IMG/VR virus record: IMGVR_UViG_3300033388_007730
Span: 155,189 to 219,188 of that record
Reading direction: 5' to 3' (one strand)
DNA: 64,000 nucleotides
Shown here: positions 1 through 64,000 of the stretch, one piece after another
How the letters are laid out: every line of letters begins with the position of its first letter
Position numbering within the stretch: position 1 is the first letter of the stretch
The notes under the pieces: model-generated
What the model was told of the DNA's origin: nothing
Database searches by the model: none
The model's input: the letters and a program-made list of their open reading frames with translations, nothing else
Translations under genes and position numbers: made by a program

Positions 1-558
1 TTAATTGGCAAAAAAACACCTTTAGTTTATAAGATTCCAGTAAAAAAAATTGTGGTAAACAAGAAAAATAAAAATACTTATGATATGCCAAGTATTGTAA
101 ATATCTTAAAAAAATATAAAGATGATAATGTGCTATTCTATATTGAGAGGCAATCTACAAGACCTGGTGAAGGAGCCGTTTCAGCAATGACTATTGGGAA
201 GGGATATGGACAACTTTTAGGAGTAGCGTATGCTTTTGCTTTTAATATTGTTATAGTTTCTCCTCGAACTTGGAAAAAATGTTTTCCAGAATTAACAACT
301 GATGAGATGTTAGACATTAAAGCGGGAATGAAGAAGTCGCGGCTGTTTGGCAAAACTTTAGAGGATAAAGACCAGAAAAAAGAGAATAAGAGGTATATTG
401 AAAAATTAGGTAGAAATTTTAAGTCTTTAGCCAAAAATGAGGCTAGAAAATTAGTTTCTACAAAATATCCTGGGCTTTCCGATTTATTCAAAAAAAAGAA
501 TTCAGATGGGTTAGCTGAATCTTTGTTGATTGCGATATATGGAAGATCACAGGATTAA
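1..558 (+). CDS. RuvC-like Holliday junction resolvase (5'-truncated by window edge)
   Basis: Frame open from base 1; motifs YIERQ..GAVSAMTIGKGYG, V.PRTWKK, DGLAESLLIA. Confidence 0.8.
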   Translation, partial: LIGKKTPLVYKIPVKKIVVNKKNKNTYDMPSIVNILKKYKDDNVLFYIERQSTRPGEGAVSAMTIGKGYGQLLGVAYAFAFNIVIVSPRTWKKCFPELTTDEMLDIKAGMKKSRLFGKTLEDKDQKKENKRYIEKLGRNFKSLAKNEARKLVSTKYPGLSDLFKKKNSDGLAESLLIAIYGRSQD

Positions 559-591
559 CATTAATAGCCTTATACGGGAGAAAAAATCAAA

Positions 592-954
592 ATGAGTTGG
601 TATAAATATTCAAAAGATTTTGATAAGAGAAATATTATAAATCATAAAATAATGTATTTGGAAGAAGTCAAAGAAACATTGAAGAAACTAGCTAAATTAA
701 TCTTCCAAAGTGCTACTATGGCTAAGCAAAATAACGTGGATATTATGAGTTCTAAAAAGATGACATCGTATCCTATGTTGCATAATATTTTAATAGAGGC
801 TGATACAATAGCTCTAGATAGCCCCTGGAAGTTTGCATCGCTTTGCGAAGAGGCTGTTATGAGTATAAATAATCAGATAGAAACATTAAAATCTGAGAGA
901 AAAAAAATAACAAGTGTTGAAAATAAGAATGTTGTGGAGAAAGGCTGGGTTTAG
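592..954 (+). CDS. Hypothetical protein with MSWYK N-terminus
   Basis: ORF with GGGAG RBS; no recognised domain. Confidence 0.7.
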   Translation: MSWYKYSKDFDKRNIINHKIMYLEEVKETLKKLAKLIFQSATMAKQNNVDIMSSKKMTSYPMLHNILIEADTIALDSPWKFASLCEEAVMSINNQIETLKSERKKITSVENKNVVEKGWV

Positions 955-1608
955 ATGGCTAAAAAAGAGATAACAGTTACGCAGAAAATTGATTCTAGTT
1001 TAAAAGTTCCATATGAATTTAATTCAGATAGAACAACTAGGAAGAATTGTAAATTATGTCAGTGTGAGTTCCGAGATGAAGTAGAAGGATGGTATGAAGA
1101 ACAAAGAAGAAAAAATTATAGCGCAATTAAAACTAAGTTAAATGAAGAAAAAGAATTGAAAATATCTGTTAATGCTATAAAGAATCATATGCTCTATCAT
1201 TATAAAGCAACAGAAAGAAAATCGACGTTAACAGAGTATATGACCGATGTGCAGAGTTGGGTTTTGATGCAGACTAATAAAGTAGCAGCATTAAAAACTA
1301 GAATTGCTATACTAGAAAGAGAAATGATGGTAATAGCTTCTGAGGGAGAAGATCTTGATCTTGCAGAAAGAAGAAAAAATGCTGAAACTATTAAAAAGAT
1401 TGCTGATACTCTTTTAACTTACGATGCTAAACTCAAAGAGTATGAAAAAGATATGGAACCTGTAAGAATAGTATTTAATCAATTAAAAGTTATTGTTAAA
1501 GATGAGATGGAAGGTATTGAGGATGTGAAAGCTAGAAATATTATCTATAATGTGATGGGTAGATTAAAAGATAATGTTGGTGATATGATTATTGAAAGCG
1601 GGAATTAA
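955..1608 (+). CDS. Hypothetical CxxC...HxxxH zinc/HTH plus coiled-coil protein (possibly terminase small-subunit-like)
   Basis: CKLC and NHMLYH followed by helical region; function speculative. Confidence 0.45.
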   Translation: MAKKEITVTQKIDSSLKVPYEFNSDRTTRKNCKLCQCEFRDEVEGWYEEQRRKNYSAIKTKLNEEKELKISVNAIKNHMLYHYKATERKSTLTEYMTDVQSWVLMQTNKVAALKTRIAILEREMMVIASEGEDLDLAERRKNAETIKKIADTLLTYDAKLKEYEKDMEPVRIVFNQLKVIVKDEMEGIEDVKARNIIYNVMGRLKDNVGDMIIESGN

Positions 1609-1612
1609 TATT

Positions 1613-1762
1613 ATGAAAGAATATAAAAGCAAAAAATACATTAAGATGAATGCTAAAGTTGGCAGCTCTAAGAACAATAATATAAAGCCAATCAAAATAG
1701 AACCGAAAAAAACAAAGCGAGTTAAATCCAGTTGTGGTGGATGCTCTAGAAGGACAAGATAA
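1613..1762 (+). CDS. Small basic protein (49 aa) ending CGGCSRRTR
   Basis: Read by hand; fills the gap between neighbouring genes. Confidence 0.55.
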   Translation: MKEYKSKKYIKMNAKVGSSKNNNIKPIKIEPKKTKRVKSSCGGCSRRTR

Positions 1763-4400
1763 ATTGGATAGACCTACTATAATCAAAATTTTATCTAAGT
1801 TTAGATATTTATTCCAAGATTTATCTTATGGAGAAGATGCGGTTATGCAAAAGATAACTAACTATCTTCCTTCTAATCATATGGTATTTCCATGCGATGT
1901 AATAGATTTGAGAAAAATACTTATAGATGAAGAAATAAAATTTGATGATTATATACCATTGTTCTCTAAAAGATTTGCTGAGAGTTTTTTAAAAAGATAT
2001 GCTCTGTTTCTGGTGATTGATATAAGAAAGATTGATAAGGATAGTTTTAAATATGGTGGTTTGTGTATTTTAAGAGACAATGAGTTAGATATTAGTGACT
2101 CTTTAATAAGGATAGTAGTTAACAAACAGGCAGCTAATAATACTTTTAATGTGGTGCAAAATATGATGCAAGAATTGAACAAATATGTAGAATGTGTGGT
2201 AGAGAATAGTGTTCCTGGAATGAGTTCTCCTGCCCCTATATTATCATCTAGGAAGATAGTATTTAAAGCAGCTCAGAATGTTGAGTCTGAATTGTCTTTA
2301 GACCCGAAAGAAAAAAATATATTTGATTTTCTTAGAAGGGTTAAAAAAGATTATAATCTTCCTGTTCAGATGAGAGTAGCTGGTGGATGGGTTAGAGATA
2401 AATTGCTTGGCAAAGAAAGTGATGATATAGACATAGCTGTTAATATGCCAGGTTATGATTTTGCTAAGATAGTAGCAGATGCTGCTGTTAAATATAATGT
2501 AACGCATGACCCTAAAGCATACAAGGTTAGTTTAGAAAAATCAAAAGATCCTAGTGAAAAGACTCCTAATGATAGTCTTTTAGTAGGTGCAGTTTATCTT
2601 TTCGGGCAGAAAATAGAATTTGTTCCTATGAGAACAGAACATTATCCTGATCCTGATAGCAGGCAACCAGAAATAACTAATACTAATGATCCTAGAGAAG
2701 ATGTTAAAAGAAGAGATTTAACTATAAATTCTCTTTACTACAATGTTGATACTGGCAAAGTAGAAGATTATGTTGGTGGAAGAAAAGATTTGGGAGTAGA
2801 CGGAAATGGAACTATACTTCTAAGGACTCCTGATGATGCTTATAAAACATTTCATGAAGATCCTTTGAGATTATTGAGAGTTTTGAGATTCCACAGCCGT
2901 TATCCTAATAGCGTAATAGATCCTTCAGTCGTAGAAGCTATGAAAAATCCAGAAGTGCAAGCTTCTTATGCTAGAAAAGTTTCTACAGAGAGAGCTGGAC
3001 CAGAATTGATAAAAATGTTATCAGGAGCAAATCCTGTAGATTCTTTAAGATTGTTATTTGAGAGTGGTTTATACAAACAGGTTTTTGATGTTCCTTCTAT
3101 GAAGAATATAAATGAAGAAGGAATAATGATGGATCAAAGAAGTCCTTATCATGAAAAAAGTTTGTCAGATCATACTCTAGACGTTGTGAAGTACTTGAAT
3201 GAGAAAATGAGTAATGAGGGTGAAAGTGATTTAATGAGAGGATTGATGAATTTTGCTGCTATGTTCCATGATTTTGGGAAAATGAGTAACAAGGTTGCAA
3301 GACCACATAAAAATCCAAGATTCGAAGGTCATACTACTTATGTAGGTCATGAAAATGAATCTGAAACTATGGCAGAAGAAATAATGAATTCTATAGGACT
3401 TAAGGATTATCAAAAAAAGATAGTTAAAGCAGTCGTTAAATCCCATATGTTCCCTCATAAGTTCACTGGTTGGGCTGATTCTTGGGCTAAGAAGAAAAAA
3501 ATATGGAAAGGCAATGAGGGTCCAGGTAAATTTATGGAGAATCTAAAATTAAAAGGTTTAGATCAAAAGACTAGAGGATTAGAAGAAGATGATGAAGAAG
3601 TTATAGATAAGTCTGCTGACCTTTGGAAGTATGTTCATTATCATGCTGAGGCTGATTCTAAGGCTGGTAAAACTGGGAAGCATGATGAAGGGGAAACAGA
3701 GAGAGGTAGACAGTGGTTTGAAAATTATTACAATGATCCAGCTATAGAATTCACCAGAACGAGAGGTTCTGTCATAGATGGCAATACGATAAAAAATCTT
3801 GTTGAAGAAATTAGTGGATTAGAACAGCAAAAAAGGGATCCTACTCGAACTAAATTGAAAGTTGAAATAACACCTAATGTTATATCATTTGTGCAAAAAA
3901 GAATAGCTGATATGCAATATAGGCGTTTGATACCTCTTGATTTCGCGGCTATGGAAGAGGGTCCAGAGAAAGAGTCGTCTTTAATAAATTCTCAAAATAG
4001 AGCTGCTAATCAAGCTAGGCAAATAATCAAAAGTAATTTAGATAAATATTTAAAAATAACTCCAATTGAAGGAGAGACTACAATGAGTACTAGTTGGTAT
4101 GATAAAATAAAAACATCTAATACGATATCTAAACCTTTGCCAGTTCCTCAGGAAGAAGATCCTGAAGTTCATAAGGGGCCACAACCCATGGAGGCAAAAT
4201 ATCAAAAAGGCATGAGGGTTAGAGATAGAAGAAAGGGTTTGGTAGTCCCTCAGGATTTTGGAGTTGTTTATTCTATTAATAATAATACTAATATTATGAT
4301 AATACTATGGAATCCTGATAATAAAGAAAAGAAAAGAGAAGAGAAATTTGATATGGTTGAAGATACCGAAAAGTTGTCATTGATAGTGGCGGAGGTTTAA
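1734..4400 (+). CDS. cca: Class II CCA-adding tRNA nucleotidyltransferase with HD domain and N- and C-terminal extensions
   Basis: RVAGGWVRDKLLG..SDDIDI, RRDLTINS, EDPLRLLRVLRF, HT..V...FHDFGK; start may be TTG 1764. Confidence 0.88.
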   Translation: MVDALEGQDKLDRPTIIKILSKFRYLFQDLSYGEDAVMQKITNYLPSNHMVFPCDVIDLRKILIDEEIKFDDYIPLFSKRFAESFLKRYALFLVIDIRKIDKDSFKYGGLCILRDNELDISDSLIRIVVNKQAANNTFNVVQNMMQELNKYVECVVENSVPGMSSPAPILSSRKIVFKAAQNVESELSLDPKEKNIFDFLRRVKKDYNLPVQMRVAGGWVRDKLLGKESDDIDIAVNMPGYDFAKIVADAAVKYNVTHDPKAYKVSLEKSKDPSEKTPNDSLLVGAVYLFGQKIEFVPMRTEHYPDPDSRQPEITNTNDPREDVKRRDLTINSLYYNVDTGKVEDYVGGRKDLGVDGNGTILLRTPDDAYKTFHEDPLRLLRVLRFHSRYPNSVIDPSVVEAMKNPEVQASYARKVSTERAGPELIKMLSGANPVDSLRLLFESGLYKQVFDVPSMKNINEEGIMMDQRSPYHEKSLSDHTLDVVKYLNEKMSNEGESDLMRGLMNFAAMFHDFGKMSNKVARPHKNPRFEGHTTYVGHENESETMAEEIMNSIGLKDYQKKIVKAVVKSHMFPHKFTGWADSWAKKKKIWKGNEGPGKFMENLKLKGLDQKTRGLEEDDEEVIDKSADLWKYVHYHAEADSKAGKTGKHDEGETERGRQWFENYYNDPAIEFTRTRGSVIDGNTIKNLVEEISGLEQQKRDPTRTKLKVEITPNVISFVQKRIADMQYRRLIPLDFAAMEEGPEKESSLINSQNRAANQARQIIKSNLDKYLKITPIEGETTMSTSWYDKIKTSNTISKPLPVPQEEDPEVHKGPQPMEAKYQKGMRVRDRRKGLVVPQDFGVVYSINNNTNIMIILWNPDNKEKKREEKFDMVEDTEKLSLIVAEV

Positions 4401-4401
4401 G

Positions 4402-5271
4402 ATGTATCAAGCTGCGTTAGGTGGATATGATTTAGTATTTACTGATGCCCCTGTTTATTACGAACCAGGATTTACTATTATGTATCCTTTGGAGTTAGAA
4501 GTTCCTCAGTGTGACATATATTACATTCTTATAAGAAAAAGAAGTGATAGTGGTGGAGTAATATTTGACACTTTATCTATTTCCAATATGAGTATAAGTG
4601 TTAAAGATGCTACTAACGGAGAAGATATACCTGCTTATTTGACAGCAACTTTGACTAATACTTTTTGGGATGATGATCCAGCTTTTACTCCAATAGTTTT
4701 GGTAGTGGAGAATAATCTCAGTGTTGGTAATGCCACAACAAGAGTAGTATCTTTAGATATATCTATATCAGATAATAATGATAATACTTTTATAAATTTA
4801 AGAACATCTATTGTAGATACTGGGAGGTTCTTTTATTTTATCCCTCTATCTACTAATGAGCTGAGCGGTAGAAATAAAAATACTGCTGTTGGCACACAAT
4901 ATTATTTATCGGTTGGAGCTAGTGGCGATAGATATTTATTATTCTCCCCTTATTCTTTTTTTAGTGAAGTTGAGAAAGGAAGCGATGGTATATCTTTCTC
5001 TTATCCAGTGGGATCTATTTTTTATAAAAGACAAAAATCTTACAATGATGAGGATTTTGATTTTAGTATATTATCTTCTAGTCATGCATTTGTGCCAGAT
5101 AACATTTCTTTAATTAATATTCCAGGTTATAGAAAGGTTGCAGCTTTGCACGTAGATGCTAATATGCACAGTGAGTTATCTCATATCACAACAAATGCTT
5201 TTGTTGATATAGAATCAGTTGGTACTTTAAGCGGTGTGACTGACACTTTTAGAGTTAATCTTACAAGGTAA
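4402..5271 (+). CDS. Hypothetical beta-rich protein, possibly virion-associated
   Basis: Long ORF with GGAGG RBS; S/T/aromatic-rich composition. Confidence 0.6.
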   Translation: MYQAALGGYDLVFTDAPVYYEPGFTIMYPLELEVPQCDIYYILIRKRSDSGGVIFDTLSISNMSISVKDATNGEDIPAYLTATLTNTFWDDDPAFTPIVLVVENNLSVGNATTRVVSLDISISDNNDNTFINLRTSIVDTGRFFYFIPLSTNELSGRNKNTAVGTQYYLSVGASGDRYLLFSPYSFFSEVEKGSDGISFSYPVGSIFYKRQKSYNDEDFDFSILSSSHAFVPDNISLINIPGYRKVAALHVDANMHSELSHITTNAFVDIESVGTLSGVTDTFRVNLTR

Positions 5272-5280
5272 TGGTGAAAA

Positions 5281-5799
5281 ATGAATTGGTTTAAAGAGTC
5301 AAGTAATAATGATTTCATAGTTAAAATTAAAAAAATTCTCAAAGCACATCCGTTTACTAAGGCTTTAACAGAATATTACAATATTTCACCATCTGATATA
5401 GATAGTCATTTAGAGATAGAGATAGCAGATTTAGATGGAAAATATGCTGAGGGGAATGGTAGGATTATAAGGTTAAATAAAAAAATGATAAATGAAGATT
5501 TTTTCACTGGTAATTTCCATTTTGTGATACATGAATTTTTTCATTGGCTAAAACGTAGATCTGAAGATAAGTTCTATTTTAATGATCCAGAAGAGATTCA
5601 AAGTTTCGTTCTTCAAATGGCGTGGGAAATTGTGTCTGGTAGAAGTGCTGAAGAAGTTAAGTGTAAGATGCATCCAGTTATAAAAAGTCATTTTAAGAAT
5701 AATGAACAAAAATTTAATATGGTTTTTAAGGAGATGTTAGAAAAAGCCATATATTTGGCTAACATTTATGAGAAAGAAAAGAATTTTTCAATGATATAA
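5281..5799 (+). CDS. Zincin-like metallopeptidase (HExxH) with MNWFK N-terminus
   Basis: VIHEFFHWL with downstream DPEE. Confidence 0.6.
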   Translation: MNWFKESSNNDFIVKIKKILKAHPFTKALTEYYNISPSDIDSHLEIEIADLDGKYAEGNGRIIRLNKKMINEDFFTGNFHFVIHEFFHWLKRRSEDKFYFNDPEEIQSFVLQMAWEIVSGRSAEEVKCKMHPVIKSHFKNNEQKFNMVFKEMLEKAIYLANIYEKEKNFSMI

Positions 5800-5824
5800 T
5801 TGAATTATTAATTTAGGAGATATT

Positions 5825-6526
5825 ATGAAGCGATTGAAGGTTACTCATTTCCGATCAGATCCTGCTTATTGTGTGGCAGGAGCTTGTTCGGTTGTTGCCA
5901 ACTATTATAATCCCGAAATAGATTATAATTTTGTAAAAAAAGAAGCATATAAAGTATCAAAAGATATAGCAGAAATAGGATTAGATAGTGGTCAAATGGG
6001 GTTACTTCTTAATAGATTAGGATTTTATAAGGTTACTTTAGTTTCTAGTGTTATGCATTGTTTCGATTATTCTTGGCGAAATTATGGGAAAAAAAGACTG
6101 TTAAGAGAACTAGAAACTGCGACAAAAAAGAAAAAAGACGCAGGAGCAAGAGCAGAAATAAGAAGTATTTATAAATGGTACAAACAAAGTGATTTTGATA
6201 ACAATATTATAATAAGTTATGATTTTGGCAAGTATATAAGGCAATATCTTAATAAAGGAAAACCACTTATTCTCACTTTTAATTGGACTATGTTTTTTAA
6301 ATTTGAAAAACAGAACAGCAAAGAAGAAGAAGATCCTATTAATGGTAATTATGAAGAACATGCCGTGGTAGCTAATGGTTATGATGATAAAGGAGTCTGG
6401 ATAGTAGATTCTCATCATCAATATTATAAGTACAAAAGAAAAAAGTATAGAAGAGGATTCTATAAAATTTCTTGGGAAAATTTAATGACAATAATGGGAG
6501 AAGGAGATCTCATTTTGCCAGAATAA
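5825..6526 (+). CDS. Papain-fold C39-like cysteine peptidase
   Basis: YCVAGAC, HAVVANGYD, IVDS Cys/His/Asp pattern. Confidence 0.7.
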   Translation: MKRLKVTHFRSDPAYCVAGACSVVANYYNPEIDYNFVKKEAYKVSKDIAEIGLDSGQMGLLLNRLGFYKVTLVSSVMHCFDYSWRNYGKKRLLRELETATKKKKDAGARAEIRSIYKWYKQSDFDNNIIISYDFGKYIRQYLNKGKPLILTFNWTMFFKFEKQNSKEEEDPINGNYEEHAVVANGYDDKGVWIVDSHHQYYKYKRKKYRRGFYKISWENLMTIMGEGDLILPE

Positions 6527-6547
6527 TATATTTAATAGAGAAAAATA

Positions 6548-8215
6548 ATGGTAGATCAATTTACAAATATAGTAGGCGGATTTGAACAGTGTGAGCCACC
6601 TTTTTGTTCGCAAGATTTTCAAGTAGATGTTACGCAATTTGAGTGTAGTGGTGATATAGTTTATGTGAGCTGGATAATTACAGATCAATACAACAGAGGT
6701 ATATCACCATCTTCAAATGTTGTTCAATATTCTTTGAATAGTAAAAATTTTAATAGTTCTCAACAAGTTGCTGTTAATAGTTTTAGTGGTAATTACTATA
6801 GTACTTATTTTGATAAACCAGGAGAAGGATTGCTTTATATAAAAATAAAAGCACAAATAAATTTTATTTTTATAGAAGGTTATCCTGAAAACCATATTCC
6901 TCTAAATATGGATACATGTGTAGATATAGCATCCGTAGCTGTGCCAGTTGGATTTTGTTCACAAACTCCATATGATGGTGTCCCTGTGTATATGGTAAAA
7001 AATATTTTGCCAACGATAACTGACGACCCTGCTACTACATTTTATTTTGCAAGAGGAAATTATTGTTGGTTTGTAGATAAAAATCTTTATGATACTGAAA
7101 TATCAATTGATGATATTGATTATCCTAATTTGGCTGTTCTATGGGATGCTACAACTTCTATAGAAATTAAAAATAGTTGTGAAGCGTGTGATTTAACACT
7201 ATCATGTCCATCACCAGTTTGGACACCTGATCCTCTGTATCCCGGTGATTCTGGAAAAGATCAAGCAGAAATTTATTTGGAGTATAGCACTTGGACTGAG
7301 CGTGATGAAGTTATAATTTATGGACCAGATCCACTTGGAGATTGTAGTAGAAATCAAATATGGAATTCTACTTGTGTAGGAACATGCAGAGGATATCAAG
7401 ACTCTAGACAAGATGATTGTGGTAATCCTGCTATTGATTGTGAAGATGGAGGAGAAGGACCAGGATTGTATTTAAGAAGACCGTCTCAATTTATAGTAAC
7501 TGGATGTGATGGTTTTCACGACTATTATAATGGCACAGATTTTTGTGTAAAACAACTTTGTATTACTTTAAGAAAAGAGCAGATACCTATATCTGTACAA
7601 GTTATAGGAAAATGCGATGACGCTAGTAGAACATATTGGTGTGCGTATGTAGAAGGACCTGATTTTACATATTGTAGATGTGGTAACGGAACTGATTGCG
7701 GAGCTATCATAGGTAGTTCTAGTAGTTCTAAGAGTTCAAGCTCAAGTTCTAAGAGTTCAAGCTCAAGTTCTTCTAAGAGTAGCTCAAGTTCTTCTAAGAT
7801 TAGCTCATCAAGTAGTTCTAAAAGCAGCAGTTCTAGCTCGAAAAGTTCTAGCAGCTCTAGCTCGAAAAGTTCTAGCAGTTCTAGTTCAAATAGTTCTAGC
7901 TCAAGCTCTTCTAAGAGTAGTTCTTCAAGTAGTTCAAAGAGTTCTAGTAGCTCATCAAAGAGTAGTTCTTCTAGCAGTTCAGAGAGTTCAAGCAGCGATG
8001 AATCAGGTTCTGCCGCTGCTTTTCTGATCAATGATATGACCAATAAAGAGATAGAAGATATAATTAGTAAATTTTATAATGATAATCCTGGGATATTTGA
8101 TGGTAAAACTCTTAGCGAAAAAGAAGATATTATTTTAGAATTTGTTGGGTCAGGTGAGATGATAGCGGAGGTGGCTCTTAGAATAGCGATTCGTGAGGGC
8201 ATAGAAATAGCATAG
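6548..8215 (+). CDS. Cys-rich protein with about 95-aa Ser/Lys low-complexity tract, possible virion fibre/surface protein
   Basis: Numerous Cys; poly-Ser tract near C-terminus. Confidence 0.65.
   Translation: MVDQFTNIVGGFEQCEPPFCSQDFQVDVTQFECSGDIVYVSWIITDQYNRGISPSSNVVQYSLNSKNFNSSQQVAVNSFSGNYYSTYFDKPGEGLLYIKIKAQINFIFIEGYPENHIPLNMDTCVDIASVAVPVGFCSQTPYDGVPVYMVKNILPTITDDPATTFYFARGNYCWFVDKNLYDTEISIDDIDYPNLAVLWDATTSIEIKNSCEACDLTLSCPSPVWTPDPLYPGDSGKDQAEIYLEYSTWTERDEVIIYGPDPLGDCSRNQIWNSTCVGTCRGYQDSRQDDCGNPAIDCEDGGEGPGLYLRRPSQFIVTGCDGFHDYYNGTDFCVKQLCITLRKEQIPISVQVIGKCDDASRTYWCAYVEGPDFTYCRCGNGTDCGAIIGSSSSSKSSSSSSKSSSSSSSKSSSSSSKISSSSSSKSSSSSSKSSSSSSSKSSSSSSSNSSSSSSSKSSSSSSSKSSSSSSKSSSSSSSESSSSDESGSAAAFLINDMTNKEIEDIISKFYNDNPGIFDGKTLSEKEDIILEFVGSGEMIAEVALRIAIREGIEIA
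7715..7997 (+). repeat. Degenerate coding repeat encoding (Ser5-7)Lys units
   Basis: Mixed agt/tct/tca/agc codons, so repeat is kept at protein level. Confidence 0.9.
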
Positions 8216-8219
8216 AAAT

Positions 8220-9032
8220 ATGAATTTTACAGATAAAGTGTATAAAAGATATAGTGATGCTAACGATATGGAAAGATATAGTGGGAAGATATATCTTAAC
8301 TGTTGTGTTGGTGTTGAATATGATTTGGATTTATTAGAATACTCTATTAATTATTATAAAGAATTAGGAGTAGATGAATTTTTTATAATATTAAACACAG
8401 AAGATGAGAATAGTTTTAACCTCAAAAGAGCTATGAAAATATTAGACAAATATCCAGATATTCATAGGAGCATCTGGATAGGAGAGTATTATGGTTATAT
8501 TAAAGGGGAAAAAGAGAAAAGTGTTGTTGAAAAAGTTATGGGAGAGGATGATTGGATAATTACTACTGATGTTGATGAATTTTTTGATTTTCCCATAGAT
8601 TTAAGAAAATTAATTGCCATTTGTGAAGATCAGGAGTGTCAAGTGGTTTATGGAAAAATAGTAGATAGGATTTCTTCAGATTATAAATTAAAAAAAGTAG
8701 ATAAAACAAAATCTCTGTGGGAACAATTCCCGATAAATGCTAAAATATATAACCAATTAAAAAGTAAAATATTATTACGCAGAAAAAAAATAGATATATA
8801 TCATGGAGGTAAATCTGGAGGACATCATTCATTTGTTGATCCAATGAGTGTTAAGATATATCCAGATATTTTAAAAGTGTATCATTTTCACTGGACAAAT
8901 ACTTTATTAGGGAAACTAGAAGAGAGAGTAGAAGTATGGAAAAAATATGGTAGGAATGATTGGAAGAGCCTTCAAGAAGTAATAGATGATTATAAAAAAT
9001 ATGGAATGTTAGTAGAGTCACAAAAATATTAA
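8220..9032 (+). CDS. Glycosyltransferase, GT2-like
   Basis: YYKELGVDEF and WIITTDVDEF (DxD) motifs. Confidence 0.75.
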   Translation: MNFTDKVYKRYSDANDMERYSGKIYLNCCVGVEYDLDLLEYSINYYKELGVDEFFIILNTEDENSFNLKRAMKILDKYPDIHRSIWIGEYYGYIKGEKEKSVVEKVMGEDDWIITTDVDEFFDFPIDLRKLIAICEDQECQVVYGKIVDRISSDYKLKKVDKTKSLWEQFPINAKIYNQLKSKILLRRKKIDIYHGGKSGGHHSFVDPMSVKIYPDILKVYHFHWTNTLLGKLEERVEVWKKYGRNDWKSLQEVIDDYKKYGMLVESQKY

Positions 9033-9089
9033 AGGTTATTAATTATTGATAATAGATATGATATTTTTTTTGTATTAAATTCAGGTTAT

Positions 9090-9821
9090 ATGGAGTTCGG
9101 CAAAATACTTTTAGGGTCTATTTTTGACAATTGCGATTTATCTAAAATAAATTGTATACATATTTCTGATACAGGATTAAAAGAATGCGATATAAGATAT
9201 ATTAAGAGTAAATATAATAAAGTAAAGATTGTTAAAACTAATGTTATAACAGAATTTGAAACTGGAGGTAGATGGGGAGGAGATTGGCAGAAAAACATTA
9301 ATAATAAAACAGAAGAATACTTAAAAGTTCTTGAATACAATATATACCCAGTAATTATGATTGATGCTGATTGTATGATTCTAAAGGATTTATATTGTTT
9401 AATAGATATTAATTATGATATTCAATTATGTGTAAGGTATTCCGATAGCAGAAAAATTCCAAATTGTTTAGCATCATTTTTTATATGTAATAATGCTAAA
9501 TCAGTAGAATTTATAAAGAAATGGAGAAAAATTTATAAGCATTTAACATTAGCTTATAATAATAATCCTGTAGAAAGTAAATCTTTAGAAATTGCGAGAG
9601 ATATATACTGTAAGAAGTATAAGTTTAAAAGTCATTGTGTCCAAGAAGTTGCTGGTGAACCGGATAATTATTTTGAAGATGAAGAATACCAAAAAAAAGT
9701 AAGTATTGTTCATTTTAAGGCTAGAGGCGGATTTAATTCAGGACTAAAAAATAAGAGGATTATATTTGAGACGAGAACGAAACATTTTAGAGACGATATC
9801 CAAAAGTATTTAAAGGACTAA
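9090..9821 (+). CDS. Nucleotide-diphospho-sugar transferase (GT-A fold)
   Basis: VIMIDADC DxD, SVEFIKKW, IVHFK. Confidence 0.65.
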   Translation: MEFGKILLGSIFDNCDLSKINCIHISDTGLKECDIRYIKSKYNKVKIVKTNVITEFETGGRWGGDWQKNINNKTEEYLKVLEYNIYPVIMIDADCMILKDLYCLIDINYDIQLCVRYSDSRKIPNCLASFFICNNAKSVEFIKKWRKIYKHLTLAYNNNPVESKSLEIARDIYCKKYKFKSHCVQEVAGEPDNYFEDEEYQKKVSIVHFKARGGFNSGLKNKRIIFETRTKHFRDDIQKYLKD

Positions 9822-9824
9822 TTA

Positions 9825-10217
9825 ATGAATTTTAAAGATATAATAAAAAAATATAGAGACAGGAATAAAAGCACAATATCTTCTGACAATGTGTCTCATG
9901 AGATGAATGCCATTGTGCTTTATTCAACGTCTAATGCTCTATTTGATTTTAATGGTGTTATGATTGATGATGTTATGTCTTATGGCAAATCTAAGGGATA
10001 CAACATAGATAAAATTGTTTTTCTTACCTCATATGATATAGAATTTACTGATGAGAATAAAGGTGTTAAAAAAGTAGACGATAATTCAATTAGGATTAGT
10101 CAGAATTATAGGATGAAAAGTGATGCCAAAATAAGTATTATAGAAGAAGATGGAAAAGTAATTGCCAGGGTTTTTATGGGATCTTATATTATTGTAGGTA
10201 AAATACGTGAAAAATAA
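9825..10217 (+). CDS. Hypothetical protein
   Basis: ORF overlapping next gene. Confidence 0.6.
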   Translation: MNFKDIIKKYRDRNKSTISSDNVSHEMNAIVLYSTSNALFDFNGVMIDDVMSYGKSKGYNIDKIVFLTSYDIEFTDENKGVKKVDDNSIRISQNYRMKSDAKISIIEEDGKVIARVFMGSYIIVGKIREK

Positions 10218-11673
10218 AATATCAAAAAAACGGTGGTTTTCTGAGGTAGTTCTGTATAATATGCGGGAGTCTATAATAATTACGAATGTCGATGGAGTAA
10301 TAATTTATGTGAACAAAGCAACAGAAAAATTATTTGGTTATACTGAAAAAGAAATGATAAATCAGAAACCAATAATGGTTAATGCTGAACCTGATGCAGA
10401 GAAAATCCAGGAATCTATTTTAGAGGCTATGCTATGTGATGGGGAATGGAAAGGGCAGTTGCTTAATAGGAAAAAAAATGGTGATTTATTCACAGTTGAA
10501 TTAACAATATGTCTTCTAAAAGATCTATATGATAACTTAGTTGGTTTTATAGGATATCAAAAAGATGTGACAAAAGCACTTAAGGCATCCAAGAAGATAA
10601 AAGAGAGTGAAGAGAAGTTTAGAAAAATTTTTCAAAATTCTCCTATGGGTATGCACTTGTATCAATTAAACATGGATGATGAGTTAGTTTTAATAGACTC
10701 TAATCCTGCTGCTGATGATTTTACAGGTATTAACACTGTTGATTTTATCGGAAAAACTCTCGAAGAAGCTTTTCCAGTTTTAATCGGTACAGAGATTCAT
10801 GAAAGATACAAAATGGCAGCTTCTAAAGGTATCTCTTGGAATACATCTTCTTTTACATACAAAGATGAAAGAATAAATGGTATTTATGATATATGGGCAT
10901 ATCAAATTTCACGTAATCGTGTATTAGTACAGTTTGTTGAAGTAGTTAAGAGAGAACACGTTGAAGAGGAATTAAGAAATAGAAATCAAGAGTTAGAACA
11001 ATTCGCATATGTAGCTTCTCATGACCTACAAGAACCATTGAGAGTAGTATCTAATTATTGTGAGATGTTGAGTGATAAATGCAAAACTTGTCCAAGAAGA
11101 GATAAAGATACTGAAAAGTGGTTGGAATATATAACGGAAGCTATTGATAGAATGAAAAATTTAATAAGGGAGTTATTGGATTTTTCTAGGGTAGGAAGAA
11201 AAGATAAATCATTTGAGAGTTGTAATATAGGAGACATAATAGAAGATGTTAAAGATGATTTCAAGATATTGATAAAAGAGACTGATGCTGTTATAAAAGT
11301 AGAAGAGAACATGCCATCAATAAATTGTATCGAATTCAGAATTAGACAATTATTTTATAATTTGATAAGTAATGCTATAAAATTTAGGGGAAAGAAAAAA
11401 CCGCATATAGATATAAGCTTTTATAAAGAAGATGACGAATATGTATTTTGTGTTAAAGATAATGGGATAGGAATTTCACCAAAATATTTTGATAGAATCT
11501 TTGGAATATTTAAGAGATTGTATTCTAGAGAAGAATATCCTGGTACAGGAATAGGTCTTGCTTTATGTAAGAAAATAGTAGAAACTCATAATGGCAGAAT
11601 ATGGGTTGATTCTAAAGAGAATAAAGGGGCTTCTTTTTATTTTACCCTTTCTACAGTATTAGAAAGTGATTAA
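10207..11673 (+). CDS. PAS-PAS sensor histidine kinase (Cph1-like HisKA/HATPase)
   Basis: PAS (YVNKA.E.LFGY; W.G...NR.KNG), EQFAYVASHDLQEPLR, NLISNAIKF, DNGIGI, GTGIGLALCKKIVE.HNG. Confidence 0.93.
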   Translation: MKNKISKKRWFSEVVLYNMRESIIITNVDGVIIYVNKATEKLFGYTEKEMINQKPIMVNAEPDAEKIQESILEAMLCDGEWKGQLLNRKKNGDLFTVELTICLLKDLYDNLVGFIGYQKDVTKALKASKKIKESEEKFRKIFQNSPMGMHLYQLNMDDELVLIDSNPAADDFTGINTVDFIGKTLEEAFPVLIGTEIHERYKMAASKGISWNTSSFTYKDERINGIYDIWAYQISRNRVLVQFVEVVKREHVEEELRNRNQELEQFAYVASHDLQEPLRVVSNYCEMLSDKCKTCPRRDKDTEKWLEYITEAIDRMKNLIRELLDFSRVGRKDKSFESCNIGDIIEDVKDDFKILIKETDAVIKVEENMPSINCIEFRIRQLFYNLISNAIKFRGKKKPHIDISFYKEDDEYVFCVKDNGIGISPKYFDRIFGIFKRLYSREEYPGTGIGLALCKKIVETHNGRIWVDSKENKGASFYFTLSTVLESD

Positions 11674-11691
11674 AAAATATTATTTTTTTCT

Positions 11692-11719
11692 TTGAAAGTG
11701 ATTATGAATATGGTATATT
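11692..11719 (+). promoter_or_regulatory. Sigma70-like promoter TTGAAA-N16-TATATT
   Basis: Same TTGAAAGTGA start as promoters at 29860, 46827, 55116. Confidence 0.55.
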
Positions 11720-11746
11720 AAAGATTAATTGCTTATTTTATCGATA

Positions 11747-11805
11747 AGTTTAGTAGTGTAGAGTAGAGTTTAGTAAAGCAAAGTTTAGTAAAGTTTAGAG
11801 TTTAG
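11747..11805 (+). repeat. Five AGTTTAG direct repeats in 5' leader
   Basis: Copies at 11747, 11767, 11782, 11792, 11799; last overlaps the GGAG RBS. Confidence 0.8.
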
Positions 11806-11815
11806 GAGATTCAAA

Positions 11816-12685
11816 ATGAGTTATGATCAAAAGATCAAGTCCGCGCGTCAAATCGTAGAAACCCACAATGAGAACGTAGATAATTTACATCAAGTGAATT
11901 TCGATCTGTTCATCGCGACATTGAAAGAAATGGGTGGCACTTCCGAAGAAACCCTTAAAGCTTGTAGCTGGGAAGACTTGCAGGAATGTGGAGTTCCAAA
12001 ACTTCTTGCAAGAAAATTCGCACATCTTTTCAGACAAGATAGCGACAAGGGTTTAACAAAGTCTGTTTATGTTTCTGATAAGAAAGCTAAGTCAATGACT
12101 ATCAGTGAATTATTGGAAAGATATAATCCAAGAGATATTAAAAATGCTGTTGGAAAAAGATTGGTAGATGTTTCTGATGGTAAGAGATGTATTGTTTTTG
12201 GTGACAATGGTAAAGTTAATGTAGCTGTTTCAGAAGGTCTTATCAATGATTCAATTGATGGTCACGATGAATTGACAAGTACATTCATCGATGGTATTCC
12301 AACTCCTGTTTACAAAGTTGGAGAACGTCCTGATTGTTACACTGATGAAAATCCACTTTATCCTACAAGAGCATTAAGGTCTGGTGAGAACTGTGATCAG
12401 ACTGGTCGCTCTTGGGATGGTATAGCTGTTGTTGTTCGTCAACTTCTTTATATAGCCAGGTCGCGAACAAATGAGTTGAAGATTAATTCTCTCGACGATG
12501 CTCATTCTGCTTTTGATAAAGCAGTGAGTGATAATGCTGAAAAGACAATCCGTCAGAGATATCCAAAAGCTTCATTGAAGTATGATGAATTATCATCAAT
12601 TGGCAAACTTCCTGTCTTAAAGTTGAAGATTGGCAAAGAGTGTAGTCAAGCGAATGCACCTTTTGGTAAAAACAGAACTTTTTAA
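11816..12685 (+). CDS. Hypothetical protein (SAM/HhH-like N-terminal segment)
   Basis: Strong RBS; LK..SWEDLQECGVP..LAR. Confidence 0.7.
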   Translation: MSYDQKIKSARQIVETHNENVDNLHQVNFDLFIATLKEMGGTSEETLKACSWEDLQECGVPKLLARKFAHLFRQDSDKGLTKSVYVSDKKAKSMTISELLERYNPRDIKNAVGKRLVDVSDGKRCIVFGDNGKVNVAVSEGLINDSIDGHDELTSTFIDGIPTPVYKVGERPDCYTDENPLYPTRALRSGENCDQTGRSWDGIAVVVRQLLYIARSRTNELKINSLDDAHSAFDKAVSDNAEKTIRQRYPKASLKYDELSSIGKLPVLKLKIGKECSQANAPFGKNRTF

Positions 12686-12698
12686 TGATATTAACTGT

Positions 12699-12730
12699 AG
12701 AGTAGGCGGAGAAAATCCGTCTACTCTTTA
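12699..12730 (+). terminator. Intercistronic stem-loop
   Basis: agagtaggcgga/tccgtctactct followed by tt. Confidence 0.55.
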
Positions 12731-12747
12731 TCTTTGGAGAAAACAAA

Positions 12748-13950
12748 ATGAGCACAATAATGTCAGTAAATAATTTAGAAATGGATTTGCGTATTGCCCC
12801 CAAGTTGAGTAAAGTTACAGATGCAGCTGGAGAAGAGGTTGCTCAAGGATTACCATTTGGAGTACAAACAAAGGTAAATGCTGTTGATGAGTATCCTGGT
12901 TGTCCTGATAATTGGATGAATGGCTCAAATATAGTTAGTAGCTATTTCCTTGGAGTGGAAGAAGAAAAAGGTATGTGGTTAAATTTTAATACTTGTACTT
13001 CTCACACTCACGATGTAGCAGTAATTGTCAGTGTTCAGGGTATCAATCCTGTAACTGGTCAAAAGATGGTTGGGGAAAATTCTTTGAGGCTAGAGAAGTA
13101 TCAGAGTAAATGTCCTATTCATGATATTGATTTTAAGCAGGACAGGTTCTGTGAAGAGTGTGGATACAAATGGCCTGCCCAGAATTATATAGCTACTACT
13201 GGGACTCCGTGGGGATTATTCTGGTTAGATGGATTTAGAAACTCAGATGGAGTTGTGAGACAATATATCTTTACAGAAGAAGAGATAAAAGGAGTTGCTT
13301 CTCAGATGATAGGAGATGATAGGGTATTCGCTATTGGAATTGCTTTTTATCTTAGTAAGGAACCTAAGCCTGTACCAGAGAGAAGAAGCATGATGAGAAG
13401 CATAATGAGAAGCAGTGATCCTTGTGGGCAGAGTATCAGCAACTATGCAGGTTCTCCACCAGCATATATGGGGTATATAGATGAATCTAATTTAACCCAA
13501 AAATGTTCAAAAATTGGTAGTCAAGTACCTGCAGTAAATTTTAGTTGTTCTGTCGGTGCTAGTGCTAATGATGATTTAGAACCCGTCGCTGGTAATCTTT
13601 GTTCTCTTCAAGGAGTTATTACTCCAGATGCTGCTGTTGAAGAACAAACAGCTGGAGATATCATAACTTCTAATCTTTATACTACTAATATAGATGTTGT
13701 TGAAGAAGTAGTAGCAGATGAATCAGTTGAACCTGTGATCCCTGTTAAGAAGTTAGAGGTTGGTGCTGGAGCAATGATTAATCAAAAGATTTATGTTGAT
13801 ACCAAAGAGATGGATCATTGGGAAGATAAACCTGCTGGAATGATTTATATGAATTACTGTGATAAAGAAATTTTGAAAAACATTTTGGCAAAAGGTAGAA
13901 GGAAAGAGAAAAAAGAAGGGTTCATGGAAGAGATTAAAGTTGGTAGTTAA
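12748..13950 (+). CDS. Uncharacterised conserved-looking protein with inserted zinc ribbon
   Basis: MWLNF, GINPVTG, CPIH..CEEC, QNY..WLDG..GVVRQ, GAGA.I.Q.IY.D. Confidence 0.65.
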   Translation: MSTIMSVNNLEMDLRIAPKLSKVTDAAGEEVAQGLPFGVQTKVNAVDEYPGCPDNWMNGSNIVSSYFLGVEEEKGMWLNFNTCTSHTHDVAVIVSVQGINPVTGQKMVGENSLRLEKYQSKCPIHDIDFKQDRFCEECGYKWPAQNYIATTGTPWGLFWLDGFRNSDGVVRQYIFTEEEIKGVASQMIGDDRVFAIGIAFYLSKEPKPVPERRSMMRSIMRSSDPCGQSISNYAGSPPAYMGYIDESNLTQKCSKIGSQVPAVNFSCSVGASANDDLEPVAGNLCSLQGVITPDAAVEEQTAGDIITSNLYTTNIDVVEEVVADESVEPVIPVKKLEVGAGAMINQKIYVDTKEMDHWEDKPAGMIYMNYCDKEILKNILAKGRRKEKKEGFMEEIKVGS

Positions 13951-13955
13951 TTATA

Positions 13956-13997
13956 ATATCCCCCAACATTCATTGTGATATTGGGGGATATTTTTTT
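13956..13997. terminator. Bidirectional terminator between convergent genes
   Basis: atatcccccaa/ttgggggatat stem plus T run. Confidence 0.75.
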
Positions 13998-14409
13998 ATA
14001 TAGCTTTAAGTGTTTTTACTCTTTTTCTGCCATAAGTGGCACATCTTATGGCTCTTGTTAAGTCTTCATGTTTAACTTCATCTTTGATAAGGAAATCTTT
14101 TATTCCTAATGAGAATGCTTTTATTCCTAGACTATAATCTTCTAATCCGGTAAGAATTATTATAGGTATTTTTTTATTTTTTTGTTCTAAGAATTTATTA
14201 ACTTCATTAATAGTATCTAATCCGTCTGTTTCAGGAAGGACTAAATCTAATATAATAACATCATATTCATTTTTTCCCAATTTTTCTAATGCTGCTTTTA
14301 AACAATCGCTTTCATCAGCAGTCATATCTGGAATTAGATTGGTTTGATTAATCCTTGTTATTGCTATATCTCTGTCTTCTTTACTATCATCTATAACTAG
14401 TACTTTCAT
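13996..14409 (-). CDS. Single-domain response regulator receiver
   Basis: VLVIDD, IILDL.LP..DG, IIILTG, DFLIK. Confidence 0.9.
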   Translation of the reverse strand: MKVLVIDDSKEDRDIAITRINQTNLIPDMTADESDCLKAALEKLGKNEYDVIILDLVLPETDGLDTINEVNKFLEQKNKKIPIIILTGLEDYSLGIKAFSLGIKDFLIKDEVKHEDLTRAIRCATYGRKRVKTLKAI

Positions 14410-14419
14410 TTTACTCTCA

Positions 14420-14893
14420 CTATTTTATGTTGTCATTTTTTATGATATATAAATTTCCAGCGTTTGGGAGAACGGATGTTTTAAGCCAATACTCACCCAT
14501 AGTTGCTATTTTTTCAAATAAGTTTTTAGTGCTAAAACTTTTTACTATGTATGAATTAGCATAAGCATCATATGATTTTTGGATATCTTCTTCTTCGCTA
14601 GAGTTACTGAACATTATAACTGGAATTACTTTATATTTTTTATCATTTTTTATTTTTTTTAATAGTTCATAACCGCCTATTTTTGGGAGATTTATATCTA
14701 GTATTATAAGATCAGGGGTTTTTGCTTCTTTAAATTTATTTTTCTTAAATATGTATTCTAGGGCAGTTTGTCCATTTGAAATGTTAGTTATCTCTAATTT
14801 TATATCAGGGATTCTGTGGAGAGCAGTATCTAATAAGGTGAAATCTGGCTCGTTATCTTCTATAGAAAGTATATTAAATGTAGTGTCTGTCAT
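14420..14893 (-). CDS. Rcp1-like response regulator receiver
   Basis: IEDN, PDLIILDINLPKIGG, IPVIMFSNS...DI..SY...ANSYIVK. Confidence 0.9.
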   Translation of the reverse strand: MTDTTFNILSIEDNEPDFTLLDTALHRIPDIKLEITNISNGQTALEYIFKKNKFKEAKTPDLIILDINLPKIGGYELLKKIKNDKKYKVIPVIMFSNSSEEEDIQKSYDAYANSYIVKSFSTKNLFEKIATMGEYWLKTSVLPNAGNLYIIKNDNIK

Positions 14894-15038
14894 TGTTTAT
14901 CCTTTATAGACGCAAAAAAAATAGCATTATATATATATATTATGAATTTATTTTCTATTTCCTTTGTGGAAAAGTGAAAAATAATATGGTAAAATAGCGG
15001 TATGATTGTAAAAAGAGATTATTTTTGGAGAAAAGTAG

Positions 15039-15929
15039 ATGAAAGATGTTATTTTTGAGAAGTATGGGGCTTATGAGCCACAAATTGAATGTTTAGATAT
15101 GGGATTTGTAAAACTGTTAGATTGTATGCCAAGAGTATTGAGAGAAGAGGAAGATACTGCTGATTATGCGATAGGAGAAGCAGCCAGGCAAAGTTATAAA
15201 AGAGAGACAAAGACAGTAGCAGATGATAAGACACTAATAAGATATTTAATGAGGCATACTCACACAAGCCCATTGGAGATGATAGAGTTTAAGTTCCATT
15301 GTAAATTACCTATTTTTGTGGCGAGAGAAATGATACGTCATAGAACTGCTAATGTGAATGAGCTTAGTGGTAGATATTCTGAGATGCCAGAAGAATATTA
15401 TATTCCAGGGGAGCTTAGAGTACAATCTTTAATAAATACACAAGGCTCTGAAGGATCTATTAGTGAAGGTTCAGTAGAGATGACAAAGGGTTTTATGAGA
15501 TTACAATCTCAAGATGCTTTTAAATTCTATTATAGACTATTAGAGCAAGGTGTGGCAAGAGAACAGGCAAGAATAGTTTTGCCTCTTTCAACTTATACTG
15601 AGTGGTACTGGAAGATTGATTTACACAATTTACTTCATTTCCTTAATTTAAGATGTGATCACCATGCTCAACAGGAGATTAGAGTTTATGCTGATGCTAT
15701 TCTGGATCTAATTAAGCCTATAGTTCCTTGGACTGTATCAGCCTGGGAAGATTATAGTCCTTATCGCGGTGGAATGATATTAACCAGATTTGAGGTAGAG
15801 GCTATAAGGAAAAGGTGCTATAATACTAATACCATCGTTTCGGATATTGAGTCTTCAAATAAATTAGAACAGAGGGAATGGCAAGAAAAGGCTAAAAGAC
15901 TGGGATTGGATGATAATAGTCATCCATAG
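15039..15929 (+). CDS. thyX: FAD-dependent thymidylate synthase
   Basis: HTSPLE, RHRTANVNELSGRY, AREQAR.VLP, AQQEIR. Confidence 0.95.
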   Translation: MKDVIFEKYGAYEPQIECLDMGFVKLLDCMPRVLREEEDTADYAIGEAARQSYKRETKTVADDKTLIRYLMRHTHTSPLEMIEFKFHCKLPIFVAREMIRHRTANVNELSGRYSEMPEEYYIPGELRVQSLINTQGSEGSISEGSVEMTKGFMRLQSQDAFKFYYRLLEQGVAREQARIVLPLSTYTEWYWKIDLHNLLHFLNLRCDHHAQQEIRVYADAILDLIKPIVPWTVSAWEDYSPYRGGMILTRFEVEAIRKRCYNTNTIVSDIESSNKLEQREWQEKAKRLGLDDNSHP

Positions 15930-15944
15930 TAAAGGCATAGTTAT

Positions 15945-17033
15945 ATGAAAATATTAGATTTTTCTAATAGTCGTAGAAGTTTTTTAATGTCCAAAAGAAT
16001 GCCTGCTAAAGATTATTTTTTCTTTTTAAACGGAGAGAAAATGAATTTTTTTAGAGAAAGGGAATCTCATGTTGAAGATATTAAATATTTTTGTCCAGAA
16101 ATCCTTAAGAACAAAATAAATACAATGAATGAAATAGAGAGACATTCTGATGCTGATATTTTGTTATTAAACGATATGACAATTATAAATAAAAAACATA
16201 GTAATGATATAGTTAATTTTTTAAATAAATTTAAAGGCAAAATAGTTGCTATAGGTTATTCTTGGGATTTTGTTATTGATTGCCCTCAAAATAATAATCA
16301 ACTAAAAAGAGAAATCGATGCTCTAGCCGTAGCTGGTCCATCTTCTTTATGTAAAGTGCAAGCATTTCCTTATAGCCAATCAGAATTAGATGTTCTGCAT
16401 AGAGATGTCAACAATGTTTTTGTAAATAAAAATGATGTTATAAAAAAATATAAATTGCCTAGTAATAAAAAATATGTATTAATAACAGTTGCATTTCAGA
16501 GAGAACATGAAAATTATCTTAAAGATCTTAGACTATTTGAAAAAAAAATAGTGAAATTCATTAAATATATAAAAAATTATGATAACATTTATACTATATG
16601 GAAGATAAAAGAAAAACAAAAAGATTTTGTTAAAATTGTAAAAATTATTTTAAAAAGTCAAAAATTTGATAATTTTTTTGTATTCTCAAATGTTTACGAT
16701 GACGGGTATGAAAGGTGGCATCGTCGTTTTATTTCTCCAATTAATGAATTATCTTCTGTGATATCTTGTCATATTAATTTATCTTCAATATCTTTTTCAC
16801 ATATAGAAATAGCAGTTGCTGGCATACCAACTTATTCTTTTAATGGAGATAATGTTGAAATGCCTTATAATCCAGAATGTATTAAAGACATGTTTAATAC
16901 ATTTTGGGATAAAAAGTCTATTAGCAATTGTTATGGAAATAAAGATATTTGTATAGATAGGTCTTTAATAATGCCTATTATTGATAGAAATTTTTTCACT
17001 GACAACCTAATAAAAAATCTATTGACATTATAG
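15945..17033 (+). CDS. Hypothetical protein, possibly GT-B fold glycan-modifying enzyme
   Basis: Very AT-rich; S..HIEIAVAGIP resembles GT-B C-terminal motif. Confidence 0.45.
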   Translation: MKILDFSNSRRSFLMSKRMPAKDYFFFLNGEKMNFFRERESHVEDIKYFCPEILKNKINTMNEIERHSDADILLLNDMTIINKKHSNDIVNFLNKFKGKIVAIGYSWDFVIDCPQNNNQLKREIDALAVAGPSSLCKVQAFPYSQSELDVLHRDVNNVFVNKNDVIKKYKLPSNKKYVLITVAFQREHENYLKDLRLFEKKIVKFIKYIKNYDNIYTIWKIKEKQKDFVKIVKIILKSQKFDNFFVFSNVYDDGYERWHRRFISPINELSSVISCHINLSSISFSHIEIAVAGIPTYSFNGDNVEMPYNPECIKDMFNTFWDKKSISNCYGNKDICIDRSLIMPIIDRNFFTDNLIKNLLTL

Positions 17034-17049
17034 AAATATGTGGTATAAT
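17022..17049 (+). promoter_or_regulatory. Sigma70-type promoter TTGACA-N16-TATAAT with extended TG
   Basis: Perfect hexamers; ATG 7 nt downstream suggests a leaderless transcript. Confidence 0.75.
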
Positions 17050-17056
17050 ATCTGAT

Positions 17057-17383
17057 ATGAGTGATACGTATGGAATAAATGAAGGAATATCTCGTTTTGA
17101 GATAATGGATCTCTGGACTGATGAAGAAAGAGAAAAATTAGAGTCAGATAGAGAAGAAAAAAGAGAAAAGTTACAATCAGACAGAGAAGAAGCAGGTTGT
17201 TGCGAGTATTGTGGATCTAAAAATAACCCACATTGGGTTCCATCTATGACGAGATATCATTGGGATAAGTACAAAAAATTGGAAGATCCTAACAGAGACT
17301 TATTTTATTGTGATGAGTGTGAAGAGTATCATATGGAGTATTGGAATAACATGTGGGAAGAGTATAGTGCTTCGAGGTGGTGA
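17057..17383 (+). CDS. Zinc-ribbon hypothetical protein with RFEIMDL motif near N-terminus
   Basis: CEYC..CDEC. Confidence 0.7.
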   Translation: MSDTYGINEGISRFEIMDLWTDEEREKLESDREEKREKLQSDREEAGCCEYCGSKNNPHWVPSMTRYHWDKYKKLEDPNRDLFYCDECEEYHMEYWNNMWEEYSASRW

Positions 17384-17384
17384 A

Positions 17385-17680
17385 ATGGATAAAATAATAG
17401 TTGTACATGATAAAAATTCAGAATATGATGCATCACCGTTTCATGATGTTCCATATGAGAAATTAAATTTTTCTGTTAAAATTAATGCTCATTTGATAGT
17501 ATATGTTTCTGAACAGAATCAAGAAGTGACTATAATTAAAAATAGATGGGGATCGAATGATGATCCTAAGATAATTAGTTTTTTGAAAATTTTTACGAGA
17601 TAGAAAATTCTCCTCCGATTGAAGAAGAGATAGAACCAGAAATTCCAGTTAATAGATTTGAGATGATGGATTTTGAATGA
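17385..17680 (+). CDS. Hypothetical protein; zero frame stops at 17603, -1 frame from T6 at 17579-17584 extends to ...NRFEMMDFE
   Basis: GAGGTG RBS; extension stop overlaps next ATG (ATGA). Confidence 0.55.
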
Positions 17681-18039
17681 GTAAACATAATGAACAATTT
17701 AGATTTGATATAATAGATTTTGGAGATGATATAGAAAATGCTTATCAGGCAAAATTAGAGAGAGAAGAGAAAAAGAGAGTAGAGAAAGTTGTTAGATTAG
17801 CAACGGATTGTAAACGCAAGGTAGAAGAAAAAGGAGTTTGTGAGGGTTGTGGCGGGAAAGAGAAATTGAGATGGGTTTGTAACGAAGAAGCCTACTTATG
17901 TTATGATTGTTATTATAAAGGTATGCGACAGTGGGAAGATCTTTGTTGCTCTCATGGTCGTAGCGCCGAAGATATTCCTGGTTTTATATATGATGATGAA
18001 TGGGAGTATCTTTGGGAAAAAGAGCAAAAAAAAACTTAA
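17677..18039 (+). CDS. Zinc-ribbon hypothetical protein with RFDIIDF motif near N-terminus
   Basis: CEGC..CYDC; same layout as 17057 ORF. Confidence 0.7.
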   Translation: MSKHNEQFRFDIIDFGDDIENAYQAKLEREEKKRVEKVVRLATDCKRKVEEKGVCEGCGGKEKLRWVCNEEAYLCYDCYYKGMRQWEDLCCSHGRSAEDIPGFIYDDEWEYLWEKEQKKT

Positions 18040-18092
18040 AAAGAGTTAAGTATACTTGACGCATTTGAAGTATTTGAAAAGGATCTAGGAAT

Positions 18093-18323
18093 ATGAGTAA
18101 AATAGAAGAAATAGAAAAAGAGAATGTAGCTTTAAGAGGATGTATAGATTCTGCTTTAATGACATTAGCAGATTATGATGGATACAGAGAAGCAGAAGGT
18201 TTGATGGGACTTATAGATGATGTTGTTGAGACTTTACAATCTGGTTGTTCAAATAGAATAGTAGATTTTGAGAGCAGGAAAGTTTGTCCTTTGTGTTTTC
18301 AAAGATTAAAGAAAGAAGAGTAA
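18093..18323 (+). CDS. Hypothetical protein
   Basis: AGGA RBS; abuts next gene. Confidence 0.6.
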   Translation: MSKIEEIEKENVALRGCIDSALMTLADYDGYREAEGLMGLIDDVVETLQSGCSNRIVDFESRKVCPLCFQRLKKEE

Positions 18324-18324
18324 A

Positions 18325-19371
18325 ATGTTACTTACAAGAGAACAATTTAGAAATGGAGTACTTGAGAGAGATAACAATCAGTGTGTTATCTGCGGAAGCT
18401 CTACAGATCTTGTGGCACATCACATTATGGAGAGAAGATTATTTGAAGATGGTGGATACTACATTTCAAATGGTAGCACACTCTGCGAAGAACATCATAT
18501 TCTTGCTGAGCAAACTGTTTTGTCTTGTGAAGAGATTAGAGAAGCAGCAGGAATTACAGATATTGTTTTACCTCCTCATCTGTATCAAGATACTAAGTAT
18601 GAAAAATGGAGTAACATCATACTCTCTGATGGTCGTAGGTTAAAAGGTGAGTTGTTCTTTGATGAGTCTGTTCAGAAGATACTTAAAGCAGGCGATGTAT
18701 TAAAGCATTTTTGCAAATATGTCAAATATCCAAGAACCTGGCATCTCTCACACAGTCATAAGGTTCATCGTAATGATATGCAGTTAGATTCTAATAAACA
18801 GTTTAATGGCAAGAAAGTAGTAGTCACTATTAAGATGGATGGTGAAAACACCACAATGTATAATAACTATCTTCATGCTCGTTCAGTTGATAGTGCTAAT
18901 CACCCTACAAGAGGTTGGGTTAAAAGAATACATGCTGAGATGGGATGGAATATTCCTGAAGGTTGGAGAGTCTGTGCTGAGAATATGTATGCTAAACACA
19001 CTGTTGAATATGAGAACCTTGAATCTTATCTTCTTGTTTTTTCTATATGGAATGAAAAGAATGAGTGTTTGTCATGGGATGATACTATTGAATGGGCAGA
19101 ACTGTTAGAACTTTCTATGACTCCTGTTCTTTATGTGGGAGAATGGGATGAAAAAAAGATTCATTCTTTATGCCCAAAAGAATATAATGGAGATAAAGTT
19201 GAAGGATATGTGGTCCGTTTATTTGAATCTTTTACATATGGGGATTTCAGAAAATCAGTAGCCAAATATGTGAAGCCAGAATTTGCAGATCAACTCGGAA
19301 CTGGGAGCAGCCACTGGAAGTATAAAAAGATAATTCCCAACAAATTACAAAAGAAAGTTGTTGAAAAGTGA
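18325..19371 (+). CDS. HNH domain fused to ATP-dependent RNA ligase
   Basis: RD...C..C...AHH....NG.TLC..HH, then KYPRT.HL, KMDGEN, EGYVVR, AKYV. Confidence 0.85.
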   Translation: MLLTREQFRNGVLERDNNQCVICGSSTDLVAHHIMERRLFEDGGYYISNGSTLCEEHHILAEQTVLSCEEIREAAGITDIVLPPHLYQDTKYEKWSNIILSDGRRLKGELFFDESVQKILKAGDVLKHFCKYVKYPRTWHLSHSHKVHRNDMQLDSNKQFNGKKVVVTIKMDGENTTMYNNYLHARSVDSANHPTRGWVKRIHAEMGWNIPEGWRVCAENMYAKHTVEYENLESYLLVFSIWNEKNECLSWDDTIEWAELLELSMTPVLYVGEWDEKKIHSLCPKEYNGDKVEGYVVRLFESFTYGDFRKSVAKYVKPEFADQLGTGSSHWKYKKIIPNKLQKKVVEK

Positions 19372-19625
19372 TTAAAGCTATGTTAGAATTAGAGCTAGTG
19401 TATCCTTATAACAGGTCAATGGGTACTTTAGCTGACTTTTGTGGTTTATGGGATTGTGGCATACTTGGTGGCGGGACTAATAGTGTAAAAGCTTTAATAT
19501 CCATGCCTTCTTTTCATTTTAAAAAGATATTTGGTACAAATCCAAGAGTTGGAAATTATGGTATCCCTAGTGGAATGGAAAAATTTATAGCAGGTGTGAA
19601 AGTTAAAGAAATAATAACAATTTAA
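19368..19625 (+). CDS. Hypothetical protein
   Basis: GTGA overlap with upstream stop. Confidence 0.55.
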   Translation: MIKAMLELELVYPYNRSMGTLADFCGLWDCGILGGGTNSVKALISMPSFHFKKIFGTNPRVGNYGIPSGMEKFIAGVKVKEIITI

Positions 19626-19636
19626 GAGAGAAAGAA

Positions 19637-20242
19637 ATGATTAAGATTAAAGATCCAAAAAGAATTATTACAGCAAAGAGAAAAAAGAACATAATCTGTT
19701 GGCTCGATTTGGATGGCGTAATTTGCTATTGGTTAAAATCAGCTGCAAACACTCTGGGAATAGATTTGAGAAGGTCTGATATTAGACAACAGCTTAAAGA
19801 TGGAAAGAGAATGGAAAGTTTTGTAGGTGGTGATTCTAAAATGTGGACTAAGATTGATGCTGAAGGCGAAGCCTGGTGGGAAAATATAGAAAAACTTCCT
19901 TGGGCTGATGACTTAATTAATCTTCTTAAGAAAGAAACAAAAGATTTATCATTTCTAAGTTCTCCTTCTAATAGTCCTACTTGTTATTCCGGAAAAATAA
20001 AATGGGTACAAAAGAATTACCCAAAGATGGATAGAGATGTATTTATTGGATGTAAAAAATATAGATGTGCTAGTTCTGATTCTCTTCTTATTGATGATAC
20101 CGCAAAAGAGTGTAAGAAGTTTAGAGAAAATGGTGGGCATGTTTTTGAGTGGCCTAATGTTCTATCTATTATTGATGGAGAAATTAAGATAGAAGATGTA
20201 TTAAGTGATTTGGCTAATGAAATAAATAAAATAAGATTATAA
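19637..20242 (+). CDS. HAD-family 5'(3')-deoxyribonucleotidase
   Basis: DLDGV, LSSP, K..W, LLIDD. Confidence 0.8.
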   Translation: MIKIKDPKRIITAKRKKNIICWLDLDGVICYWLKSAANTLGIDLRRSDIRQQLKDGKRMESFVGGDSKMWTKIDAEGEAWWENIEKLPWADDLINLLKKETKDLSFLSSPSNSPTCYSGKIKWVQKNYPKMDRDVFIGCKKYRCASSDSLLIDDTAKECKKFRENGGHVFEWPNVLSIIDGEIKIEDVLSDLANEINKIRL

Positions 20243-20253
20243 GGGATGGATTT

Positions 20254-20568
20254 ATGAAGTATGTATTAGCTGGAAAATCAGAAACTTTTAATTTGTATTG
20301 TCATATAAATAAACAGCAACCTGATAAAGATGTAATATATGCGAAAACAGAGAAAATATTTAATGACACAACTGACATTGATACGATAGTATTATTGTCT
20401 GGATGGTGGGGAAAAAGTTGGGCTAAAAAGGCTCTTAAAGGTATTCTTGAAGTATATCCTTGTATAGATATAGAGTATTTGGATGGGCAATTTGGAGAGA
20501 AAGAGAGAGAGGGTATTTCTGCTCAGAAGAGTACACTTACCCGATTTGATTTAATAGATTTGGAGTAA
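20254..20568 (+). CDS. Hypothetical protein ending RFDLIDLE
   Basis: ORF with RBS; shared C-terminal motif. Confidence 0.7.
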   Translation: MKYVLAGKSETFNLYCHINKQQPDKDVIYAKTEKIFNDTTDIDTIVLLSGWWGKSWAKKALKGILEVYPCIDIEYLDGQFGEKEREGISAQKSTLTRFDLIDLE

Positions 20569-20609
20569 AAGTAGTGAAGAAATAGTTATGATAGCTGCTG
20601 AGGAGAATA

Positions 20610-20945
20610 GTGATGAAAAGTAAATTGATTGAGTTGACAGATGAGAATTTTGAGGAAGAAGTTATAAATAGTTCCATTCCTGTAATGGTAGATTTTTATG
20701 CCGATTGGTGTGGGCCTTGCAGATCTATGACTCCAGCATTAGAAGATTTATCTGGGGAGATGGAAGGTAGTTTAAAGATTGGTAAAGTTAATATAGAAAC
20801 AACATCTTTAGCTACAAAATATTCTGTTTCTAGCATTCCCTCCCTTTTTATGTTTAAAAATGGAGAGATAACAGAGAGAAAAACAGGACTACAAAACAAA
20901 AAGGCATTGATTAAGTTGGCATCTGGGGAGAATAACGATGAGTAG
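20610..20945 (+). CDS. trxA: Thioredoxin
   Basis: VDFYADWCGPC, SIP. Confidence 0.95.
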   Translation: MMKSKLIELTDENFEEEVINSSIPVMVDFYADWCGPCRSMTPALEDLSGEMEGSLKIGKVNIETTSLATKYSVSSIPSLFMFKNGEITERKTGLQNKKALIKLASGENNDE

Positions 20946-21264
20946 TTCCGAAGATAAATTTATTGAAGTTTGCAGAGTGAAGATGGCAGCAGAACTTGAG
21001 ATGCCACCTGATAACATTGATATGGTATCTATAATATCTTGTTGTAAAAGAGCAATTATAGAGGAATGTGGTAGAGATGATCAAAAAGGAATTATCATTA
21101 ATCCACTAACGGAAGAGGAGAAAAAAGCTGTTTTTAGTGAATATGGCCCTATTGCTATCAGCAAGATATTTGCTAAGGAAGAGCCTTTTTGTGAGTGGGC
21201 TGATAAATTTGAAGAAGATTATGTAAGAATATTCTTGGAAAAAATAAATAAAAGAGAAGATTAA
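20938..21264 (+). CDS. Hypothetical protein
   Basis: GGAG RBS, overlap with trxA. Confidence 0.65.
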   Translation: MSSSEDKFIEVCRVKMAAELEMPPDNIDMVSIISCCKRAIIEECGRDDQKGIIINPLTEEEKKAVFSEYGPIAISKIFAKEEPFCEWADKFEEDYVRIFLEKINKRED

Positions 21265-21533
21265 ATAAATTGTTCTTCTCCATTTTCATCTATATAGAGT
21301 AATAATTTTCCAGCAGATGAGTCGAACCATCCTTTTATAGATATTAATCCAGAATGATGGCTTCTGTGACACTTAGTACAGATACAGACACAATTAGAGT
21401 TATTATATTTTCCACCTGCAAAAATTCTATGAACATCGAGGAGTTCATATTTTTCTTCCCCGCAAATGCGACAAGATCTATGTCTTCTTTTGAAGGCTTT
21501 TTTGCTAACAAATGGAGTTTTAAAATTTTTCAT
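21261..21533 (-). CDS. Small HNH endonuclease
   Basis: CRIC..LDVHRI..GG.Y...N..C.C..CH...H. Confidence 0.75.
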   Translation of the reverse strand: MKNFKTPFVSKKAFKRRHRSCRICGEEKYELLDVHRIFAGGKYNNSNCVCICTKCHRSHHSGLISIKGWFDSSAGKLLLYIDENGEEQFI

Positions 21534-21609
21534 TTTGTACTTTCAAAGTGAAAGATAATTATGTATAATTATCGTAATAAATGTTATTTTTTAATTAGGA
21601 GAACTTAGT

Positions 21610-22083
21610 ATGATGAATTACAATCGGGTTATGTTGATGGGCAGACTCACTGCCAATCCAATTCTCAGGGTTTTTGATGACGGTAATAAAGTTGTGAACT
21701 TTTCTATCGCTACTAATAGAACTTGGAAGGGTGCTGATAACCAAAGAAGAGAAGAAACGTGTTTTGTGGCTTGCAAGGCTTTTGGAACAAGAGCACAGGC
21801 AATTAACGACTATTTCTCAAAGGGAAGACCTTTATTTATTGAGGGTCATCTTTACCAGGAAAAGTGGGTAAATAAGGATACTCAAAAAAATATGACTAAG
21901 TTGCGTGTAGTAGTCGATAATTTTGAATTTCTTGATAAGAAGAGTTCAACAGAAGATGGAATTCCAGCATCTGCTGGTAATTCGTTTATGTCTGGTTCCG
22001 CAGATGATTTTGATGCTGTTGTAGATGATGCTGTTACTACAGAAGTTACTTCTACTAACAAAGATGTTGCTGACAGGAGTTAA
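21610..22083 (+). CDS. ssb: Single-stranded DNA-binding protein
   Basis: N.V.LMGRL..P, FSIATNR.W, KG..LFIEG.L; lacks terminal PF tail. Confidence 0.93.
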   Translation: MMNYNRVMLMGRLTANPILRVFDDGNKVVNFSIATNRTWKGADNQRREETCFVACKAFGTRAQAINDYFSKGRPLFIEGHLYQEKWVNKDTQKNMTKLRVVVDNFEFLDKKSSTEDGIPASAGNSFMSGSADDFDAVVDDAVTTEVTSTNKDVADRS

Positions 22084-22085
22084 TT

Positions 22086-22949
22086 GTGATAAAGCTCAAA
22101 AGTATTAAATTACGCAACTATTGTGGTTATAGAGATTTTGAGCTTGATTTGTCTGAGGGAGATGGAGTGAAAAAGTGGCAGATGTTCTACGGTCCTAATG
22201 GTAGTTTTAAATCTACTTTTTTAAGGGCTGTAGAACTGTTGTCATCTCCTAGGATGATTCTGGGTAGAGTTAGTGCTAAGTTGTTTTTACGCAGATTAAC
22301 TTATCATTCTAATTATCAGCCTAGTTATATCGGCTTTGATAAATTAAGAACAAATTTGTATATGGAAGCTACTTTTTTAACTGATGATGGTGATAAAAGA
22401 ATAGTGTTGGAAAATAATTGGGATGATAAAGTTGGGTTGACCACAAATGAGTTGCCATTAGATATAATATCGGCTGCTTCTTTTATCGATGCAGATAATC
22501 CTAATAATATGTATAGTTTTCAGATACGTGATACCAATGAAGAAAGTTTTTTGGATATGGCGGAATCTGTTTACAATCTAAAATGTTATTTACCTGAAGA
22601 GTCATTAGTGAAAGAAAAAGATATATCTAATGGAAAAGATATTTTGCTTTATACAGATTTTGTTATTATTAAATATGGAGATACATTGGTCCATTATAAG
22701 AGTTTTTCTGATGGAGAGAAGAAAATAGCAACTCTTCTTTCTGCTCTTTTTAGAAGAAGTAGAGAAGCCGATATTTTGCTTATTGATAATATTGCGCAAC
22801 ATATATATTTTAAGAGGCATATGGATCTTATATCTAAAATAGATAGGTTTTTTCCATCGACTCAAATTTTAGCTACTACACATTCTTCGACGATAATAAG
22901 TGGGATGAATGAAAAATATCTGGTAGATATGGAAAAAAATATTTTATAA
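22086..22949 (+). CDS. ABC-type ATPase (OLD/RecF/SMC-like), stand-alone
   Basis: GPNGSFKST, SFSDGEKK, LLIDNI, TTHS. Confidence 0.8.
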   Translation: MIKLKSIKLRNYCGYRDFELDLSEGDGVKKWQMFYGPNGSFKSTFLRAVELLSSPRMILGRVSAKLFLRRLTYHSNYQPSYIGFDKLRTNLYMEATFLTDDGDKRIVLENNWDDKVGLTTNELPLDIISAASFIDADNPNNMYSFQIRDTNEESFLDMAESVYNLKCYLPEESLVKEKDISNGKDILLYTDFVIIKYGDTLVHYKSFSDGEKKIATLLSALFRRSREADILLIDNIAQHIYFKRHMDLISKIDRFFPSTQILATTHSSTIISGMNEKYLVDMEKNIL

Positions 22950-22955
22950 ATTTTT

Positions 22956-23018
22956 ATGGAGGAAATGGAGGAAATGGAGGAAATGGAGGAAATGGAGGAA
23001 ATGGAGGAAATGGAGGAG
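22956..23018 (+). repeat. Tandem repeat (ATGGAGGAA) x7, last unit imperfect
   Basis: Six perfect 9-mers plus ATGGAGGAG. Confidence 0.95.
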
Positions 23019-23124
23019 CATCAGAATGTGCTGCTGATTTTGAAACTTTGATAAGATTCGTGGAAAGACAAAAAGATGAGTAAAATTAAGAATGTAAATT
23101 AAAAATTAATATAGGAGAAAAAAA

Positions 23125-23373
23125 ATGACAGCTACAGAAACAAGATTAAAAAACACAAGAATGAAATTGGATATTGAAGAAGCAAAAATAAGAGGTAAAA
23201 GAGCTAAGCTTGAATTGGATAAAGTAAAAGCTGAAATTGAAAAGATTAAAGCAGATACAGAGAGAAGCAAATTAGATTCTTTAAAAATGGAAATGGCAAA
23301 AGAAAAAATGGAATTGGAAACAGAATTTATGAGACTTCAGATTCAGAAACTGGAGGCAGAAGTTGATAAATAA
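23125..23373 (+). CDS. Coiled-coil hypothetical protein
   Basis: AGGAG RBS; heptad pattern. Confidence 0.7.
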   Translation: MTATETRLKNTRMKLDIEEAKIRGKRAKLELDKVKAEIEKIKADTERSKLDSLKMEMAKEKMELETEFMRLQIQKLEAEVDK

Positions 23374-23440
23374 GAAGAGTTTGCCTTATGGGTGGTCCAT
23401 GTTCAGGATTCATGTTAAAGTATTTGATTTTTAGGGAGGT

Positions 23441-23662
23441 ATAGGATATAAGAAAATTAGTGATATAAGGATAGCACGATCAGTATTGACAGATACAATT
23501 TATGCTGGATTTATTGATAAAGATGGAGAATCGTGGATTGATAAAGTAGATGTTACGAAAGATTTTTGGAAAGCTGTAATAGAGACATTTGTTGATGATT
23601 CCAGAATAATAACTTCTTCGAATGAAGAAAAATTTGAAGTAATCGTTAGAAAAGTGAAATAA
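23441..23662 (+). CDS. Small phage protein without ATG start (ATA or TTG)
   Basis: Open frame IRIARSVLTDTIYAG..W.DK.DVT..F..AV after GGAGG; in-frame TAG at 23432. Confidence 0.5.
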   Translation: MGYKKISDIRIARSVLTDTIYAGFIDKDGESWIDKVDVTKDFWKAVIETFVDDSRIITSSNEEKFEVIVRKVK

Positions 23663-23737
23663 ATTAATTTTTTAGTAGTTGTATGAAGGGAAGATATAGA
23701 ATATAAGTTATAATGATATTTTTAATAGGAGAATATT

Positions 23738-24571
23738 ATGATTTATAGTAGAATATGCCCTCAGTGTAAAAAAGAAATAAAATATAAACACAAGGGGACT
23801 TGGAAGAGATTAGAGAAAAAGGGGTCTTTTTGTTTTAATTGTACTCGTAAAAATTTATGTAAGACAGATGAACAAAAAAAACAGATGGCTTCTCATTTTG
23901 GAGAACCTCGTAGAGGAAGGGATAATCCTTTTTATGGGAAAAAGCATTCTGATAAAACTAAGGCTATTTTAGCGAAAAAGTGCAGGAGGGTCGGGAAAGA
24001 GTGCGGGATGTATGGTAGATCTTTTTATGATATTTGGTTGGAAAAATATGGTAAAAAAGAAGCTAATAAAAAGATGGTTGAATTTAAAAAGAAACAGTCA
24101 ATACTTCATTCTGGTAAAAATAATCCTATGTATGGCAAACCTTCTCCTCAAGGATCTGGGAACGGTTGGAGTGGATGGTATAAAGGATGGTACTTTAGGA
24201 GTTTGAGAGAATTATCTTATGTCATAAATTATTTAGAAAAGAATAATTTAGAATGGATATCTGCTGAGAAGAAAAAGTTTTCAATACCATACAAAGATTA
24301 TGATGGAACAGAGAGAACTTACCGTCCTGATTTTTTTGTTGAAAATAGCATATTAGTAGAAATTAAACCCAACAGATTAAAAAAAGCTGTAACAAATAAT
24401 TTAAAAAAAGCGGCAGCAGAAAAATTTTGTAAAAAAAATAATTATAAATATGAAGTGGTAGAACCTAAGAGAATGAAAGATAAGCAAATAGCCGATTTGT
24501 ATAAGAAAAAGAAGATAAAATTTTTAGATAGATATGAGAAAAAATTTAAAGAAAGATATTTAAATGAGTAA
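23738..24571 (+). CDS. Free-standing homing endonuclease: zinc ribbon, NUMOD3-like repeats, TnsA-like PD-(D/E)xK domain
   Basis: NPFYGKKHS, GKNNPMYGK, FRS..E, YRPDF..VEIKP; paralog of 47939. Confidence 0.8.
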   Translation: MIYSRICPQCKKEIKYKHKGTWKRLEKKGSFCFNCTRKNLCKTDEQKKQMASHFGEPRRGRDNPFYGKKHSDKTKAILAKKCRRVGKECGMYGRSFYDIWLEKYGKKEANKKMVEFKKKQSILHSGKNNPMYGKPSPQGSGNGWSGWYKGWYFRSLRELSYVINYLEKNNLEWISAEKKKFSIPYKDYDGTERTYRPDFFVENSILVEIKPNRLKKAVTNNLKKAAAEKFCKKNNYKYEVVEPKRMKDKQIADLYKKKKIKFLDRYEKKFKERYLNE

Positions 24572-25118
24572 GAGGATAAGACGCATAAATTTAATTTCTG
24601 GTCCTGGAAGTGGAAAAAGTATTACTGCTACTAACATAAGAGCACAACTTGGTTTTAGAGGTTATGACATTGAGCTTGTTAATGAGGTGATTAAGGATTG
24701 GACATATATTCCGAGAATACCTACTAGTTGTGATGGTTTTTTTCTTCAGGCTTCTCAAGTAGAAAAAGAAGATATAAGATTGAGGGCGGGAGTCGAACTC
24801 ATTGTTAGCGACTCCCCTTTGATGCTCCAATATTTCTATGCTAAATGGCATAATGCTCCGTTACAAAAGCCTATGCTTCAAGCAGCTTTAGAGTTTGAGA
24901 AAATGTATCCTTCTATCCATATTTCTATGCAGCGTAATGATGAATTTTATTCAGAAGTAGGAAGATATGAAAAATTAGAAGAAGCTAAAGAGATTGATAA
25001 AGCTATTGAACAGGTTTTATTTAATAATGGTATAGACTATATTCCTTTTTCGTGCCTAGATCAAGATGGACTTATCAATGCTATAGTTTCAATAATAGGA
25101 GATAAAAATGTTGTTTGA
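24564..25118 (+). CDS. P-loop kinase, NadR/AAA_28-like
   Basis: INLISGPGSGKS, IVSDSPL, GR....EA..ID. Confidence 0.75.
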   Translation: MSKRIRRINLISGPGSGKSITATNIRAQLGFRGYDIELVNEVIKDWTYIPRIPTSCDGFFLQASQVEKEDIRLRAGVELIVSDSPLMLQYFYAKWHNAPLQKPMLQAALEFEKMYPSIHISMQRNDEFYSEVGRYEKLEEAKEIDKAIEQVLFNNGIDYIPFSCLDQDGLINAIVSIIGDKNVV

Positions 25119-25683
25119 TGAATTTGGAATAGATGAGTTGGGAAGACTGAGAAAAGAGACAGCATTTATGGAGATTTGTTTTGTATTAAGTAAATTATCA
25201 ATGGATAACTCTTCAAAGTGTGGTTGTCTCGCAGTGCATGATGATGGAGCATTATTATCAGGAGGATATAACAATCCTGTTAGAGGATCTGATGATAAGA
25301 ATGTACCAATAGATGTGAGACCTGACAAATATTATTTCATGGAACATTCTGAAAGAAATGCAGTGTATAATGCAAGTAGACATGGTATTAAATTATTTGG
25401 TTGTACATTTTATGTTACTGGATTTCCATGTGTGGATTGTTTGAGAGCAATGTTGCAATCAGGAGCAAAAAAGATTATATATGGTCCGAATCAAACCAGG
25501 ATGTCTTTACCTATAGATGTATATGCTCAGATGCTTAAAAATCAACCTGTTGTTATAGAGAGATTCAAACATGATAAAGAGTTGTATAAACAACAACCAA
25601 AAATCGAAGAAGAAATGAATAAAAAACTTCGAAATGGTATTGAAGATATTAACTTTGAATGGAATGTTAGAGAAGATGGTTAG
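25108..25683 (+). CDS. dCMP deaminase
   Basis: GYN, HSERNA, PCVDC. Confidence 0.88.
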   Translation: MLFDEFGIDELGRLRKETAFMEICFVLSKLSMDNSSKCGCLAVHDDGALLSGGYNNPVRGSDDKNVPIDVRPDKYYFMEHSERNAVYNASRHGIKLFGCTFYVTGFPCVDCLRAMLQSGAKKIIYGPNQTRMSLPIDVYAQMLKNQPVVIERFKHDKELYKQQPKIEEEMNKKLRNGIEDINFEWNVREDG

Positions 25684-25822
25684 GCATAGAAATAAATAAA
25701 GGATTTTATACCATTTATTTTTAATATAAAAGTTAATAATTAACCTAAAAATGAGATTTGCTCAGGAATGGCCTGGGCAAATTTTTTCTATTTACAATGT
25801 GCCATCATTGAAAGAAAAAAAT

Positions 25823-25960
25823 ATGAGTATTCTAAAAAAGTTTTTTGTGTTCCGTTGGTTATATAATTTGAAAGTAGCTCGTAATGAAAAAAAACAAAGA
25901 GAGAGAATACGATATTCTGAAAAAAGGTGGGAAATGAAATTAAGAGGATTAAAAAGGTAA
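25823..25960 (+). CDS. Small basic hypothetical protein
   Basis: 3' part of ORF 25751..25960; upstream part is occupied by a hairpin. Confidence 0.35.
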   Translation: MSILKKFFVFRWLYNLKVARNEKKQRERIRYSEKRWEMKLRGLKR

Positions 25961-26007
25961 TATATGGAACATAAAGTAAAGAGAATTATTAAATATAAAG
26001 AGCAACT

Positions 26008-28380
26008 ATGGAAGATATAAATATCAAATCATTATTACAAGGTGGAATTCGTAAAGATCCAGAAGATGATAGAGATTTTATTTTTACAACACCACATATT
26101 CCTGATCATACTGTCTTGGGAAGTGCTGATTCTATTCCATTAAAAATAGATCATTCTAATAAGATGGGTTCGGTTAAGTTTCAAGGTGCGTTAGGATGCC
26201 ATGATATTAGAACAGAAATACTTACAGAAAAAGGTTGGAAACTATTTAAAGATTTGGATAAAGAAGAAAAAGTAGCTACCGTTAATCCTAATACCCATGA
26301 AATTGAATATCAAGAGCCAATTAATTATTTAGAATATGATTATGAAGGAGATATGTATTATTTTCACCATAAAAGTGGATTAGATGCTATGGTTACTCCT
26401 AATCATAAGATGTATGTCAAGAAATGGGATAATAAAAATATGACATTAAAAGAAGAATTTGAATTCATTGAAGCACAAAATATGGGTTGGTATTCTGGAT
26501 TGTTGACAAAAATTGATTGGGATGGGATCTCTCCCAAAACAATGAAAATGCCAGATGTTGAGATAGGACAAAGAAATGGAAGCAAAAAACAATCTATAAG
26601 AATAGGTAAAGAAATTGATACTACTAATTTCATTACATTTTTGGGATTATATTTAGCAGAGGGCTGTTGTTATCGTCCTGAGGGTAGTGGATCTTACAGA
26701 ATTGAGATCGCCGCTAGTGACAATAATGATAGGAAAAATGAAGTTATTGAAATTATTGATGATTTGCCGTATAAATATACTATTTATCATGATAGGATAA
26801 CAATATGGAATAAATCTTTATATACATTTCTTAAGCCTTTTGGGAATGTTTATACTAAGTCAGTACCAAGATTTGTTATGGATTTGAATAAAAAGGATAT
26901 CGCTGCATTTATGTATGGTTATTATTTAGGAGATGGATCTTTTCATGATAATGGGGCAAGGACAGGGTATTCGGTATCTGAACATTTAATTGATGATCTT
27001 CAAGAACTATCTTTGAAAATAGGGGTATATAGTAGGAAAAAAAGTAGATCACCTAGAATTGCATATATTAAAGGTAGAAAAATTTTTGGTAAAGAAAGTT
27101 ATGAACTTCATGAAAGACAAATAGATACGAAGTTGTCGATAGATAGAAATAAATATTCATCCAAAGTTCCATATAATAATAAAGTATATTGTGTAGAAGT
27201 CCCTAATCACATACTTATTACTAGAAGGGGTGGTTGTATTCTAATTTCTGGCAATTCGTGCGTAGCGTTTGCAGCTTGTGCTTTAAAAGAGTGGCAAGAA
27301 ACAATAGAACATGAAAAGGAAGTTTTGGCAGGGAAAAAAGATCATAGAGAAGGTAAAGAATATAATTTGTCTGAACAGTGGATTTATTGGAATTGTAAAA
27401 AAATAGATCCATGGCCTAATTCTGAAGGAACAAATCTGAGATCAGCTATGAGAGTATTAAATAAGATTGGAGTTCCTACCGAACAAGCTTGGGGTTACAC
27501 TGATGATAAGGTGAACATTGGTGAACCTGAAAGCTGGGCATATATGATAGCAAGGTGGAATTTAATAGGGTCTTATTGGAGAATATCAGGATTAGATCAA
27601 ATTAAAAAAGCATTGATCGAGAGTCCTATTATTATTGGGATGGCTTGTTTTAGAGAAATGTATGGTAATTTAGAACATGGTTTAATACCTTATCCTGCTA
27701 ATCCTGGAGAAGTAATGTCTCATCATGCTGTTTGTGTTGTTGGTTATGATGAAGAGAAAAAACTCTTAAAATTTAAAAATAGTTGGTCTAAGTTCTGGGG
27801 AGATGTTGGTTATGGATATATACCTTATGATTATGTAAGAGATTTTGTATGGGATGCGTGGATTGCTAGAGATATTAGTGTAACTCATGAAATGCTTGAA
27901 GGTACTAGATTATTGGTAGGTGCAGATGTACCAACAGTAATAGAGATAGCTGAGACACCACTTATACAAAAAGATACAGAAGAGAATTTTTCTTTTGTAG
28001 GATTTAAGTATCCTTCTCTTTTAGATACTTTTTCTATTATTAAAGATATTTTTGGAGTTCCAGAAATAGAGATATTTAGAGCTTCTAAAAAGGTGGGAGT
28101 TAAATTAGAAGATTCTTCATCTATTAACTTATTCTGTAAAAAATATTTTGCTGAGTTTAGAAAAGAATCTGTAAAGAAATATGGATTTGAAGTCGATGTT
28201 ATTAAAGTGGATGATGAATATCCAATTATTGGTATTTGTTTGTGTGAAAAAGAAATTAGTGATAAATTTGATGAAAATCAGATAAAGATAGAAGATGTAA
28301 TGAAAAAAGTGGTTGGCATGAGAGATATATTGGCTCTTGGCAAAGATATAATAATTTACAATGGTGTGAGAAAATATTAA
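26008..28380 (+). CDS. Papain-family (C1A) cysteine protease containing an intein
   Basis: After intein removal QGALG/SCVAFA; LSEQWIY, HAVCVVGYD, KNSW...WGD.GY. Confidence 0.9.
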   Translation: MEDINIKSLLQGGIRKDPEDDRDFIFTTPHIPDHTVLGSADSIPLKIDHSNKMGSVKFQGALGCHDIRTEILTEKGWKLFKDLDKEEKVATVNPNTHEIEYQEPINYLEYDYEGDMYYFHHKSGLDAMVTPNHKMYVKKWDNKNMTLKEEFEFIEAQNMGWYSGLLTKIDWDGISPKTMKMPDVEIGQRNGSKKQSIRIGKEIDTTNFITFLGLYLAEGCCYRPEGSGSYRIEIAASDNNDRKNEVIEIIDDLPYKYTIYHDRITIWNKSLYTFLKPFGNVYTKSVPRFVMDLNKKDIAAFMYGYYLGDGSFHDNGARTGYSVSEHLIDDLQELSLKIGVYSRKKSRSPRIAYIKGRKIFGKESYELHERQIDTKLSIDRNKYSSKVPYNNKVYCVEVPNHILITRRGGCILISGNSCVAFAACALKEWQETIEHEKEVLAGKKDHREGKEYNLSEQWIYWNCKKIDPWPNSEGTNLRSAMRVLNKIGVPTEQAWGYTDDKVNIGEPESWAYMIARWNLIGSYWRISGLDQIKKALIESPIIIGMACFREMYGNLEHGLIPYPANPGEVMSHHAVCVVGYDEEKKLLKFKNSWSKFWGDVGYGYIPYDYVRDFVWDAWIARDISVTHEMLEGTRLLVGADVPTVIEIAETPLIQKDTEENFSFVGFKYPSLLDTFSIIKDIFGVPEIEIFRASKKVGVKLEDSSSINLFCKKYFAEFRKESVKKYGFEVDVIKVDDEYPIIGICLCEKEISDKFDENQIKIEDVMKKVVGMRDILALGKDIIIYNGVRKY
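26197..27255 (+). mobile_element. Contiguous intein (353 aa) with LAGLIDADG endonuclease
   Basis: Starts CHDIRTEILT, block B VTPNH, LGLYLAEG and GYYLGDG, ends VYCVEV...SGN before Ser. Confidence 0.92.
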
Positions 28381-28388
28381 AAAAAGTG

Positions 28389-28416
28389 TTGATATTTGTA
28401 TTTTTTCTGCTATAAT
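28389..28416 (+). promoter_or_regulatory. Promoter of tmRNA, TTGATA-N16-TATAAT
   Basis: Extended TG; 25 nt upstream of mature 5' end. Confidence 0.7.
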
Positions 28417-28441
28417 ACGATAGTTCTTATAAAATTAAATA

Positions 28442-28823
28442 GGGGACGACAGGATTGACTGGATAGGTAGAAAATTGAATTGCATGTCAGAGATGGTAGT
28501 TGGCTCTGTAAAAAATCTACTAAAAAGTTTAATTGCAAACAGTTACGCAATGGCTGCTTAAGCAGCAGGAGGGTGGCATAGCCTACCTTCCACCGATGTC
28601 TGTAAGGGAGTTTCCTGCTGGAACTTACAGGCTAATTTAGGCAGGATAGCCGAGAAACATTTTCTCATGGTGTGATTGGCGACAAGTCCCGATAAGGGGA
28701 TGAGATAGCGAAAGTTAGGGTTAGTCCGTTGTTCCTAACATAGTGAAAAAAAAACAACGGACTATACATGTAGATGTTTGATTTGAAATATCACAGGACG
28801 AGGCTTCAATGCCTCCGTCTCCA
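28442..28823 (+). ncRNA. ssrA: tmRNA; tag reading frame ANSYAMAA (28535-28561); CCA not encoded
   Basis: Acceptor stem GGGGACG/CGTCTCC+A with G3:U, T-arm GAGGC-TTCAAT-GCCTC, tag ending AA-stop. Confidence 0.92.
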
Positions 28824-28853
28824 TTATGATGAAGTTTTTTTAAGGATGTAATA

Positions 28854-29204
28854 ATGAGTAGAGTAGGATTATTAGTAATATTGTTTTTGACTTCTTTTCT
28901 CTTTTGTGGTTGTGATAAACCAGAACCAAGACCAAGACCGAAATTCGGTAAAGGTCAAAAAGTTATTCATAGAGCTACAAGTAAAGAGTGTTATGTAATT
29001 AACTCTACTTATGATTATACCGAATCAGTTGGATGGACTTGTGCTGTATATTCTTATATGACATAAGAAGAGATTGAGACATTGGAAAAGTCTGTTACTG
29101 GTATTACTAAAAAATGTAATGTTGAAGCTGGACAAATACAATTGTGTGAACATGTTTATAAAAGTATGTTAGAACCTACAGAAGATGATTATAGAAAGGA
29201 TTAA
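28854..29204 (+). pseudogene. Lipoprotein-like ORF interrupted by in-frame TAA at 29064
   Basis: Hydrophobic signal with LFCGC; frame stays open 45 codons after the stop. Confidence 0.5.
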
Positions 29205-29206
29205 AA

Positions 29207-29377
29207 ATGAAAGCATATGGACGTAAAAATCCTATAAGGGATGGAGCAAGGAAGAATAGAAAACATTCTCGTAGAGGGAATGTTTGTTCTGTATGTAATA
29301 ACACTAAAATTAGTAAAGGAAGTGCTAGGCAGAAAATGAAAAATATATTAGCAAATGGAGATATCGATTTCCTGTGA
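29207..29377 (+). CDS. Small basic protein (MKAYG..., CSVC)
   Basis: AAGGA RBS; read by hand. Confidence 0.6.
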   Translation: MKAYGRKNPIRDGARKNRKHSRRGNVCSVCNNTKISKGSARQKMKNILANGDIDFL

Positions 29378-29406
29378 TTTACTAACTAATTTATAGGAGA
29401 CTGATA

Positions 29407-29778
29407 ATGAGTAGAACGTATCGAAGAGATGCAGTTGTATTAGACTGTAATTGTGGCGCACCTGTAGGATCTCATTGGAGATTTTTTTGGAGACCAGGAT
29501 CTATTACTCCTAATAGGGAAATAGATATAGAACTTAGAAGATCTCGTAGTAGAGGATTACCACCAGATAGAATGTGTCATTGTTGGACTAATAAACAATA
29601 TGATTTTTATTCTAAAAGAAATTACAAGAGAGATCATAAATCTTGGCGTAAATGTAACAGAACTTGGAAAAAGATTTATCAAAAGAAACGTAGAGCCAGG
29701 ATTAGAGCAGCAATGAGTCATAAGGATTATGAGAATATTCCTAAATTCAGAAAGGAAAATGACTGGAATTGGATTTAA
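29407..29778 (+). CDS. Highly basic Arg-rich protein (MSRTYRR...)
   Basis: AGGAG RBS; terminator follows. Confidence 0.7.
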   Translation: MSRTYRRDAVVLDCNCGAPVGSHWRFFWRPGSITPNREIDIELRRSRSRGLPPDRMCHCWTNKQYDFYSKRNYKRDHKSWRKCNRTWKKIYQKKRRARIRAAMSHKDYENIPKFRKENDWNWI

Positions 29779-29800
29779 TTTTCACCCTTCTCTAGTCCCC

Positions 29801-29835
29801 TGCCTCTCATCTCTTGTAGATGGGAGGCATTTTTT
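29801..29835 (+). terminator. Rho-independent terminator
   Basis: tgcctctcatc/gatgggaggca plus T run. Confidence 0.8.
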
Positions 29836-29859
29836 ATTTATAAATTTTATGTTTTTTAG

Positions 29860-29888
29860 TTGAAAGTGATTATTTTTTATGGTATAAT
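29860..29888 (+). promoter_or_regulatory. Promoter TTGAAA-N17-TATAAT ahead of sigma genes, probably leaderless
   Basis: ATG 6 nt after the -10. Confidence 0.65.
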
Positions 29889-29894
29889 ATCGTT

Positions 29895-30512
29895 ATGAAA
29901 GATGGAATAAAAAATGAAGAAGTTCTTTCAGAAGAACAACAAAAACTCATATCTAAAAATATGGGACTTTTAGATGCTTTTTACAAGACTGAGATAGGAA
30001 AAGGGTATATCCCTGATCAAAAAAAAGATGATTTTTTCAGTAATCTTCAACAGAGATTTTGTAATGCTGCTCTTAAATATAATGAAGATGCTGGGTTTAA
30101 GTTTAGTACTTTTGCTTATGGTAGTTTTATTTTTTGTGCAGCAGAAATGAAAAAAAAGCTTTTCAGAGACAGAAAAGTTTTTACTGGTAATGATAAGAAA
30201 TTTGTTTCATATGGAAAAAAATCTGTTTGGAATTCTATAAATGGATGGGATGTTGATTCTGTTATCAATTATGAAAAGGTAGTTAATCTTGTAAATAAAG
30301 TTCCTTTATCTGAAAAAGAAAGAACAGTAATTAATTTTTATTATTTTGAGGGTCTTACTCTTTTAGAAACAGGAAAAAAATTGGGACTCTCCAGACAAAG
30401 AATAAAACAAATAACATTAGAAGCTATTTATAAAATTAAGAGATTTGCTGATAGAAGAGATTATAGAATAGGAGATTTTGTTAAGTATGGTGAAGGGTTT
30501 GTAAATGGCTAG
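29895..30512 (+). CDS. Sigma-70-family RNA polymerase sigma factor (regions 2 and 4)
   Basis: AA.KYN...GFKFSTFA; LSEKER.VI...Y...LTL.E.G..LGLSRQRIKQI. Confidence 0.85.
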   Translation: MKDGIKNEEVLSEEQQKLISKNMGLLDAFYKTEIGKGYIPDQKKDDFFSNLQQRFCNAALKYNEDAGFKFSTFAYGSFIFCAAEMKKKLFRDRKVFTGNDKKFVSYGKKSVWNSINGWDVDSVINYEKVVNLVNKVPLSEKERTVINFYYFEGLTLLETGKKLGLSRQRIKQITLEAIYKIKRFADRRDYRIGDFVKYGEGFVNG

Positions 30513-31110
30513 ACCTTATGGAGGACACTATTTAACAGAAGAGCAGAAGAAATTAGCAGGAGATAATCTCCCTCTTGTCTGGTGGTTCATAAGTAAGTAT
30601 GCATTGACAAAAGGAGTTATTCAAGTTCATGAAATAGATGAATGTTCTGGTTATTTGATTTGGCATCTGTGTATGTCTGCTGAAGCTTATGATCCTGATA
30701 GAGGCGTTAAATTTAGTAGCTATGCTGTGAAAGGAATGTGGAGCGGATTACATATTTATTTAAATCTTAGAAATAAGCGTATTAATAGATTTATATCAAC
30801 TGACTGGACTATGCAGGGCAATGACGGAGCCATGTCTAATGAACCAGAATATAAGTCTAAAGCAGAGAGGACCATTAAGTGGAAAGATATTAAATCTTTA
30901 TTTGATATCATAACCATGAGTCCATTAGAAGAGCAAATTGTTTTCTTCACTTATGAGAAAAAATATTCTGCTAAACGGGTAGGAGACATTGTAGGTTTAA
31001 CAGGAGAACGTATCAGACAGCTTAAAGTAATAATAATTGATAAAATAAAAATTGCTGTTAAGGAAAATAATGTTTCGATAGAAGATTTTATTATGGATGA
31101 TAAGGAATAG
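30505..31110 (+). CDS. Second sigma-70-family sigma factor
   Basis: NLPLV, YDPDRGVKFSSYA, VG.IVGLTGERIRQL. Confidence 0.85.
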   Translation: MARPYGGHYLTEEQKKLAGDNLPLVWWFISKYALTKGVIQVHEIDECSGYLIWHLCMSAEAYDPDRGVKFSSYAVKGMWSGLHIYLNLRNKRINRFISTDWTMQGNDGAMSNEPEYKSKAERTIKWKDIKSLFDIITMSPLEEQIVFFTYEKKYSAKRVGDIVGLTGERIRQLKVIIIDKIKIAVKENNVSIEDFIMDDKE

Positions 31111-31843
31111 TATGGTTAAAGGAAGTCCATTAATACATAAAGGTGTTAAAACAAAAATTGATACTATAGGAGAATTGATATATTCTTATAGGATAGCAAA
31201 GGGATTAACTCAGGTAGATTTAGGAAAAGCTATAGGAACATATATAAGAGTATATAAATTTGAAGAGTTTAGTCCAATGATACTTAAATATGAAAAAGGG
31301 TATGCCTTGCCAGGTTGTCACAATATTTATATGTTATCAGAAGTTCTTGGCATAGAAAAAGAACCTTTTTTTAATATGGTTCTTAAAGAACATTATAATA
31401 GATTTATCGAAAAACATCATGAGAAATTTTTTCAAGTTATTAGGATGATGGAAAAGGGAAAAGAGCTATCATCTATTGATACACTATGTAGATATGTTTT
31501 CTGCCATGAAGGAAAATTGAAACATAATTTTTCTAAATCTTCTAAGATATTAAAAAATGCTTTTTGGAAAAAAAAGATTACTGATAAGATTACTTATAAG
31601 TCAATGGCTATTGAATTGAATAGTCGTGATGGGACGCGATATTATGATTACCGCGATCTTTGTAATATAATGCATGGCAGAAGATTACTTAGTTTAAGAG
31701 TCTTATTTGAAATATGCGATTATTTAGAAATAGAATCATTTAAATTACATAAAACAATAGTAGAAGAAAGAGCATTTGCTCATGCGGTAAATATGATGGA
31801 ACAATGGGAAATTTGTAAACAAGAAAGAAAAAATAATGGATAA
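31097..31843 (+). CDS. Tandem XRE-type HTH protein
   Basis: R..KGLTQ.DLG..IG, YEKG...P; second degenerate HTH. Confidence 0.7.
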   Translation: MIRNSMVKGSPLIHKGVKTKIDTIGELIYSYRIAKGLTQVDLGKAIGTYIRVYKFEEFSPMILKYEKGYALPGCHNIYMLSEVLGIEKEPFFNMVLKEHYNRFIEKHHEKFFQVIRMMEKGKELSSIDTLCRYVFCHEGKLKHNFSKSSKILKNAFWKKKITDKITYKSMAIELNSRDGTRYYDYRDLCNIMHGRRLLSLRVLFEICDYLEIESFKLHKTIVEERAFAHAVNMMEQWEICKQERKNNG

Positions 31844-32414
31844 AAAAATTACAATAATAAAAAAATTAACAGATTTCAAGTGGATTAATTTATTTAATGT
31901 GAAGTATACCAACGCTAAAGGTAATTTAGTAGATTGGGTCTTTGCTTCTCGAAAAAAAGATCCACTGGATTATGATGGTGTTGATGCTGTAGTTATTGTG
32001 CCATTAATAGATACTCCTGAAGGCAGAAAAGTAGTTATTATTAAGGAGTATAGAGTTGCGATAAGTGGTTATGAATATGGGTTTCCAGCAGGATTGGTGG
32101 AGGATGGATTCAGTGTTGAAGAAACAGCAAGAAAAGAGTTGAGAGAGGAAACTGGATTTGTGATAAGAGATCTTATTAGTAGAACTAATAAGATATATAC
32201 TTCTCCTGGTCTTAGCGATGAATCTTGTGTTATAGTTTTTGCAGAAGTAGTAGGAAATTTTAGTACAGATTATCAGGAAGCTACTGAAGATATAGAATCT
32301 ATGTTAATGGGAGTTGAAGAAGTAAGAGATCTCCTTGATGATCCTGATAAGAAGATAGGATCTAAAGCTTGGGGAGTTCTTTACTATTATTCTCAAATAG
32401 GAGAGATTAAATAA
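31836..32414 (+). CDS. Nudix hydrolase, ADP-ribose pyrophosphatase-like
   Basis: EYR, FPAGLVE..ARKELREETG, SPGLSDE. Confidence 0.88.
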   Translation: MDKKITIIKKLTDFKWINLFNVKYTNAKGNLVDWVFASRKKDPLDYDGVDAVVIVPLIDTPEGRKVVIIKEYRVAISGYEYGFPAGLVEDGFSVEETARKELREETGFVIRDLISRTNKIYTSPGLSDESCVIVFAEVVGNFSTDYQEATEDIESMLMGVEEVRDLLDDPDKKIGSKAWGVLYYYSQIGEIK

Positions 32415-32421
32415 TGCCTCA

Positions 32422-33195
32422 TTATAATAAGGTTATATTATATTTTCTATCCAGATGAATTGTGCTATTTTGATAGAGCCAATTCGTGAGTTTGTGGCAT
32501 TGTTTATTGCCACCAATAGTTAATCCTTTAGCTTTGCCTTTATTTTGAAGTTTTTTATATTTTATATTTAGTTCTTTGAAAAATAAATACTGTAGAGAAT
32601 TAAGAAATTTTTCTGTTCCGACAATAGTGATTTGAAGGTTTCTGCGATTTCCATTTTTTCGGTAGCATATACAGCCATCTCCATCGATATAACCTCTGAT
32701 AAAGTGATGTTGAAGATTATAATCTATATTGGGGAATTTTAGGGTGAGGCTTTTTCTTGGAGTGCAACCTAATTTTATGAGATCGTTGCATAGTTTATTA
32801 GAATAATATCTTACATAAACTGAGTCCTCTGTGTTCCCATAATGTAAATTTAGTTTAGATTTTATATGATTTTGAAATTTTTTAAGATGTTGGTCATCTT
32901 TAGTTGCTAATTTGATATTCAATGACATTGAGCCAGCGGTTGTGTCGCATATGGAACCATCTGCGAAAATAAAACCTAACCAGTATGCTTTTTTTTGAGT
33001 ATTTATTTTTTCGAAAAAATTATGATTAAATTTTAGTAAATATCTATTTATTCCTTCTTCTTTAAGTATTTTATGGATAATACCTCGATTGATTTGAAGT
33101 TGGGAGGCTATCTCAATAATAGTTTTGTTTATTTCTTTTTTACATATGGATATAATTTTTTGTTTTTCTACCGTTTTTATAATTTTTGTTTCTAT
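32422..33195 (-). CDS. LAGLIDADG homing endonuclease with N-terminal HTH; start non-canonical
   Basis: Frame open to 33228 without ATG upstream of 32928; KAYWLGFIFADG (upstream of the listed ORF) and FIRGYIDGDG. Confidence 0.75.
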   Translation of the reverse strand: METKIIKTVEKQKIISICKKEINKTIIEIASQLQINRGIIHKILKEEGINRYLLKFNHNFFEKINTQKKAYWLGFIFADGSICDTTAGSMSLNIKLATKDDQHLKKFQNHIKSKLNLHYGNTEDSVYVRYYSNKLCNDLIKLGCTPRKSLTLKFPNIDYNLQHHFIRGYIDGDGCICYRKNGNRRNLQITIVGTEKFLNSLQYLFFKELNIKYKKLQNKGKAKGLTIGGNKQCHKLTNWLYQNSTIHLDRKYNITLL

Positions 33196-33372
33196 AAAAA
33201 AAGAGTAAAATCTAATTTCTAAATCCGACTAAAGAAACCGATAATACTCTCATAATATTATTTATATGTTAGAATGCTTTACTGTCGGATTTAAGCGTTC
33301 TGATATATTAATATTTCGAGATTATTTGATAAAACCTTTTAAAAATTAAAAAATATTTTAGGAGATAGAAAA

Positions 33373-33609
33373 ATCCCTCATTATGATTACAAATGCTTAG
33401 GTTGTGGATATAAATTTGAAAAATTTCAAAGTATGAGTAGTGGTTCACTGAGAAAATGTCCAGAATGTAAAGAACTCAAGTTAAAAAGACTTATAGGTGC
33501 TGGTGGAGGAATTATTTTTAAGGGTCCAGGGTTCTATGCTACTGACTATGCTGAAAAGAAACCAGAGAAGAAGGTGGAGAAACCAAAATTTAAGAAGGGA
33601 CCAGCTTAG
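33373..33609 (+). CDS. FmdB-family zinc-ribbon protein with ATC start
   Basis: GGAG RBS then ATC-PHYDYKC..CG..FE..Q.M.....CPEC....L.RLIGAGGGIIFKG.GFY.TDY. Confidence 0.8.
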   Translation: MPHYDYKCLGCGYKFEKFQSMSSGSLRKCPECKELKLKRLIGAGGGIIFKGPGFYATDYAEKKPEKKVEKPKFKKGPA

Positions 33610-33639
33610 AAACTAATTGAAAAATAAATGGAGGTAATT

Positions 33640-33795
33640 ATGTGTTGGGAAGATGATAGAGATCCATTAATGAAAAGTCAAATGAAACAGAAAGATGTAG
33701 AAATAACTAATTTGAAGAAAAAGATTGAAGATCTTAAAAAAGAATTAGATGGTGCATGGTATACAATAAGAGCAATGGAAAGAGAACGAGAATGA
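33640..33795 (+). CDS. Small coiled-coil protein
   Basis: GGAGG RBS; ATGA overlap with next gene. Confidence 0.6.
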   Translation: MCWEDDRDPLMKSQMKQKDVEITNLKKKIEDLKKELDGAWYTIRAMERERE

Positions 33796-34658
33796 AATTT
33801 CCCTGGGATAAATATGAAGAGGTAGAAACAACAAAGAGAAATACTCTACAAATCTTCCTCACAAATAAATGTAACTTAAAGTGTGATGGTTGTTTCGCAA
33901 GGAATGTAATAAGTGGAGATGATAAACATATCTCTATAGAAGAGTATCATAGTGTCATATGTGATTTTATCGATAAGGGAGGGGAGAAAATTAATATGTT
34001 GGGTGGGGAGCCATTACTCCATCCAGAGCTTAAAAGACTGTTAAAACTCAATAAAACAAGAGGATTAAAATCTACTGTTTATACAAATGGCACATATCTT
34101 GAGAGATATGAGGAAAGAAATTTTTATGGTGCTAAGGTAAGAGTATCTGTTTATAACGTTAGTGAGGGTAAATACAAAAGCATTTTGGATCTACCTATTG
34201 TGAAATATCCTATTGAATTTTGTTATATGGTGTCTAAAGAAACTGAAGTTGTTGAATTATTAAGAGCAGCTGAGTATATAAGCAATAACTATAATTGTCA
34301 TACCTTTTTCATATCAAGTATCAGAGAATTAGATAATGATAGAAAAGAGTTTTTTGATGATACTAATATGACGATGCCTTTGATTGAGTATAAAGAATTG
34401 GTTCACAATTTTTTGAATGAGTATGATGGAGATATGGAAATTCATATTTCTAAAAGAGGAGTATTTGAGAGCACTAAAAACATAGCCGTGAATAAGTGTA
34501 AATTTGTAAATTATTTTATTGGCGGAAAAATAATTCAATGTCCTTATGATATAGTTAATGAAAAATATCAATCAGATTATGAGCTTGGTGAGAGAAACTG
34601 TCAACAAAATAATACTTGTTTAATGAGTAAAATAATAGTAAAGAGGAAAATAGTTTAA
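33792..34658 (+). CDS. Radical SAM protein
   Basis: CNLKCDGC, GGEPLLHP, YTNG; start taken at ATGA overlap. Confidence 0.88.
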   Translation: MKFPWDKYEEVETTKRNTLQIFLTNKCNLKCDGCFARNVISGDDKHISIEEYHSVICDFIDKGGEKINMLGGEPLLHPELKRLLKLNKTRGLKSTVYTNGTYLERYEERNFYGAKVRVSVYNVSEGKYKSILDLPIVKYPIEFCYMVSKETEVVELLRAAEYISNNYNCHTFFISSIRELDNDRKEFFDDTNMTMPLIEYKELVHNFLNEYDGDMEIHISKRGVFESTKNIAVNKCKFVNYFIGGKIIQCPYDIVNEKYQSDYELGERNCQQNNTCLMSKIIVKRKIV

Positions 34659-34668
34659 GGAGTGTAAA

Positions 34669-35670
34669 ATGAAATTGTTATTTGTAGTATTGATTAGCAT
34701 GTTATTCTGCGTATCTCTTAATGCGGCAGATATTGAACTAAGTGATATTAGTGGTGGTTCTGAGGAATTATTCAATTTTAGAAAGGTAGATGAAGGAGAA
34801 AGATTCTCTTTTACGCTTCGGCACAGTACAGGAGAAGTATTTGCTAAGAATATGCCTTTTGGAGCAAGGTTAACGAGTGTAGGGGAAGGAACCTGGGAAT
34901 TTGATTGGATACCTGCTGATGAACAGAGTGGAGAGTATACTATTGGATTCTATACCCACGATTCAAATAATTTAGTTTATAAAAACGTTAGAGTGCTGGT
35001 TGCTGATACTAAATTTATGATCACAGCACAGGAAGAATTCTCTTATCTGTTTACAGCAACTGATCCAGATGAAGATGATGTTGAGCTAACTATTACTAAT
35101 CTTCCAACTGGAGCTATATTTGTTGGGAGTCGTTTTAATCCTAAGATATTTTCTTGGACTCCCACTGAAGATCAGGTAGGTATTCATACTATGACATTAA
35201 TAGCTACAGATAATCCTTCAAGTGGGACTCCTAAACAGGATGTTAGTATAATAGAAATGAATGTTACGTTGCTTTCAAAAGCCTCTATGCCGTTTGATTT
35301 TAATAGAGATGGGATAATTAATATGATAGATTATGCGATTTTCTCTGAGCATTGGTTAAGGGGTAGTATTAGATCTGATGCTGTGGTTCCTATTACTATT
35401 GTGCCAACTGTTAGCGTAGTCACTACTGAATTAACTGAGGAAGAGAAACTAAATGCTGTGGTTGTGTATAAAGTAGCGTCTGGAACAGAGTATCATAAAG
35501 TAGATTGTATCTATTCAGTAGGTCGTTCAATACGAGGTACGATAGGAGAGTATAAGGCAGATGGATTGGAACCTTGTACTCGTTGTCAGCCAGATGATGT
35601 TAATTATGTGTTTTATTCTAAAAAATCAATAGGTGAAATTCTAAGAGATGCTTTACCTGGAGTTGAGTGA
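34669..35670 (+). CDS. Secreted protein with Ig/cadherin-like repeats, dockerin-like motif and C-terminal metal-binding domain
   Basis: Signal peptide; ATDPDED..LP.GA..FSWTP; DFNRDGIINMIDYAIFSEHWL; YH..DC...G..PC.RC.P. Confidence 0.7.
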   Translation: MKLLFVVLISMLFCVSLNAADIELSDISGGSEELFNFRKVDEGERFSFTLRHSTGEVFAKNMPFGARLTSVGEGTWEFDWIPADEQSGEYTIGFYTHDSNNLVYKNVRVLVADTKFMITAQEEFSYLFTATDPDEDDVELTITNLPTGAIFVGSRFNPKIFSWTPTEDQVGIHTMTLIATDNPSSGTPKQDVSIIEMNVTLLSKASMPFDFNRDGIINMIDYAIFSEHWLRGSIRSDAVVPITIVPTVSVVTTELTEEEKLNAVVVYKVASGTEYHKVDCIYSVGRSIRGTIGEYKADGLEPCTRCQPDDVNYVFYSKKSIGEILRDALPGVE

Positions 35671-35674
35671 TATT

Positions 35675-35997
35675 ATGCCTATACCACAATATTTAAGAGG
35701 TCTGGTTGATACTGATTTGTTAGTAGTAACTAATAATTTGTTTCGTTATATAAATGCAGAATTACGCGATCATGCAGCTGATTTTGTTGTGTATGGAGAA
35801 ATATCGGTAGATATCCGAGAGATGGATAATCATGAAGGATATTTTGATTTAGATTTTTTGAGAGGAAAATTTGGGATATTGAATCTAATGAAGAAGATTA
35901 TGGTTTAGTATTTACGGAAAAAGGGAAAAATAAGGTAATAGCAAGTGATGATGATGACAGTATAACAAGAAGTGAATTAATAGATTTAGAGGAATAA
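35675..35997 (+). CDS. Hypothetical protein; zero frame stops at 35908, -1 frame from T6 at 35854-35859 extends to ...TRSELIDLEE
   Basis: Extension stop directly abuts ATG 35998. Confidence 0.55.
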
Positions 35998-36942
35998 ATG
36001 GAAAGTATGTTTTCAGATATAAAAGTATTAGTTGTTGGGGATGTTGCTCTTGATAGTTATATCTATGGAGATACAGATAGAATTTCTGGTGAAGCTCCTG
36101 TGGTGATTGTTGATATAAATAAAAGAGTTAATTCTCCTGGCTGTGCTGCTAATGTTGCTGTTAATATTGCCAATTTAGGAGCTAAGTGTTCTTTGATAGG
36201 GAGAATTGGTTATGACTCAAATGGCACTACACTTTCTCAACTAATTTGGAATCAAGGTATTAATTTTCAACCTATAAAAACACTTGGTAGTCCAACGATA
36301 ACTAAGACAAGAGTGATATCTAAACATCAACAGTTATTGAGATTTGATGAAGAAGATATAATCTCTGTAGATGATGTTAATGAAATATTGTTGTGTAAGG
36401 AGATCGAAAGGGTTGCCAGAGATTGTGATATTATTATTATTTCTGATTATGGAAAAGGATTTTGCTCAGATGATATATGTAAAACAACTATAAGAGTAGC
36501 AAAAGAGAATAGAATAAAAGTTCTGGTAGATCCAAAAGGGATACAGTGGGAAAAATACAAAGGTGCTTATTTGATTTCTCCAAATGTAAAAGAATTAGCA
36601 CAGATATGTGAATGCACAGTTAATAATGATGACGATGAAGATGTTATTGAAGTAGGCAGAGGAGTTTATGATGATTATAATATGGACTATCTGTTAGTTA
36701 CTCGTTCTGAGAGAGGTGCTACTTTAATAAATGAAGAAATAGAACATCATATCCCTGCTGTATCAAAAGAAATTTTTGATGTATCAGGAGCAGGAGATAC
36801 TATGATAGGAGTGCTTGCTGTATGTTTGGCTAGAGGAGGTATTATTAGGAAAGCAATAGATATTGCTATAAAAGCTGCTGGTATTGTTATTGGAAAAGTT
36901 GGAACAACTCCAATTACTTATGAAGAATTATTTAAGGAGTAG
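35998..36942 (+). CDS. Heptose-7-phosphate kinase (HldE/RfaE domain I, PfkB family)
   Basis: VGD..LD.Y..G...RIS.EAPV, ISDYGKG, VDPKG, DVSGAGDT. Confidence 0.9.
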   Translation: MESMFSDIKVLVVGDVALDSYIYGDTDRISGEAPVVIVDINKRVNSPGCAANVAVNIANLGAKCSLIGRIGYDSNGTTLSQLIWNQGINFQPIKTLGSPTITKTRVISKHQQLLRFDEEDIISVDDVNEILLCKEIERVARDCDIIIISDYGKGFCSDDICKTTIRVAKENRIKVLVDPKGIQWEKYKGAYLISPNVKELAQICECTVNNDDDEDVIEVGRGVYDDYNMDYLLVTRSERGATLINEEIEHHIPAVSKEIFDVSGAGDTMIGVLAVCLARGGIIRKAIDIAIKAAGIVIGKVGTTPITYEELFKE

Positions 36943-36945
36943 AAA

Positions 36946-37548
36946 ATGTTATTAATTATAGATTTAGAAGCCACTTGCTGGGATAGAATTGAGAACAGAC
37001 AGAGAGAAGATATGGAAGTTATTGAAATTGGTGGTGCTCTGCTAATGGATGGACAAATTAAGCCAGAATCAAGAGATGATTATATCCCTACATTTTCAAT
37101 CTTTGTGAAGCCTAAAAAGAACCCGATTTTATCCGATTTTTGTAAGAATTTAACCTCTATTAAACAAGAGGATGTTGATGGTGCTAATCTCTTTCCAGAG
37201 GCTCTAGGATCGTTTCTATTAAACGTTGGCGTTTATTTGGGGGCAGAGTCCATAAGTAATATAATATGGGGTTCCTGGGGCAGATATGACCATAATCAGG
37301 TATCACAGGATTGTGCTCTTCATGGTCTTAAATATCCTTTTGGGAAGCATTGGAACATAAAAAGAGCTTATTCTGAGAGCAGAGGAGTTAAAAAAGGATT
37401 TGGATTAGCTAAAGCATTGAAGCAACTGGACTTACGATTTGAGGGCACTCATCATAGAGGAATTGATGATGCTATTATGATTTCTAAAGTAACTAGACAA
37501 GTTTTAGGTGAAAGTTATATGAGGTTTAAAAATGACCACTCGTTATGA
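36946..37548 (+). CDS. DEDDh 3'-5' exonuclease, ERI-1/KapD-like
   Basis: IIDLEATCW, E.IEIG, LS.FC..LT.I.Q, HRGIDDA. Confidence 0.88.
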   Translation: MLLIIDLEATCWDRIENRQREDMEVIEIGGALLMDGQIKPESRDDYIPTFSIFVKPKKNPILSDFCKNLTSIKQEDVDGANLFPEALGSFLLNVGVYLGAESISNIIWGSWGRYDHNQVSQDCALHGLKYPFGKHWNIKRAYSESRGVKKGFGLAKALKQLDLRFEGTHHRGIDDAIMISKVTRQVLGESYMRFKNDHSL

Positions 37549-37882
37549 TGATATGATTAGACGAGAAGAACGTGAAAGACTGTATTGGGCTAGACTAAAT
37601 GAACGTGATCTGAATTACAGGAATGAATACGAATGTCATCCTATTCCTTCACCTTCTACTAACGATATGGCTGCTGAACATATTCGTTATCTTGAGACAA
37701 AAATTGAAGAGTTGCAGAGACATATTTCAGAATTAGCAAATGTGAATTCTCAAACTATTTGGAAGAGAGATGCATGTAAAACAGCGGCGAAAGAACTGAA
37801 GGAGGAGAATGAAAAATTAAAAGAACAAATAAAGAAGTTAAATGAATATGATAAATTTGATATTATGGATTTAGAATTATGA
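37532..37882 (+). CDS. Coiled-coil hypothetical protein ending KFDIMDLEL
   Basis: GAGG RBS; shared motif. Confidence 0.7.
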   Translation: MTTRYDDMIRREERERLYWARLNERDLNYRNEYECHPIPSPSTNDMAAEHIRYLETKIEELQRHISELANVNSQTIWKRDACKTAAKELKEENEKLKEQIKKLNEYDKFDIMDLEL

Positions 37883-38451
37883 TTAGATTTGGAAGTGAAA
37901 TAAAAATAATGAATGCAGCATCAAAAAGAAAGTGGGTTGTACAACCAGTTGGTCCAGTTTCTTTATTTTATCAATATTTTAGAGATGTAGATCTTGAGTA
38001 TGAACCACCAGGAGCTTTACATATTCCTAAATTTGGAGATGTTAATTTTAAGATTTTAACAAAGTATTATTATAGAATTGATAAAGATGAGAATGATCCT
38101 AACTCTTTTTCTAGAAGAGTAGCTGCTTTTGTTGTTGATACTACAGAATATGGTCAAAAAGATCTTGAAATATTTTTATTTCCAATTAGTGTATATGGTC
38201 AGATAGTAGATGCTCCTGGTGCTGCTGGAGAATTTTCCTGGGAGATTACAAAAACAGGTAAGGCGATGCAAACTAGATACCATTCCCATCAGATGCCAAG
38301 AATACCGATTTCAGAAAAAGAGCAAAAAGTTATTGACAGTACTATGGAAGAGGTATCCGTATTAGATGTTATGACTCGTAGAATGAAAGTTTATACTACT
38401 AAGAGTTACACCACTTTTGATAGATTTGATATTTTGGATTTAGACGATTGA
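37879..38451 (+). CDS. Hypothetical protein (possible phage OB-fold SSB-like) ending RFDILDLDD
   Basis: EITKTG...TRY resembles phage SSB segment; shared motif. Confidence 0.55.
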   Translation: MIRFGSEIKIMNAASKRKWVVQPVGPVSLFYQYFRDVDLEYEPPGALHIPKFGDVNFKILTKYYYRIDKDENDPNSFSRRVAAFVVDTTEYGQKDLEIFLFPISVYGQIVDAPGAAGEFSWEITKTGKAMQTRYHSHQMPRIPISEKEQKVIDSTMEEVSVLDVMTRRMKVYTTKSYTTFDRFDILDLDD

Positions 38452-38525
38452 GTTCTGATGATTTCAATAGAGTGAACTACCTCGAAAAATAAGTTTAATA
38501 GATTTGAAGTTATGGAGATAGAGTA

Positions 38526-38969
38526 GTGGCGATTACAAGAGAAGAGGCTAGAGATGAATATCTGAAAAGAGTCTATAAGATTTTTTTGGAATGTGAAAAA
38601 TTTATAGATACAGCTCTAGTTAATAATTTCAATAAGTTAAAAGAAAGTGGTACATTAAATATAAGTGAAAAAAGAATAATGGGCTATAGCACAGATTTTG
38701 AATTTCAAGATAGATATAGAAAACAATTAGTCTCCCTTATATTAGAAAAATATTCTGATTGGAAGGTAGTTTATGATAATGGAATGGCTACATTTTCTTT
38801 TCATTATAAAGAAGAAAAAGAAGAAAATTTAATTTCTCTACTTACTAATTTAGAAGAGAGATTTAAGGGAATGGATATTGATGAAGATGATGATGAAGAG
38901 GATGATGAAGAAATATTAGATGATAGTTTTTTTGATGAAGGATATTCTAATGAAGATGTTCCTTTTTAA
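38526..38969 (+). CDS. Hypothetical protein with acidic tail ending EDVPF
   Basis: GGAG RBS, GTG start; RFKGMDID precedes tail. Confidence 0.7.
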   Translation: MAITREEARDEYLKRVYKIFLECEKFIDTALVNNFNKLKESGTLNISEKRIMGYSTDFEFQDRYRKQLVSLILEKYSDWKVVYDNGMATFSFHYKEEKEENLISLLTNLEERFKGMDIDEDDDEEDDEEILDDSFFDEGYSNEDVPF

Positions 38970-39005
38970 GAGGCAGAATAATGGATTAGGATAGCAGGTG
39001 ATCCG

Positions 39006-39479
39006 ATGGATGTAATAATATGTAAAAATTGTGGTAGGAATAGTTATTATAGTTATTATGGATTTTGTAATATCTTCTGCTGTGCTGATTTTGCCCATAA
39101 ACATAATCTCTCTGTTAAGGAAGCGACAGACGACATAAGAGGCGAGAGAATCGAAGAGTTGGAATTAGATCTAAAATGTATGGAAAGTGATAGAAATTAT
39201 TATGAGGATATGGCGTATGAGTGTCGTCGTTATGAAGCAATGTATGATGAGGTAAAAGGAGATATGAAGCTCCTAAAAAAGTTTGAACATGCTGAAAAAA
39301 CCTTAAAAGTACATAAAGATATGGAATCTATTAAAAGTAGATTATGTTTAAGAGAAAAAAAGATTAATGAATTAAGAGACAAAATAGATAAATTAGAAGA
39401 AATCTGTCAGAAGCTAAGAGCAGAGAATAAGATTCTTAATAGCAAATATACTCGTTATGAGATAATAGAGTTATTTTAA
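39006..39479 (+). CDS. Zinc-finger plus coiled-coil protein ending RYEIIELF
   Basis: CKNC..FC..CC. Confidence 0.7.
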   Translation: MDVIICKNCGRNSYYSYYGFCNIFCCADFAHKHNLSVKEATDDIRGERIEELELDLKCMESDRNYYEDMAYECRRYEAMYDEVKGDMKLLKKFEHAEKTLKVHKDMESIKSRLCLREKKINELRDKIDKLEEICQKLRAENKILNSKYTRYEIIELF

Positions 39480-39496
39480 AAAATATTATTTTACAC

Positions 39497-39524
39497 TTGA
39501 CTTTGGCAAAGAATATGATATAAT
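39497..39524 (+). promoter_or_regulatory. Promoter TTGACT-N16-TATAAT with extended TG
   Basis: Sequence match. Confidence 0.7.
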
Positions 39525-39573
39525 TACTTCTGTAAAATGATTTAATTTTGAGAAAGAAACAATGAATATTAAA

Positions 39574-39878
39574 ATGAAAAAAAAGTTGTTGATTTTATCA
39601 GAACCGTAGCTACTTCTGGAATAAATCTAATTATATGTAATAATGCTCTGGATCTGTTATTAGAGATAGGAGATGTGAGTACAAGTATTAGTGGAATTAG
39701 TGTGTCTCCTGTCTATTACAGGAATATTATTAAAGAGATTAAGAATGAGAAAAAGATCATGGCTATTAAGATCTTAAGAGAGGCATCTGGATTAGGATTA
39801 AAAGAGTCTAAAGATGCAATTGATAAGTGGATAGAAGATAATCTCCCAAAAGAAAAAGATAACTCTCCTGAATGGTAA
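39574..39878 (+). CDS. Ribosomal L7/L12 C-terminal-domain-like protein; N-terminal part needs -1 shift at A8 (39577-39584) or starts at GTG 39675
   Basis: KIMAIKILREASGLGLKESKDAID. Confidence 0.7.
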
Positions 39879-39885
39879 AATAAAG

Positions 39886-40284
39886 ATGGTAATAAATAAT
39901 TTAAAAGGATTACGTAAATATGGAATACTAAAAGAGGGAGACATAGTTGTATTTTATATTGATGGCAAAAAGATAAAATATTCAGTGAATGTTGCTGAAA
40001 ATACCGAGTACGGGTGGGTTTATTTGAACTGTACTGGTGATTTTAATCGTCTTATCTTCAAAATTTTAGGATTAGATGCTGAAAAAATATGTAAGGAAGA
40101 ATATGGGTATGCTCTAGAAAGAGAAGCTGATTGGCCTGCTGATTGGCCTGCTGATTGGCCTTGGGCTAAACGTAATGATTTTGAAGTAGTAACAAGAGTA
40201 GTTGAAAGATTATATAAAGAGATGGGACAAATATGTGAGGATGAAGTAGAGACAGATAGGTTCTCTCTTATAGATTTTGATTAA
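39886..40284 (+). CDS. Hypothetical protein with (ADWP)x3, ending RFSLIDFD
   Basis: ORF; shared motif. Confidence 0.7.
   Translation: MVINNLKGLRKYGILKEGDIVVFYIDGKKIKYSVNVAENTEYGWVYLNCTGDFNRLIFKILGLDAEKICKEEYGYALEREADWPADWPADWPWAKRNDFEVVTRVVERLYKEMGQICEDEVETDRFSLIDFD
40126..40161 (+). repeat. Perfect 12-nt tandem repeat gctgattggcct x3
   Basis: Direct reading. Confidence 0.9.
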
Positions 40285-40296
40285 AAGGATGGAAAA

Positions 40297-41097
40297 ATGA
40301 GTAGTAGTTTAATTATACAAGTTAGTGAAATTAAAGACGTAAGAAATCATCCAAATGCTGATAGACTTGATATTATCTCTATTAAAGGTAAAGGATGGGA
40401 GACAATTGTTAAGAGAGATGAGTATAAGGTAGGAGATGTAGTTATTTATATTCCCACAGATGTTATTCTTCCTCTTGAATTGGTAGAGAAGCTTGGGATT
40501 GCGAATTACTTAGCTGGAAAGCAGAAGAATAGAGTTAAGTGCGCAAGACTCCGTGGTGAGATGTCTTATGGTTTGGTTATTCCTAATGAAAAGAATTGGG
40601 AAGTAGGACGAGATGTTGCGGCAGAATTGGGTATTGTAAAATACGAGCCTCCTGTCAGAGCTATGGCTGGTGACGCTGCTCCAGAGGATTCAACTTTTCA
40701 TCGTTATACTGATATTGAGAATATCAATAACTTTCCTGATATTTTCAAAGATGGTGAGATGGTTGTTGCTACAGAAAAAATTGATGGATGTTTTAGATAT
40801 GATCAAAAGGTTTCTCTTGTCAACGGAGAGCAAATTTCTATCTCAGAAGTTGAGATTGGAGATATGGTTCTTTCTTATGATGAAAAAGAGGGCGAATTTG
40901 TGGCATCTAAAGTTGAGGATGTTATTATTCAAAATGTCTCTAAACAATGGGTAGAATTATCGTTTGATAATGGAAAAGAAATTGTTTGTACTGCTGATCA
41001 TTTATTCTTAACTAAGAACAGAAGATGGGTAGAGGCTGGTGATCTGGAAGAAGAAGATGAATTAGTTACGATGGATGAAGAATTTGAAAATAAATAA
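40297..41097 (+). CDS. DRB0094-family RNA ligase N-fragment fused to IntN (40789-41094)
   Basis: HPNADRLD, LRG..SYGL, KYEPP, TEKIDG then CFRYD..CTADH. Confidence 0.88.
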   Translation: MSSSLIIQVSEIKDVRNHPNADRLDIISIKGKGWETIVKRDEYKVGDVVIYIPTDVILPLELVEKLGIANYLAGKQKNRVKCARLRGEMSYGLVIPNEKNWEVGRDVAAELGIVKYEPPVRAMAGDAAPEDSTFHRYTDIENINNFPDIFKDGEMVVATEKIDGCFRYDQKVSLVNGEQISISEVEIGDMVLSYDEKEGEFVASKVEDVIIQNVSKQWVELSFDNGKEIVCTADHLFLTKNRRWVEAGDLEEEDELVTMDEEFENK

Positions 41098-41156
41098 GAG
41101 AATAATCTCTACTGGTTAGAATATATATAGAAAGAGTTAAGCCAGTGGAGATTATT

Positions 41157-41283
41157 ATGGTAAAAAACAATTAAATCTATGTTTAGAATATGGGAAAAAG
41201 ATATAAAAAAAGATTTAATGTCACAGATCGAAAGGATTAGAAGTGAAATTGATAAGAAAAAGGCTGCTCGAACAAAGTTATAA
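41157..41283 (+). pseudogene. Remnant of deleted Vsr/DUF559-like endonuclease between split-intein halves
   Basis: RBS plus MVKNN stop, then FRIWEKDIKK...KL stop overlapping IntC start. Confidence 0.5.
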
Positions 41284-41971
41284 GTGCTGGGATCTAATTA
41301 TTGAAGGAGATCATCATAATTATTTAGTGGAGGGTGCGGTTGTTCATAACAGCAATAATAGGGTAGGTTTTGAGATTTCAGAGCCAGATCAGGATGGAAG
41401 TGTTTATGTTGAAATGAAAGCTGGTTCTAATAAGTTGAAGAGAAAACGTCCTCCAACAGAAAAAATGGCAGAGAATATTTATTGGTTTTCTCAATCTCTT
41501 GACTCTGTGAAGGGGTTACTCAATCATCTTGCTGAAGATGTTGGAGTTAAAAAGACTGTCGTTCTTTATGGTGAGGTTTATGGCAGAGTTCGTGGTGGTC
41601 ATAAGTCTCTTCATTATGGAAAGCCTGGAACTTTGAACTTTGCAGCATTTAGTTTGAAGATTGATGGTAAGTATGTTTCTTGGGATGTTTTTAAACGTCT
41701 GTGTGAGATTTTTGATGTACCTACTGTCCCTGTTGTTGGTATTTTTCCATTTAGCATGGAAAGAGCAAGAGAGTTAGCAACTGGTGATTCTCTTCTTGCA
41801 GCTAAGAATGGCACAAAGCATATGAGAGAAGGAATTGTTCTTTGTGCTTTTGAAGAGAGAGATGAAATGAAGACCAGGAGAGCTATTTTAAAGATGCTTA
41901 ATCCTGATTACCTTATCCTTAAAAATAAGAGTTATGCTAAGGGTGAGGCTACTGATTTTACAGATATGTAA
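41243..41971 (+). CDS. IntC (36 aa, 41243-41350) fused to RNA ligase C-fragment
   Basis: WDL.IEG.HHNYLVEGAVVHN then Ser; YGEVYG, REGIV, LK..NPDYL. Confidence 0.88.
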   Translation: MKLIRKRLLEQSYKCWDLIIEGDHHNYLVEGAVVHNSNNRVGFEISEPDQDGSVYVEMKAGSNKLKRKRPPTEKMAENIYWFSQSLDSVKGLLNHLAEDVGVKKTVVLYGEVYGRVRGGHKSLHYGKPGTLNFAAFSLKIDGKYVSWDVFKRLCEIFDVPTVPVVGIFPFSMERARELATGDSLLAAKNGTKHMREGIVLCAFEERDEMKTRRAILKMLNPDYLILKNKSYAKGEATDFTDM

Positions 41972-41977
41972 TATGAT

Positions 41978-42013
41978 GTTCAGCCTTTGGAGGGGGAGGC
42001 TGAGCATTTTTTT
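41978..42013 (+). terminator. Rho-independent terminator
   Basis: gttcagcct/aggctgagc plus T7. Confidence 0.7.
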
Positions 42014-42029
42014 ATTTGAGAGGTAAGCT

Positions 42030-42434
42030 ATGTTGGTATATTGGGTTGTTGGATGTGTGTTAGAGTATCTACTTATTGGGTTAGTTACAGGCGGTATCCT
42101 ATTAAAAAGCGAAAGGAAATGTCTAGACAAAATTGAGATAGGAGAAGACATTTTTATTCCGATGTTTCTTTGGCCTATTTTTGTTATATTTTGTATTTGT
42201 GATGGGGCTAGTTGGGTAGTAAAAAACATTTTTAGGTTCATAGCTCTTTATATATTTAAAATTCCAGCAACAACTCTACTCGCTAGTCAACCTGATGATG
42301 GAGGTTTTGTACAGGGCACATCAGGTGGAGGTAGTAATCCACCGCCTTCTACTCCTAAACCAAATATAACTCCACCATCGCAAAAAAAGGATGAAGTGCC
42401 AACTTCAAGAGCTAGTCTCATAGATATAGATTAA
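42030..42434 (+). CDS. Membrane protein with Pro-rich linker ending RASLIDID
   Basis: Hydrophobic segments; shared motif variant. Confidence 0.7.
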   Translation: MLVYWVVGCVLEYLLIGLVTGGILLKSERKCLDKIEIGEDIFIPMFLWPIFVIFCICDGASWVVKNIFRFIALYIFKIPATTLLASQPDDGGFVQGTSGGGSNPPPSTPKPNITPPSQKKDEVPTSRASLIDID

Positions 42435-42436
42435 TT

Positions 42437-42616
42437 ATGGTTGAATCCTTATTAGTATTTTTGATTATAGCGATAGCATCTTGTTACGGATGGATATATC
42501 TTGTGAAAACATTTATCTTATTGAGGAAATGGGATTTAGAGATAGCAGAGGAAGAGGCAGAAGAGTTATTGCGTGAAAATAATTTTTTGTGTAAAAGAAT
42601 TCAGGACTTGATATGA
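42437..42616 (+). CDS. Small membrane protein
   Basis: Read by hand; ATGA overlap with next gene. Confidence 0.55.
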   Translation: MVESLLVFLIIAIASCYGWIYLVKTFILLRKWDLEIAEEEAEELLRENNFLCKRIQDLI

Positions 42617-43455
42617 AAAAATTAAATATAATAGATGAGGTCGTTTTTACTTATGATGATATTAGTACAGGAGTTAGATTAGTTGGTCGTAAGATATATG
42701 ATTATTATACTAGAGAAATAAAAACTGAAGAAGTGAATGTCTTTGTTATGTTACAAGGTGGAGCAATTTTTGCTGCTGATCTTTTTTCAGAAAAAGAACT
42801 TGGTTTTGAGAGTTCAAAAGTTAAATTCAAAATACATTACATCAATGCTAATAGTTATTATGGGGCGACAGAACCTTCTGGCAATGTGCTGGTAGATCTT
42901 TGTAGGGTTATTCCAGAAGATAATATTAAAAATAAAGATATATTGATAGTAGATGATATTTATGACAGAGGTAACACATTATCAGAAGTCGTAGAAAGAT
43001 TGAAAAAATATAATCCTAAATCTTTGGAATGTTGTGTTTTATTAAATAGAGAAATAGAAAAGGAAAAAGAAGTAGACGTTAAATTTATAGCTTTAAAAAC
43101 TGAGAGAACAGAATTTTTTATTGGGTATGGATTAGACTATGCTGGCAAATATAGAGAGCTACCACATATCGTTACATTTAATGGGGATATTGAAACTGGT
43201 GAACCATTTGAACAGATTTTGTGTAATTGCTGTGGTGAGAGTTGTGAAATAAAGATTCATGATGATAAATGTAGGTTTGGATTGATAAATGCTAAAGTCA
43301 AAGGAGGATATTTTTCTCCGGTCTTAGATGATTTAATGGTATACAGATTTGATATCTGTGAAGGATGTTTAAAGAAGATGTTCGAACAATTTAAAATACC
43401 TGTAACTATGGCAGAGTATGATGTTTGGACAGTAAAAGATGATTGTAATATTTAA
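42613..43455 (+). CDS. hpt: Hypoxanthine phosphoribosyltransferase with C-terminal zinc-binding extension
   Basis: ILIVDDIYDRGNTL, FFIGYGLDY..KYRELP; CNCC..CEGC tail. Confidence 0.85.
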   Translation: MKKLNIIDEVVFTYDDISTGVRLVGRKIYDYYTREIKTEEVNVFVMLQGGAIFAADLFSEKELGFESSKVKFKIHYINANSYYGATEPSGNVLVDLCRVIPEDNIKNKDILIVDDIYDRGNTLSEVVERLKKYNPKSLECCVLLNREIEKEKEVDVKFIALKTERTEFFIGYGLDYAGKYRELPHIVTFNGDIETGEPFEQILCNCCGESCEIKIHDDKCRFGLINAKVKGGYFSPVLDDLMVYRFDICEGCLKKMFEQFKIPVTMAEYDVWTVKDDCNI

Positions 43456-43466
43456 GAGGTAGAATA

Positions 43467-43673
43467 ATGGATAAGCAAATACACAAGGCGATAAAAACTC
43501 TGAATAAGATAGGAGATGCTATTCAAGGTATAAGAGAAATAGGATTTGATGTTGAGAATCTTTCTAAGAAATTAAGGAATGCTGAACTTGAGATTTTACT
43601 TGCCATTGATTCTATGAAAGGTAAAGAAGAAGAAGACAGAGGAAAAACTAAAATCATGAAGAGGGAGATGTAA
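43467..43673 (+). CDS. Hypothetical protein
   Basis: GAGG RBS. Confidence 0.6.
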   Translation: MDKQIHKAIKTLNKIGDAIQGIREIGFDVENLSKKLRNAELEILLAIDSMKGKEEEDRGKTKIMKREM

Positions 43674-44621
43674 ATGAGACAATTAGCATATAATGATATT
43701 TCACTGAAACCTCAAAAGTGTGTTGTAGATAGTAGGAATTTATGTGGTACATCTATCATTTTTGGTGGGCGAGAGTTTCATATGCCAGTTTATCCATCAA
43801 ATATGAAAAGTGTTGTTGATATAGAAACTTGTAAATATATGGCTAATCAGGGGTGGTTCTATACTATGCATCGTTTTGATATAGATGTATTAGATTTTGT
43901 TAAAAGTATGAATAATGCAAATGTATACATCTCTATCAGCATTGGTATTAATACTGATTCTTATGAAACACTACAACAAATTTATCAAGAACCTTTATTT
44001 ATTGATTACATAACGATAGATGTTGCAAATGCTTGGTCAGAAAAAACTCATCAAATGGTTGCTTTTATTAAAGATAAATTCCCGCATGCTTTTTTGATAG
44101 TCGGCAATGTGGCAACTGGTGAAGCGGTAAGGGAAATAGAAGAATGGGGAGCAAATGCTATTAAGGTTGGCATTGCTGGTGGAAGTGTATGTATCACTAA
44201 AAATAAAACTTCGGTCCATCGCCCAATGGTTTCGACCATCCAGGATTGCGTATCAGCGAGAAAAAAAGTTTTTATTGTAGCTGATGGTGGAGTGGTTGAA
44301 CACGGAGATATAGCAAAAGCACTTGCTCTAGGTGCTGATATGGTTATGGCAGGATCACTTTTCGCAGGGTATGATCAATCATCTGGAAATATTATAGAAA
44401 TTGATGACTCTGGGACGAGATATAAAGAATATTATGGAAGTGCTTCTAAACATAACAAAGAGGAAGCGAAAAATATAGAAGGAAAGAAAATTCTAATAAA
44501 GTATAAAGGCAATATGGAACATCTTCTGAGAGAATTGACAGAAGATTTACAGAGTTCCATATCATATGTGGGGGCAAAAGATTTATCAGGATTAAGGGGA
44601 AGTGAAATATACTATATATAG
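43674..44621 (+). CDS. guaC: GMP reductase (GuaC type)
   Basis: MHRF, ITIDVA, KVGIAGGSVCIT, ADGG, YYGSAS, DLQSSISY. Confidence 0.88.
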   Translation: MRQLAYNDISLKPQKCVVDSRNLCGTSIIFGGREFHMPVYPSNMKSVVDIETCKYMANQGWFYTMHRFDIDVLDFVKSMNNANVYISISIGINTDSYETLQQIYQEPLFIDYITIDVANAWSEKTHQMVAFIKDKFPHAFLIVGNVATGEAVREIEEWGANAIKVGIAGGSVCITKNKTSVHRPMVSTIQDCVSARKKVFIVADGGVVEHGDIAKALALGADMVMAGSLFAGYDQSSGNIIEIDDSGTRYKEYYGSASKHNKEEAKNIEGKKILIKYKGNMEHLLRELTEDLQSSISYVGAKDLSGLRGSEIYYI

Positions 44622-44630
44622 GAGATGGAA

Positions 44631-44825
44631 ATGGGACATTATGATGATGGCATGAGTTGAGAAAGGGAGAAACATGAAAAGAAGATGAAGAAGGAGTATA
44701 CGAGTTGGATTATAGAAGAACTCGAAAGTAAAACAAGTGCAGAATTAAGAGATATTCATACACTTGTAAAAAGTATAAGTGAGGTAAGAGGTGCGATGAA
44801 ATTAGTAAAAGAGTTAACAAAGTAA
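44631..44825 (+). pseudogene. Small ORF with in-frame TGA at 44658
   Basis: GGAG RBS, MGHYDDGMS-stop-EREK... open to 44825. Confidence 0.45.
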
Positions 44826-44848
44826 ATAATTTTTTAATAGGAGAAAAT

Positions 44849-45148
44849 ATGAATATTAAGTTGTTAAAGTTAATCACAGGTGAAGAAGTTATATGCGAAC
44901 TTAAAGATGAAGGAGATGATGTGGTTATGAAAAATCCTATCATTATGATGCCACAAAGAACAGAGGATGGGAAAGCTGATATAGCTATGGTAATGAAGTG
45001 GATGCCATCATCTGTAGACGAGTCTTTCAAAATAAGTAAACAGCATGTTATGTATATATCAGAACCACATATAGAGTTAGCTAATTATTATAGTGAGACA
45101 TTTGGAAGTGGGATTGTACTTCCTGAGAAAGGTTCTATTCAAATATAA
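44849..45148 (+). CDS. Phage Sm-like domain protein
   Basis: IKLLKLITGEEVI, NP, W.P, Y...FGSGIVLP. Confidence 0.65.
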   Translation: MNIKLLKLITGEEVICELKDEGDDVVMKNPIIMMPQRTEDGKADIAMVMKWMPSSVDESFKISKQHVMYISEPHIELANYYSETFGSGIVLPEKGSIQI

Positions 45149-45149
45149 A

Positions 45150-45497
45150 ATGATAGGTAAATTAATAAAATTTATTATTGCTTGGTTTAGAATACCTAGA
45201 GGACCATACTGTTACACGATTAAAGAGGTAATTAGAGACCCTTCAGGTAATGCTCCTTCAATGATTCGCTCTAAAGTTTGTCCTTACTGGGGGATTAGGA
45301 AAGATTTGCCAGCACAGGCTAATGGATATTGTAGGTATTTAAGAGTCACAGATGTAGATCAGAATAATGATCCAGAATCAGAGTTCGTCTGCACTGTAAA
45401 GGAGACAGGTGAGAAGAGTGTTCTTAAAGCTCCAGATATACCATTTGGTACAAGTCGTTTGTGGGATCAATGTAAAGAGTGTGGAATAAAGGAATAG
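45150..45497 (+). CDS. Cys-rich hypothetical protein
   Basis: IP.GPYCY, CPYW, GYC.YL, LWDQCKECG. Confidence 0.65.
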   Translation: MIGKLIKFIIAWFRIPRGPYCYTIKEVIRDPSGNAPSMIRSKVCPYWGIRKDLPAQANGYCRYLRVTDVDQNNDPESEFVCTVKETGEKSVLKAPDIPFGTSRLWDQCKECGIKE

Positions 45498-45975
45498 GTG
45501 AACTACCTCCTCCATAAAGGGGAGGCTTTTTAGATCTTTTACAACTGAATAATGACTAGATTGAGCCAGCTGTGCTTTTCTACAGTTACTTACATCAACT
45601 ATATTTTCTAAAGTAGAAAATATAGTTGATACAGAGGTTTCTGTATCCCTAAGCATTGTATTTCTACGTTCCGTAGAAATTAAAGTTTTTAATCCTTCAG
45701 TTTCGATACATTGAGCACTTTTCAAGTCTCTATCTTCTGTATAGCCACAAGAACAGTTATAAGTTCTCTGCCATACAGGTAGTTTATTTTTAGCTTTACA
45801 GACAGGGCAAAGTTGAGTAGAGGGAAAGAACTTATCAACCATTACAGATGTATGTGCTTTTTTCTTTAAAGCACTAATTATTCCACCTATAGCAGTATTT
45901 TGAATTTTCTTTCCGTGTCTCCCAGCTTTCCAGGCTTTGATGCTCTCATCCTGAAAGATGATATATTCAAGGTTG
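45498..45975 (-). mobile_element. tnpB: Truncated IS200/IS605-family element: TnpB C-terminal fragment with intact right end
   Basis: FPSTQLCPVC..R.Y.C.CG...DRD..SA; minus strand ends AAGCCTCCCCTTTATGGAGGAGGTAGTTCAC. Confidence 0.8.
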
Positions 45976-46140
45976 ATTTCGGATTGTGGAGGGATTTGGA
46001 TAAGAAGGACTCGTAACGTTACAGTAGATAAAGATGATGCTAAACTTATCCATGAGTTTAGTAGGAATAGAGTTAAGAGGTTGAGAATGATGAGCAAATC
46101 AAATCCAGTATCTAGAGAAGAGTTAATAGATTTAGATTAG
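45958..46140 (+). pseudogene. Probable 3' remnant of a gene ending SREELIDLD
   Basis: Begins inside the TnpB fragment; shared motif variant. Confidence 0.5.
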
Positions 46141-46769
46141 GTTCCTGTAGTTTCATTCATTGCTTTGACTATTAGGTAATATCTGAAACTCATTCTTCCT
46201 ACTTGGAGAGGTATACCACCAATCATAACTTCAACAAATTCATTTAGATCTGCATACGGAAGTCCAGTATCTTTTACTAATAGCTCATTATATCTGTTAG
46301 TAGCCATCGGCATACCTTTGAAATATATTTGTTTTGAAGGATCTACAGTTTTTGTTGATTCTACTATACTCATATAATTTAAATTAGCTATTTTTGCAGT
46401 AGCTAATCTATTGCCATTTAATACAAAATTAACATTATCATTGAGAGAATAAGCAGTATCTAGTGGATTAGGATTTTTTATAATATCTAAAGCATAGTAT
46501 GTTCCAATGATATCAGTAGAATTAGGTTCATTATTAACATCATTATCGGTGAAGCTAGAATCGTAAAATGGCGTTACAGAAAGAGGTATTCCACCTATAA
46601 CTAATTCAGATGAGTATTGCATGTCTGTAATAGGTCTTGCATAGTCGCCAGCATAAACTATTCTTAATGTGGCTGCTCCACCTGCTCTTTGTCCATTACT
46701 TTCGACAGCGAGTGTTGCTGTACCTACTGTGATGTCTGATATATCTGAATTACGCATTTTTGTAGTCAT
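46137..46769 (-). CDS. Hypothetical protein with repeated IGGIPL, possibly structural
   Basis: AAGGA RBS; upstream AAAGG-N17-CGAA motif. Confidence 0.7.
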   Translation of the reverse strand: MTTKMRNSDISDITVGTATLAVESNGQRAGGAATLRIVYAGDYARPITDMQYSSELVIGGIPLSVTPFYDSSFTDNDVNNEPNSTDIIGTYYALDIIKNPNPLDTAYSLNDNVNFVLNGNRLATAKIANLNYMSIVESTKTVDPSKQIYFKGMPMATNRYNELLVKDTGLPYADLNEFVEVMIGGIPLQVGRMSFRYYLIVKAMNETTGT

Positions 46770-46826
46770 TTTGTATTCCTTAAAAATATTATCTACTTAT
46801 ATTTCGATATTTTTATAGAAAATCCT

Positions 46827-46854
46827 TTGAAAGTGATTGTATATTTGGTATCAT
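46827..46854 (+). promoter_or_regulatory. Promoter TTGAAA-N16-TATCAT, back-to-back with a minus-strand AAAGG-N17-CGAAAT motif
   Basis: Sequence match. Confidence 0.6.
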
Positions 46855-46895
46855 ATTTATTATAAATAATAATTAAAATTTGTGGAGAAAAATTT

Positions 46896-47894
46896 ATGAA
46901 TACAGTTTATAGAGTATCGAGTAACGGGGGAGCACCAGCAAGGGCATCAGTACATAAAGTGTTAGATGGTAGTTCTGGAACACCAATACTCACTTCACCT
47001 GTTGAGAGAAAGAGTGTTGGAGTGGGAGCTTTAAAAGAAGCAGAAAAAATCTGTGATTATCACGATGATGGTGGTGATGAGGATGAGGATTGTTATGCTA
47101 ATCCAACTGGAATTGAAGATAGTTGTTTAAATGAAGATAATGATGTTGCTACTGTGAAGTTTGCGGAAGAGATAAAAGTAGATTTCATTCCGACCGTGGA
47201 TTTTAGAATAATGTGTAGATTTCTTGAAGCTAGTTCTGTTAATGATATTAAAAATCACCCATTCTCTGCCCCACCACTCATAACATTAATCCTCATGGAG
47301 GCATTACCTGGATATATGAAATCAAAAGATTATTCTTTTGCAGGAGAATTAAATTTTGATTGTCATGGTAATTCTATTCCACCAGAAAAAAATCCATGGA
47401 TAGTAGATGGGAAAGAGACAGCATTCACGATTCAAGGATTTTTGTATTTTGAATCTAATAGTGGCAAAAAAGAAGACAATGTTTGTTTCTTCTTATTCGC
47501 AGATTTAGAAAGAGGTGGTGCAGCCATAACATGTTATACTAGAGATGTTTTTAAATCTAAAACTGTTATAGGAGAGTTGCAGGAATATTCAAAGAGTCAT
47601 AATTGCTTGAGAGGTGCTAAGCTTAAAGATGTTAATATGTTCACTGCCTCTTTTACTGAGGTTGATAATTGCCCATCATATAACTGGGAAAATTATTATT
47701 ATCCAAAAAGTATAATTAATTTGTTTGACTTAGAAGTTTTTGAGTTTGTTAAAAACTCTGAGAGATATAATGAGTGTGGCATAACAAAGCGTGGTCTCAT
47801 TATGCATGGTAAACCAGGTTGTGTTTTGTCAGATACAAAAATAAAAATTAGAAAAAAGAAAAAAGAAGGAAAACATAATATTATTATAGAATAA
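46896..47894 (+). CDS. AAA+ ATPase N-fragment fused to 24-aa IntN (47820-47891)
   Basis: KRGLIMHGKPG then CVLSDTKIKI-stop. Confidence 0.85.
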   Translation: MNTVYRVSSNGGAPARASVHKVLDGSSGTPILTSPVERKSVGVGALKEAEKICDYHDDGGDEDEDCYANPTGIEDSCLNEDNDVATVKFAEEIKVDFIPTVDFRIMCRFLEASSVNDIKNHPFSAPPLITLILMEALPGYMKSKDYSFAGELNFDCHGNSIPPEKNPWIVDGKETAFTIQGFLYFESNSGKKEDNVCFFLFADLERGGAAITCYTRDVFKSKTVIGELQEYSKSHNCLRGAKLKDVNMFTASFTEVDNCPSYNWENYYYPKSIINLFDLEVFEFVKNSERYNECGITKRGLIMHGKPGCVLSDTKIKIRKKKKEGKHNIIIE

Positions 47895-47938
47895 TAGTAT
47901 AGTCCAATTACGGGTAATCCACAAAGGAGAATGCTATT

Positions 47939-48853
47939 ATGAAAAAAGAAATGTTTTTGAGAAATTGTCCTAAATGTGGCAAAGAATTAAGTTATACAAA
48001 TAAGAAAAATAGAAATACCGCTATTAAAAAGAAGAGGCTTTGTGGATCTTGTGCTTCGGTGGAGAGGAATCAGAAATATGGTAACAATAAAAAATTTATA
48101 GAAACATATGGGGTAAAAGGGAAGTGGATAGGTAAAAAAAATCCTTTCTATGGGAAACATCATTCTGAAGAATCTCTTGCAAAAATGCAAAAAAATAAAG
48201 ATTTTAGCACTTTTAAAAGTAAAAAGTTTAAAGATAAGATGTCCAAAATATCTTCTGGTAAAAATAATCCTATGTATGGGAAAAATTATTATGATATATG
48301 GGTAGAAAAATACGGGGAGAAAGAAGCCAATAAAAAAATGGCGATACTTAGGAAAGAGAAATCTATTCAGACTTCCGGCAAAAATAATCCTATGTATGGG
48401 AAACCAGCACCACAAGGGTCAGGAAATGGATGGAGTGGGTGGTATAAAGGATGGTTCTTCAGAAGCATTAAAGAATTGTCTTATATGGTAAATGTTATTG
48501 AAGTGAATGGATTTCAGTGGAGAACAGGAGAAACAAAAGATTTATGTATAAAGTATACTAGCTATGATGGGACGGAAAGAACTTATAGGGCAGATTTTTT
48601 AGTCGAGGAGAAAAAGTTAGTTGAAGTGAAACCTATAAAATTGTTTAATACCCCAAAAAATTTATTAAAAAAACAAGCAGCTGTTAAATTTTGTAAAAAA
48701 AATGGTTATGATTATGAGGTAGTTGATGTAAGATTGTTAGATTTTGAAAAAATGGAGAGTCTTTATAATCAAAAAAAGATTAGATTTACGAAAAAATATA
48801 AAAAAAAATATGAGCAATACATAAATAGGAGAAAAAATGATGGAGATAAGTGA
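47939..48853 (+). CDS. Homing endonuclease (NUMOD3-like repeats, TnsA-like PD-(D/E)xK) between split-intein halves
   Basis: GKNNPMYGK x2, FRS..E, YRADF..VEVKP. Confidence 0.8.
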   Translation: MKKEMFLRNCPKCGKELSYTNKKNRNTAIKKKRLCGSCASVERNQKYGNNKKFIETYGVKGKWIGKKNPFYGKHHSEESLAKMQKNKDFSTFKSKKFKDKMSKISSGKNNPMYGKNYYDIWVEKYGEKEANKKMAILRKEKSIQTSGKNNPMYGKPAPQGSGNGWSGWYKGWFFRSIKELSYMVNVIEVNGFQWRTGETKDLCIKYTSYDGTERTYRADFLVEEKKLVEVKPIKLFNTPKNLLKKQAAVKFCKKNGYDYEVVDVRLLDFEKMESLYNQKKIRFTKKYKKKYEQYINRRKNDGDK

Positions 48854-49853
48854 ACAAAAAGTTGTAGCTATTAGTGATTTTTTTAATCTTGTAGAGGACG
48901 AAGGTGGGATTTATGAAGTAGAAACTCCTCAAGGATGGGTAGAAATAGGAGATTTAGTCAAAAAGTCTAATAAAGAATGTTATGCTTTATTAACTGATAA
49001 TTATAATGAAATTAGAGGATCTAATGATCATTATGTGGAGACTAAAAGAGGGTGGGTAAAATTAGAAGATATAGATGTTAAGAATGATATTGTTTATACC
49101 GATGAAGGAGAAGAATTAGTAGTCTCTTTAGAAAGTATTGGAGTTCATGATACATTTGATTTAGAAGTTTTAAATGATGAGCATAAATACTATGCCAATG
49201 GAATTGTTAGCCATAATACAGGAAAAACAACAATTGGTAATATCATTTGTAATATGATACCAGATCATACCGTTATATGGATAACTCCTGAAATTTTAGC
49301 GGAGAATATGCATCGTGCTTTTAATTCTATTAAGTCATTATATAAATTGGCAGATTTTGTTTCTCCTTGTGTTATTATACTTGAGGATTTAGATTTATTT
49401 GGCAATGATCGAGACAAAGGTGGAGATATATTATCTCTTGGTGCTTTGATGAATGTTTTAGATGGTGTCAATTCTATTAAAAACGCTGTTACAATAGGAA
49501 CTACTAATAGATTAAGTTCCATTGAATCAGCTTTGAAGAATAGACCAGGAAGGTTTGACAGAGTTATAGAAATACCAGCACTTCCGAAAGAATTGAGAAA
49601 GAAGATGTTCAGAGATAGATTAAAAGGATGGACTGTTGAAAAGGGTGCATTGGATTATATCGTTGAGAACACTAATAAATGGACTGGAGCAGAAGCACAA
49701 GAATTTATCAATAGTTTGAATTTGAAACATATTGGCAGTAATAAGAAAAAGAAGAAAGTTACTATAGTGTGGGCAGAAGAGATTATCAAAACTATGAATA
49801 AATTTGGAGTGGGAGAAGCAAGTAGTTCATTCGGATTCGGTGCTGATAAATGA
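48837..49853 (+). CDS. IntC (127 aa, 48837-49217) fused to AAA+ ATPase C-fragment
   Basis: V.TPQGW, SNDH, FDLEV..H.YYANGIVSHN then TGKT; ILEDLD, TTNR, NRPGRFDR. Confidence 0.9.
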   Translation: MMEISEQKVVAISDFFNLVEDEGGIYEVETPQGWVEIGDLVKKSNKECYALLTDNYNEIRGSNDHYVETKRGWVKLEDIDVKNDIVYTDEGEELVVSLESIGVHDTFDLEVLNDEHKYYANGIVSHNTGKTTIGNIICNMIPDHTVIWITPEILAENMHRAFNSIKSLYKLADFVSPCVIILEDLDLFGNDRDKGGDILSLGALMNVLDGVNSIKNAVTIGTTNRLSSIESALKNRPGRFDRVIEIPALPKELRKKMFRDRLKGWTVEKGALDYIVENTNKWTGAEAQEFINSLNLKHIGSNKKKKKVTIVWAEEIIKTMNKFGVGEASSSFGFGADK

Positions 49854-49956
49854 AGTAGCGATAAGGACTTATAAAAAAATTTAAGAAAAAAAAAGGATTT
49901 TGTCTTTTTTCATAGTATGTGTATTCAATATTTTTTAATATTTTTTGAAAAAAGTA

Positions 49957-49984
49957 TTGACATTTTGGAATAATATGTTATAAT
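49957..49984 (+). promoter_or_regulatory. Promoter TTGACA-N16-TATAAT with extended TG
   Basis: Perfect hexamers upstream of Ro60 gene. Confidence 0.75.
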
Positions 49985-50059
49985 ACTTGAATAACATATT
50001 GTAAAGTTGTTATAAAGTATCTAAATTTTTAATTAGGTTGATTTTAGGGAGGATCAAAA

Positions 50060-51799
50060 ATGAGTAAGTATGCAAGTAATGTAACAAATCCACGTACACC
50101 ACAAAGCAAAAAAGCTAAGAGTAGTCAAGTTAAGAATAATGCTGGAGGATATGTATTCCAGGTTGATGATTGGACTCGTCTTAATCGTTTCCTTATTCTT
50201 GGTAATGAGGGAGGATCTTATTACGCTTCAGAGAATGAGATGTCTAATGATAACTATGATGTCATTAAGAGGTGTATGGCATTGGATAGTAAGAGAACAG
50301 TTGACACTATTGTTCAAATCAGTGATGAGGGTAGAGGTATCAAAAATGCCCCAGCTGTATTTGCTCTTGCTGTTTGTAGCGTATTCGGAGATCAGCAAAC
50401 AAGGTCTTATGCTAATAAGGTGATGCCAAAAGTAGCTAGGTATTCTACCGATCTATTCTCATGGGTAGATGCAGTTAATATTCTTAAAGAAGGACGTAAG
50501 GGTAAAGGAATGCTTCGAGCTATCGGAAGATGGTATACAGAGAAAGATGCTAATAATCTGGCATATCAAATCTGTAAATATCCATCACGTTCTATCGGTG
50601 GTCATAAGTGGGGTCACGCTGACCTGCTTCGTCTAGCTAGAATTTCTCCACCTGCTGCTAATGGTAAACCAGCTAAAGGTGGAAAGGCTTTAACTCTTCC
50701 ATCTGATGATCATGGTATTCTTTTGAAGTACGCTGTACATGGAGTTACATCTCCTCAAGAAATTGATGAGAGAGCTAAGTTAGCAGAGTCTACTGGTAAG
50801 GCACAAGAGAAAGCTGGTATTACTTCTGAGCAACTGGATGGGTTGAAGGATACCCCTTTGAAATATGTATATGCTCATGAGATGTGTAAGAAGGCTAATA
50901 CAGCAAATAAGGTAGTTGCGGTTATTAAGAAATATAAAGTTTCTAGAGAGTCTGTTGCTCCAAATCTAAGGAACGATAAAAAAGTTCAAAGGGCTTTATT
51001 GCCAAGTATGCCTATGACAGCTTTAATTAGGAACCTTGGTGGAATGACTGCTTCTGGTTTGTTGAAGCCATTGTCAGATGAGACTGCGATTGTTATTGAC
51101 AAGATTAGTAATAAAGAGAATCTTAAGAAAGGTCGTATTCATCCTATGAGCGTTTTGCTTGCTATGAAAGTTTATGAGCAAGGACATGGAATGAGAACTA
51201 GTTGGGAGCCAGTTCCACAAATCATAGATGCTCTTGAGAATAGTTTTTACGCAGCATTTAATTACGTAGAGCCAACAGGTAAGAAGTATTTACTTGGCAT
51301 TGATGTTAGTGGGTCTATGGATTGGGACAAGTTGTCTGAGAAAGTTCCAATGACTTCTGCTCAGTGTGCTGCTGCGGTAGCAATGACAATCGCTAGAACA
51401 GAGAAGAATTATCAAATGATGGCTTTTACTAGTATTTTCAAGAAATTGAATATCACAGCAAAAGACAGATTGGGAACAGTTCTTCGCAAGACTAGTGGTA
51501 TGGCTTTCGGCAGTACAGATTGTTCATTGCCAATGCAATATGCTAGCAAGCACGAACTTGATGTTGATGCTTTTGTTGTTCTTACAGATAGTGAGACTTG
51601 GTTTGGTGGAGTCCATCCATTTCAGGCTCTGAAGAGCTACAGGAGAAAGTTCAACAAAAATGCTAAGCTTATTGTTCTAGCATTCGAGGCAAATAGATTT
51701 AGTATTGCTGATCCAAGTGATGCTGGCATGATGGATATTGTAGGTATGGATAGTAATGTACCACGGATTCTATCAGAATTTGTCTCAGGGAAGCTTTAA
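50060..51799 (+). CDS. Ro60/TROVE-vWA RNA-binding protein
   Basis: NNAGGY.F, RFLILG.EGGSYY, W.H.DLLRL, MP.TALIRNL, IHP, DVSGSM, TDC.LPM, TDSETW. Confidence 0.95.
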   Translation: MSKYASNVTNPRTPQSKKAKSSQVKNNAGGYVFQVDDWTRLNRFLILGNEGGSYYASENEMSNDNYDVIKRCMALDSKRTVDTIVQISDEGRGIKNAPAVFALAVCSVFGDQQTRSYANKVMPKVARYSTDLFSWVDAVNILKEGRKGKGMLRAIGRWYTEKDANNLAYQICKYPSRSIGGHKWGHADLLRLARISPPAANGKPAKGGKALTLPSDDHGILLKYAVHGVTSPQEIDERAKLAESTGKAQEKAGITSEQLDGLKDTPLKYVYAHEMCKKANTANKVVAVIKKYKVSRESVAPNLRNDKKVQRALLPSMPMTALIRNLGGMTASGLLKPLSDETAIVIDKISNKENLKKGRIHPMSVLLAMKVYEQGHGMRTSWEPVPQIIDALENSFYAAFNYVEPTGKKYLLGIDVSGSMDWDKLSEKVPMTSAQCAAAVAMTIARTEKNYQMMAFTSIFKKLNITAKDRLGTVLRKTSGMAFGSTDCSLPMQYASKHELDVDAFVVLTDSETWFGGVHPFQALKSYRRKFNKNAKLIVLAFEANRFSIADPSDAGMMDIVGMDSNVPRILSEFVSGKL

Positions 51800-51820
51800 T
51801 CTGTATTTTTTTAACAAATA

Positions 51821-51852
51821 GGGGGGTGGTAGCTGTGCTATCACCCTTTTTT
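51821..51852 (+). terminator. Rho-independent terminator
   Basis: gggtggtagc/gctatcaccc plus T run. Confidence 0.8.
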
Positions 51853-51853
51853 C

Positions 51854-51878
51854 AATTCCGCCAGAGTGAAAAAATTAT
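51854..51878 (+). repeat. Intergenic repeat AATTCCGCCAGAGTGAAAAAATTAT, copy 1 of 4
   Basis: Other copies at 52452, 59193, 61841. Confidence 0.85.
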
Positions 51879-51894
51879 TAACTTATAGGAATAT

Positions 51895-52452
51895 ATGAAA
51901 GAATATAAAACAATTTATCTTGACCCACCCTGGAATGAGTATGGTGGTGGAAAAGTTAAAAGAGGAGCAGATAGACACTATCCTCTTATGAAGACAAAAG
52001 ATATTATCAATATGAAAGATTTTATTGAAAGTATCTCTGAGAATAACAGCCATTTGTATATGTGGGTGACTAATAATTTTTTACCAGATGGTCTAAAAGT
52101 TTTAGATGCTTGGGGATTTAGATATATCACAAAAATAGATTGGTTCAAAGAGGGGAAGATAGGACTAGGACAATACTATAGAGGTATTACTGAGTCTTGT
52201 TTATTTGGGGTGAAAGGAAAATTGCCTTATAAGGTAATCAATGGCAATCGGCAACAAGGTATAACAGGCTTCACTGCTCCAAGAGGGAGACACTCGCAGA
52301 AACCAGAGTTCATGAGGGAACAGATAGAAAGAGTCTCTTATCCTCCTTTTGTTGAGATATTTGCTAGACCACAAGATAATGACATATTTGTGGATTCTGA
52401 TAAAGTTAAATGGGACTATATGGGAAATGAGGCAGATGGGACAAATTTCTAA
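51895..52452 (+). CDS. MT-A70-family N6-adenine methyltransferase
   Basis: DPPW, HY..M, LYMWVTN, WGFRY, G.G.Y.R..TE, HS.KP. Confidence 0.9.
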   Translation: MKEYKTIYLDPPWNEYGGGKVKRGADRHYPLMKTKDIINMKDFIESISENNSHLYMWVTNNFLPDGLKVLDAWGFRYITKIDWFKEGKIGLGQYYRGITESCLFGVKGKLPYKVINGNRQQGITGFTAPRGRHSQKPEFMREQIERVSYPPFVEIFARPQDNDIFVDSDKVKWDYMGNEADGTNF

Positions 52453-52479
52453 ATTCCGCCAGAGTGAAAAAAATTATAA
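52452..52479 (+). repeat. Intergenic repeat copy 2
   Basis: aattccgccagagtgaaaaaaattataa. Confidence 0.85.
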
Positions 52480-52514
52480 TTAGTATGTTGTGATACTAAA
52501 TAATAGTTGTTGTA

Positions 52515-53120
52515 ATGAGAAAGGGAATACTAATGTCGGTAGCTGAAAGAAACAGATATTTACAGATTCTTTATAAGAATGGTGCTAATAGAAAACAAGT
52601 TTCTATTATCATGAAAGACATTGATGAGAGTAATATTTTTGCCGAAGAAGATATCATCGATATTTATGATGAAGATGATGATTTCAACCGTGTAGCAGAA
52701 ATTCTTTTCAGCAAAACTGCAACAAAAGAAGAAAAAATGGAGGCTGAGAAGTCTTTGAATGAGGAAAAATTAGGGAATAAGATTAGTAAAAAAGGAAAGT
52801 TAAAAGTAACCGAAGCAATGATACTAAAAAAGCAAAGAGAATACATTGCTGCTAATCTTGTTTTAGAAGATGATGAGGATGAAGAGCAAGAAGATTTTGG
52901 CTCTATTGATGAACAAGATGCAAGGTTAGAGGCTCACGCCAGATATGGGCGTAGTCCATTACATGAAGCGATAGCTTATAGAGAGATAGAGTATGTTAAG
53001 AAGTGCATAAAAGAAGGAAAATATCTTGATGCTATCGACAACAATGGACATACTCCTAGAGAAATGGCTTTTTATGATGGCTGGATGGATGCAGTTAAAT
53101 TGTTTAGTGAGGTTTGTTAA
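52515..53120 (+). CDS. Acidic protein with C-terminal ankyrin repeats
   Basis: GRSPLHEAI..V..I..G....D..G.TP. Confidence 0.75.
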   Translation: MRKGILMSVAERNRYLQILYKNGANRKQVSIIMKDIDESNIFAEEDIIDIYDEDDDFNRVAEILFSKTATKEEKMEAEKSLNEEKLGNKISKKGKLKVTEAMILKKQREYIAANLVLEDDEDEEQEDFGSIDEQDARLEAHARYGRSPLHEAIAYREIEYVKKCIKEGKYLDAIDNNGHTPREMAFYDGWMDAVKLFSEVC

Positions 53121-53143
53121 TTTTTTTTAGAAGGAGATGTAGT

Positions 53144-53578
53144 ATGAGATTTTTGGTAAATGGTAGAGTTTATGATATAAGGTTCGGAAAGCAGTATCGT
53201 ATTGATCATTTTGGCAGGGCATTGTTCCCTCTTGAGGACACCAGATGTACGATCAGTACAGTAGATGAAAGCATTCAGGGTCCTGAGAAGTATGAATGTG
53301 TTGGTGAAGGAATGGCTTATCTTAGCCATAACGATGAACAGGATTACGACAAGTGGGTAGGCAGGAAGTTGGCATTTGGAAGAGCTTTGCATCGGTTTGG
53401 TAAAGAGGATCGTGCCGAGTTTTGGAGAATATATAAAGATCGTTTTCCAGGACGTAAATTTGAGGTTGCAGTATCTATGGATGGTTGCAAAGAAGCGAAT
53501 ACTATCGCATTTTGTATCAGGAACATTGAGGATTTGCCTCAACCAGAGCGGGCTACAACAGTTGGGGAATCCGTATAG
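53144..53578 (+). CDS. Hypothetical phage protein
   Basis: AAGGAG RBS; D.YDK.VGRKLAF.RAL. Confidence 0.7.
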   Translation: MRFLVNGRVYDIRFGKQYRIDHFGRALFPLEDTRCTISTVDESIQGPEKYECVGEGMAYLSHNDEQDYDKWVGRKLAFGRALHRFGKEDRAEFWRIYKDRFPGRKFEVAVSMDGCKEANTIAFCIRNIEDLPQPERATTVGESV

Positions 53579-53609
53579 GATTCTAAGTTAAAAGCATAGT
53601 TATTTAAGT

Positions 53610-53644
53610 AGGATGTTGGGATTGTTTCTCAACATCCTGTTTTA
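53610..53644 (+). terminator. Terminator-like hairpin
   Basis: aggatgttggga/tctcaacatcct plus T run. Confidence 0.65.
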
Positions 53645-53773
53645 CTAATTAGTGGGAAAAGAAAAGGTGATGGCCCAAACAAAATAACAAATAATAATAC
53701 ACGGGTAGTAGGAATAAGCGGGTTTAAAGCTATTAAATTTTATAAATTAATTAAAGATTTAGAAATTCCTAAA

Positions 53774-55069
53774 ATGGAAAGTAAATGGGATGTTTTTGAG
53801 AATGAGATTAATGATAAAGGTGAATATTTTTATTTAGAGGATTTAAGTAAAAATCGAAAGAGAGGAAAAATGGAAAATTTTGTAAAAATGCTTAAAGATT
53901 GTAGTAAACAACATCCAGCTAGAGTTATGAATTTTGATGATTTAGTTACAGGATTGTTCTATGAGGTTGATTCTGGTAACATAAATGTTAATTATCATCC
54001 ATTATATCCCCAGTTGGCTATATTCAAATATACTCAAAATTGTGTTGTAGAAAGAAATTGGAATCAGTTTACTCTTGTTGCAAGGGGTCTTATACTTGAT
54101 CTTGAAGATGAGAAGGTTATTGCTACACCTTTCATAAAATTTCATAATTATAATGAAATTATAGAGTCTAAAAATTTCATAGAAGCTAAGTTTGTAGCTA
54201 CAGAAAAAGTTGATGGGTCTATGGGTATAATCTTCCATTACGATGAGAGATGGATGGTAGCAACTTGTGGTTCTTTTATATCTGAACAAGCACAGTGGGC
54301 AAGAGAGTGGTTGTACAAGAATGTTGTTGTACAAGATATGGATGTTACAAATACTTATCTGGTAGAAATAATATATCCAGAGAATAAGATTGTAGTGTCT
54401 TATGACTTCTCAGGTTTAGTCTTGCTTGCGGTTTACGATAAGTTTGGCTTGGAATATACTCAAGAGTTATTACAAGCAGAGTCTTCTTATCTTAAACTTA
54501 GAAAAGTGAAAGAATATGATTTCAGGAACATTGATCAAATTCTTAAACTTGCTAAGAAGCTTGATCATAATCAAGAAGGATTTGTTATCAGATTTGGTAG
54601 CGGTGTTAGGCTTAAAGTAAAGGGTGATGAGTATGTACGTATTCATCGTCTTATATCAAAGGTTACACCTATAGCAATTTGGGAAGCACTGCTTCATGGT
54701 GATGATTTAGCTGAGGTAAAGAAGGATCTTCCAGAAGAATTAGAGAAAGATTTCAATGCTATTATTGCTCTTTTGGAAGAGAAGTTGTCTATCTTCATAC
54801 AAGAAGTAGAGACAATGTGTGAGAACACAAAGAGTATGTCTGATAGAGAACTTGGTATGTATATGCAACAACGGCCAGAGGCATTTGCTGGTGGAGAATT
54901 CCCAGAAAGTAAGAGATATATCTTCATGATGAGAAAAGGGAAGTTTTATCAGGCTTTAGATGATACTGATTCTAAAGGGCGTAGGCAGTTGTTCAAAGTA
55001 TTTAAGCCTAAGTCTAATGTTCTTGATGGATATCGTCCATCTTCTGTTGTAAATCGTTTCATACAGTAA
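53774..55069 (+). CDS. T4 Rnl1-like RNA ligase
   Basis: ARGLI, PF.KF.N, EKVDGSMG, ATCGSF.SEQA, EGFV, K.K...Y; start may be 53870. Confidence 0.9.
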   Translation: MESKWDVFENEINDKGEYFYLEDLSKNRKRGKMENFVKMLKDCSKQHPARVMNFDDLVTGLFYEVDSGNINVNYHPLYPQLAIFKYTQNCVVERNWNQFTLVARGLILDLEDEKVIATPFIKFHNYNEIIESKNFIEAKFVATEKVDGSMGIIFHYDERWMVATCGSFISEQAQWAREWLYKNVVVQDMDVTNTYLVEIIYPENKIVVSYDFSGLVLLAVYDKFGLEYTQELLQAESSYLKLRKVKEYDFRNIDQILKLAKKLDHNQEGFVIRFGSGVRLKVKGDEYVRIHRLISKVTPIAIWEALLHGDDLAEVKKDLPEELEKDFNAIIALLEEKLSIFIQEVETMCENTKSMSDRELGMYMQQRPEAFAGGEFPESKRYIFMMRKGKFYQALDDTDSKGRRQLFKVFKPKSNVLDGYRPSSVVNRFIQ

Positions 55070-55113
55070 AATGGTGGGATAGGTGAAATTTTTTCACCTT
55101 TTCCCCATTTTTT
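55069..55113 (+). terminator. Terminator-like hairpin
   Basis: aggtgaaa/tttcacct inner stem with flanking pairing and T run. Confidence 0.6.
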
Positions 55114-55115
55114 GG

Positions 55116-55143
55116 TTGAAAGTGAATAAGAAAAGAGTATAAT
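55116..55143 (+). promoter_or_regulatory. Promoter TTGAAA-N16-TATAAT
   Basis: Shared TTGAAAGTGA start. Confidence 0.6.
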
Positions 55144-55178
55144 TGAAATAGTTATATTACTTATACTATGGAGATTAT

Positions 55179-55622
55179 ATGAATACACAAAAAAAGAAGT
55201 ATGTACCAGTGTCATGTTATGTTGATGAAAATTGGATGGATATTGGAGGTAACATATATCCTAAAGAGGGGTTAGTCACATCTAAAGAATTTACAGATGA
55301 CATAAATATACAATTTGGTTTGTATGGTATTCTTTGGGGACAGACTGATTATCTACTTTATGAAAAAACTAAGAATAGTAATTGGGTAGTTGTCAAGGTG
55401 GAACTTGATAACAATTTTATTGTTGTAGATAAGTTCCACAATAGAGTAAAGTTCAAAGATGGGATGATACTTTGTTCTGGAAGTATTCGGAAAACAGGAA
55501 GATTCTTATGGAATAATAGAAATGTTTCTTCACAATATTTTTGTGATCCACCAAAAGATATTAAAGAAGAAGAAATAGTAGGTACTAGTTCGTGGATGAA
55601 AGAATTTAGAGGTAAAAACTAA
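55179..55622 (+). CDS. Hypothetical protein
   Basis: GGAG RBS; GL.G.LWG..W.VV.V..VKF..G. Confidence 0.7.
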   Translation: MNTQKKKYVPVSCYVDENWMDIGGNIYPKEGLVTSKEFTDDINIQFGLYGILWGQTDYLLYEKTKNSNWVVVKVELDNNFIVVDKFHNRVKFKDGMILCSGSIRKTGRFLWNNRNVSSQYFCDPPKDIKEEEIVGTSSWMKEFRGKN

Positions 55623-55659
55623 TGATCTTCATTGGTGATGTTAATTTAAGGAGTTTAAA

Positions 55660-55839
55660 ATGGGAATAATTTTAATTGGACTTTATGTTTTTGTTTGTAT
55701 GATGTGGGGAATTTTTGCTATTCGGATGCAGATAATAACTTATCCTGAGAAAAGAAGTAGATTACGATTACTATGTGTTTTTGCGGTGAATTTTATATTA
55801 TGCCCATTTTTAATCTTGGTGGCAACCGTTAAGCTGTGA
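55660..55839 (+). CDS. Small two-helix membrane protein
   Basis: AAGGAG RBS; read by hand. Confidence 0.6.
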   Translation: MGIILIGLYVFVCMMWGIFAIRMQIITYPEKRSRLRLLCVFAVNFILCPFLILVATVKL

Positions 55840-55941
55840 AGAGTAAAATATTTTTTATAGTATATTTTACATGGAAAATTAAAGGAGTTTTTAATTAAAA
55901 TCCGAATAAGTATAATAGATATAATTTTTAGGAGATCTATT

Positions 55942-56850
55942 ATGCTTGTTGAATGCGAAAATTGTGGTGAATTAGTTAAAAAATCACCAAGCCACGTTAA
56001 AACACTAAAACATATTTTTTGTGGTAAAAAATGTAGAACAGAATATCGTTTTCTGAATAAAAAAAATAGTAAGTTCTTTGAAAATATAAATACTGAAGAG
56101 AAAGCCTATTGGTTGGGTTTTATTTGTGCTGATGGATGGATGTGTAATAGAGATCCATCTTTTGGGGTAGGATTATCATCGGTAGATAAAATTCATCTGA
56201 TGAAATTTGCCAGATTATTTGATGCTAAAATAATAGAAAATACCAGAGTAGTCCATGGAAAAATATATTATAGAGTTCAAATTCAAGTGTATAATCCTTT
56301 TTTGTATGAGCAATTATTGAGCAAAGGTGTAGTTCCTAATAAAAGTTTAATAAATCGTTTAGATGTTTTTAAATATGTTCCTAAATATTTAAGTTCTCAT
56401 TTCGTAAGAGGGTGGTTCGATGGAGATGGAAGCATATATATAAATAAAGTTAAATGTGCGAATACTTTTTCTATCTGTGGAACTAAGGGTAATTTGAGGA
56501 AAATACAAAGTATGATATTAAATGGTGTTGAAAATTTACGAGTTACAAAAATAAAATCTACTAAAGGTATTTTTGCTTTAGAATGGGGAGGAAGTCATCA
56601 GGCAATTGCTATTAGGAATTGGCTCTACAATGATGCTACTGTTTTTTTATCTCGTAAGAAAGAAAAATTTAATAAGGTTGTAAGAAAAATAGGGAAAAAG
56701 ACTTCTGATTATAGGGGAGTTCATTGGAACAAAGAAAATGAAAAATGGATAGCTCAAATTACTTACAATAAAAAAGTTCATTATTTAGGATCTTTTAGAG
56801 AAGAAGAAATGGCAGCTTTAGCATATACTAAAGCTTTGATAAATGTTTAG
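55942..56850 (+). CDS. LAGLIDADG homing endonuclease with N-terminal zinc finger and C-terminal AP2 domain
   Basis: KAYWLGFICADG, FVRGWFDGDG, S.YRGV.W...KW.A.I....YLG.F..E..AA.AY. Confidence 0.88.
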   Translation: MLVECENCGELVKKSPSHVKTLKHIFCGKKCRTEYRFLNKKNSKFFENINTEEKAYWLGFICADGWMCNRDPSFGVGLSSVDKIHLMKFARLFDAKIIENTRVVHGKIYYRVQIQVYNPFLYEQLLSKGVVPNKSLINRLDVFKYVPKYLSSHFVRGWFDGDGSIYINKVKCANTFSICGTKGNLRKIQSMILNGVENLRVTKIKSTKGIFALEWGGSHQAIAIRNWLYNDATVFLSRKKEKFNKVVRKIGKKTSDYRGVHWNKENEKWIAQITYNKKVHYLGSFREEEMAALAYTKALINV

Positions 56851-56880
56851 ATTAAAAATAAAATAGATTAAGAGAGGTGT

Positions 56881-57561
56881 ATTACGTATTTTTTAGGCGA
56901 CTGTCATGGCAGTTTTAAGACTTATCATTATATCCTTTTTAACATGCAGCATAAAGGAGATAGGAAAGGTGTAGACTGTTCTTTTCAAGTTGGAGATATG
57001 GGGATAGGTTTTCCTGGGAAAGAATTTCCGTATCATAGAGATGGGAAAACTTGGTTTCCACCTATTGATAAAAATCATAAATTCATAAGGGGAAATCATG
57101 ATGATCCTGTAATGTGCAGTGAGCATCCTAATTGTGTTGATGACTGGGGTCATTTCCCTACTCCAGATATTTTTTGGATAAGTGGTGGTTTCTCTGTAGA
57201 TTATATGTACAGAACCCCTGACATTGACTTATGGGAATATGAGGAGTTAGAGGAGCATCAGTTTGAGCAAGCTATGGAACTTTATAAAAAAGTGAAACCT
57301 AGGATAATGGTTTCTCATGAAGGTCCACTTGTTATAAAATATGACGTTATAACTAACCCGATAAAGGAAGTAATTATTACTCGTACTGAGAGACATCTTC
57401 AAAAGATGTTTGAGGTTCATCAGCCAGAGTTTTGGATTTTTGGACATCATCACATAAGGAAAAATATTTGGGTTCAAGGAACTCAATTTGTTGCTCTTGG
57501 AGAGTTTAAGTTCGGAAAGATAAGTGATAGTATTTATGAGATGCCAAATTTAAAATGGTAG
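56881..57561 (+). CDS. Calcineurin-like metallophosphoesterase; start non-canonical
   Basis: GDCHG upstream of ATG 56944 in frame; QVGD.G, RGNHD, SH.P, FGHHH. Confidence 0.85.
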   Translation: MTYFLGDCHGSFKTYHYILFNMQHKGDRKGVDCSFQVGDMGIGFPGKEFPYHRDGKTWFPPIDKNHKFIRGNHDDPVMCSEHPNCVDDWGHFPTPDIFWISGGFSVDYMYRTPDIDLWEYEELEEHQFEQAMELYKKVKPRIMVSHEGPLVIKYDVITNPIKEVIITRTERHLQKMFEVHQPEFWIFGHHHIRKNIWVQGTQFVALGEFKFGKISDSIYEMPNLKW

Positions 57562-57573
57562 AAGGAAAGATGT

Positions 57574-58350
57574 ATGTTAGGTTCAATAATTGGTGATGTA
57601 ATTAGTTCTGTGTATGAGTGTAGCAAGACAAAAGAAATTGATTTTCTTTTGTTCAGCGAAAAGACAAAGTTTACAGATGATACTGTCTTAACTATAGCTA
57701 CTGCTTATGCTATAATAAAGAAAACAAATTTTGGATCTACATATAAAATATTTGTAAATGATTATCCAGACAGAGGTTATGGTGGGAAATTCCGTCAGTG
57801 GATGAAATCTGCTAGTCTCGAACCATACGATAGTTGGAGTAATGGCTCAGCTATGAGAGTTGGTTCTATTGGATTTGCTTTTAATAGTATAGAAGAGGTA
57901 TTGGCAGAAGCAAAGAGAAGTGTTGCTTGTACTCATAACCATCCAGAGGGCATTAAAGGTGCGCAAGCTATAGCTTTGGTTATATATCTTGCCCGTATGA
58001 GATATGGAAAGCTTGATATAAAGAAGATGATAACACATAATTTTGGTTATGATCTTGATAGAACAATAGATGAAATTAGACCAGATTATGCATTTAATGG
58101 ATCTTGTCAAGAGACAGTACCAGAAGCTATTATTGCTTTTTTAGATTCAACTGATTTTGAAAGTACTATTAGGTTGGCAATTTCTTTGGGTGGAGACAGT
58201 GATACTTTAGCTTGTATTGTTGGTGGAATTGCTGAAGCATATTATAATTTAATACCGATGAATATATCAGAGCCAGTAGTAGCTCTCTTATCAGATGAAT
58301 TTCAGCAAGTGATAGTTGATTTTTATAAATATTTGGGGGAGAAAAATTAA
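57574..58350 (+). CDS. ADP-ribosylglycohydrolase
   Basis: G.IIGD, FTDDT, NGSAMR, TH.HPEG, GGDSDT. Confidence 0.93.
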   Translation: MLGSIIGDVISSVYECSKTKEIDFLLFSEKTKFTDDTVLTIATAYAIIKKTNFGSTYKIFVNDYPDRGYGGKFRQWMKSASLEPYDSWSNGSAMRVGSIGFAFNSIEEVLAEAKRSVACTHNHPEGIKGAQAIALVIYLARMRYGKLDIKKMITHNFGYDLDRTIDEIRPDYAFNGSCQETVPEAIIAFLDSTDFESTIRLAISLGGDSDTLACIVGGIAEAYYNLIPMNISEPVVALLSDEFQQVIVDFYKYLGEKN

Positions 58351-58355
58351 GAGAA

Positions 58356-58679
58356 ATGAGATTAGAATATGCTGAAATGGGGCTGCATAATTTTCATATA
58401 GCATTAGGAACAACTTTAAGTGTTTTAGAACTTTATAATATTGAACGTTTTAGCAATAAGATGTATAGAAAAATTATTTATGGGACTACAGATCCTTTAG
58501 AAATAAGTGTATTGTCAGAAGTTTATGATAAACAATATAAAATGATATTTGATAAAGTTGATAAATTAGATTATATTATTATGAATATATGTAATGGAGA
58601 TGGATGGGAAAAATTATGTTCCTTTTTAGGGGATGACATTCCATCTGCTGAATTTCCACATTTGGGAAAAAGAAAATAA
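58356..58679 (+). CDS. Sulfotransferase-like C-terminal fragment
   Basis: GDGWEKLCSFLG..IP...FPH; PAPS-binding N-terminus absent. Confidence 0.55.
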   Translation: MRLEYAEMGLHNFHIALGTTLSVLELYNIERFSNKMYRKIIYGTTDPLEISVLSEVYDKQYKMIFDKVDKLDYIIMNICNGDGWEKLCSFLGDDIPSAEFPHLGKRK

Positions 58680-59194
58680 TGAATAATGAAGAAAAATTAA
58701 AATTACAGATGTCATCTGATAGAGAATGGGCTAGAATGAGAGATCATCAAGCTGCTTTATTAAGTATATTGACTATGAGAAAGCCTTCCGAATTAGATGT
58801 TCTTTGGAGCATGGGGTGTATAGGATTAATTTATGGTGATTTAATGCTCTACAAAGAAAATTTTGGGGAAGAAAGCATTAAGAAAGAATTAGATCATATT
58901 AATAAAAATCCCAAGGGTAAATTAGAAAGTTTTTCAGAGGATATAGATGCTTTCTCTAAGTTATTTGATGTAGATGTCAGCGTGGAAGATAAACAAAGTG
59001 TTATGGAGAAGATGCGCAAAAGATTATGGATTGGTGTAATAGGTGAAGAAAGTAGACTAAATTATCTTGTTAATAATTTTGGTGATGTCAGAGATGAAAT
59101 GGATATAATGTTTATTTATAAATGCGTTGCTCTGGTGTGTTTTGAATTAAAGATAAGAGAGATAGAGATTAAGATACTAGAGGGAGATTTCTAA
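58679..59194 (+). CDS. Helical hypothetical protein, likely paralog of 60521
   Basis: DR.W...R ... W ... E...REI..LE pattern in both. Confidence 0.6.
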   Translation: MNNEEKLKLQMSSDREWARMRDHQAALLSILTMRKPSELDVLWSMGCIGLIYGDLMLYKENFGEESIKKELDHINKNPKGKLESFSEDIDAFSKLFDVDVSVEDKQSVMEKMRKRLWIGVIGEESRLNYLVNNFGDVRDEMDIMFIYKCVALVCFELKIREIEIKILEGDF

Positions 59195-59209
59195 TTCCAC
59201 CAGAGTGAA
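59193..59209 (+). repeat. Intergenic repeat copy 3 (one mismatch)
   Basis: aattccaccagagtgaa. Confidence 0.75.
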
Positions 59210-59262
59210 TTTTTTTAAAACTTATATATTGAGAATATGTTTATTTGAAAGGCTTTTAGAGT

Positions 59263-59664
59263 ATGGATGTTAAAGAGTATAACAAGCACAAAGACGCATT
59301 TAAAGAATATTACACAGATTTAGAGAAAGCTGTTAAAGTATTACAGGAAAAATATTCTCCAGGTTATGATGATGGTACAAAAATAGAAAGTTTTGATTTT
59401 GACGCAGAAATAGTGCATGTGCAGTATGAGCGACATCCTAATTGTGGCTGTTGTGGCAGCGATTATGATGGAGATGAATTGCCTATAGATATTGCTACAC
59501 CAGAAGGACTTGAAAGGTATATTAAGGAAAGAGATGAAGAAATAAAAAGATATAAGGAGAATGAAAAAGCAAGAAAAAGGAGAGAGGAAAGGCAGAAAAA
59601 AATTGCTGCTGAAGAGGCGAGAAGAAAAACATACGAAGAATTAAAGGCGGAATTTGATGATTAA
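59263..59664 (+). CDS. Hypothetical protein with coiled-coil tail
   Basis: CGCC; ends YEELKAEF. Confidence 0.7.
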   Translation: MDVKEYNKHKDAFKEYYTDLEKAVKVLQEKYSPGYDDGTKIESFDFDAEIVHVQYERHPNCGCCGSDYDGDELPIDIATPEGLERYIKERDEEIKRYKENEKARKRREERQKKIAAEEARRKTYEELKAEFDD

Positions 59665-60052
59665 ATATGAATATCATGGAACGAAAGAACAAGGACAGTT
59701 AGACAATATTACTGTCGCTGTAAAAGAAGCTCATCATTATGGTGCTAGTATCAATTGTGATTTAACACATGTTGAGAGACATAGCCCAGATGGGTTCCAA
59801 TGGGGATATGGGGGAAGTGGTCCTGCTGATCTGGCATTATCTATCTTAATTCATTTTTGTAAAAAAAGAGATTTATTACCAGAAGTTGCTGAGAAATACT
59901 ATCAAGAGTTTAAAGCTGCTTTTATTGTCCCTGCTGACAATGAACTAAAAATAACATGTAAGGATATAGCTAGATGGCTAGCTGATAAAGATCCTCAATT
60001 GGAAGATGTATTGTTTGAAGAAAGAAAGGATGATTATGAACAGAAGGCATAA
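59654..60052 (+). CDS. DUF6166-like protein
   Basis: HSPDGFQWGYGGSGPADLALSIL, YQ.FK. Confidence 0.75.
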   Translation: MMIKYEYHGTKEQGQLDNITVAVKEAHHYGASINCDLTHVERHSPDGFQWGYGGSGPADLALSILIHFCKKRDLLPEVAEKYYQEFKAAFIVPADNELKITCKDIARWLADKDPQLEDVLFEERKDDYEQKA

Positions 60053-60506
60053 GGGAAAAATGGATATAGAGATAGATGGATTTGTGATATTCTTAATAGG
60101 GGTATTTGTTGTACTCCCTCTTGCAAGAACCGTCATAAATAAATTTCCAGGTGGAAGTGAATCTCCAGTATCAGAGGTAAGAGATGGAGAAACACCTGTA
60201 GAAGTTATTGCTGATGAGCTTGTCTCTACAACTTCTTCGGCTGTATTTGCTAAGTTTAAGTCAATAGATTTATCTAGTGGAGAGAAAGTTGCTAATATCA
60301 ATGAAGGTGTTAGATTTAATGTAGAAGATGATGTAGTAAAAGTGACTTCTAAATCTCCTAGCGGAGAAGAAGGAAAATTAGAGATTAAAAAGTATTTAAG
60401 GAATAGGTATGTTGGTGCTGTCTTTAATGAAGAAGGAACGTGGGAAATTACGTTTTACGACAAAGATGGTTTTGCATTAAATTGGCATAAAATAAGTGTT
60501 TATTAA
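60006..60506 (+). CDS. Membrane-anchored hypothetical protein
   Basis: Single TM segment; true start probably downstream (60036 or 60060). Confidence 0.6.
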   Translation: MYCLKKERMIMNRRHKGKMDIEIDGFVIFLIGVFVVLPLARTVINKFPGGSESPVSEVRDGETPVEVIADELVSTTSSAVFAKFKSIDLSSGEKVANINEGVRFNVEDDVVKVTSKSPSGEEGKLEIKKYLRNRYVGAVFNEEGTWEITFYDKDGFALNWHKISVY

Positions 60507-60520
60507 GGAGGAGTGTTATA

Positions 60521-61036
60521 ATGCAAAATAATGATCCTTATATGCAACATATGATAGCTACAACTGATCGTTTGTGGATAGAGTTAAGAGAATATAACAA
60601 AGATATTGTTGATTATTTGAGTGGTGATGACAATATTGATTTTGAAGTTATTAACAAGATATTGCATATCTCACTTAGACTAATCATCTCTGAATTATTG
60701 GTTAATAAAGAAGAGTATGAGAAATATCCAGTGAAAAATTTGGATATTGATGAATTCATTCAATTGACTATTGTAGATTCTGGTAAAAAGAAGTTTGATT
60801 ATAATAACCAGGAAGAATGTGAAAAGTTTATGGAGGAGATTAGAGCAATAATATGGGGGTATATCAAACAGTATTATGAGGAATTAAGTGATATTATTAT
60901 TGCTGTAATCGGAGATAAGAGTAGGCAACTAACACAGAGTAATTATGATCGTTTAACGGAGTGTGTCTGTGTAGCGTATATTGAATCTAATTTTAGAAAA
61001 AGAGAAATACACTTTTTAGAAAGAGAATTTGAGTAA
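60521..61036 (+). CDS. Helical hypothetical protein
   Basis: AGGAGG RBS. Confidence 0.7.
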   Translation: MQNNDPYMQHMIATTDRLWIELREYNKDIVDYLSGDDNIDFEVINKILHISLRLIISELLVNKEEYEKYPVKNLDIDEFIQLTIVDSGKKKFDYNNQEECEKFMEEIRAIIWGYIKQYYEELSDIIIAVIGDKSRQLTQSNYDRLTECVCVAYIESNFRKREIHFLEREFE

Positions 61037-61524
61037 TGCAGGAAAATGGTGATGAATTTCGTTTAAATCCGGAGTGGGAATCAATTGCAAATGAGAAAAA
61101 TGTTTTTGGTATGGCTACTGCTCTGTATTCAGATTTAAAGCAACATATGTTTAGTGGAGCATTTATTCCTCAAGAGTCAATCAGTCAGTTGATGCTTGTT
61201 GTGCAAAAAGTTTTGTATAATGATTTTGGGTGGAATGAGGGAGAGTTAAAAGCTTTAGATGATAAATTCGAGGAGTTAAACCAATATTATCTAGATAAAA
61301 TAGAGGGGTCTCATTCTCTACCACCTGCGGCGTTGATGGTTGCTCCTAATTCAATATCGACTGAAATGATGCCAGGAACAACTCATATTCATATGGAAAT
61401 TGTTAAGAATAGGAAGAACAGGAGTAAAATGTCATTTGTTAAAGACACTGTTATAGTGTTTTTTGAGATTGCAGTTTGTTGTTTGGCAATAATTGGATTG
61501 ATGGCTTTGATAGGACTTATATAG
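61036..61524 (+). CDS. Hypothetical protein with C-terminal TM helix
   Basis: TAATG overlap. Confidence 0.65.
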   Translation: MQENGDEFRLNPEWESIANEKNVFGMATALYSDLKQHMFSGAFIPQESISQLMLVVQKVLYNDFGWNEGELKALDDKFEELNQYYLDKIEGSHSLPPAALMVAPNSISTEMMPGTTHIHMEIVKNRKNRSKMSFVKDTVIVFFEIAVCCLAIIGLMALIGLI

Positions 61525-61784
61525 TGGATGAAGAGAAAAAAACTCTAAAAAAAGTAATGCCTTATGAATTTGACTCTTGCTCTTATGATGACACAAGAGC
61601 ATATAAGATGAAAGATGTTCTTGTTGGTGAAGAGCATTGTTCATTATTTGATCAGGATGAATATCAGCCATGGCCTGGGACTCATAAAAATGTGTATTTT
61701 TGGGTAGAGTTAGAGAATGGATATTCTGTAGGTTGGAATGAAAATCCTGCGAGAGGGTGGAGCTTTCCAGTTATAAAATCATAA
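61476..61784 (+). CDS. Hypothetical phage protein
   Basis: WPG.HKNV..W..LENG..VGWNENP.RGWSF; start uncertain. Confidence 0.6.
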   Translation: MLFGNNWIDGFDRTYIVDEEKKTLKKVMPYEFDSCSYDDTRAYKMKDVLVGEEHCSLFDQDEYQPWPGTHKNVYFWVELENGYSVGWNENPARGWSFPVIKS

Positions 61785-61800
61785 TAAATACTTTATTTGA

Positions 61801-61840
61801 GGGGTAATATGGTGTTTTTTACAGCTATAGCCCCTTTTTT
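61801..61840 (+). terminator. Terminator-like hairpin
   Basis: gggg...cccc imperfect stem plus T6. Confidence 0.55.
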
Positions 61841-61868
61841 AATTCCGCCAGAGTGAAAAAAATTATAA
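61841..61868 (+). repeat. Intergenic repeat copy 4
   Basis: aattccgccagagtgaaaaaaattataa. Confidence 0.85.
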
Positions 61869-61908
61869 CTAATATATTGTAAATGATAATTTTTGAAAAG
61901 GAATGTAA

Positions 61909-63447
61909 ATGGCAGTTAAGAAAAAAAGAAAAATAAATCTGGTAAAAGCTTTATCAAGAGCAGTTGTTGAGAAAGATGTAGAAAATGCCTACAGAAATGC
62001 CTTTGAAAGTGAATTCCCAGGATACATTTCCTCTCCTTTTGGAAGTGATGGTATTTTGAGAAATCATGTCGTTACTTCGACATTAGAATTTAAATATGAT
62101 TTGAATATGAGAAATTCATTTCAACAAGCTGGAGTTATTCTCCAATCAGTGTATTACTTGAAGAAAATAGAAACAAGTGGAGAAGCATTGCCGAAAGCAG
62201 TATTTGTAGGTGATGTTAATGAGTGTTTTGTGGTTCCTGTTGCTTCAGTTTCTAAATATCTTAAGTATAAGGTAAATTGGGATATAGCACCTTCATCTGC
62301 GGCAAAAAAGAACTCAGATTTGGTGAAAGAAATTGCTCAAAATAAAGATATTGAACCTTTTATCTATGATATAGATAAGAATTTTGATTTCTTATCTGTC
62401 GTGGAGAAAATGAAAAATATTTCTCTTGATAAACCTTATGCCGTTACAATCACAAAGAATAATATTCTGGAGATATTTAAGCGTTTTGAAAAAGACGTAG
62501 TAAAAGATAAGTATTATACGACAAAAACAATTTTTGATGAAGATAAAAGAATATCGGAGTTAGCGGATCTGTTTTTTACTTGTTTAACTGCTCCGAAAGA
62601 AGTGTTTTTACATCCTAACAAGAAAAATAAAATGATTGTTAGGGGAAAAGAGATTAGAGTTAATTCCAAAAATTATAGGATATTCTTTTCTCAGTTTAGA
62701 CAAGAATACACTCCTGTTGAGTTAGAAGCAATAACAGCTAATAAAGATAGGATATTGGAAGATACTCATCGTCGTAGAACTGGAGCATTTTTTACTCCTG
62801 ATATTTGGGTAGCAGAAGCACATAAAATGATAGCAGAGCAGTTTGGTGAAAATTGGAAAGAAGAGTATGTTGTATGGGATTGTGCTTGTGGGACTGCTAA
62901 TCTTACAAGGGGGTATAAATTCAAAGAACTCTATATCTCTACAATAGATCAGAGTGATATAAATACAATAGGGGATTGTGGGTATAATCCAGAAGCAACT
63001 GTGTTTCAGTATGACTTTCTTGATGAGATAGGTGTTGATAGAGTTCCTGATGGTTTGAGAAAAGCATTTGAAGATGGGAAGAAAGTGTTGTTTCTTATCA
63101 ATCCACCGTATGGAGCAGGTGGAGAAGTTGGGGGCAATTCTAAAAAAGATATAGGAAAAAGTCTTATAAATTCCATAATGTTGGAAGATAATATGAGATT
63201 TGCTTCAAAACAACTATATACTCAATTTATATATAAAATTACTAAATTGAAAGAAAAATATAACTGCAAAATAGCGAATACAATTTTTGCTCCACCTTTA
63301 TTCATGACTGGTTCGGATTTCTCTAATTTTAGAGAAGTATTTTATAATAATTTTGAGTTTAGGAATGGTATGCTTTTTAAAGCAAGTCATTTTGCTGATG
63401 TAAAATCTCAATGGGGAATATCTTTTACAATTTGGGAGAGTAAATAA
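61909..63447 (+). CDS. Type IIG-like restriction-modification protein: N6-adenine methyltransferase with putative N-terminal nuclease
   Basis: SDG...LEFK; GAFFTP, VWDCACGTANL, INPPY. Confidence 0.8.
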   Translation: MAVKKKRKINLVKALSRAVVEKDVENAYRNAFESEFPGYISSPFGSDGILRNHVVTSTLEFKYDLNMRNSFQQAGVILQSVYYLKKIETSGEALPKAVFVGDVNECFVVPVASVSKYLKYKVNWDIAPSSAAKKNSDLVKEIAQNKDIEPFIYDIDKNFDFLSVVEKMKNISLDKPYAVTITKNNILEIFKRFEKDVVKDKYYTTKTIFDEDKRISELADLFFTCLTAPKEVFLHPNKKNKMIVRGKEIRVNSKNYRIFFSQFRQEYTPVELEAITANKDRILEDTHRRRTGAFFTPDIWVAEAHKMIAEQFGENWKEEYVVWDCACGTANLTRGYKFKELYISTIDQSDINTIGDCGYNPEATVFQYDFLDEIGVDRVPDGLRKAFEDGKKVLFLINPPYGAGGEVGGNSKKDIGKSLINSIMLEDNMRFASKQLYTQFIYKITKLKEKYNCKIANTIFAPPLFMTGSDFSNFREVFYNNFEFRNGMLFKASHFADVKSQWGISFTIWESK

Positions 63448-64000
63448 TGGAAAAAATTAAATTGAAAAAAGTGTTATTTATAAAAGACATTGATACTAAC
63501 ACTTATGCAGTTGAAATTATTGGGACAAAAGAGATGTATAGTTCTAATGGTAATAGTTCTTCTAAATGGATCAGAGAAGAAGTAAAAGGTATTGCTAAAA
63601 GCGAATGTGTAGTATTGACAAATGCTGTAAATATAAAAAATAAAAAGTTGGTTAAAAATCCTACAATGATTAAAAATGCACTCGGATTTTTTCATAATAA
63701 TGCTAATGCGGTTTATCATAATACTAGTTTTGTGGGAATTTACTCGTCCCCGATAGATACAAGTAATGGTCTTTCTATCGTCCCCGAAAATTATAAAAAG
63801 GTAATAGCTCTTTTCACTGCAAGAAAAAGTATCAAACTTGACTGGATTAACTGTAAGGATGAATACCTTGTCCCCAACACTGAGCATTCAGATTATGAGC
63901 AATGGAATAATGACTGCATAATCTATAGTCTCTTCAATAATTCTTCTCAACAAAGTAGTTTGAGAGATATAGACTATAAAGATAAGAAGTGGGACATTAT
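63447..64000 (+). CDS. Probable C-terminal/specificity partner of the methyltransferase (runs off window)
   Basis: TAATG overlap; frame appears open to window end. Confidence 0.6.
   Translation, partial: MEKIKLKKVLFIKDIDTNTYAVEIIGTKEMYSSNGNSSSKWIREEVKGIAKSECVVLTNAVNIKNKKLVKNPTMIKNALGFFHNNANAVYHNTSFVGIYSSPIDTSNGLSIVPENYKKVIALFTARKSIKLDWINCKDEYLVPNTEHSDYEQWNNDCIIYSLFNNSSQQSSLRDIDYKDKKWDI

What the first reader, a model, noticed from the sequence alone, without database searches (positions are those of the whole stretch)
46896..49853. Atypical natural split intein (24-aa IntN, 127-aa IntC) in the Walker A of an AAA+ ATPase, with an endonuclease gene between the halves
Trans-splicing would restore GKPG-TGKT. 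IntN is only CVLSDTKIKIRKKKKEGKHNIIIE (very basic) and IntC is acidic and ends SHN/T, a charge-complementary pair. Fractured-gene layouts and short-IntN inteins are established but uncommon; an AAA+ host and a TnsA-like PD-(D/E)xK intervening nuclease are unusual to my knowledge. A synthesisable IntN with Thr at +1 has biotechnology value.
Basis: partly seen in the sequence, partly recalled or inferred. Interest (0 to 1): 0.8.

Follow-up and report, generated by a model that had tools for sequence, protein, structure and literature searches.

The report
Short-IntN split intein in phage ATPase
A jumbo-phage AAA ATPase gene is cut in two inside its ATP-binding loop by a split intein with a 24-residue front half and a nuclease gene lodged between the halves; it is a real new relative of the known VidaL intein and the known "fractured gene" layout, not a new kind of element.

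Summary
ORF 46896-47894 ends ...HGKPG|CVLSDTKIKIRKKKKEGKHNIIIE*. ORF 48837-49853 starts with a 127-aa segment ending ...VSHN|TGKT. ORF 47939-48853 between them encodes a zinc-ribbon, NUMOD3 and TnsA-like PD-(D/E)xK nuclease.

In 10 of 12 intein-less full-length homologues, the N-extein end and C-extein start abut with no gap (GKPG|TGKT). The closest is 82% and 94% identical to the two exteins and sits in the same gene neighbourhood.

IntC is homologous to the VidaL intein crystal structure (E 2.4e-9). A contiguous relative models as a HINT fold that matches VidaL (TM 0.87). All splicing residues are invariant, and dN/dS of IntC is 0.08-0.27.

The arrangement recurs in about 45 protein clusters of this ATPase and in Clp-, PhoH- and RecA-like phage ATPases at the same P-loop site. 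Relatives carry the nuclease gene intact, decayed to a remnant, or not at all. On the extein tree the intein is scattered (at least 10, best estimate 28, gains or losses), which marks a mobile element.

Verdict: a genuine atypical (S1-type) naturally split intein in a fractured gene. Splicing and nuclease activity were not tested.

The parts
46896..47819 (+). N-extein: 308 aa, an N-terminal domain of unknown function plus the first half of Walker A (…HGKPG).
   Evidence: ORF. It aligns to residue 308 with intein-less homologues, for example P0025 at 82% identity. No Pfam or PHROG hit.
47820..47891 (+). IntN: 24 aa, CVLSDTKIKIRKKKKEGKHNIIIE, Cys1 nucleophile, net charge +5. Stop TAA at 47892-47894, then TAG.
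   Evidence: It is 24 aa in 22 of 25 partner clusters, consensus CV[LI]x[DG]TKIKIRKKKKEGKHxIIxE. In the model of the contiguous relative P0161 the equivalent residues form the first beta-hairpin of the HINT fold.
47891..47940 (+). Predicted RNA hairpin that pairs the IntN stop region with the nuclease gene's start codon. An inner stem covers part of its Shine-Dalgarno (AAGGAG, 47924-47929).
   Evidence: -13.9 kcal/mol, z = -3.4, 1 of 200 shuffles folds as well. A similar pairing (7 of 8) can be read in L083. Its function is inferred. Dassa 2009 reports hairpins upstream of such endonuclease genes (PMC2677866).
47939..48853 (+). Free-standing putative homing endonuclease, 304 aa. Zinc ribbon CxxC…CxxC (47966-48052), NUMOD3-type repeats (about 48131-48400), TnsA-like PD-(D/E)xK nuclease domain (about 48431-48724; E179, D219, E229, K231).
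   Evidence: Pfam NUMOD3 at 56.7 bits and Tn7_TnsA-like_N at 27.2 bits against a cutoff of 26.5. Invariant Cys, E, D, ExK columns in 32 homologues. Model pLDDT 85.8. Foldseek top hits are TnsA 1t0f/1f1z (prob 1.00/0.98), then I-Bth0305I 3r3p (prob 0.96).
48827..48831 (+). Shine-Dalgarno (AGGAG) of the IntC gene, lying inside the 3' end of the nuclease ORF. The nuclease stop (48851-48853) overlaps the IntC start.
   Evidence: Read. The relative L082 has lost most of the nuclease gene yet keeps exactly this 3' portion.
48837..49217 (+). IntC: 127 aa, net charge -19. Carries block B (S62-x-D64-H65), block F (D108, H116) and terminal H126-N127.
   Evidence: PDB sequence search: VidaL 6vgv E 2.4e-9, Spl DnaX mini-intein 3.1e-7, gp41-1 2.8e-5, with block B and G residues aligned. 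The residues are invariant in 28 homologues. dN/dS is 0.08-0.27.
49218..49853 (+). C-extein: 211 aa. Thr+1 and the second half of Walker A (TGKT), Walker B (ILEDLD), sensor-1 (TTN) and the Arg-finger region (NRPGRFDR) of a classic-clade AAA domain.
   Evidence: Pfam AAA PF00004, 2.5e-16. Invariant motif columns. 94% identical to intein-less P0025. P0025 matches VAT, CDC48 and p97 D2 domains in the PDB.

Best explanation
This is a fractured AAA ATPase gene of an uncultured marine jumbo phage (contig 219 kb). It carries a class-1, atypically split intein of the VidaL type.

Inferred mechanism:
1. Two polypeptides are made: N-extein(308)-IntN(24) and IntC(127)-C-extein(211).
2. The short, basic IntN (+5) docks onto the acidic, incomplete IntC (-19) and supplies the first beta-hairpin of the HINT fold.
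3. Cys1 forms a thioester at Gly-1.
4. Thr+1 takes over the acyl group.
5. Asn127 cyclises and releases the intein.
6. An O-to-N shift leaves a 519-aa ATPase with an intact Walker A (GKPGTGKT). The ATPase therefore cannot bind ATP until splicing has occurred.

The gene between the halves encodes a free-standing homing endonuclease with a zinc ribbon, NUMOD3 DNA-binding repeats and a TnsA-like PD-(D/E)xK nuclease domain. It presumably cuts intein-less alleles near the Walker A codons during co-infection. Recombinational repair would then copy the nuclease gene together with both intein halves.

The split position is where this gene sits inside the intein coding sequence. Once the gene is split, splicing must be kept even after the nuclease gene decays.

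Shown here: anatomy, homology, exact insertion site, conservation, patchy distribution and stages of nuclease-gene decay. Inferred: splicing chemistry, nuclease activity and its target.
For: **Exact junction.** The exteins abut with no gap in 10 of 12 intein-less homologues. The syntenic intein-less allele L084/P0025 is 82% and 94% identical to the two exteins. Its DNA is 53/60 identical across the site.

**Intein identity.** IntC matches VidaL (E 2.4e-9) and other inteins, with aligned block B, F and G residues. C1, H65, D108, H116, H126, N127 and the +1 S/T/C position are conserved. The contiguous relative P0161 models at pLDDT 92.8 and matches VidaL 6vgv (E 3.8e-10, TM 0.87).

**Selection.** IntC dN/dS is 0.08-0.27 and IntN about 0.2.

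**Split form kept without the nuclease gene.** L086 and L009 have none. L082 keeps only a 57-aa remnant (E 1e-17).

**Mobility.**
- On a C-extein tree of 118 homologues the intein state needs 28 changes, with at least 10 forced by strongly supported branches.
- The window's allele is sister to an intein-less one, with 99% SH-aLRT support.
- IntC is 56-61% identical to that of a second AAA family whose exteins are only 28-33% identical.
- IntC dS is about 1, against about 2-3 for the exteins.

**Nuclease.** Pfam, invariant catalytic residues and fold hits to TnsA and I-Bth0305I.

**No RNA explanation.** There is no Rfam match. The nuclease ORF is in another frame with its own Shine-Dalgarno.
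Against:
- The window's own IntN plus IntC pair could not be modelled together. The fold evidence comes from a contiguous relative whose IntC is 56% identical.
- Thr+1 is a weaker nucleophile than Cys or Ser, so splicing may be slow or conditional.
- The Pfam hit for the nuclease domain is only just above threshold, and the Foldseek E-values are weak (about 1e-2) because the query has several domains.
- dS values are near saturation.
- The quick tree has many weakly supported forks, so 28 is a best estimate and 10 the conservative number.
Confidence: 0.85

Rival explanations
1. Decaying locus. A nuclease gene invaded an intein-bearing AAA gene and destroyed it. The two ORFs are non-functional remnants and no splicing occurs.
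For: Nuclease genes do decay in relatives. In L085 the IntN is cut to 15 aa by an unrelated ORF. No activity data exist.
Against: Both ORFs are intact with Shine-Dalgarno sites. Every splicing residue and every AAA motif is invariant across about 45 clusters. IntN is exactly 24 aa in 22 of 25 clusters. dN/dS is well below 1 for the intein parts and the exteins. The split form persists in relatives that have lost the nuclease gene.
Confidence: 0.05
2. Non-covalent reconstitution. IntN and IntC only hold the two ATPase halves together, or cleave without ligating, and the Walker A is never rejoined.
For: Strong charge complementarity (+5/-19) would support tight association. Thr+1 is a poor nucleophile.
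Against: A P-loop interrupted by about 150 residues is unlikely to bind ATP. Cys1, the block B His, the block F Asp and His, the terminal His-Asn and an S/T/C at +1 are all conserved, which is needed only for chemistry. The homologue VidaL splices with a half-time of about 1 min (PMC13014065).
Confidence: 0.05
3. Joining at the RNA or translation level. The 945-nt insert would be removed as an intron, or bypassed by the ribosome.
For: Phage nuclease genes often sit in group I introns (PMC2677866). The two extein ORFs are in the same frame.
Against: No Rfam family matches 46500-50200 even at E<=1. The sequences flanking the insert are protein-level intein motifs under purifying selection. The insert is a conserved ORF with its own start signals, and stops in the extein frame lie between the halves.
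Confidence: 0.01
4. The intervening nuclease is not, or is no longer, a homing enzyme for this site. It could be a domesticated or defence-related nuclease that happens to sit here, with the intein spreading by ordinary recombination.
For: The target site is unknown. The family is very large (1268 relatives), and I did not survey how many members lie outside inteins.
Against: Homologues of this nuclease lie between the halves of the same intein type in this AAA family, in a second AAA family and in another P-loop gene (L083, the P0022 locus, P0177, L026). By matching contig lengths this holds in about 17 further split loci. It is lost by deletion in others, which is the classic homing cycle.
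Confidence: 0.1

Closest known systems
VidaL intein (naturally atypically split; PDB 6vgv/6vgw)
   Same: It is homologous by sequence: IntC 6-126 aligns to chain residues 22-141 at E 2.4e-9. It is also the best structural match for the contiguous relative's model, TM 0.87. It has the same class-1 Cys1 chemistry. It has the same split position just after the first beta-hairpin (S1), as described for VidaL in PMC13014065.
   Different: IntN is 24 aa here against 16 aa. The extra residues are a basic RKKKKEGK loop. Residue +1 is Thr here. The host is a classic AAA ATPase. I could not retrieve VidaL's natural host gene from the held literature.
AceL-TerL, GOS-TerL and Cat-TerL atypical split inteins
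   Same: These are natural, phage-derived split inteins from metagenomes with a short IntN (25-37 aa) and a long IntC (104-115 aa). They are used for semisynthesis (PMC11766414).
   Different: They are split after the first helix (the S2 position, PMC13014065), and their host is the large terminase. CatC is only a weak sequence hit (E 0.068).
Fractured genes (Dassa et al. 2009, PMC2677866)
   Same: The layout is identical: N-extein plus IntN ORF, a free-standing endonuclease ORF on the same strand, then an IntC plus C-extein ORF. They occur mainly in phage metagenomes. There is a hairpin upstream of the endonuclease gene. Variants that lack one component also exist.
   Different: Their hosts were DNA-metabolism enzymes and the terminase. 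Their endonucleases were GIY-YIG or Vsr-like (EDxHD). Here the host is an AAA ATPase of unknown role and the nuclease is TnsA-like.
I-Bth0305I / EDxHD homing endonucleases (PMC3239194; PDB 3r3p)
   Same: The domain order is the same: N-terminal NUMOD DNA-binding repeats and a C-terminal restriction-endonuclease-fold nuclease. It is a structural hit at prob 0.96, TM 0.55 on the target. It is also found in fractured genes.
   Different: There is no sequence hit to 3r3p or to Pfam Vsr. The motif here is the canonical D…ExK (D219, E229, K231), not EDxHD with a catalytic His. The repeats are NUMOD3 rather than NUMOD2. There is an extra N-terminal zinc ribbon.
TnsA N-terminal nuclease domain of Tn7
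   Same: It gives the best Pfam match (PF08722) and the best fold matches (1t0f, 1f1z) for residues about 165-262.
   Different: There is no TnsA C-terminal domain, no TnsB/C partners and no transposon ends. It is used here as a site-specific free-standing nuclease fused to NUMOD3 repeats.
P-loop inteins of AAA+ and other ATPases (MCM, RFC, LonB, DnaB; Novikova et al., PMC4760082)
   Same: The insertion is inside the Walker A or P-loop, a documented intein hot spot.
   Different: Those are mostly contiguous inteins, often with an internal endonuclease domain, in cellular replication proteins.

Membership tests
Class-1 intein (HINT domain) | Cys or Ser at intein position 1, directly after the N-extein. 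| tested here: met
   Cys309 follows GKPG. Cys is present in all 25 partner clusters.
Class-1 intein (HINT domain) | Block B Thr/Ser-x-x-His. | tested here: met
   S62-N-D64-H65 aligns to the block B His of the DnaX and gp41-1 inteins. S62, D64 and H65 are invariant in 28 sequences.
Class-1 intein (HINT domain) | Block F Asp/His, a terminal His-Asn, and Cys/Ser/Thr at +1. | tested here: met
   D108, H116, H126, N127 and T128 are invariant in A1. Across the wider family, residue +1 is T, S or C.
Class-1 intein (HINT domain) | In-frame insertion whose removal restores a conserved host motif. | tested here: met
   There is no gap between the extein ends in 10 of 12 intein-less homologues, giving GKPG|TGKT.
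Class-1 intein (HINT domain) | HINT horseshoe fold formed by the N and C parts together. | tested here: inconclusive
   Met for the contiguous relative P0161:297-458 (pLDDT 92.8; VidaL TM 0.87). The window's own two pieces could not be folded together.
Class-1 intein (HINT domain) | Protein (trans-)splicing activity. | not testable with these tools
   Needs expression and mass spectrometry.
Atypically split (S1, VidaL-type) natural split intein | IntN and IntC on separate ORFs, with an IntN of about 15-37 aa. | tested here: met
   The 24-aa IntN ends at a stop, and IntC has its own Shine-Dalgarno and ATG 945 nt downstream.
Atypically split (S1, VidaL-type) natural split intein | Homology to VidaL and the same split position. 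| tested here: met
   E 2.4e-9. IntC residue 6 aligns to residue 22 of the fused VidaL chain, which places IntC residue 1 at about residue 17. That is just after VidaL's 16-aa IntN (IntN length from PMC13014065).
Fractured gene (Dassa 2009) | A free-standing endonuclease ORF between the split-intein halves, on the same strand. | tested here: met
   ORF 47939-48853 with nuclease domains.
EDxHD (Vsr-like) homing endonucleases | Vsr-like catalytic domain with the E-D-x-H-D residues. | tested here: not met
   There is no Pfam Vsr hit and no PDB sequence hit to 3r3p. The invariant residues are D219 and E229-x-K231. Only the fold is similar.
TnsA-like PD-(D/E)xK nuclease domain (PF08722) | Profile match above the gathering score, with conserved acidic and Lys catalytic residues. 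| tested here: met
   27.2 bits against a cutoff of 26.5. The precomputed PF08722 hit is on most of the 120 listed homologues. E179, D219, E229 and K231 are invariant. TnsA is the top Foldseek hit.
Homing endonuclease (functional class) | Cleaves the element-free allele and promotes copying of the element. | not testable with these tools
   Only indirect support: the patchy distribution of the intein and the decay series of the nuclease gene.
Classic-clade AAA ATPase (PF00004) | Walker A, Walker B, sensor-1 and second region of homology. | tested here: met
   PF00004 at 2.5e-16. The motifs are invariant. Walker A is complete only after joining residue 308 to residue 128. P0025 matches VAT, CDC48 and p97.

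The most novel reading that the evidence does not exclude
The 304-aa protein (zinc ribbon, NUMOD3 repeats, TnsA-like D…ExK nuclease) may represent an abundant, so far undescribed lineage of homing endonucleases. It would be distinct from both I-Ssp6803I and the EDxHD family. It would recognise Walker A coding DNA and so move S1-split inteins between non-orthologous P-loop ATPase genes of phages. Its insertion inside the intein gene would be what created the atypical short-IntN split.

One family would then offer a natural series of stages: contiguous mini-intein (P0161, P0187), split with nuclease gene (this window), nuclease-IntC fusion ORF (P0177), nuclease remnant (L082, L017, P0175), and split without nuclease gene (L086, L009).
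Probability: 0.5. Interest if true: 0.6.

Novelty: new member of a known kind. Interest (0 to 1): 0.45.

Why it matters
Short-IntN split inteins are sought-after tools for protein semisynthesis. Only a handful of natural ones have been characterised (AceL-TerL, GOS-TerL, VidaL, PolB16).

This locus and its roughly 45 close clusters, plus hundreds of more distant ones, offer a deep natural library of VidaL-type pairs. They show varied +1 residues (Thr, Ser, Cys) and a conserved basic capture loop.

For evolution, the family shows in one lineage how a free-standing nuclease gene can split an intein at a non-canonical position. It also shows that the split persists after the nuclease gene decays.

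For phage biology, a conserved jumbo-phage AAA ATPase, always next to a Ro60/TROVE gene, can become active only after protein splicing.

Tried and rejected
- **Phage GenBank collection.** No DNA match to the region and no protein match to the N-extein. The C-piece gave only distant AAA hits, plus one intein hit in a Serratia phage terminase.
- **Rfam.** Nothing over 46500-50200 at E<=1, so an intron reading was dropped.
- **The search for related loci with the single protein.** It returned only the window's own contig. The alignment query was needed.
- **PDB search with the 24-aa IntN alone.** No hit, as the query is too short. A first attempt used coordinates that were off by two bases.
- **PDB sequence search with the nuclease.** Nothing meaningful. 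The fold search was needed.
- **Sequencing runs.** None was listed for the whole region. There is therefore no read-level or RNA evidence.
- **Alignment A3.** MAFFT tore the short IntN rows apart, so A3 was discarded and A4 was used without them.
- **Local alignment of the whole C piece to intein-less homologues.** It over-extended into IntC through a chance resemblance: DLFDLEV in the N-extein against DTFDLEV in block F. I redid it with the extein only.
- **Burton et al. 2020 (VidaL paper).** Not held, so VidaL's native host gene could not be checked.
- **Literature search for TnsA-like homing endonucleases with NUMOD or inteins.** Nothing relevant was found.
- **The 183-aa ORF between the halves in L085.** It is unrelated to this nuclease.
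Full report
**1. Observation**

- ORF 46896-47894 (+) ends …GLIMHGKPG-CVLSDTKIKIRKKKKEGKHNIIIE, then TAA and TAG.
- ORF 48837-49853 (+) begins MMEISEQK… and reads …YYANGIVSHN-TGKTTIGN… at residues 118-135.
- ORF 47939-48853 (+) lies between them in another frame. It has its own AAGGAG nine bases before its ATG. Its stop overlaps the start of the downstream ORF, whose AGGAG lies inside it.

IntN is 24 aa with net charge +5. IntC is 127 aa with net charge -19. The window comes from IMG/VR contig UViG_3300033388_007730, which is 219,188 bp. It has about 32% G+C, and nearly all its genes are on one strand. It is an uncultured jumbo phage, and its relatives come from marine metagenomes.

**2. Is it an insertion in a real gene?**

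A search with the downstream protein found about 45 clusters of the same 335-350-aa form (…HN|[TS]GK[TS]). It also found about 70 full-length proteins of about 500-570 aa with an uninterrupted GxxG[T]GK[ST].

I aligned the two exteins separately to 12 of the full-length proteins. In 10 of them, residue 308 of the upstream piece and residue 128 of the downstream piece fall on adjacent residues. In the other two the +1 residue simply differs.

The closest full-length protein, P0025, is 82% identical to the N-extein and 94% identical to the C-extein. Its gene (L084) lies in the same neighbourhood: a roughly 210-aa gene on the opposite strand upstream and a TROVE/Ro60-vWA gene downstream. The DNA on either side of the insertion point is 53/60 identical to the window and encodes the same 20 residues.

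The host protein has a classic-clade AAA domain, with VAT, CDC48 and p97 D2 as the best PDB matches. Its roughly 300-aa N-terminal domain matches no known family.

**3. Is the insertion an intein?**

IntC alone matches solved inteins by sequence:
- VidaL (6vgv/6vgw), E 2.4e-9, over residues 6-126
- Spl DnaX mini-intein, E 3.1e-7
- gp41-1, E 2.8e-5

In those alignments S62-N-D-H65 sits on block B, D108 and H116 on block F, and H126-N127 on the C-terminal His-Asn. These residues and Thr+1 are invariant in 28 homologues. Cys1 is present in all 25 upstream partner clusters.

The tools would not take the two pieces joined, so I used a natural contiguous relative found by the exhaustive search. This is P0161, a 680-aa AAA protein: GSPG|CVIKGTKIKIRKKNNKGKHTII-linker-MHIGEEKE…IVSHN|CGKT. 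Its intein modelled at pLDDT 92.8 and pTM 0.85, with only the linker weak. Its best structural match is VidaL (E 3.8e-10, TM 0.78/0.87, rmsd 2.2 Å), followed by dozens of other inteins.

The IntN-equivalent residues form the first beta-hairpin. This agrees with the S1 split position described for VidaL (PMC13014065). The sequence alignment places IntC residue 1 just after VidaL's 16-aa IntN. Relative to VidaL, IntN is 8 residues longer, and I attribute the difference to the basic RKKKKEGK loop.

**4. Is it functional?**

IntN is exactly 24 aa in 22 of 25 clusters, with consensus CV[LI]x[DG]TKIKIRKKKKEGKHxIIxE. Against four relatives with DNA available, dN/dS was as follows:

| Segment | dN/dS |
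|---|---|
| IntC | 0.08-0.27 |
| IntN | about 0.2 |
| Exteins | 0.12-0.18 |

dS is near saturation, so these are rough figures.

Relatives keep the split arrangement after losing the middle gene. L086 and L009 have gaps of only about 60-120 nt. L082 has a 202-nt gap that still encodes a 57-aa remnant of the nuclease C-terminus (60% identity, E 1e-17). That is the part carrying the ribosome-binding site for the IntC gene. A split that persists without its nuclease gene, under purifying selection, argues that trans-splicing is needed to make the ATPase.

**5. The middle gene**

Pfam gives NUMOD3 (56.7 bits) and Tn7_TnsA-like_N (27.2 bits, cutoff 26.5). PHROGs gives an "endonuclease" family. The family is large, with 1268 relatives at E<=1e-3.

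An alignment of 32 members shows:
- an invariant CxxC…CxxC zinc ribbon
- three NUMOD3-like G-x-x-N-P-M-Y-G repeats
- a GSGNGWSGWYKGWFFRS motif
- an invariant E179 … D219 … E229-x-K231, the canonical PD-(D/E)xK signature

The model has pLDDT 85.8. Its best fold matches are TnsA (1t0f, 1f1z; prob 1.00 and 0.98) and then the catalytic domain of I-Bth0305I (3r3p; prob 0.96). The E-values are weak because the query has several domains.

It has the same domain order as the EDxHD enzymes of Dassa's fractured genes (PMC2677866, PMC3239194). It lacks their motif and has no sequence match to them.

A predicted RNA hairpin (47891-47940, z = -3.4) pairs the IntN stop region with the nuclease start codon and part of its Shine-Dalgarno. 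This is reminiscent of the hairpins reported upstream of such genes (PMC2677866). Its role is inferred.

**6. Mobility**

On a maximum-likelihood tree of 118 C-exteins (42 split, 76 intein-less), the intein state needs 28 changes. At least 10 are forced by branches with SH-aLRT >=95, and label shuffles average 34.5. Six well-supported sister pairs each join a split allele to an intein-less one, including the window with P0025 (99).

The window's IntC is 56-61% identical to that of a second AAA family (P0083-P0105), whose exteins are only 28-33% identical. Against L082 and L085, IntC is more conserved than the exteins (79-85% against 54-72%). Its dS is also lower, about 1 against 2-3. The intein therefore has a more recent common history than its host genes.

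**7. The wider family**

The exhaustive search with IntC gave 599 representative clusters at E<=1e-3. Of the best 147, 82 carry it at the very N-terminus, which is the split form. About 25 more carry it after a short leader. Residue +1 is mostly [CTS]GK[ST], a P-loop.

In viral contigs the same IntN and IntC type sits at the same Walker A position in several other hosts:
- another AAA gene (L009)
- Clp-like genes (L017, L021, L041)
- PhoH-like genes (L057, L067)
- RecA/UvsX-like genes (L061, L072-L080)
- another gene (L026)

Most of these have a middle ORF. Two unrelated nuclease families are involved:
- the TnsA-like family, found in AAA hosts, L026 and P0177
- a family of about 400 aa, found in Clp, PhoH and RecA-like hosts, with one weak Vsr hit

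Decay stages are visible in both families, in L082, L017 and P0175. Contiguous versions also exist: P0161, P0187, P0184, P0189 and the DnaB-like P0205.

**8. Comparison with what is known**

Fractured genes were described in 2009 (PMC2677866). Natural short-IntN split inteins are known: AceL-TerL 25 aa, GOS-TerL 37, VidaL 16 and PolB16 15 (PMC11766414, PMC13014065, PMC10189870). P-loops, including those of AAA+ proteins, are a documented intein hot spot (PMC4760082).

This locus is a new member. It is a VidaL homologue with a longer, basic IntN and Thr at +1, in a new host gene, with a nuclease lineage that the literature I could search does not describe in this role. It is not a new kind of system.

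**9. Limits**

There are no activity data and no reads. The window's own IntN plus IntC pair was not modelled. The nuclease target is unknown. The tree was built with the quick method.

Noticed in passing
window 40297-41097 (+) and 41243-41971 (+): A second, canonically split intein in the same window. An RNA ligase (DRB0094/PHA02142 type) is cut at motif I. The first ORF ends …ATEKIDG|CFRYDQ… with an IntN of about 100 aa (Pfam Hint, TIGR01445 intein_Nterm). The second starts with an IntC of about 36 aa (…LVEGAVVHN|SNNRV…) followed by the rest of the ligase. The gap is about 145 nt with no nuclease gene. In relative L084 the ligase appears uninterrupted.
   Followed up: partly
window 28442-28826 (+): A phage-encoded tmRNA gene (Rfam RF00023, 108 bits, full length).
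   Followed up: no
window 50060-51799 (+): A Ro60/TROVE plus vWA protein gene lies directly downstream of the AAA gene. The AAA-then-Ro60 order is kept in L082, L084 and the P0022 locus, which suggests a functional link. No Y-RNA-like Rfam hit in the window.
   Followed up: partly
window 45381-46097 (-): An ORF with a Cas12f1-like TNB (TnpB C-terminal) domain only (Pfam 35.6 bits). It is probably a fragment of a TnpB-type element, two genes upstream of the fractured gene.
   Followed up: partly
L082 5637-6287: In the relative that has lost the nuclease gene, a T4 Rnl1-type RNA ligase fragment carries weak intein-splicing hits. This may be a further split intein in that phage.
   Followed up: no
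L085 3425-3976 and N-extein tail at about 3440-3486: In this relative an unrelated 183-aa ORF overlaps and truncates IntN to 15 aa (CVLADTKIKVRKKNV). That is about the length of VidaL's IntN. It is either a still-functional minimal IntN or a dead allele.
   Followed up: partly
P0177 (653 aa) and P0175 (468 aa): Gene calls in which the TnsA-like nuclease (whole, or only its zinc-ribbon and NUMOD start) is fused in frame to IntC and an AAA extein. These are possible intermediates between a free-standing nuclease gene and an intein-embedded one.
   Followed up: partly
window 47892-47905 and the equivalent sites in L082, L083 and L086: A conserved TAATAGTATAGT-like motif follows the IntN stop. It is kept even in L086, which has no nuclease gene. 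It could be a -10-like promoter element or part of the hairpin.
   Followed up: no

What the first reader, a model, noticed from the sequence alone, without database searches (positions are those of the whole stretch)
51854..61868. Four-copy intergenic element AATTCCGCCAGAGTGAA(AAAAATTATAA)
Copies at 51854, 52452, 59193 and 61841 all have the same orientation, sit immediately after a terminator or stop codon, are GC-rich against the background, and are confined to the last 12 kb. Copies 1 and 2 flank the MT-A70 gene as a cassette and copy 4 precedes the other methyltransferase. Candidates: early-gene promoter/operator, recombination site for cassette shuffling, or a Chi-like signal (reverse strand CTGG[CT]GG).
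Basis: partly seen in the sequence, partly recalled or inferred. Interest (0 to 1): 0.62.

Follow-up and report, generated by a model that had tools for sequence, protein, structure and literature searches.

The report
Huge-phage promoter cassette motif
The four repeats are copies of a phage-specific promoter element that relatives of this huge gut-type phage carry in dozens of copies in a gene-shuffling region starting right after their Ro60 gene; one copy pair marks a relocated DNA-methyltransferase gene, and the spacing of the element hints at an unusual way of starting transcription.

Summary
AATTCCRCCAGAGTGAA occurs four times in the 219-kb virus contig, always on the coding strand and always intergenic (chance expectation 0.13). 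It is the upstream half of a two-part element: 15 nt further comes a TAnnnT hexamer followed by a purine.

The same 16-mer occurs 14 times in about 51 kb read from a related 386-kb phage scaffold. A syntenic relative carries a co-varying variant (TTCTGCCAAAGCGTA) at orthologous positions. Three more distant relatives, one a complete 548-kb genome, carry TTCCAGACAA-type versions in 23-54 copies. These fill a 65-90 kb domain that starts just after Ro60, which explains why our copies sit in the last 12 kb: the contig ends there.

Best reading: a phage-specific promoter class, not a host motif (the GTDB scan gave chance hits only). MT-A70, flanked by copies 1 and 2, is absent at this site in all eight relatives examined and sits elsewhere in the complete relative, as in T4 PeSL cassettes. 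A general excess of the motif at synteny breaks was not found.

One oddity: an invariant purine, and in 17 of 98 relatives' copies the start codon, directly abuts the hexamer. Canonical promoters in these genomes use hexamer+N6. The reader protein and the true start site are unresolved. The Chi-like idea is rejected.

The parts
51820..51853 (+). Intrinsic terminator after the Ro60 gene (14-bp stem, loop UGU, U6), immediately 5' of copy 1
   Evidence: -18.9 kcal/mol, z -4.98; sequence
51854..51892 (+). Copy 1: the 17-mer AATTCCGCCAGAGTGAA (51854-51870), an A/T spacer and a degenerate hexamer TAGGAA (51886-51891). The MT-A70 ATG follows at 51895, leaving almost no leader
51895..52452 (+). MT-A70 family DNA methyltransferase gene (185 aa), a single-gene unit bracketed by copies 1 and 2. 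It is lineage-specific at this site
   Evidence: Pfam PF05063 1.3e-17 and PHROG 359. It is absent after Ro60 in L088, L089, L090 and L091-L095. The ortholog lies elsewhere in G003, and the ancestral site in our genome is empty
52452..52490 (+). Copy 2: the 17-mer (52452-52468, overlapping the MT-A70 stop TAA 52450-52452), spacer, hexamer TATGTT (52484-52489) and G at 52490. The downstream gene starts at 52515
59193..59231 (+). Copy 3: the 17-mer AATTCCACCAGAGTGAA (59193-59209, overlapping stop TAA 59192-59194), a T-rich spacer, hexamer TATATT (59225-59230) and G at 59231. The downstream gene starts at 59263
59263..59664 (+). 133-aa ORF served by copy 3. ORF and motif copy are both missing between the orthologous neighbours in the syntenic relative L088
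   Evidence: no homolog in L088; there the flanking genes 9228-9743 and 9763-10110 are adjacent
61799..61840 (+). Hairpin + U6 terminator immediately 5' of copy 4
   Evidence: -15.5 kcal/mol, z -2.6
61841..61879 (+). Copy 4: the 17-mer (61841-61857), spacer, hexamer TATATT (61873-61878) and G at 61879. The leader TGTAAATGATAATTTTTGAAAAGGAA is shared with two copies in the related scaffold, and the 512-aa ORF starts at 61909
   Evidence: It is positionally orthologous to the second variant copy in L088
49957..49984 (+). For contrast: a canonical sigma-A type promoter (TTGACA-16-TATAAT with TG) upstream of Ro60. This shows a second, host-type promoter class in the same region
   Evidence: 12/12 match. 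A second one lies at 55116-55143, orthologous to one in L088
29860..31110 (+). Candidate trans-acting genes: a canonical promoter (29860-29888, hexamer+6 nt+ATG, leaderless geometry) followed by two tandem small sigma-70-family genes (29895-30512 and 30505-31110). This is an inferred link only

Best explanation
The four repeats are the upstream recognition block of a phage-specific promoter class.

Anatomy. Each full unit reads [A/T][A/T]TTCCGCCAGAGTGAA, then 15 A/T-rich nt, then TAnnnT, then a purine. It sits on the coding strand in the gap before a gene or gene cluster, often straight after a terminator, a tRNA gene or a stop codon.

Distribution. The phage is a fragment (about 44%) of a roughly 0.5-Mb genome. 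It belongs to a clade of huge phages in which homologous units occur in 23-54 copies in the stretches read, one every 0.7-1.3 kb (median spacing). They fill a plastic 65-90 kb domain that begins just downstream of the Ro60 gene. Our contig stops 14 kb into that domain, so only four copies are seen.

How it is read (inferred). A phage-encoded DNA-recognising factor binds the G+C-rich block. It could be one of the three sigma-70-family proteins the phage encodes, or an activator working with host RNA polymerase. Its specificity has drifted between lineages together with all copies of the motif. Transcription most likely begins at the purine directly after the hexamer (window 52490, 59231, 61879; about 51892-51895 for copy 1).

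Side effect. Because the units are about 40-65 nt of near-identical sequence repeated in one orientation, they also act as homology patches at which genes are gained, lost or moved. The MT-A70 gene between copies 1 and 2 is such a case.

Shown: the repeat, its context, the fixed hexamer, its conservation and co-variation in relatives, and the MT-A70 relocation.
For: Non-random, one orientation, intergenic only:
-.
- The related scaffold BAEC19-1 scaffold_14 has 14 copies in about 51 kb read (11 in 21.8 kb of L078), all on the coding strand. Three begin at or within 2 nt of a tRNA 3' end; others follow terminators or stop codons.

Downstream element:
- TAnnnT lies exactly 15 nt after the block in 13 of 20 copies, against 3.6% at other offsets. 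That gives P about 1e-14, or 6 of 13 and P about 3e-6 after removing near-duplicates.

Orthology and co-variation:
- L088 (Ro60 71% identical, syntenic over 13 kb) has TTCTGCCAAAGCGTA + N15 + TAAAGT at the two sites orthologous to copies 1/2 and copy 4.

Clade-wide family:
- G001, G002 and G003 carry TTCCAGAC(AA) 54, 23 and 34 times in the stretches read, with at most 4 reverse copies each. TAnnnT is at the same register once our 3-nt GCC insertion is allowed for.
- The whole-record scan places nearly all copies in one domain that starts within 1 kb after Ro60; reversed-pattern controls give 0 in these three records.
- Scaffold_14 proteins have orthologs 55-70 kb downstream of Ro60 in these relatives.

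Not a host motif:
- The GTDB scan gave 10 single hits at the chance level (8.7 expected), all lacking the flanking similarity.
- The IMG/VR scan gave chance hits only.

A second, canonical promoter class exists in the same genomes.

Sigma genes.

Start site:
- The purine after the hexamer is invariant in 68 of 68 copies.
- ATG sits exactly there in 17 of 98, several with no Shine-Dalgarno, and there is no peak 6-7 nt later.
- Three of 20 copies in our lineage do the same.
- MT-A70 lies behind a strong terminator with its ATG only 3 nt after the degenerate hexamer.

Cassette.
Against: - There are no transcript data.
- The two blocks are spaced as a sigma-70 -35/-10 pair (17-18 nt), yet the start-codon data put the start 0 nt after the hexamer. 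A sigma-70-type open complex cannot do that. One of the two readings must be wrong, or the machinery is unusual.
- No reader was identified. The small sigma orthologs differ in their recognition helix among relatives that share one motif core. The SigH-like sigma is almost invariant although the motif differs between lineages.
- No phage RNA polymerase was detected.
- In some compact copies a GG-rich stretch just before the hexamer could serve as a ribosome-binding site. Those genes might then be translated from read-through transcripts.
- The motif is not enriched at synteny breakpoints.
Confidence: 0.75

Rival explanations
1. Canonical-geometry version. The G+C-rich block is a phage-specific -35 region (AGAGTG at -35..-30 plus an upstream extension) and TAnnnT is an ordinary -10. 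It is read by host core RNA polymerase with a phage sigma, or with host sigma-A plus a MotA-like activator. Transcription then starts 6-7 nt after the hexamer (about window 52496, 59237, 61885).
For: - The 17-18 nt spacing between AGAGTG/cAGACA and TAnnnT.
- T at -15 and often G at -14 (an extended -10) in the scaffold_14 copies.
- cAGACA in relatives matches TTGACA at 4 of 6 positions.
- The phage encodes three sigma-family proteins and no detectable polymerase.
Against: - 17 of 98 relatives' copies and 3 of 20 in our lineage put the ATG directly after the hexamer. That would lie upstream of such a start.
- There is no ATG peak at hexamer+6, although canonical promoters in the same genomes show exactly that geometry.
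- The base after the hexamer is a purine in 68 of 68 copies.
- MT-A70 would be left without a transcript: a terminator lies upstream, and the start would fall inside the ORF.
Confidence: 0.3
2. The element is mainly a recombination or mobility site (PeSL-like linker or attachment site for gene cassettes), and any promoter activity is secondary.
For: - MT-A70 is bracketed by two direct copies sharing about 35 nt. The site holds a single element or none in eight relatives, and the gene lies elsewhere in G003.
- Copy 3 plus a 133-aa ORF is an insertion relative to L088.
- An identical promoter+leader (about 60 nt, 82%) precedes unrelated genes in two phages.
- The T4-type PeSL precedent (PMC2839356, PMC4122927).
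Against: - In G001-G003 the motif is as frequent at conserved gene adjacencies (25%) as at boundaries or within lineage-specific blocks (Fisher P 0.3-1.0).
- The strict strand bias, the fixed hexamer and the distance to start codons are regulatory features that a recombination site does not need.
- No recombinase is linked to the copies.
Confidence: 0.15
3. The element acts in RNA. It would be a processing or cleavage signal that trims polycistronic transcripts just before the next gene, yielding leaderless mRNAs, or a binding site for a translational regulator.
For: - The invariant T|purine junction, with start codons placed exactly at it.
- Copies directly after tRNA genes, where processing occurs anyway.
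- The phage carries RNA-repair and RNA-handling genes nearby: Ro60, an RNA ligase, a CCA-adding-like enzyme and a tmRNA.
Against: - The motif region has no RNA structure and no Rfam match.
- Copies 1 and 4 follow strong terminators, so little upstream transcript would reach them.
- Inverted copies flank a canonical promoter upstream of the helicase gene, which suggests recognition as DNA.
- The minus-strand copy there also carries a hexamer in register.
Confidence: 0.07
4. A Chi-like recombination hotspot or other genome-wide DNA signal (packaging or replication), read on the reverse strand as CTGG[CT]GG.
For: Only the superficial likeness of CTGGCGG to E. coli Chi (own knowledge).
Against: - It has four copies only, none inside genes, all just upstream of start codons.
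- The sequence differs between related phages while position and architecture stay the same.
- It is absent from bacterial genomes beyond chance.
Confidence: 0.01

Closest known systems
PeSLs (promoter-early stem-loops) of T4-type phages (Arbiol et al. 2010, PMC2839356; Comeau et al. 2014, PMC4122927)
   Same: - Short composite promoter/terminator units repeated in one orientation in a hyperplastic region full of small orphan genes.
- Near one unit per gene or two.
- A lineage-specific gene flanked by two units where a relative has a single unit (RB49 ORF192 versus phi1; here MT-A70 versus L088 and seven other relatives).
- The units end at the Shine-Dalgarno sequence and ATG of the next gene.
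   Different: - PeSL promoters are strong canonical sigma-70 promoters read by the host holoenzyme. Here the -35 region is a phage-specific G+C-rich block, and the hexamer abuts the presumed start.
- Only copies 1 and 4 have an adjacent stem-loop.
- Mini-circles could not be looked for.
- The motif is not enriched at synteny breakpoints in the relatives.
T4 middle promoters (MotA box + sigma-70 -10, sigma appropriation by AsiA/MotA); own knowledge, also summarised in PMC5312081
   Same: - A conserved phage-specific box replaces the -35 hexamer and is combined with a TAnnnT element at fixed distance.
- It forms a second promoter class beside host-type promoters.
- T4 replication origins use such promoters. 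In relatives, paired copies lie beside iterons upstream of the helicase gene.
   Different: - The box sequence and length differ (16 nt versus 9 nt).
- No MotA or AsiA homolog was sought or found.
- The start-codon data place the start next to the hexamer, unlike T4.
Late promoters of jumbo-phage non-virion RNA polymerases (phiKZ TATG with G = +1, PMC4666361; AR9 AACA-N6-T-A/G with A/G = +1, PMC5312081)
   Same: The conserved element runs up to position -1, with T at -1 and a purine at +1. These promoters belong to very large phage genomes.
   Different: - Those phages encode split beta/beta' polymerases. None is detectable here, not even in the complete 548-kb relative.
- Our element has an additional long upstream block 15 nt away.
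Morons of lambdoid phages (own knowledge; discussed in PMC2839356)
   Same: Single accessory genes that carry their own promoter and terminator, inserted between conserved genes (terminator-copy 1-MT-A70; copy 3-ORF133).
   Different: Morons have no conserved flanking sequence. Here the flanks are copies of one repeated element.

Membership tests
Sigma-70-family bipartite promoter | Two conserved blocks separated by 17 +/- 1 bp | tested here: met
   AGAGTG (ours) or AGACAA (relatives) ends 17 nt before TAnnnT, and the register is identical in five genomes
Sigma-70-family bipartite promoter | -10 hexamer TAnnnT | tested here: met
   Present in 13 of 20 copies in our lineage and 68 of 98 in relatives. 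Window copies 2-4 have it; copy 1 is degenerate
Sigma-70-family bipartite promoter | Transcription start 5-8 nt after the -10 hexamer | tested here: inconclusive
   There are no RNA data. Indirectly contradicted: ATG lies at hexamer+0 in 17 of 98 copies and the purine there is invariant, while canonical promoters of the same genomes show hexamer+6
Sigma-70-family bipartite promoter | -35 hexamer resembling TTGACA (housekeeping sigma) | tested here: not met
   CAGAGT/AGAGTG matches at most 2 of 6 positions. The relatives' cAGACA matches 4 of 6
PeSL (T4-type mobile regulatory cassette) | Composite of promoter and stem-loop terminator in one intergenic unit | tested here: inconclusive
   Copies 1 and 4 have an adjacent strong hairpin + U-run; copies 2 and 3 have none
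PeSL (T4-type mobile regulatory cassette) | Lineage-specific genes flanked by units where relatives have one unit | tested here: met
   MT-A70 lies between copies 1 and 2. L088 has a single variant unit there, and the gene is relocated relative to G003
PeSL (T4-type mobile regulatory cassette) | Preferential association of units with indel or replacement breakpoints | tested here: not met
   In G001-G003 the motif frequency at conserved adjacencies equals that elsewhere. Divergence is high, so the test has low power
PeSL (T4-type mobile regulatory cassette) | Mini-circles formed by recombination between units | not testable with these tools
T7-like single-subunit RNA polymerase promoter | The phage encodes a T7-type RNA polymerase (PF00940) | tested here: inconclusive
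   No match in G000-G005, including the complete G003. But the tool's own control found this family in none of its 14 control genomes, so the negative proves little. The element also spans about 40 nt, longer than such promoters
phiKZ/AR9-type non-virion RNA polymerase promoter | The phage encodes multisubunit beta/beta'-like polymerase genes | tested here: not met
   PF00623 and PF00562 are negative in six records, with controls positive. The only DxDGD motifs in long ORFs of G003 lie in non-polymerase proteins, and the one in the 2035-aa structural protein is not conserved in our ortholog. Very divergent homologs cannot be excluded
T4 middle promoter (MotA-dependent) | MotA/AsiA-type activator and co-activator encoded by the phage | not tested
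   No search for MotA or AsiA homologs was run
Chi-type recombination hotspot | Over-represented throughout the genome including coding sequence, with the sequence fixed by the host RecBCD/AddAB | tested here: not met
   There are four intergenic copies only. The sequence varies between related phages, and it is absent from bacterial genomes beyond chance

The most novel reading that the evidence does not exclude
The clade uses a transcription-initiation mode not described for bacterial RNA polymerase. A about 40-nt promoter would carry a TAnnnT block at -6..-1, so that RNA starts at the purine directly after it and often at the A of the start codon (leaderless mRNA). It would be read either by host core enzyme with a fast-evolving phage factor of unusual geometry, or by a phage polymerase too divergent to detect. 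The same element would double as the homology patch that shuffles accessory genes in a 65-90 kb plastic domain of 0.3-0.55-Mb phage genomes.
Probability: 0.2. Interest if true: 0.75.

Novelty: new variant of a known kind. Interest (0 to 1): 0.45.

Why it matters
Huge phages known only from metagenomes have almost no mapped regulatory signals. This element gives a ready-made marker for one transcription class and for the boundaries of a hyperplastic accessory-gene domain that starts after Ro60 in a whole clade, one member of which is a complete 548-kb genome.

It also offers a natural co-variation series for finding the protein that reads it: TTCCAGACAA, TTCTGCCAAAGCGTA and TTCCGCCAGAGTGAA.

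It shows a concrete case of a defence-related gene (a DNA methyltransferase) moved to a promoter site.

If the start site really abuts the hexamer, it points to a non-canonical initiation mechanism and to wide use of leaderless mRNAs in these phages.

Tried and rejected
- IMG/VR scan for the 15-mer: 64 hits, all single and without flank similarity, so chance. The scan for the L088 variant gave one chance hit.
- GTDB genome scan: 10 single hits at the chance level, so it is not a host promoter or host repeat.
- Megablast of 14 kb against cultured phages: no match.
- Single-protein locus searches with Ro60 and the 512-aa protein in IMG/VR: nothing. An alignment-based search then worked.
No read-level test of start sites, circles or deletions was therefore possible, and read laying was not used.
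- Exact-protein look-up of the last complete gene, to extend the contig: it returned only the source contig. Three other look-ups returned no DNA and one found no record.
- Rfam: no family in 44-64 kb even at E<=1. No Y RNA was found beside Ro60.
- RNA folding of the motif and its leaders: no significant structure. The 5-nt AUUCC/GGAAU pairing with the ribosome-binding site seen in copies 1 and 4 is not general.
- Phage RNA polymerase: PF00623 and PF00562 were negative with positive controls. PF00940 was also negative, but its control rang in no genome, so that result is weak. A DFDGD hit in a 2035-aa protein of G003 is not conserved in our ortholog.
- Sigma co-variation: the recognition helices of the small sigma orthologs differ among relatives sharing one motif core, and the SigH-like sigma is nearly invariant. 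No assignment was possible. The word search for the 205-aa sigma found only short contigs.
- Test for an excess of the motif at synteny breakpoints: negative.
- L090 (Ro60 62%): a 26-nt repeat holding CCAGAG occurs twice but is not in register with a hexamer. It was left uninterpreted.

Full report
**Observation**

The 17-mer AATTCCRCCAGAGTGAA occurs at window 51854, 52452, 59193 and 61841, always on the + strand. Shuffled sequence gives 0.13 matches.

The window is the last 64 kb of a 219,188-bp IMG/VR virus record that CheckV rates 44% complete. The record has 32% G+C and every long ORF lies on one strand. The whole record has no further copy, and even the 8-mer CGCCAGAG occurs only inside the copies.

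- Copies 1 and 4 lie directly after hairpin + U6 terminators (-18.9 and -15.5 kcal/mol).
- Copies 2 and 3 overlap TAA stop codons.
- Start codons follow 24-53 nt after the 17-mer.

**Gene context**

The order along the strand is:

1. an AAA ATPase;
2. Ro60/TROVE (50060-51799);
3. terminator, then copy 1, then MT-A70 (51895-52452), then copy 2;
4. an ankyrin-like gene, an RNA ligase, a LAGLIDADG/AP2 endonuclease, a metallophosphatase, an ADP-ribosylglycohydrolase and others;
5. copy 3, then a 133-aa ORF and DUF6166;
6. terminator, then copy 4, then a 512-aa ORF with no family match.

**The unit is longer than 17 nt**

I aligned 20 copies from our phage and two relatives. The 16-mer ATTCCGCCAGAGTGAA carries most of the information. 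A second block follows at fixed distance:

| Position after ...GTGAA | Base | Copies |
|---|---|---|
| +13 | T | 17/20 |
| +15 | A | 18/20 |
| +16 | T | 19/20 |
| +17 | A | 16/20 |
| +21 | T | 16/20 |
| +22 | purine | 19/20 |

TAnnnT at +16 is present in 13 of 20 copies, against 3.6% at other offsets (P about 1e-14). After removing near-duplicates it is 6 of 13 (P about 3e-6). Window copies 2-4 have TATGTT, TATATT and TATATT followed by G. Copy 1 has TAGGAA, and the MT-A70 ATG comes 3 nt later.

**Relatives with the same motif**

A metagenome scan found the exact motif in SDBV01 contigs. These belong to a 386,529-bp scaffold, ENA BAEC19-1 scaffold_14.

- In about 51 kb of it that I read there are 14 copies, 11 of them within 21.8 kb.
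- All are on the coding strand and all are intergenic.
- Three begin at or within 2 nt of a tRNA 3' end; that stretch holds 31 tRNA genes.
- Others follow terminators or stop codons.
- Flanks differ between copies. However, the promoter plus leader of copy 4 (about 60 nt) is 82% identical to units that precede unrelated genes in that scaffold.

**A co-varying variant at orthologous sites**

Ro60 homologs are common on very large contigs. L088 has Ro60 at 71% identity and is syntenic with window 48.8-61.8 kb. It has no exact motif.

It carries TTTTCTGCCAAAGCGTAAAAAACTTGATCCTATAAAGT(G/A) twice. One copy follows the Ro60 terminator, at the site of copies 1/2. The other follows the terminator behind the ortholog of 61476-61784, at the site of copy 4. 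The hexamer TAAAGT is in the same register.

Both copies changed in the same way. That is what is expected if a trans-acting reader co-evolves with its sites.

**A clade-wide family, and why 'the last 12 kb'**

An alignment-based search brought in three IMG/VR relatives with Ro60 at 64-66% identity: G001 (297,710 bp), G002 (350,866 bp) and G003 (547,943 bp, CheckV 100%). They lack our motif. De novo counting of intergenic 10-mers shows that each has an abundant homologous one:

- AATTCCAGACAAGTGGTTTTTT in G001;
- AAAATTCCAGACAA(T/C)G.. in G002;
- TAATTTTCCAGACAAATG in G003.

| Record | TTCCAGAC on coding strand / reverse | Copies with TAnnnT 27 nt after the first T |
|---|---|---|
| G001 | 54 / 4 | 38/54 |
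| G002 | 23 / 2 | 13/23 |
| G003 | 34 / 3 | 25/34 |

This is the same register as ours once our 3-nt GCC insertion is allowed for.

Across whole records, TTCCAGACAA lies almost only in one domain. In G003 about 27 of the 32 coding-strand hits fall there:

- G001: 197,430-283,010;
- G002: 285,804-349,559, which is the contig end;
- G003: 243,219-157,765 on the coding strand.

In all three the domain starts within 1 kb downstream of Ro60, and the reversed-pattern controls give 0 in these records. Median spacing between copies is 0.7-1.3 kb.

Scaffold_14 proteins (a 600-aa protein and a PARP-like protein) have orthologs 55-70 kb downstream of Ro60 in these relatives and none in our 219 kb. So the motif-rich piece of scaffold_14 corresponds to the part of our genome that lies beyond the contig end. 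Our four copies are the first 12 kb of a much larger field.

**Not a host signal**

A scan of 185,579 species genomes gave 10 single hits against 8.7 expected. All lacked the flanking similarity.

**What it is**

Position, strand, the fixed second block, orthology and co-variation all point to a promoter class specific to these phages.

A second, canonical class is also present. Examples are TTGACA-16-TATAAT before Ro60 and TTGAAA-16-TATAAT before 55179. The second is orthologous to one in L088, and others exist.

The phage encodes three sigma-70-family proteins:

- a SigH-like one of 239 aa, 60-65% conserved in relatives;
- two tandem small ones of 205 and 201 aa, only 29-44% conserved.

The 205-aa sigma gene itself sits behind a canonical promoter with leaderless geometry: hexamer, 6 nt, then ATG (window 29860-29897). 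That fits a cascade from host sigma to a phage factor to the motif class. This cascade is inference only.

No phage RNA polymerase was detectable, even in the complete G003. The T7-type search is weak evidence, because its control rang in no genome.

The recognition helices of the small sigma orthologs differ among G001-G003, which share one motif core. The SigH-like helix is nearly invariant although the motif differs between lineages.

**Where transcription starts**

The two blocks are spaced like -35 and -10 (17-18 nt), which predicts a start 6-7 nt after the hexamer. Four observations argue against that:

- Of 98 intergenic copies in G001-G003, 68 have the hexamer, and the next base is a purine in 68 of 68.
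- In 17 copies it is the A of an ATG that opens a 49-284-aa ORF. Several of these have no Shine-Dalgarno.
- There is no second peak 6-7 nt later. Three of 20 copies in our lineage behave the same way.
- MT-A70, shut off from upstream by a strong terminator, has its ATG 3 nt after the degenerate hexamer.

Canonical promoters in the same genomes use hexamer+6+ATG. The contrast is therefore internal to these genomes.

I favour a start at the purine abutting the hexamer, with roughly even odds. This resembles the T(-1)/R(+1) late promoters of phiKZ and AR9 (PMC4666361, PMC5312081), although their polymerases are absent here. Only 5'-end mapping can settle it.

**Cassette question**

MT-A70 is absent directly after Ro60 in all eight relatives examined: L088, L089, L090 and L091-L095.

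G003 has an ortholog at 75% identity, higher than its neighbours at 44-52%. It sits 42 kb upstream of Ro60, inside a tight operon between an 85-aa and a 204-aa gene. In our genome those two genes are adjacent, 17 nt apart, without MT-A70.

So the gene has moved, or was exchanged, to the promoter site, where it is bracketed by direct copies sharing about 35 nt. That is the product expected from a single crossover between a circle carrying unit+gene and the resident unit, as proposed for T4-type PeSLs (PMC2839356).

Copy 3 with its 133-aa ORF is likewise an insertion relative to L088.

A general test failed, however. In G001-G003 the motif is no more frequent at synteny boundaries than at conserved adjacencies. 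Power was low, because only 29-45 reciprocal best hits link each pair of domains.

**Side observation bearing on the mechanism**

Upstream of the helicase gene, scaffold_14 has 22-bp iterons. Next to them are two inverted pairs, CTCTGGCG-N19-CGCCAGAG.

G001 has TTGTCTGGAA-N20-TTCCAGACAA twice at the corresponding place, flanking a canonical promoter. G002 and G003 show the same pattern in the rows.

The inverted copies use each lineage's own core. The same factor therefore probably binds there as well. This could be an operator, or a promoter-driven origin as in T4. It was not followed further.

**Verdict**

This is a real, functional repeat: a lineage-specific promoter cassette of a clade of huge phages. 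It is seen here at the truncated edge of its domain.

The kind is known (phage-specific promoters, PeSL-like cassettes). The sequence family, its domain organisation and its odd geometry appear new.

Noticed in passing
window 28442-28826 (+): A full-length tmRNA gene (Rfam RF00023, 108 bits) is encoded by the phage. ARAGORN did not report it.
   Followed up: no
window 50060-51799 (+) and its upstream gap 49854-50059: The phage encodes a Ro60/TROVE + vWA protein behind a perfect canonical promoter. Homologs at 60-91% identity are widespread on very large contigs. No Y RNA or other Rfam family was found nearby, even at E<=1.
   Followed up: partly
L076:19800-20300 (scaffold_14); L205:6180-6370 (G001:242,180-242,370): Upstream of the helicase gene there are 22-bp iterons (with an assembly gap) and two inverted pairs of the lineage's own motif core, 19-20 bp apart. 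In G001-G003 these pairs flank a canonical promoter. This may be an operator or a transcription-activated origin.
   Followed up: partly
window 29860-31843 (+); G000:C1:149715-150434: Two tandem small sigma-70-family genes (205 and 201 aa) lie next to a 248-aa protein with an HTH_3 match and a weak Wmk-like match. A separate SigH-like sigma (239 aa) is also present. The first sigma gene has leaderless geometry behind TTGAAA-17-TATAAT.
   Followed up: partly
window 55942-56850 (+): A LAGLIDADG + AP2-domain gene (probable homing endonuclease) is inserted between genes that are adjacent in relative L088. L088 has a related gene elsewhere (13681-14496).
   Followed up: no
L088:1727-2944: An IS605-type OrfB/TnpB (Cas12f-like) gene is inserted between the AAA ATPase and Ro60 in this relative. 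A similar gene lies near Ro60 in the P0007 contig.
   Followed up: no
L078:560-9340 (scaffold_14): An array of 31 tRNA genes covers most amino acids and is interspersed with motif copies.
   Followed up: no
G000:C1:150502-151404 (L073:2165-3067); window 1734-4400: Two accessory genes unusual for a phage: a FabD-type malonyl-CoA:ACP transacylase (TIGR00128, 2e-83) and an 888-aa protein with a tRNA nucleotidyltransferase domain.
   Followed up: no
window 7715-7986 and 22956-23031: Coding tandem repeats: a serine-rich 21/24-nt array and a 9-nt GGAAATGGA array.
   Followed up: no
L088:13095-13132; G000:C1:44771-44808, 96694-96732: Canonical promoters are followed by exactly 6 nt and an ATG, with no ribosome-binding site. 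Leaderless mRNAs therefore seem common in this phage clade.
   Followed up: partly
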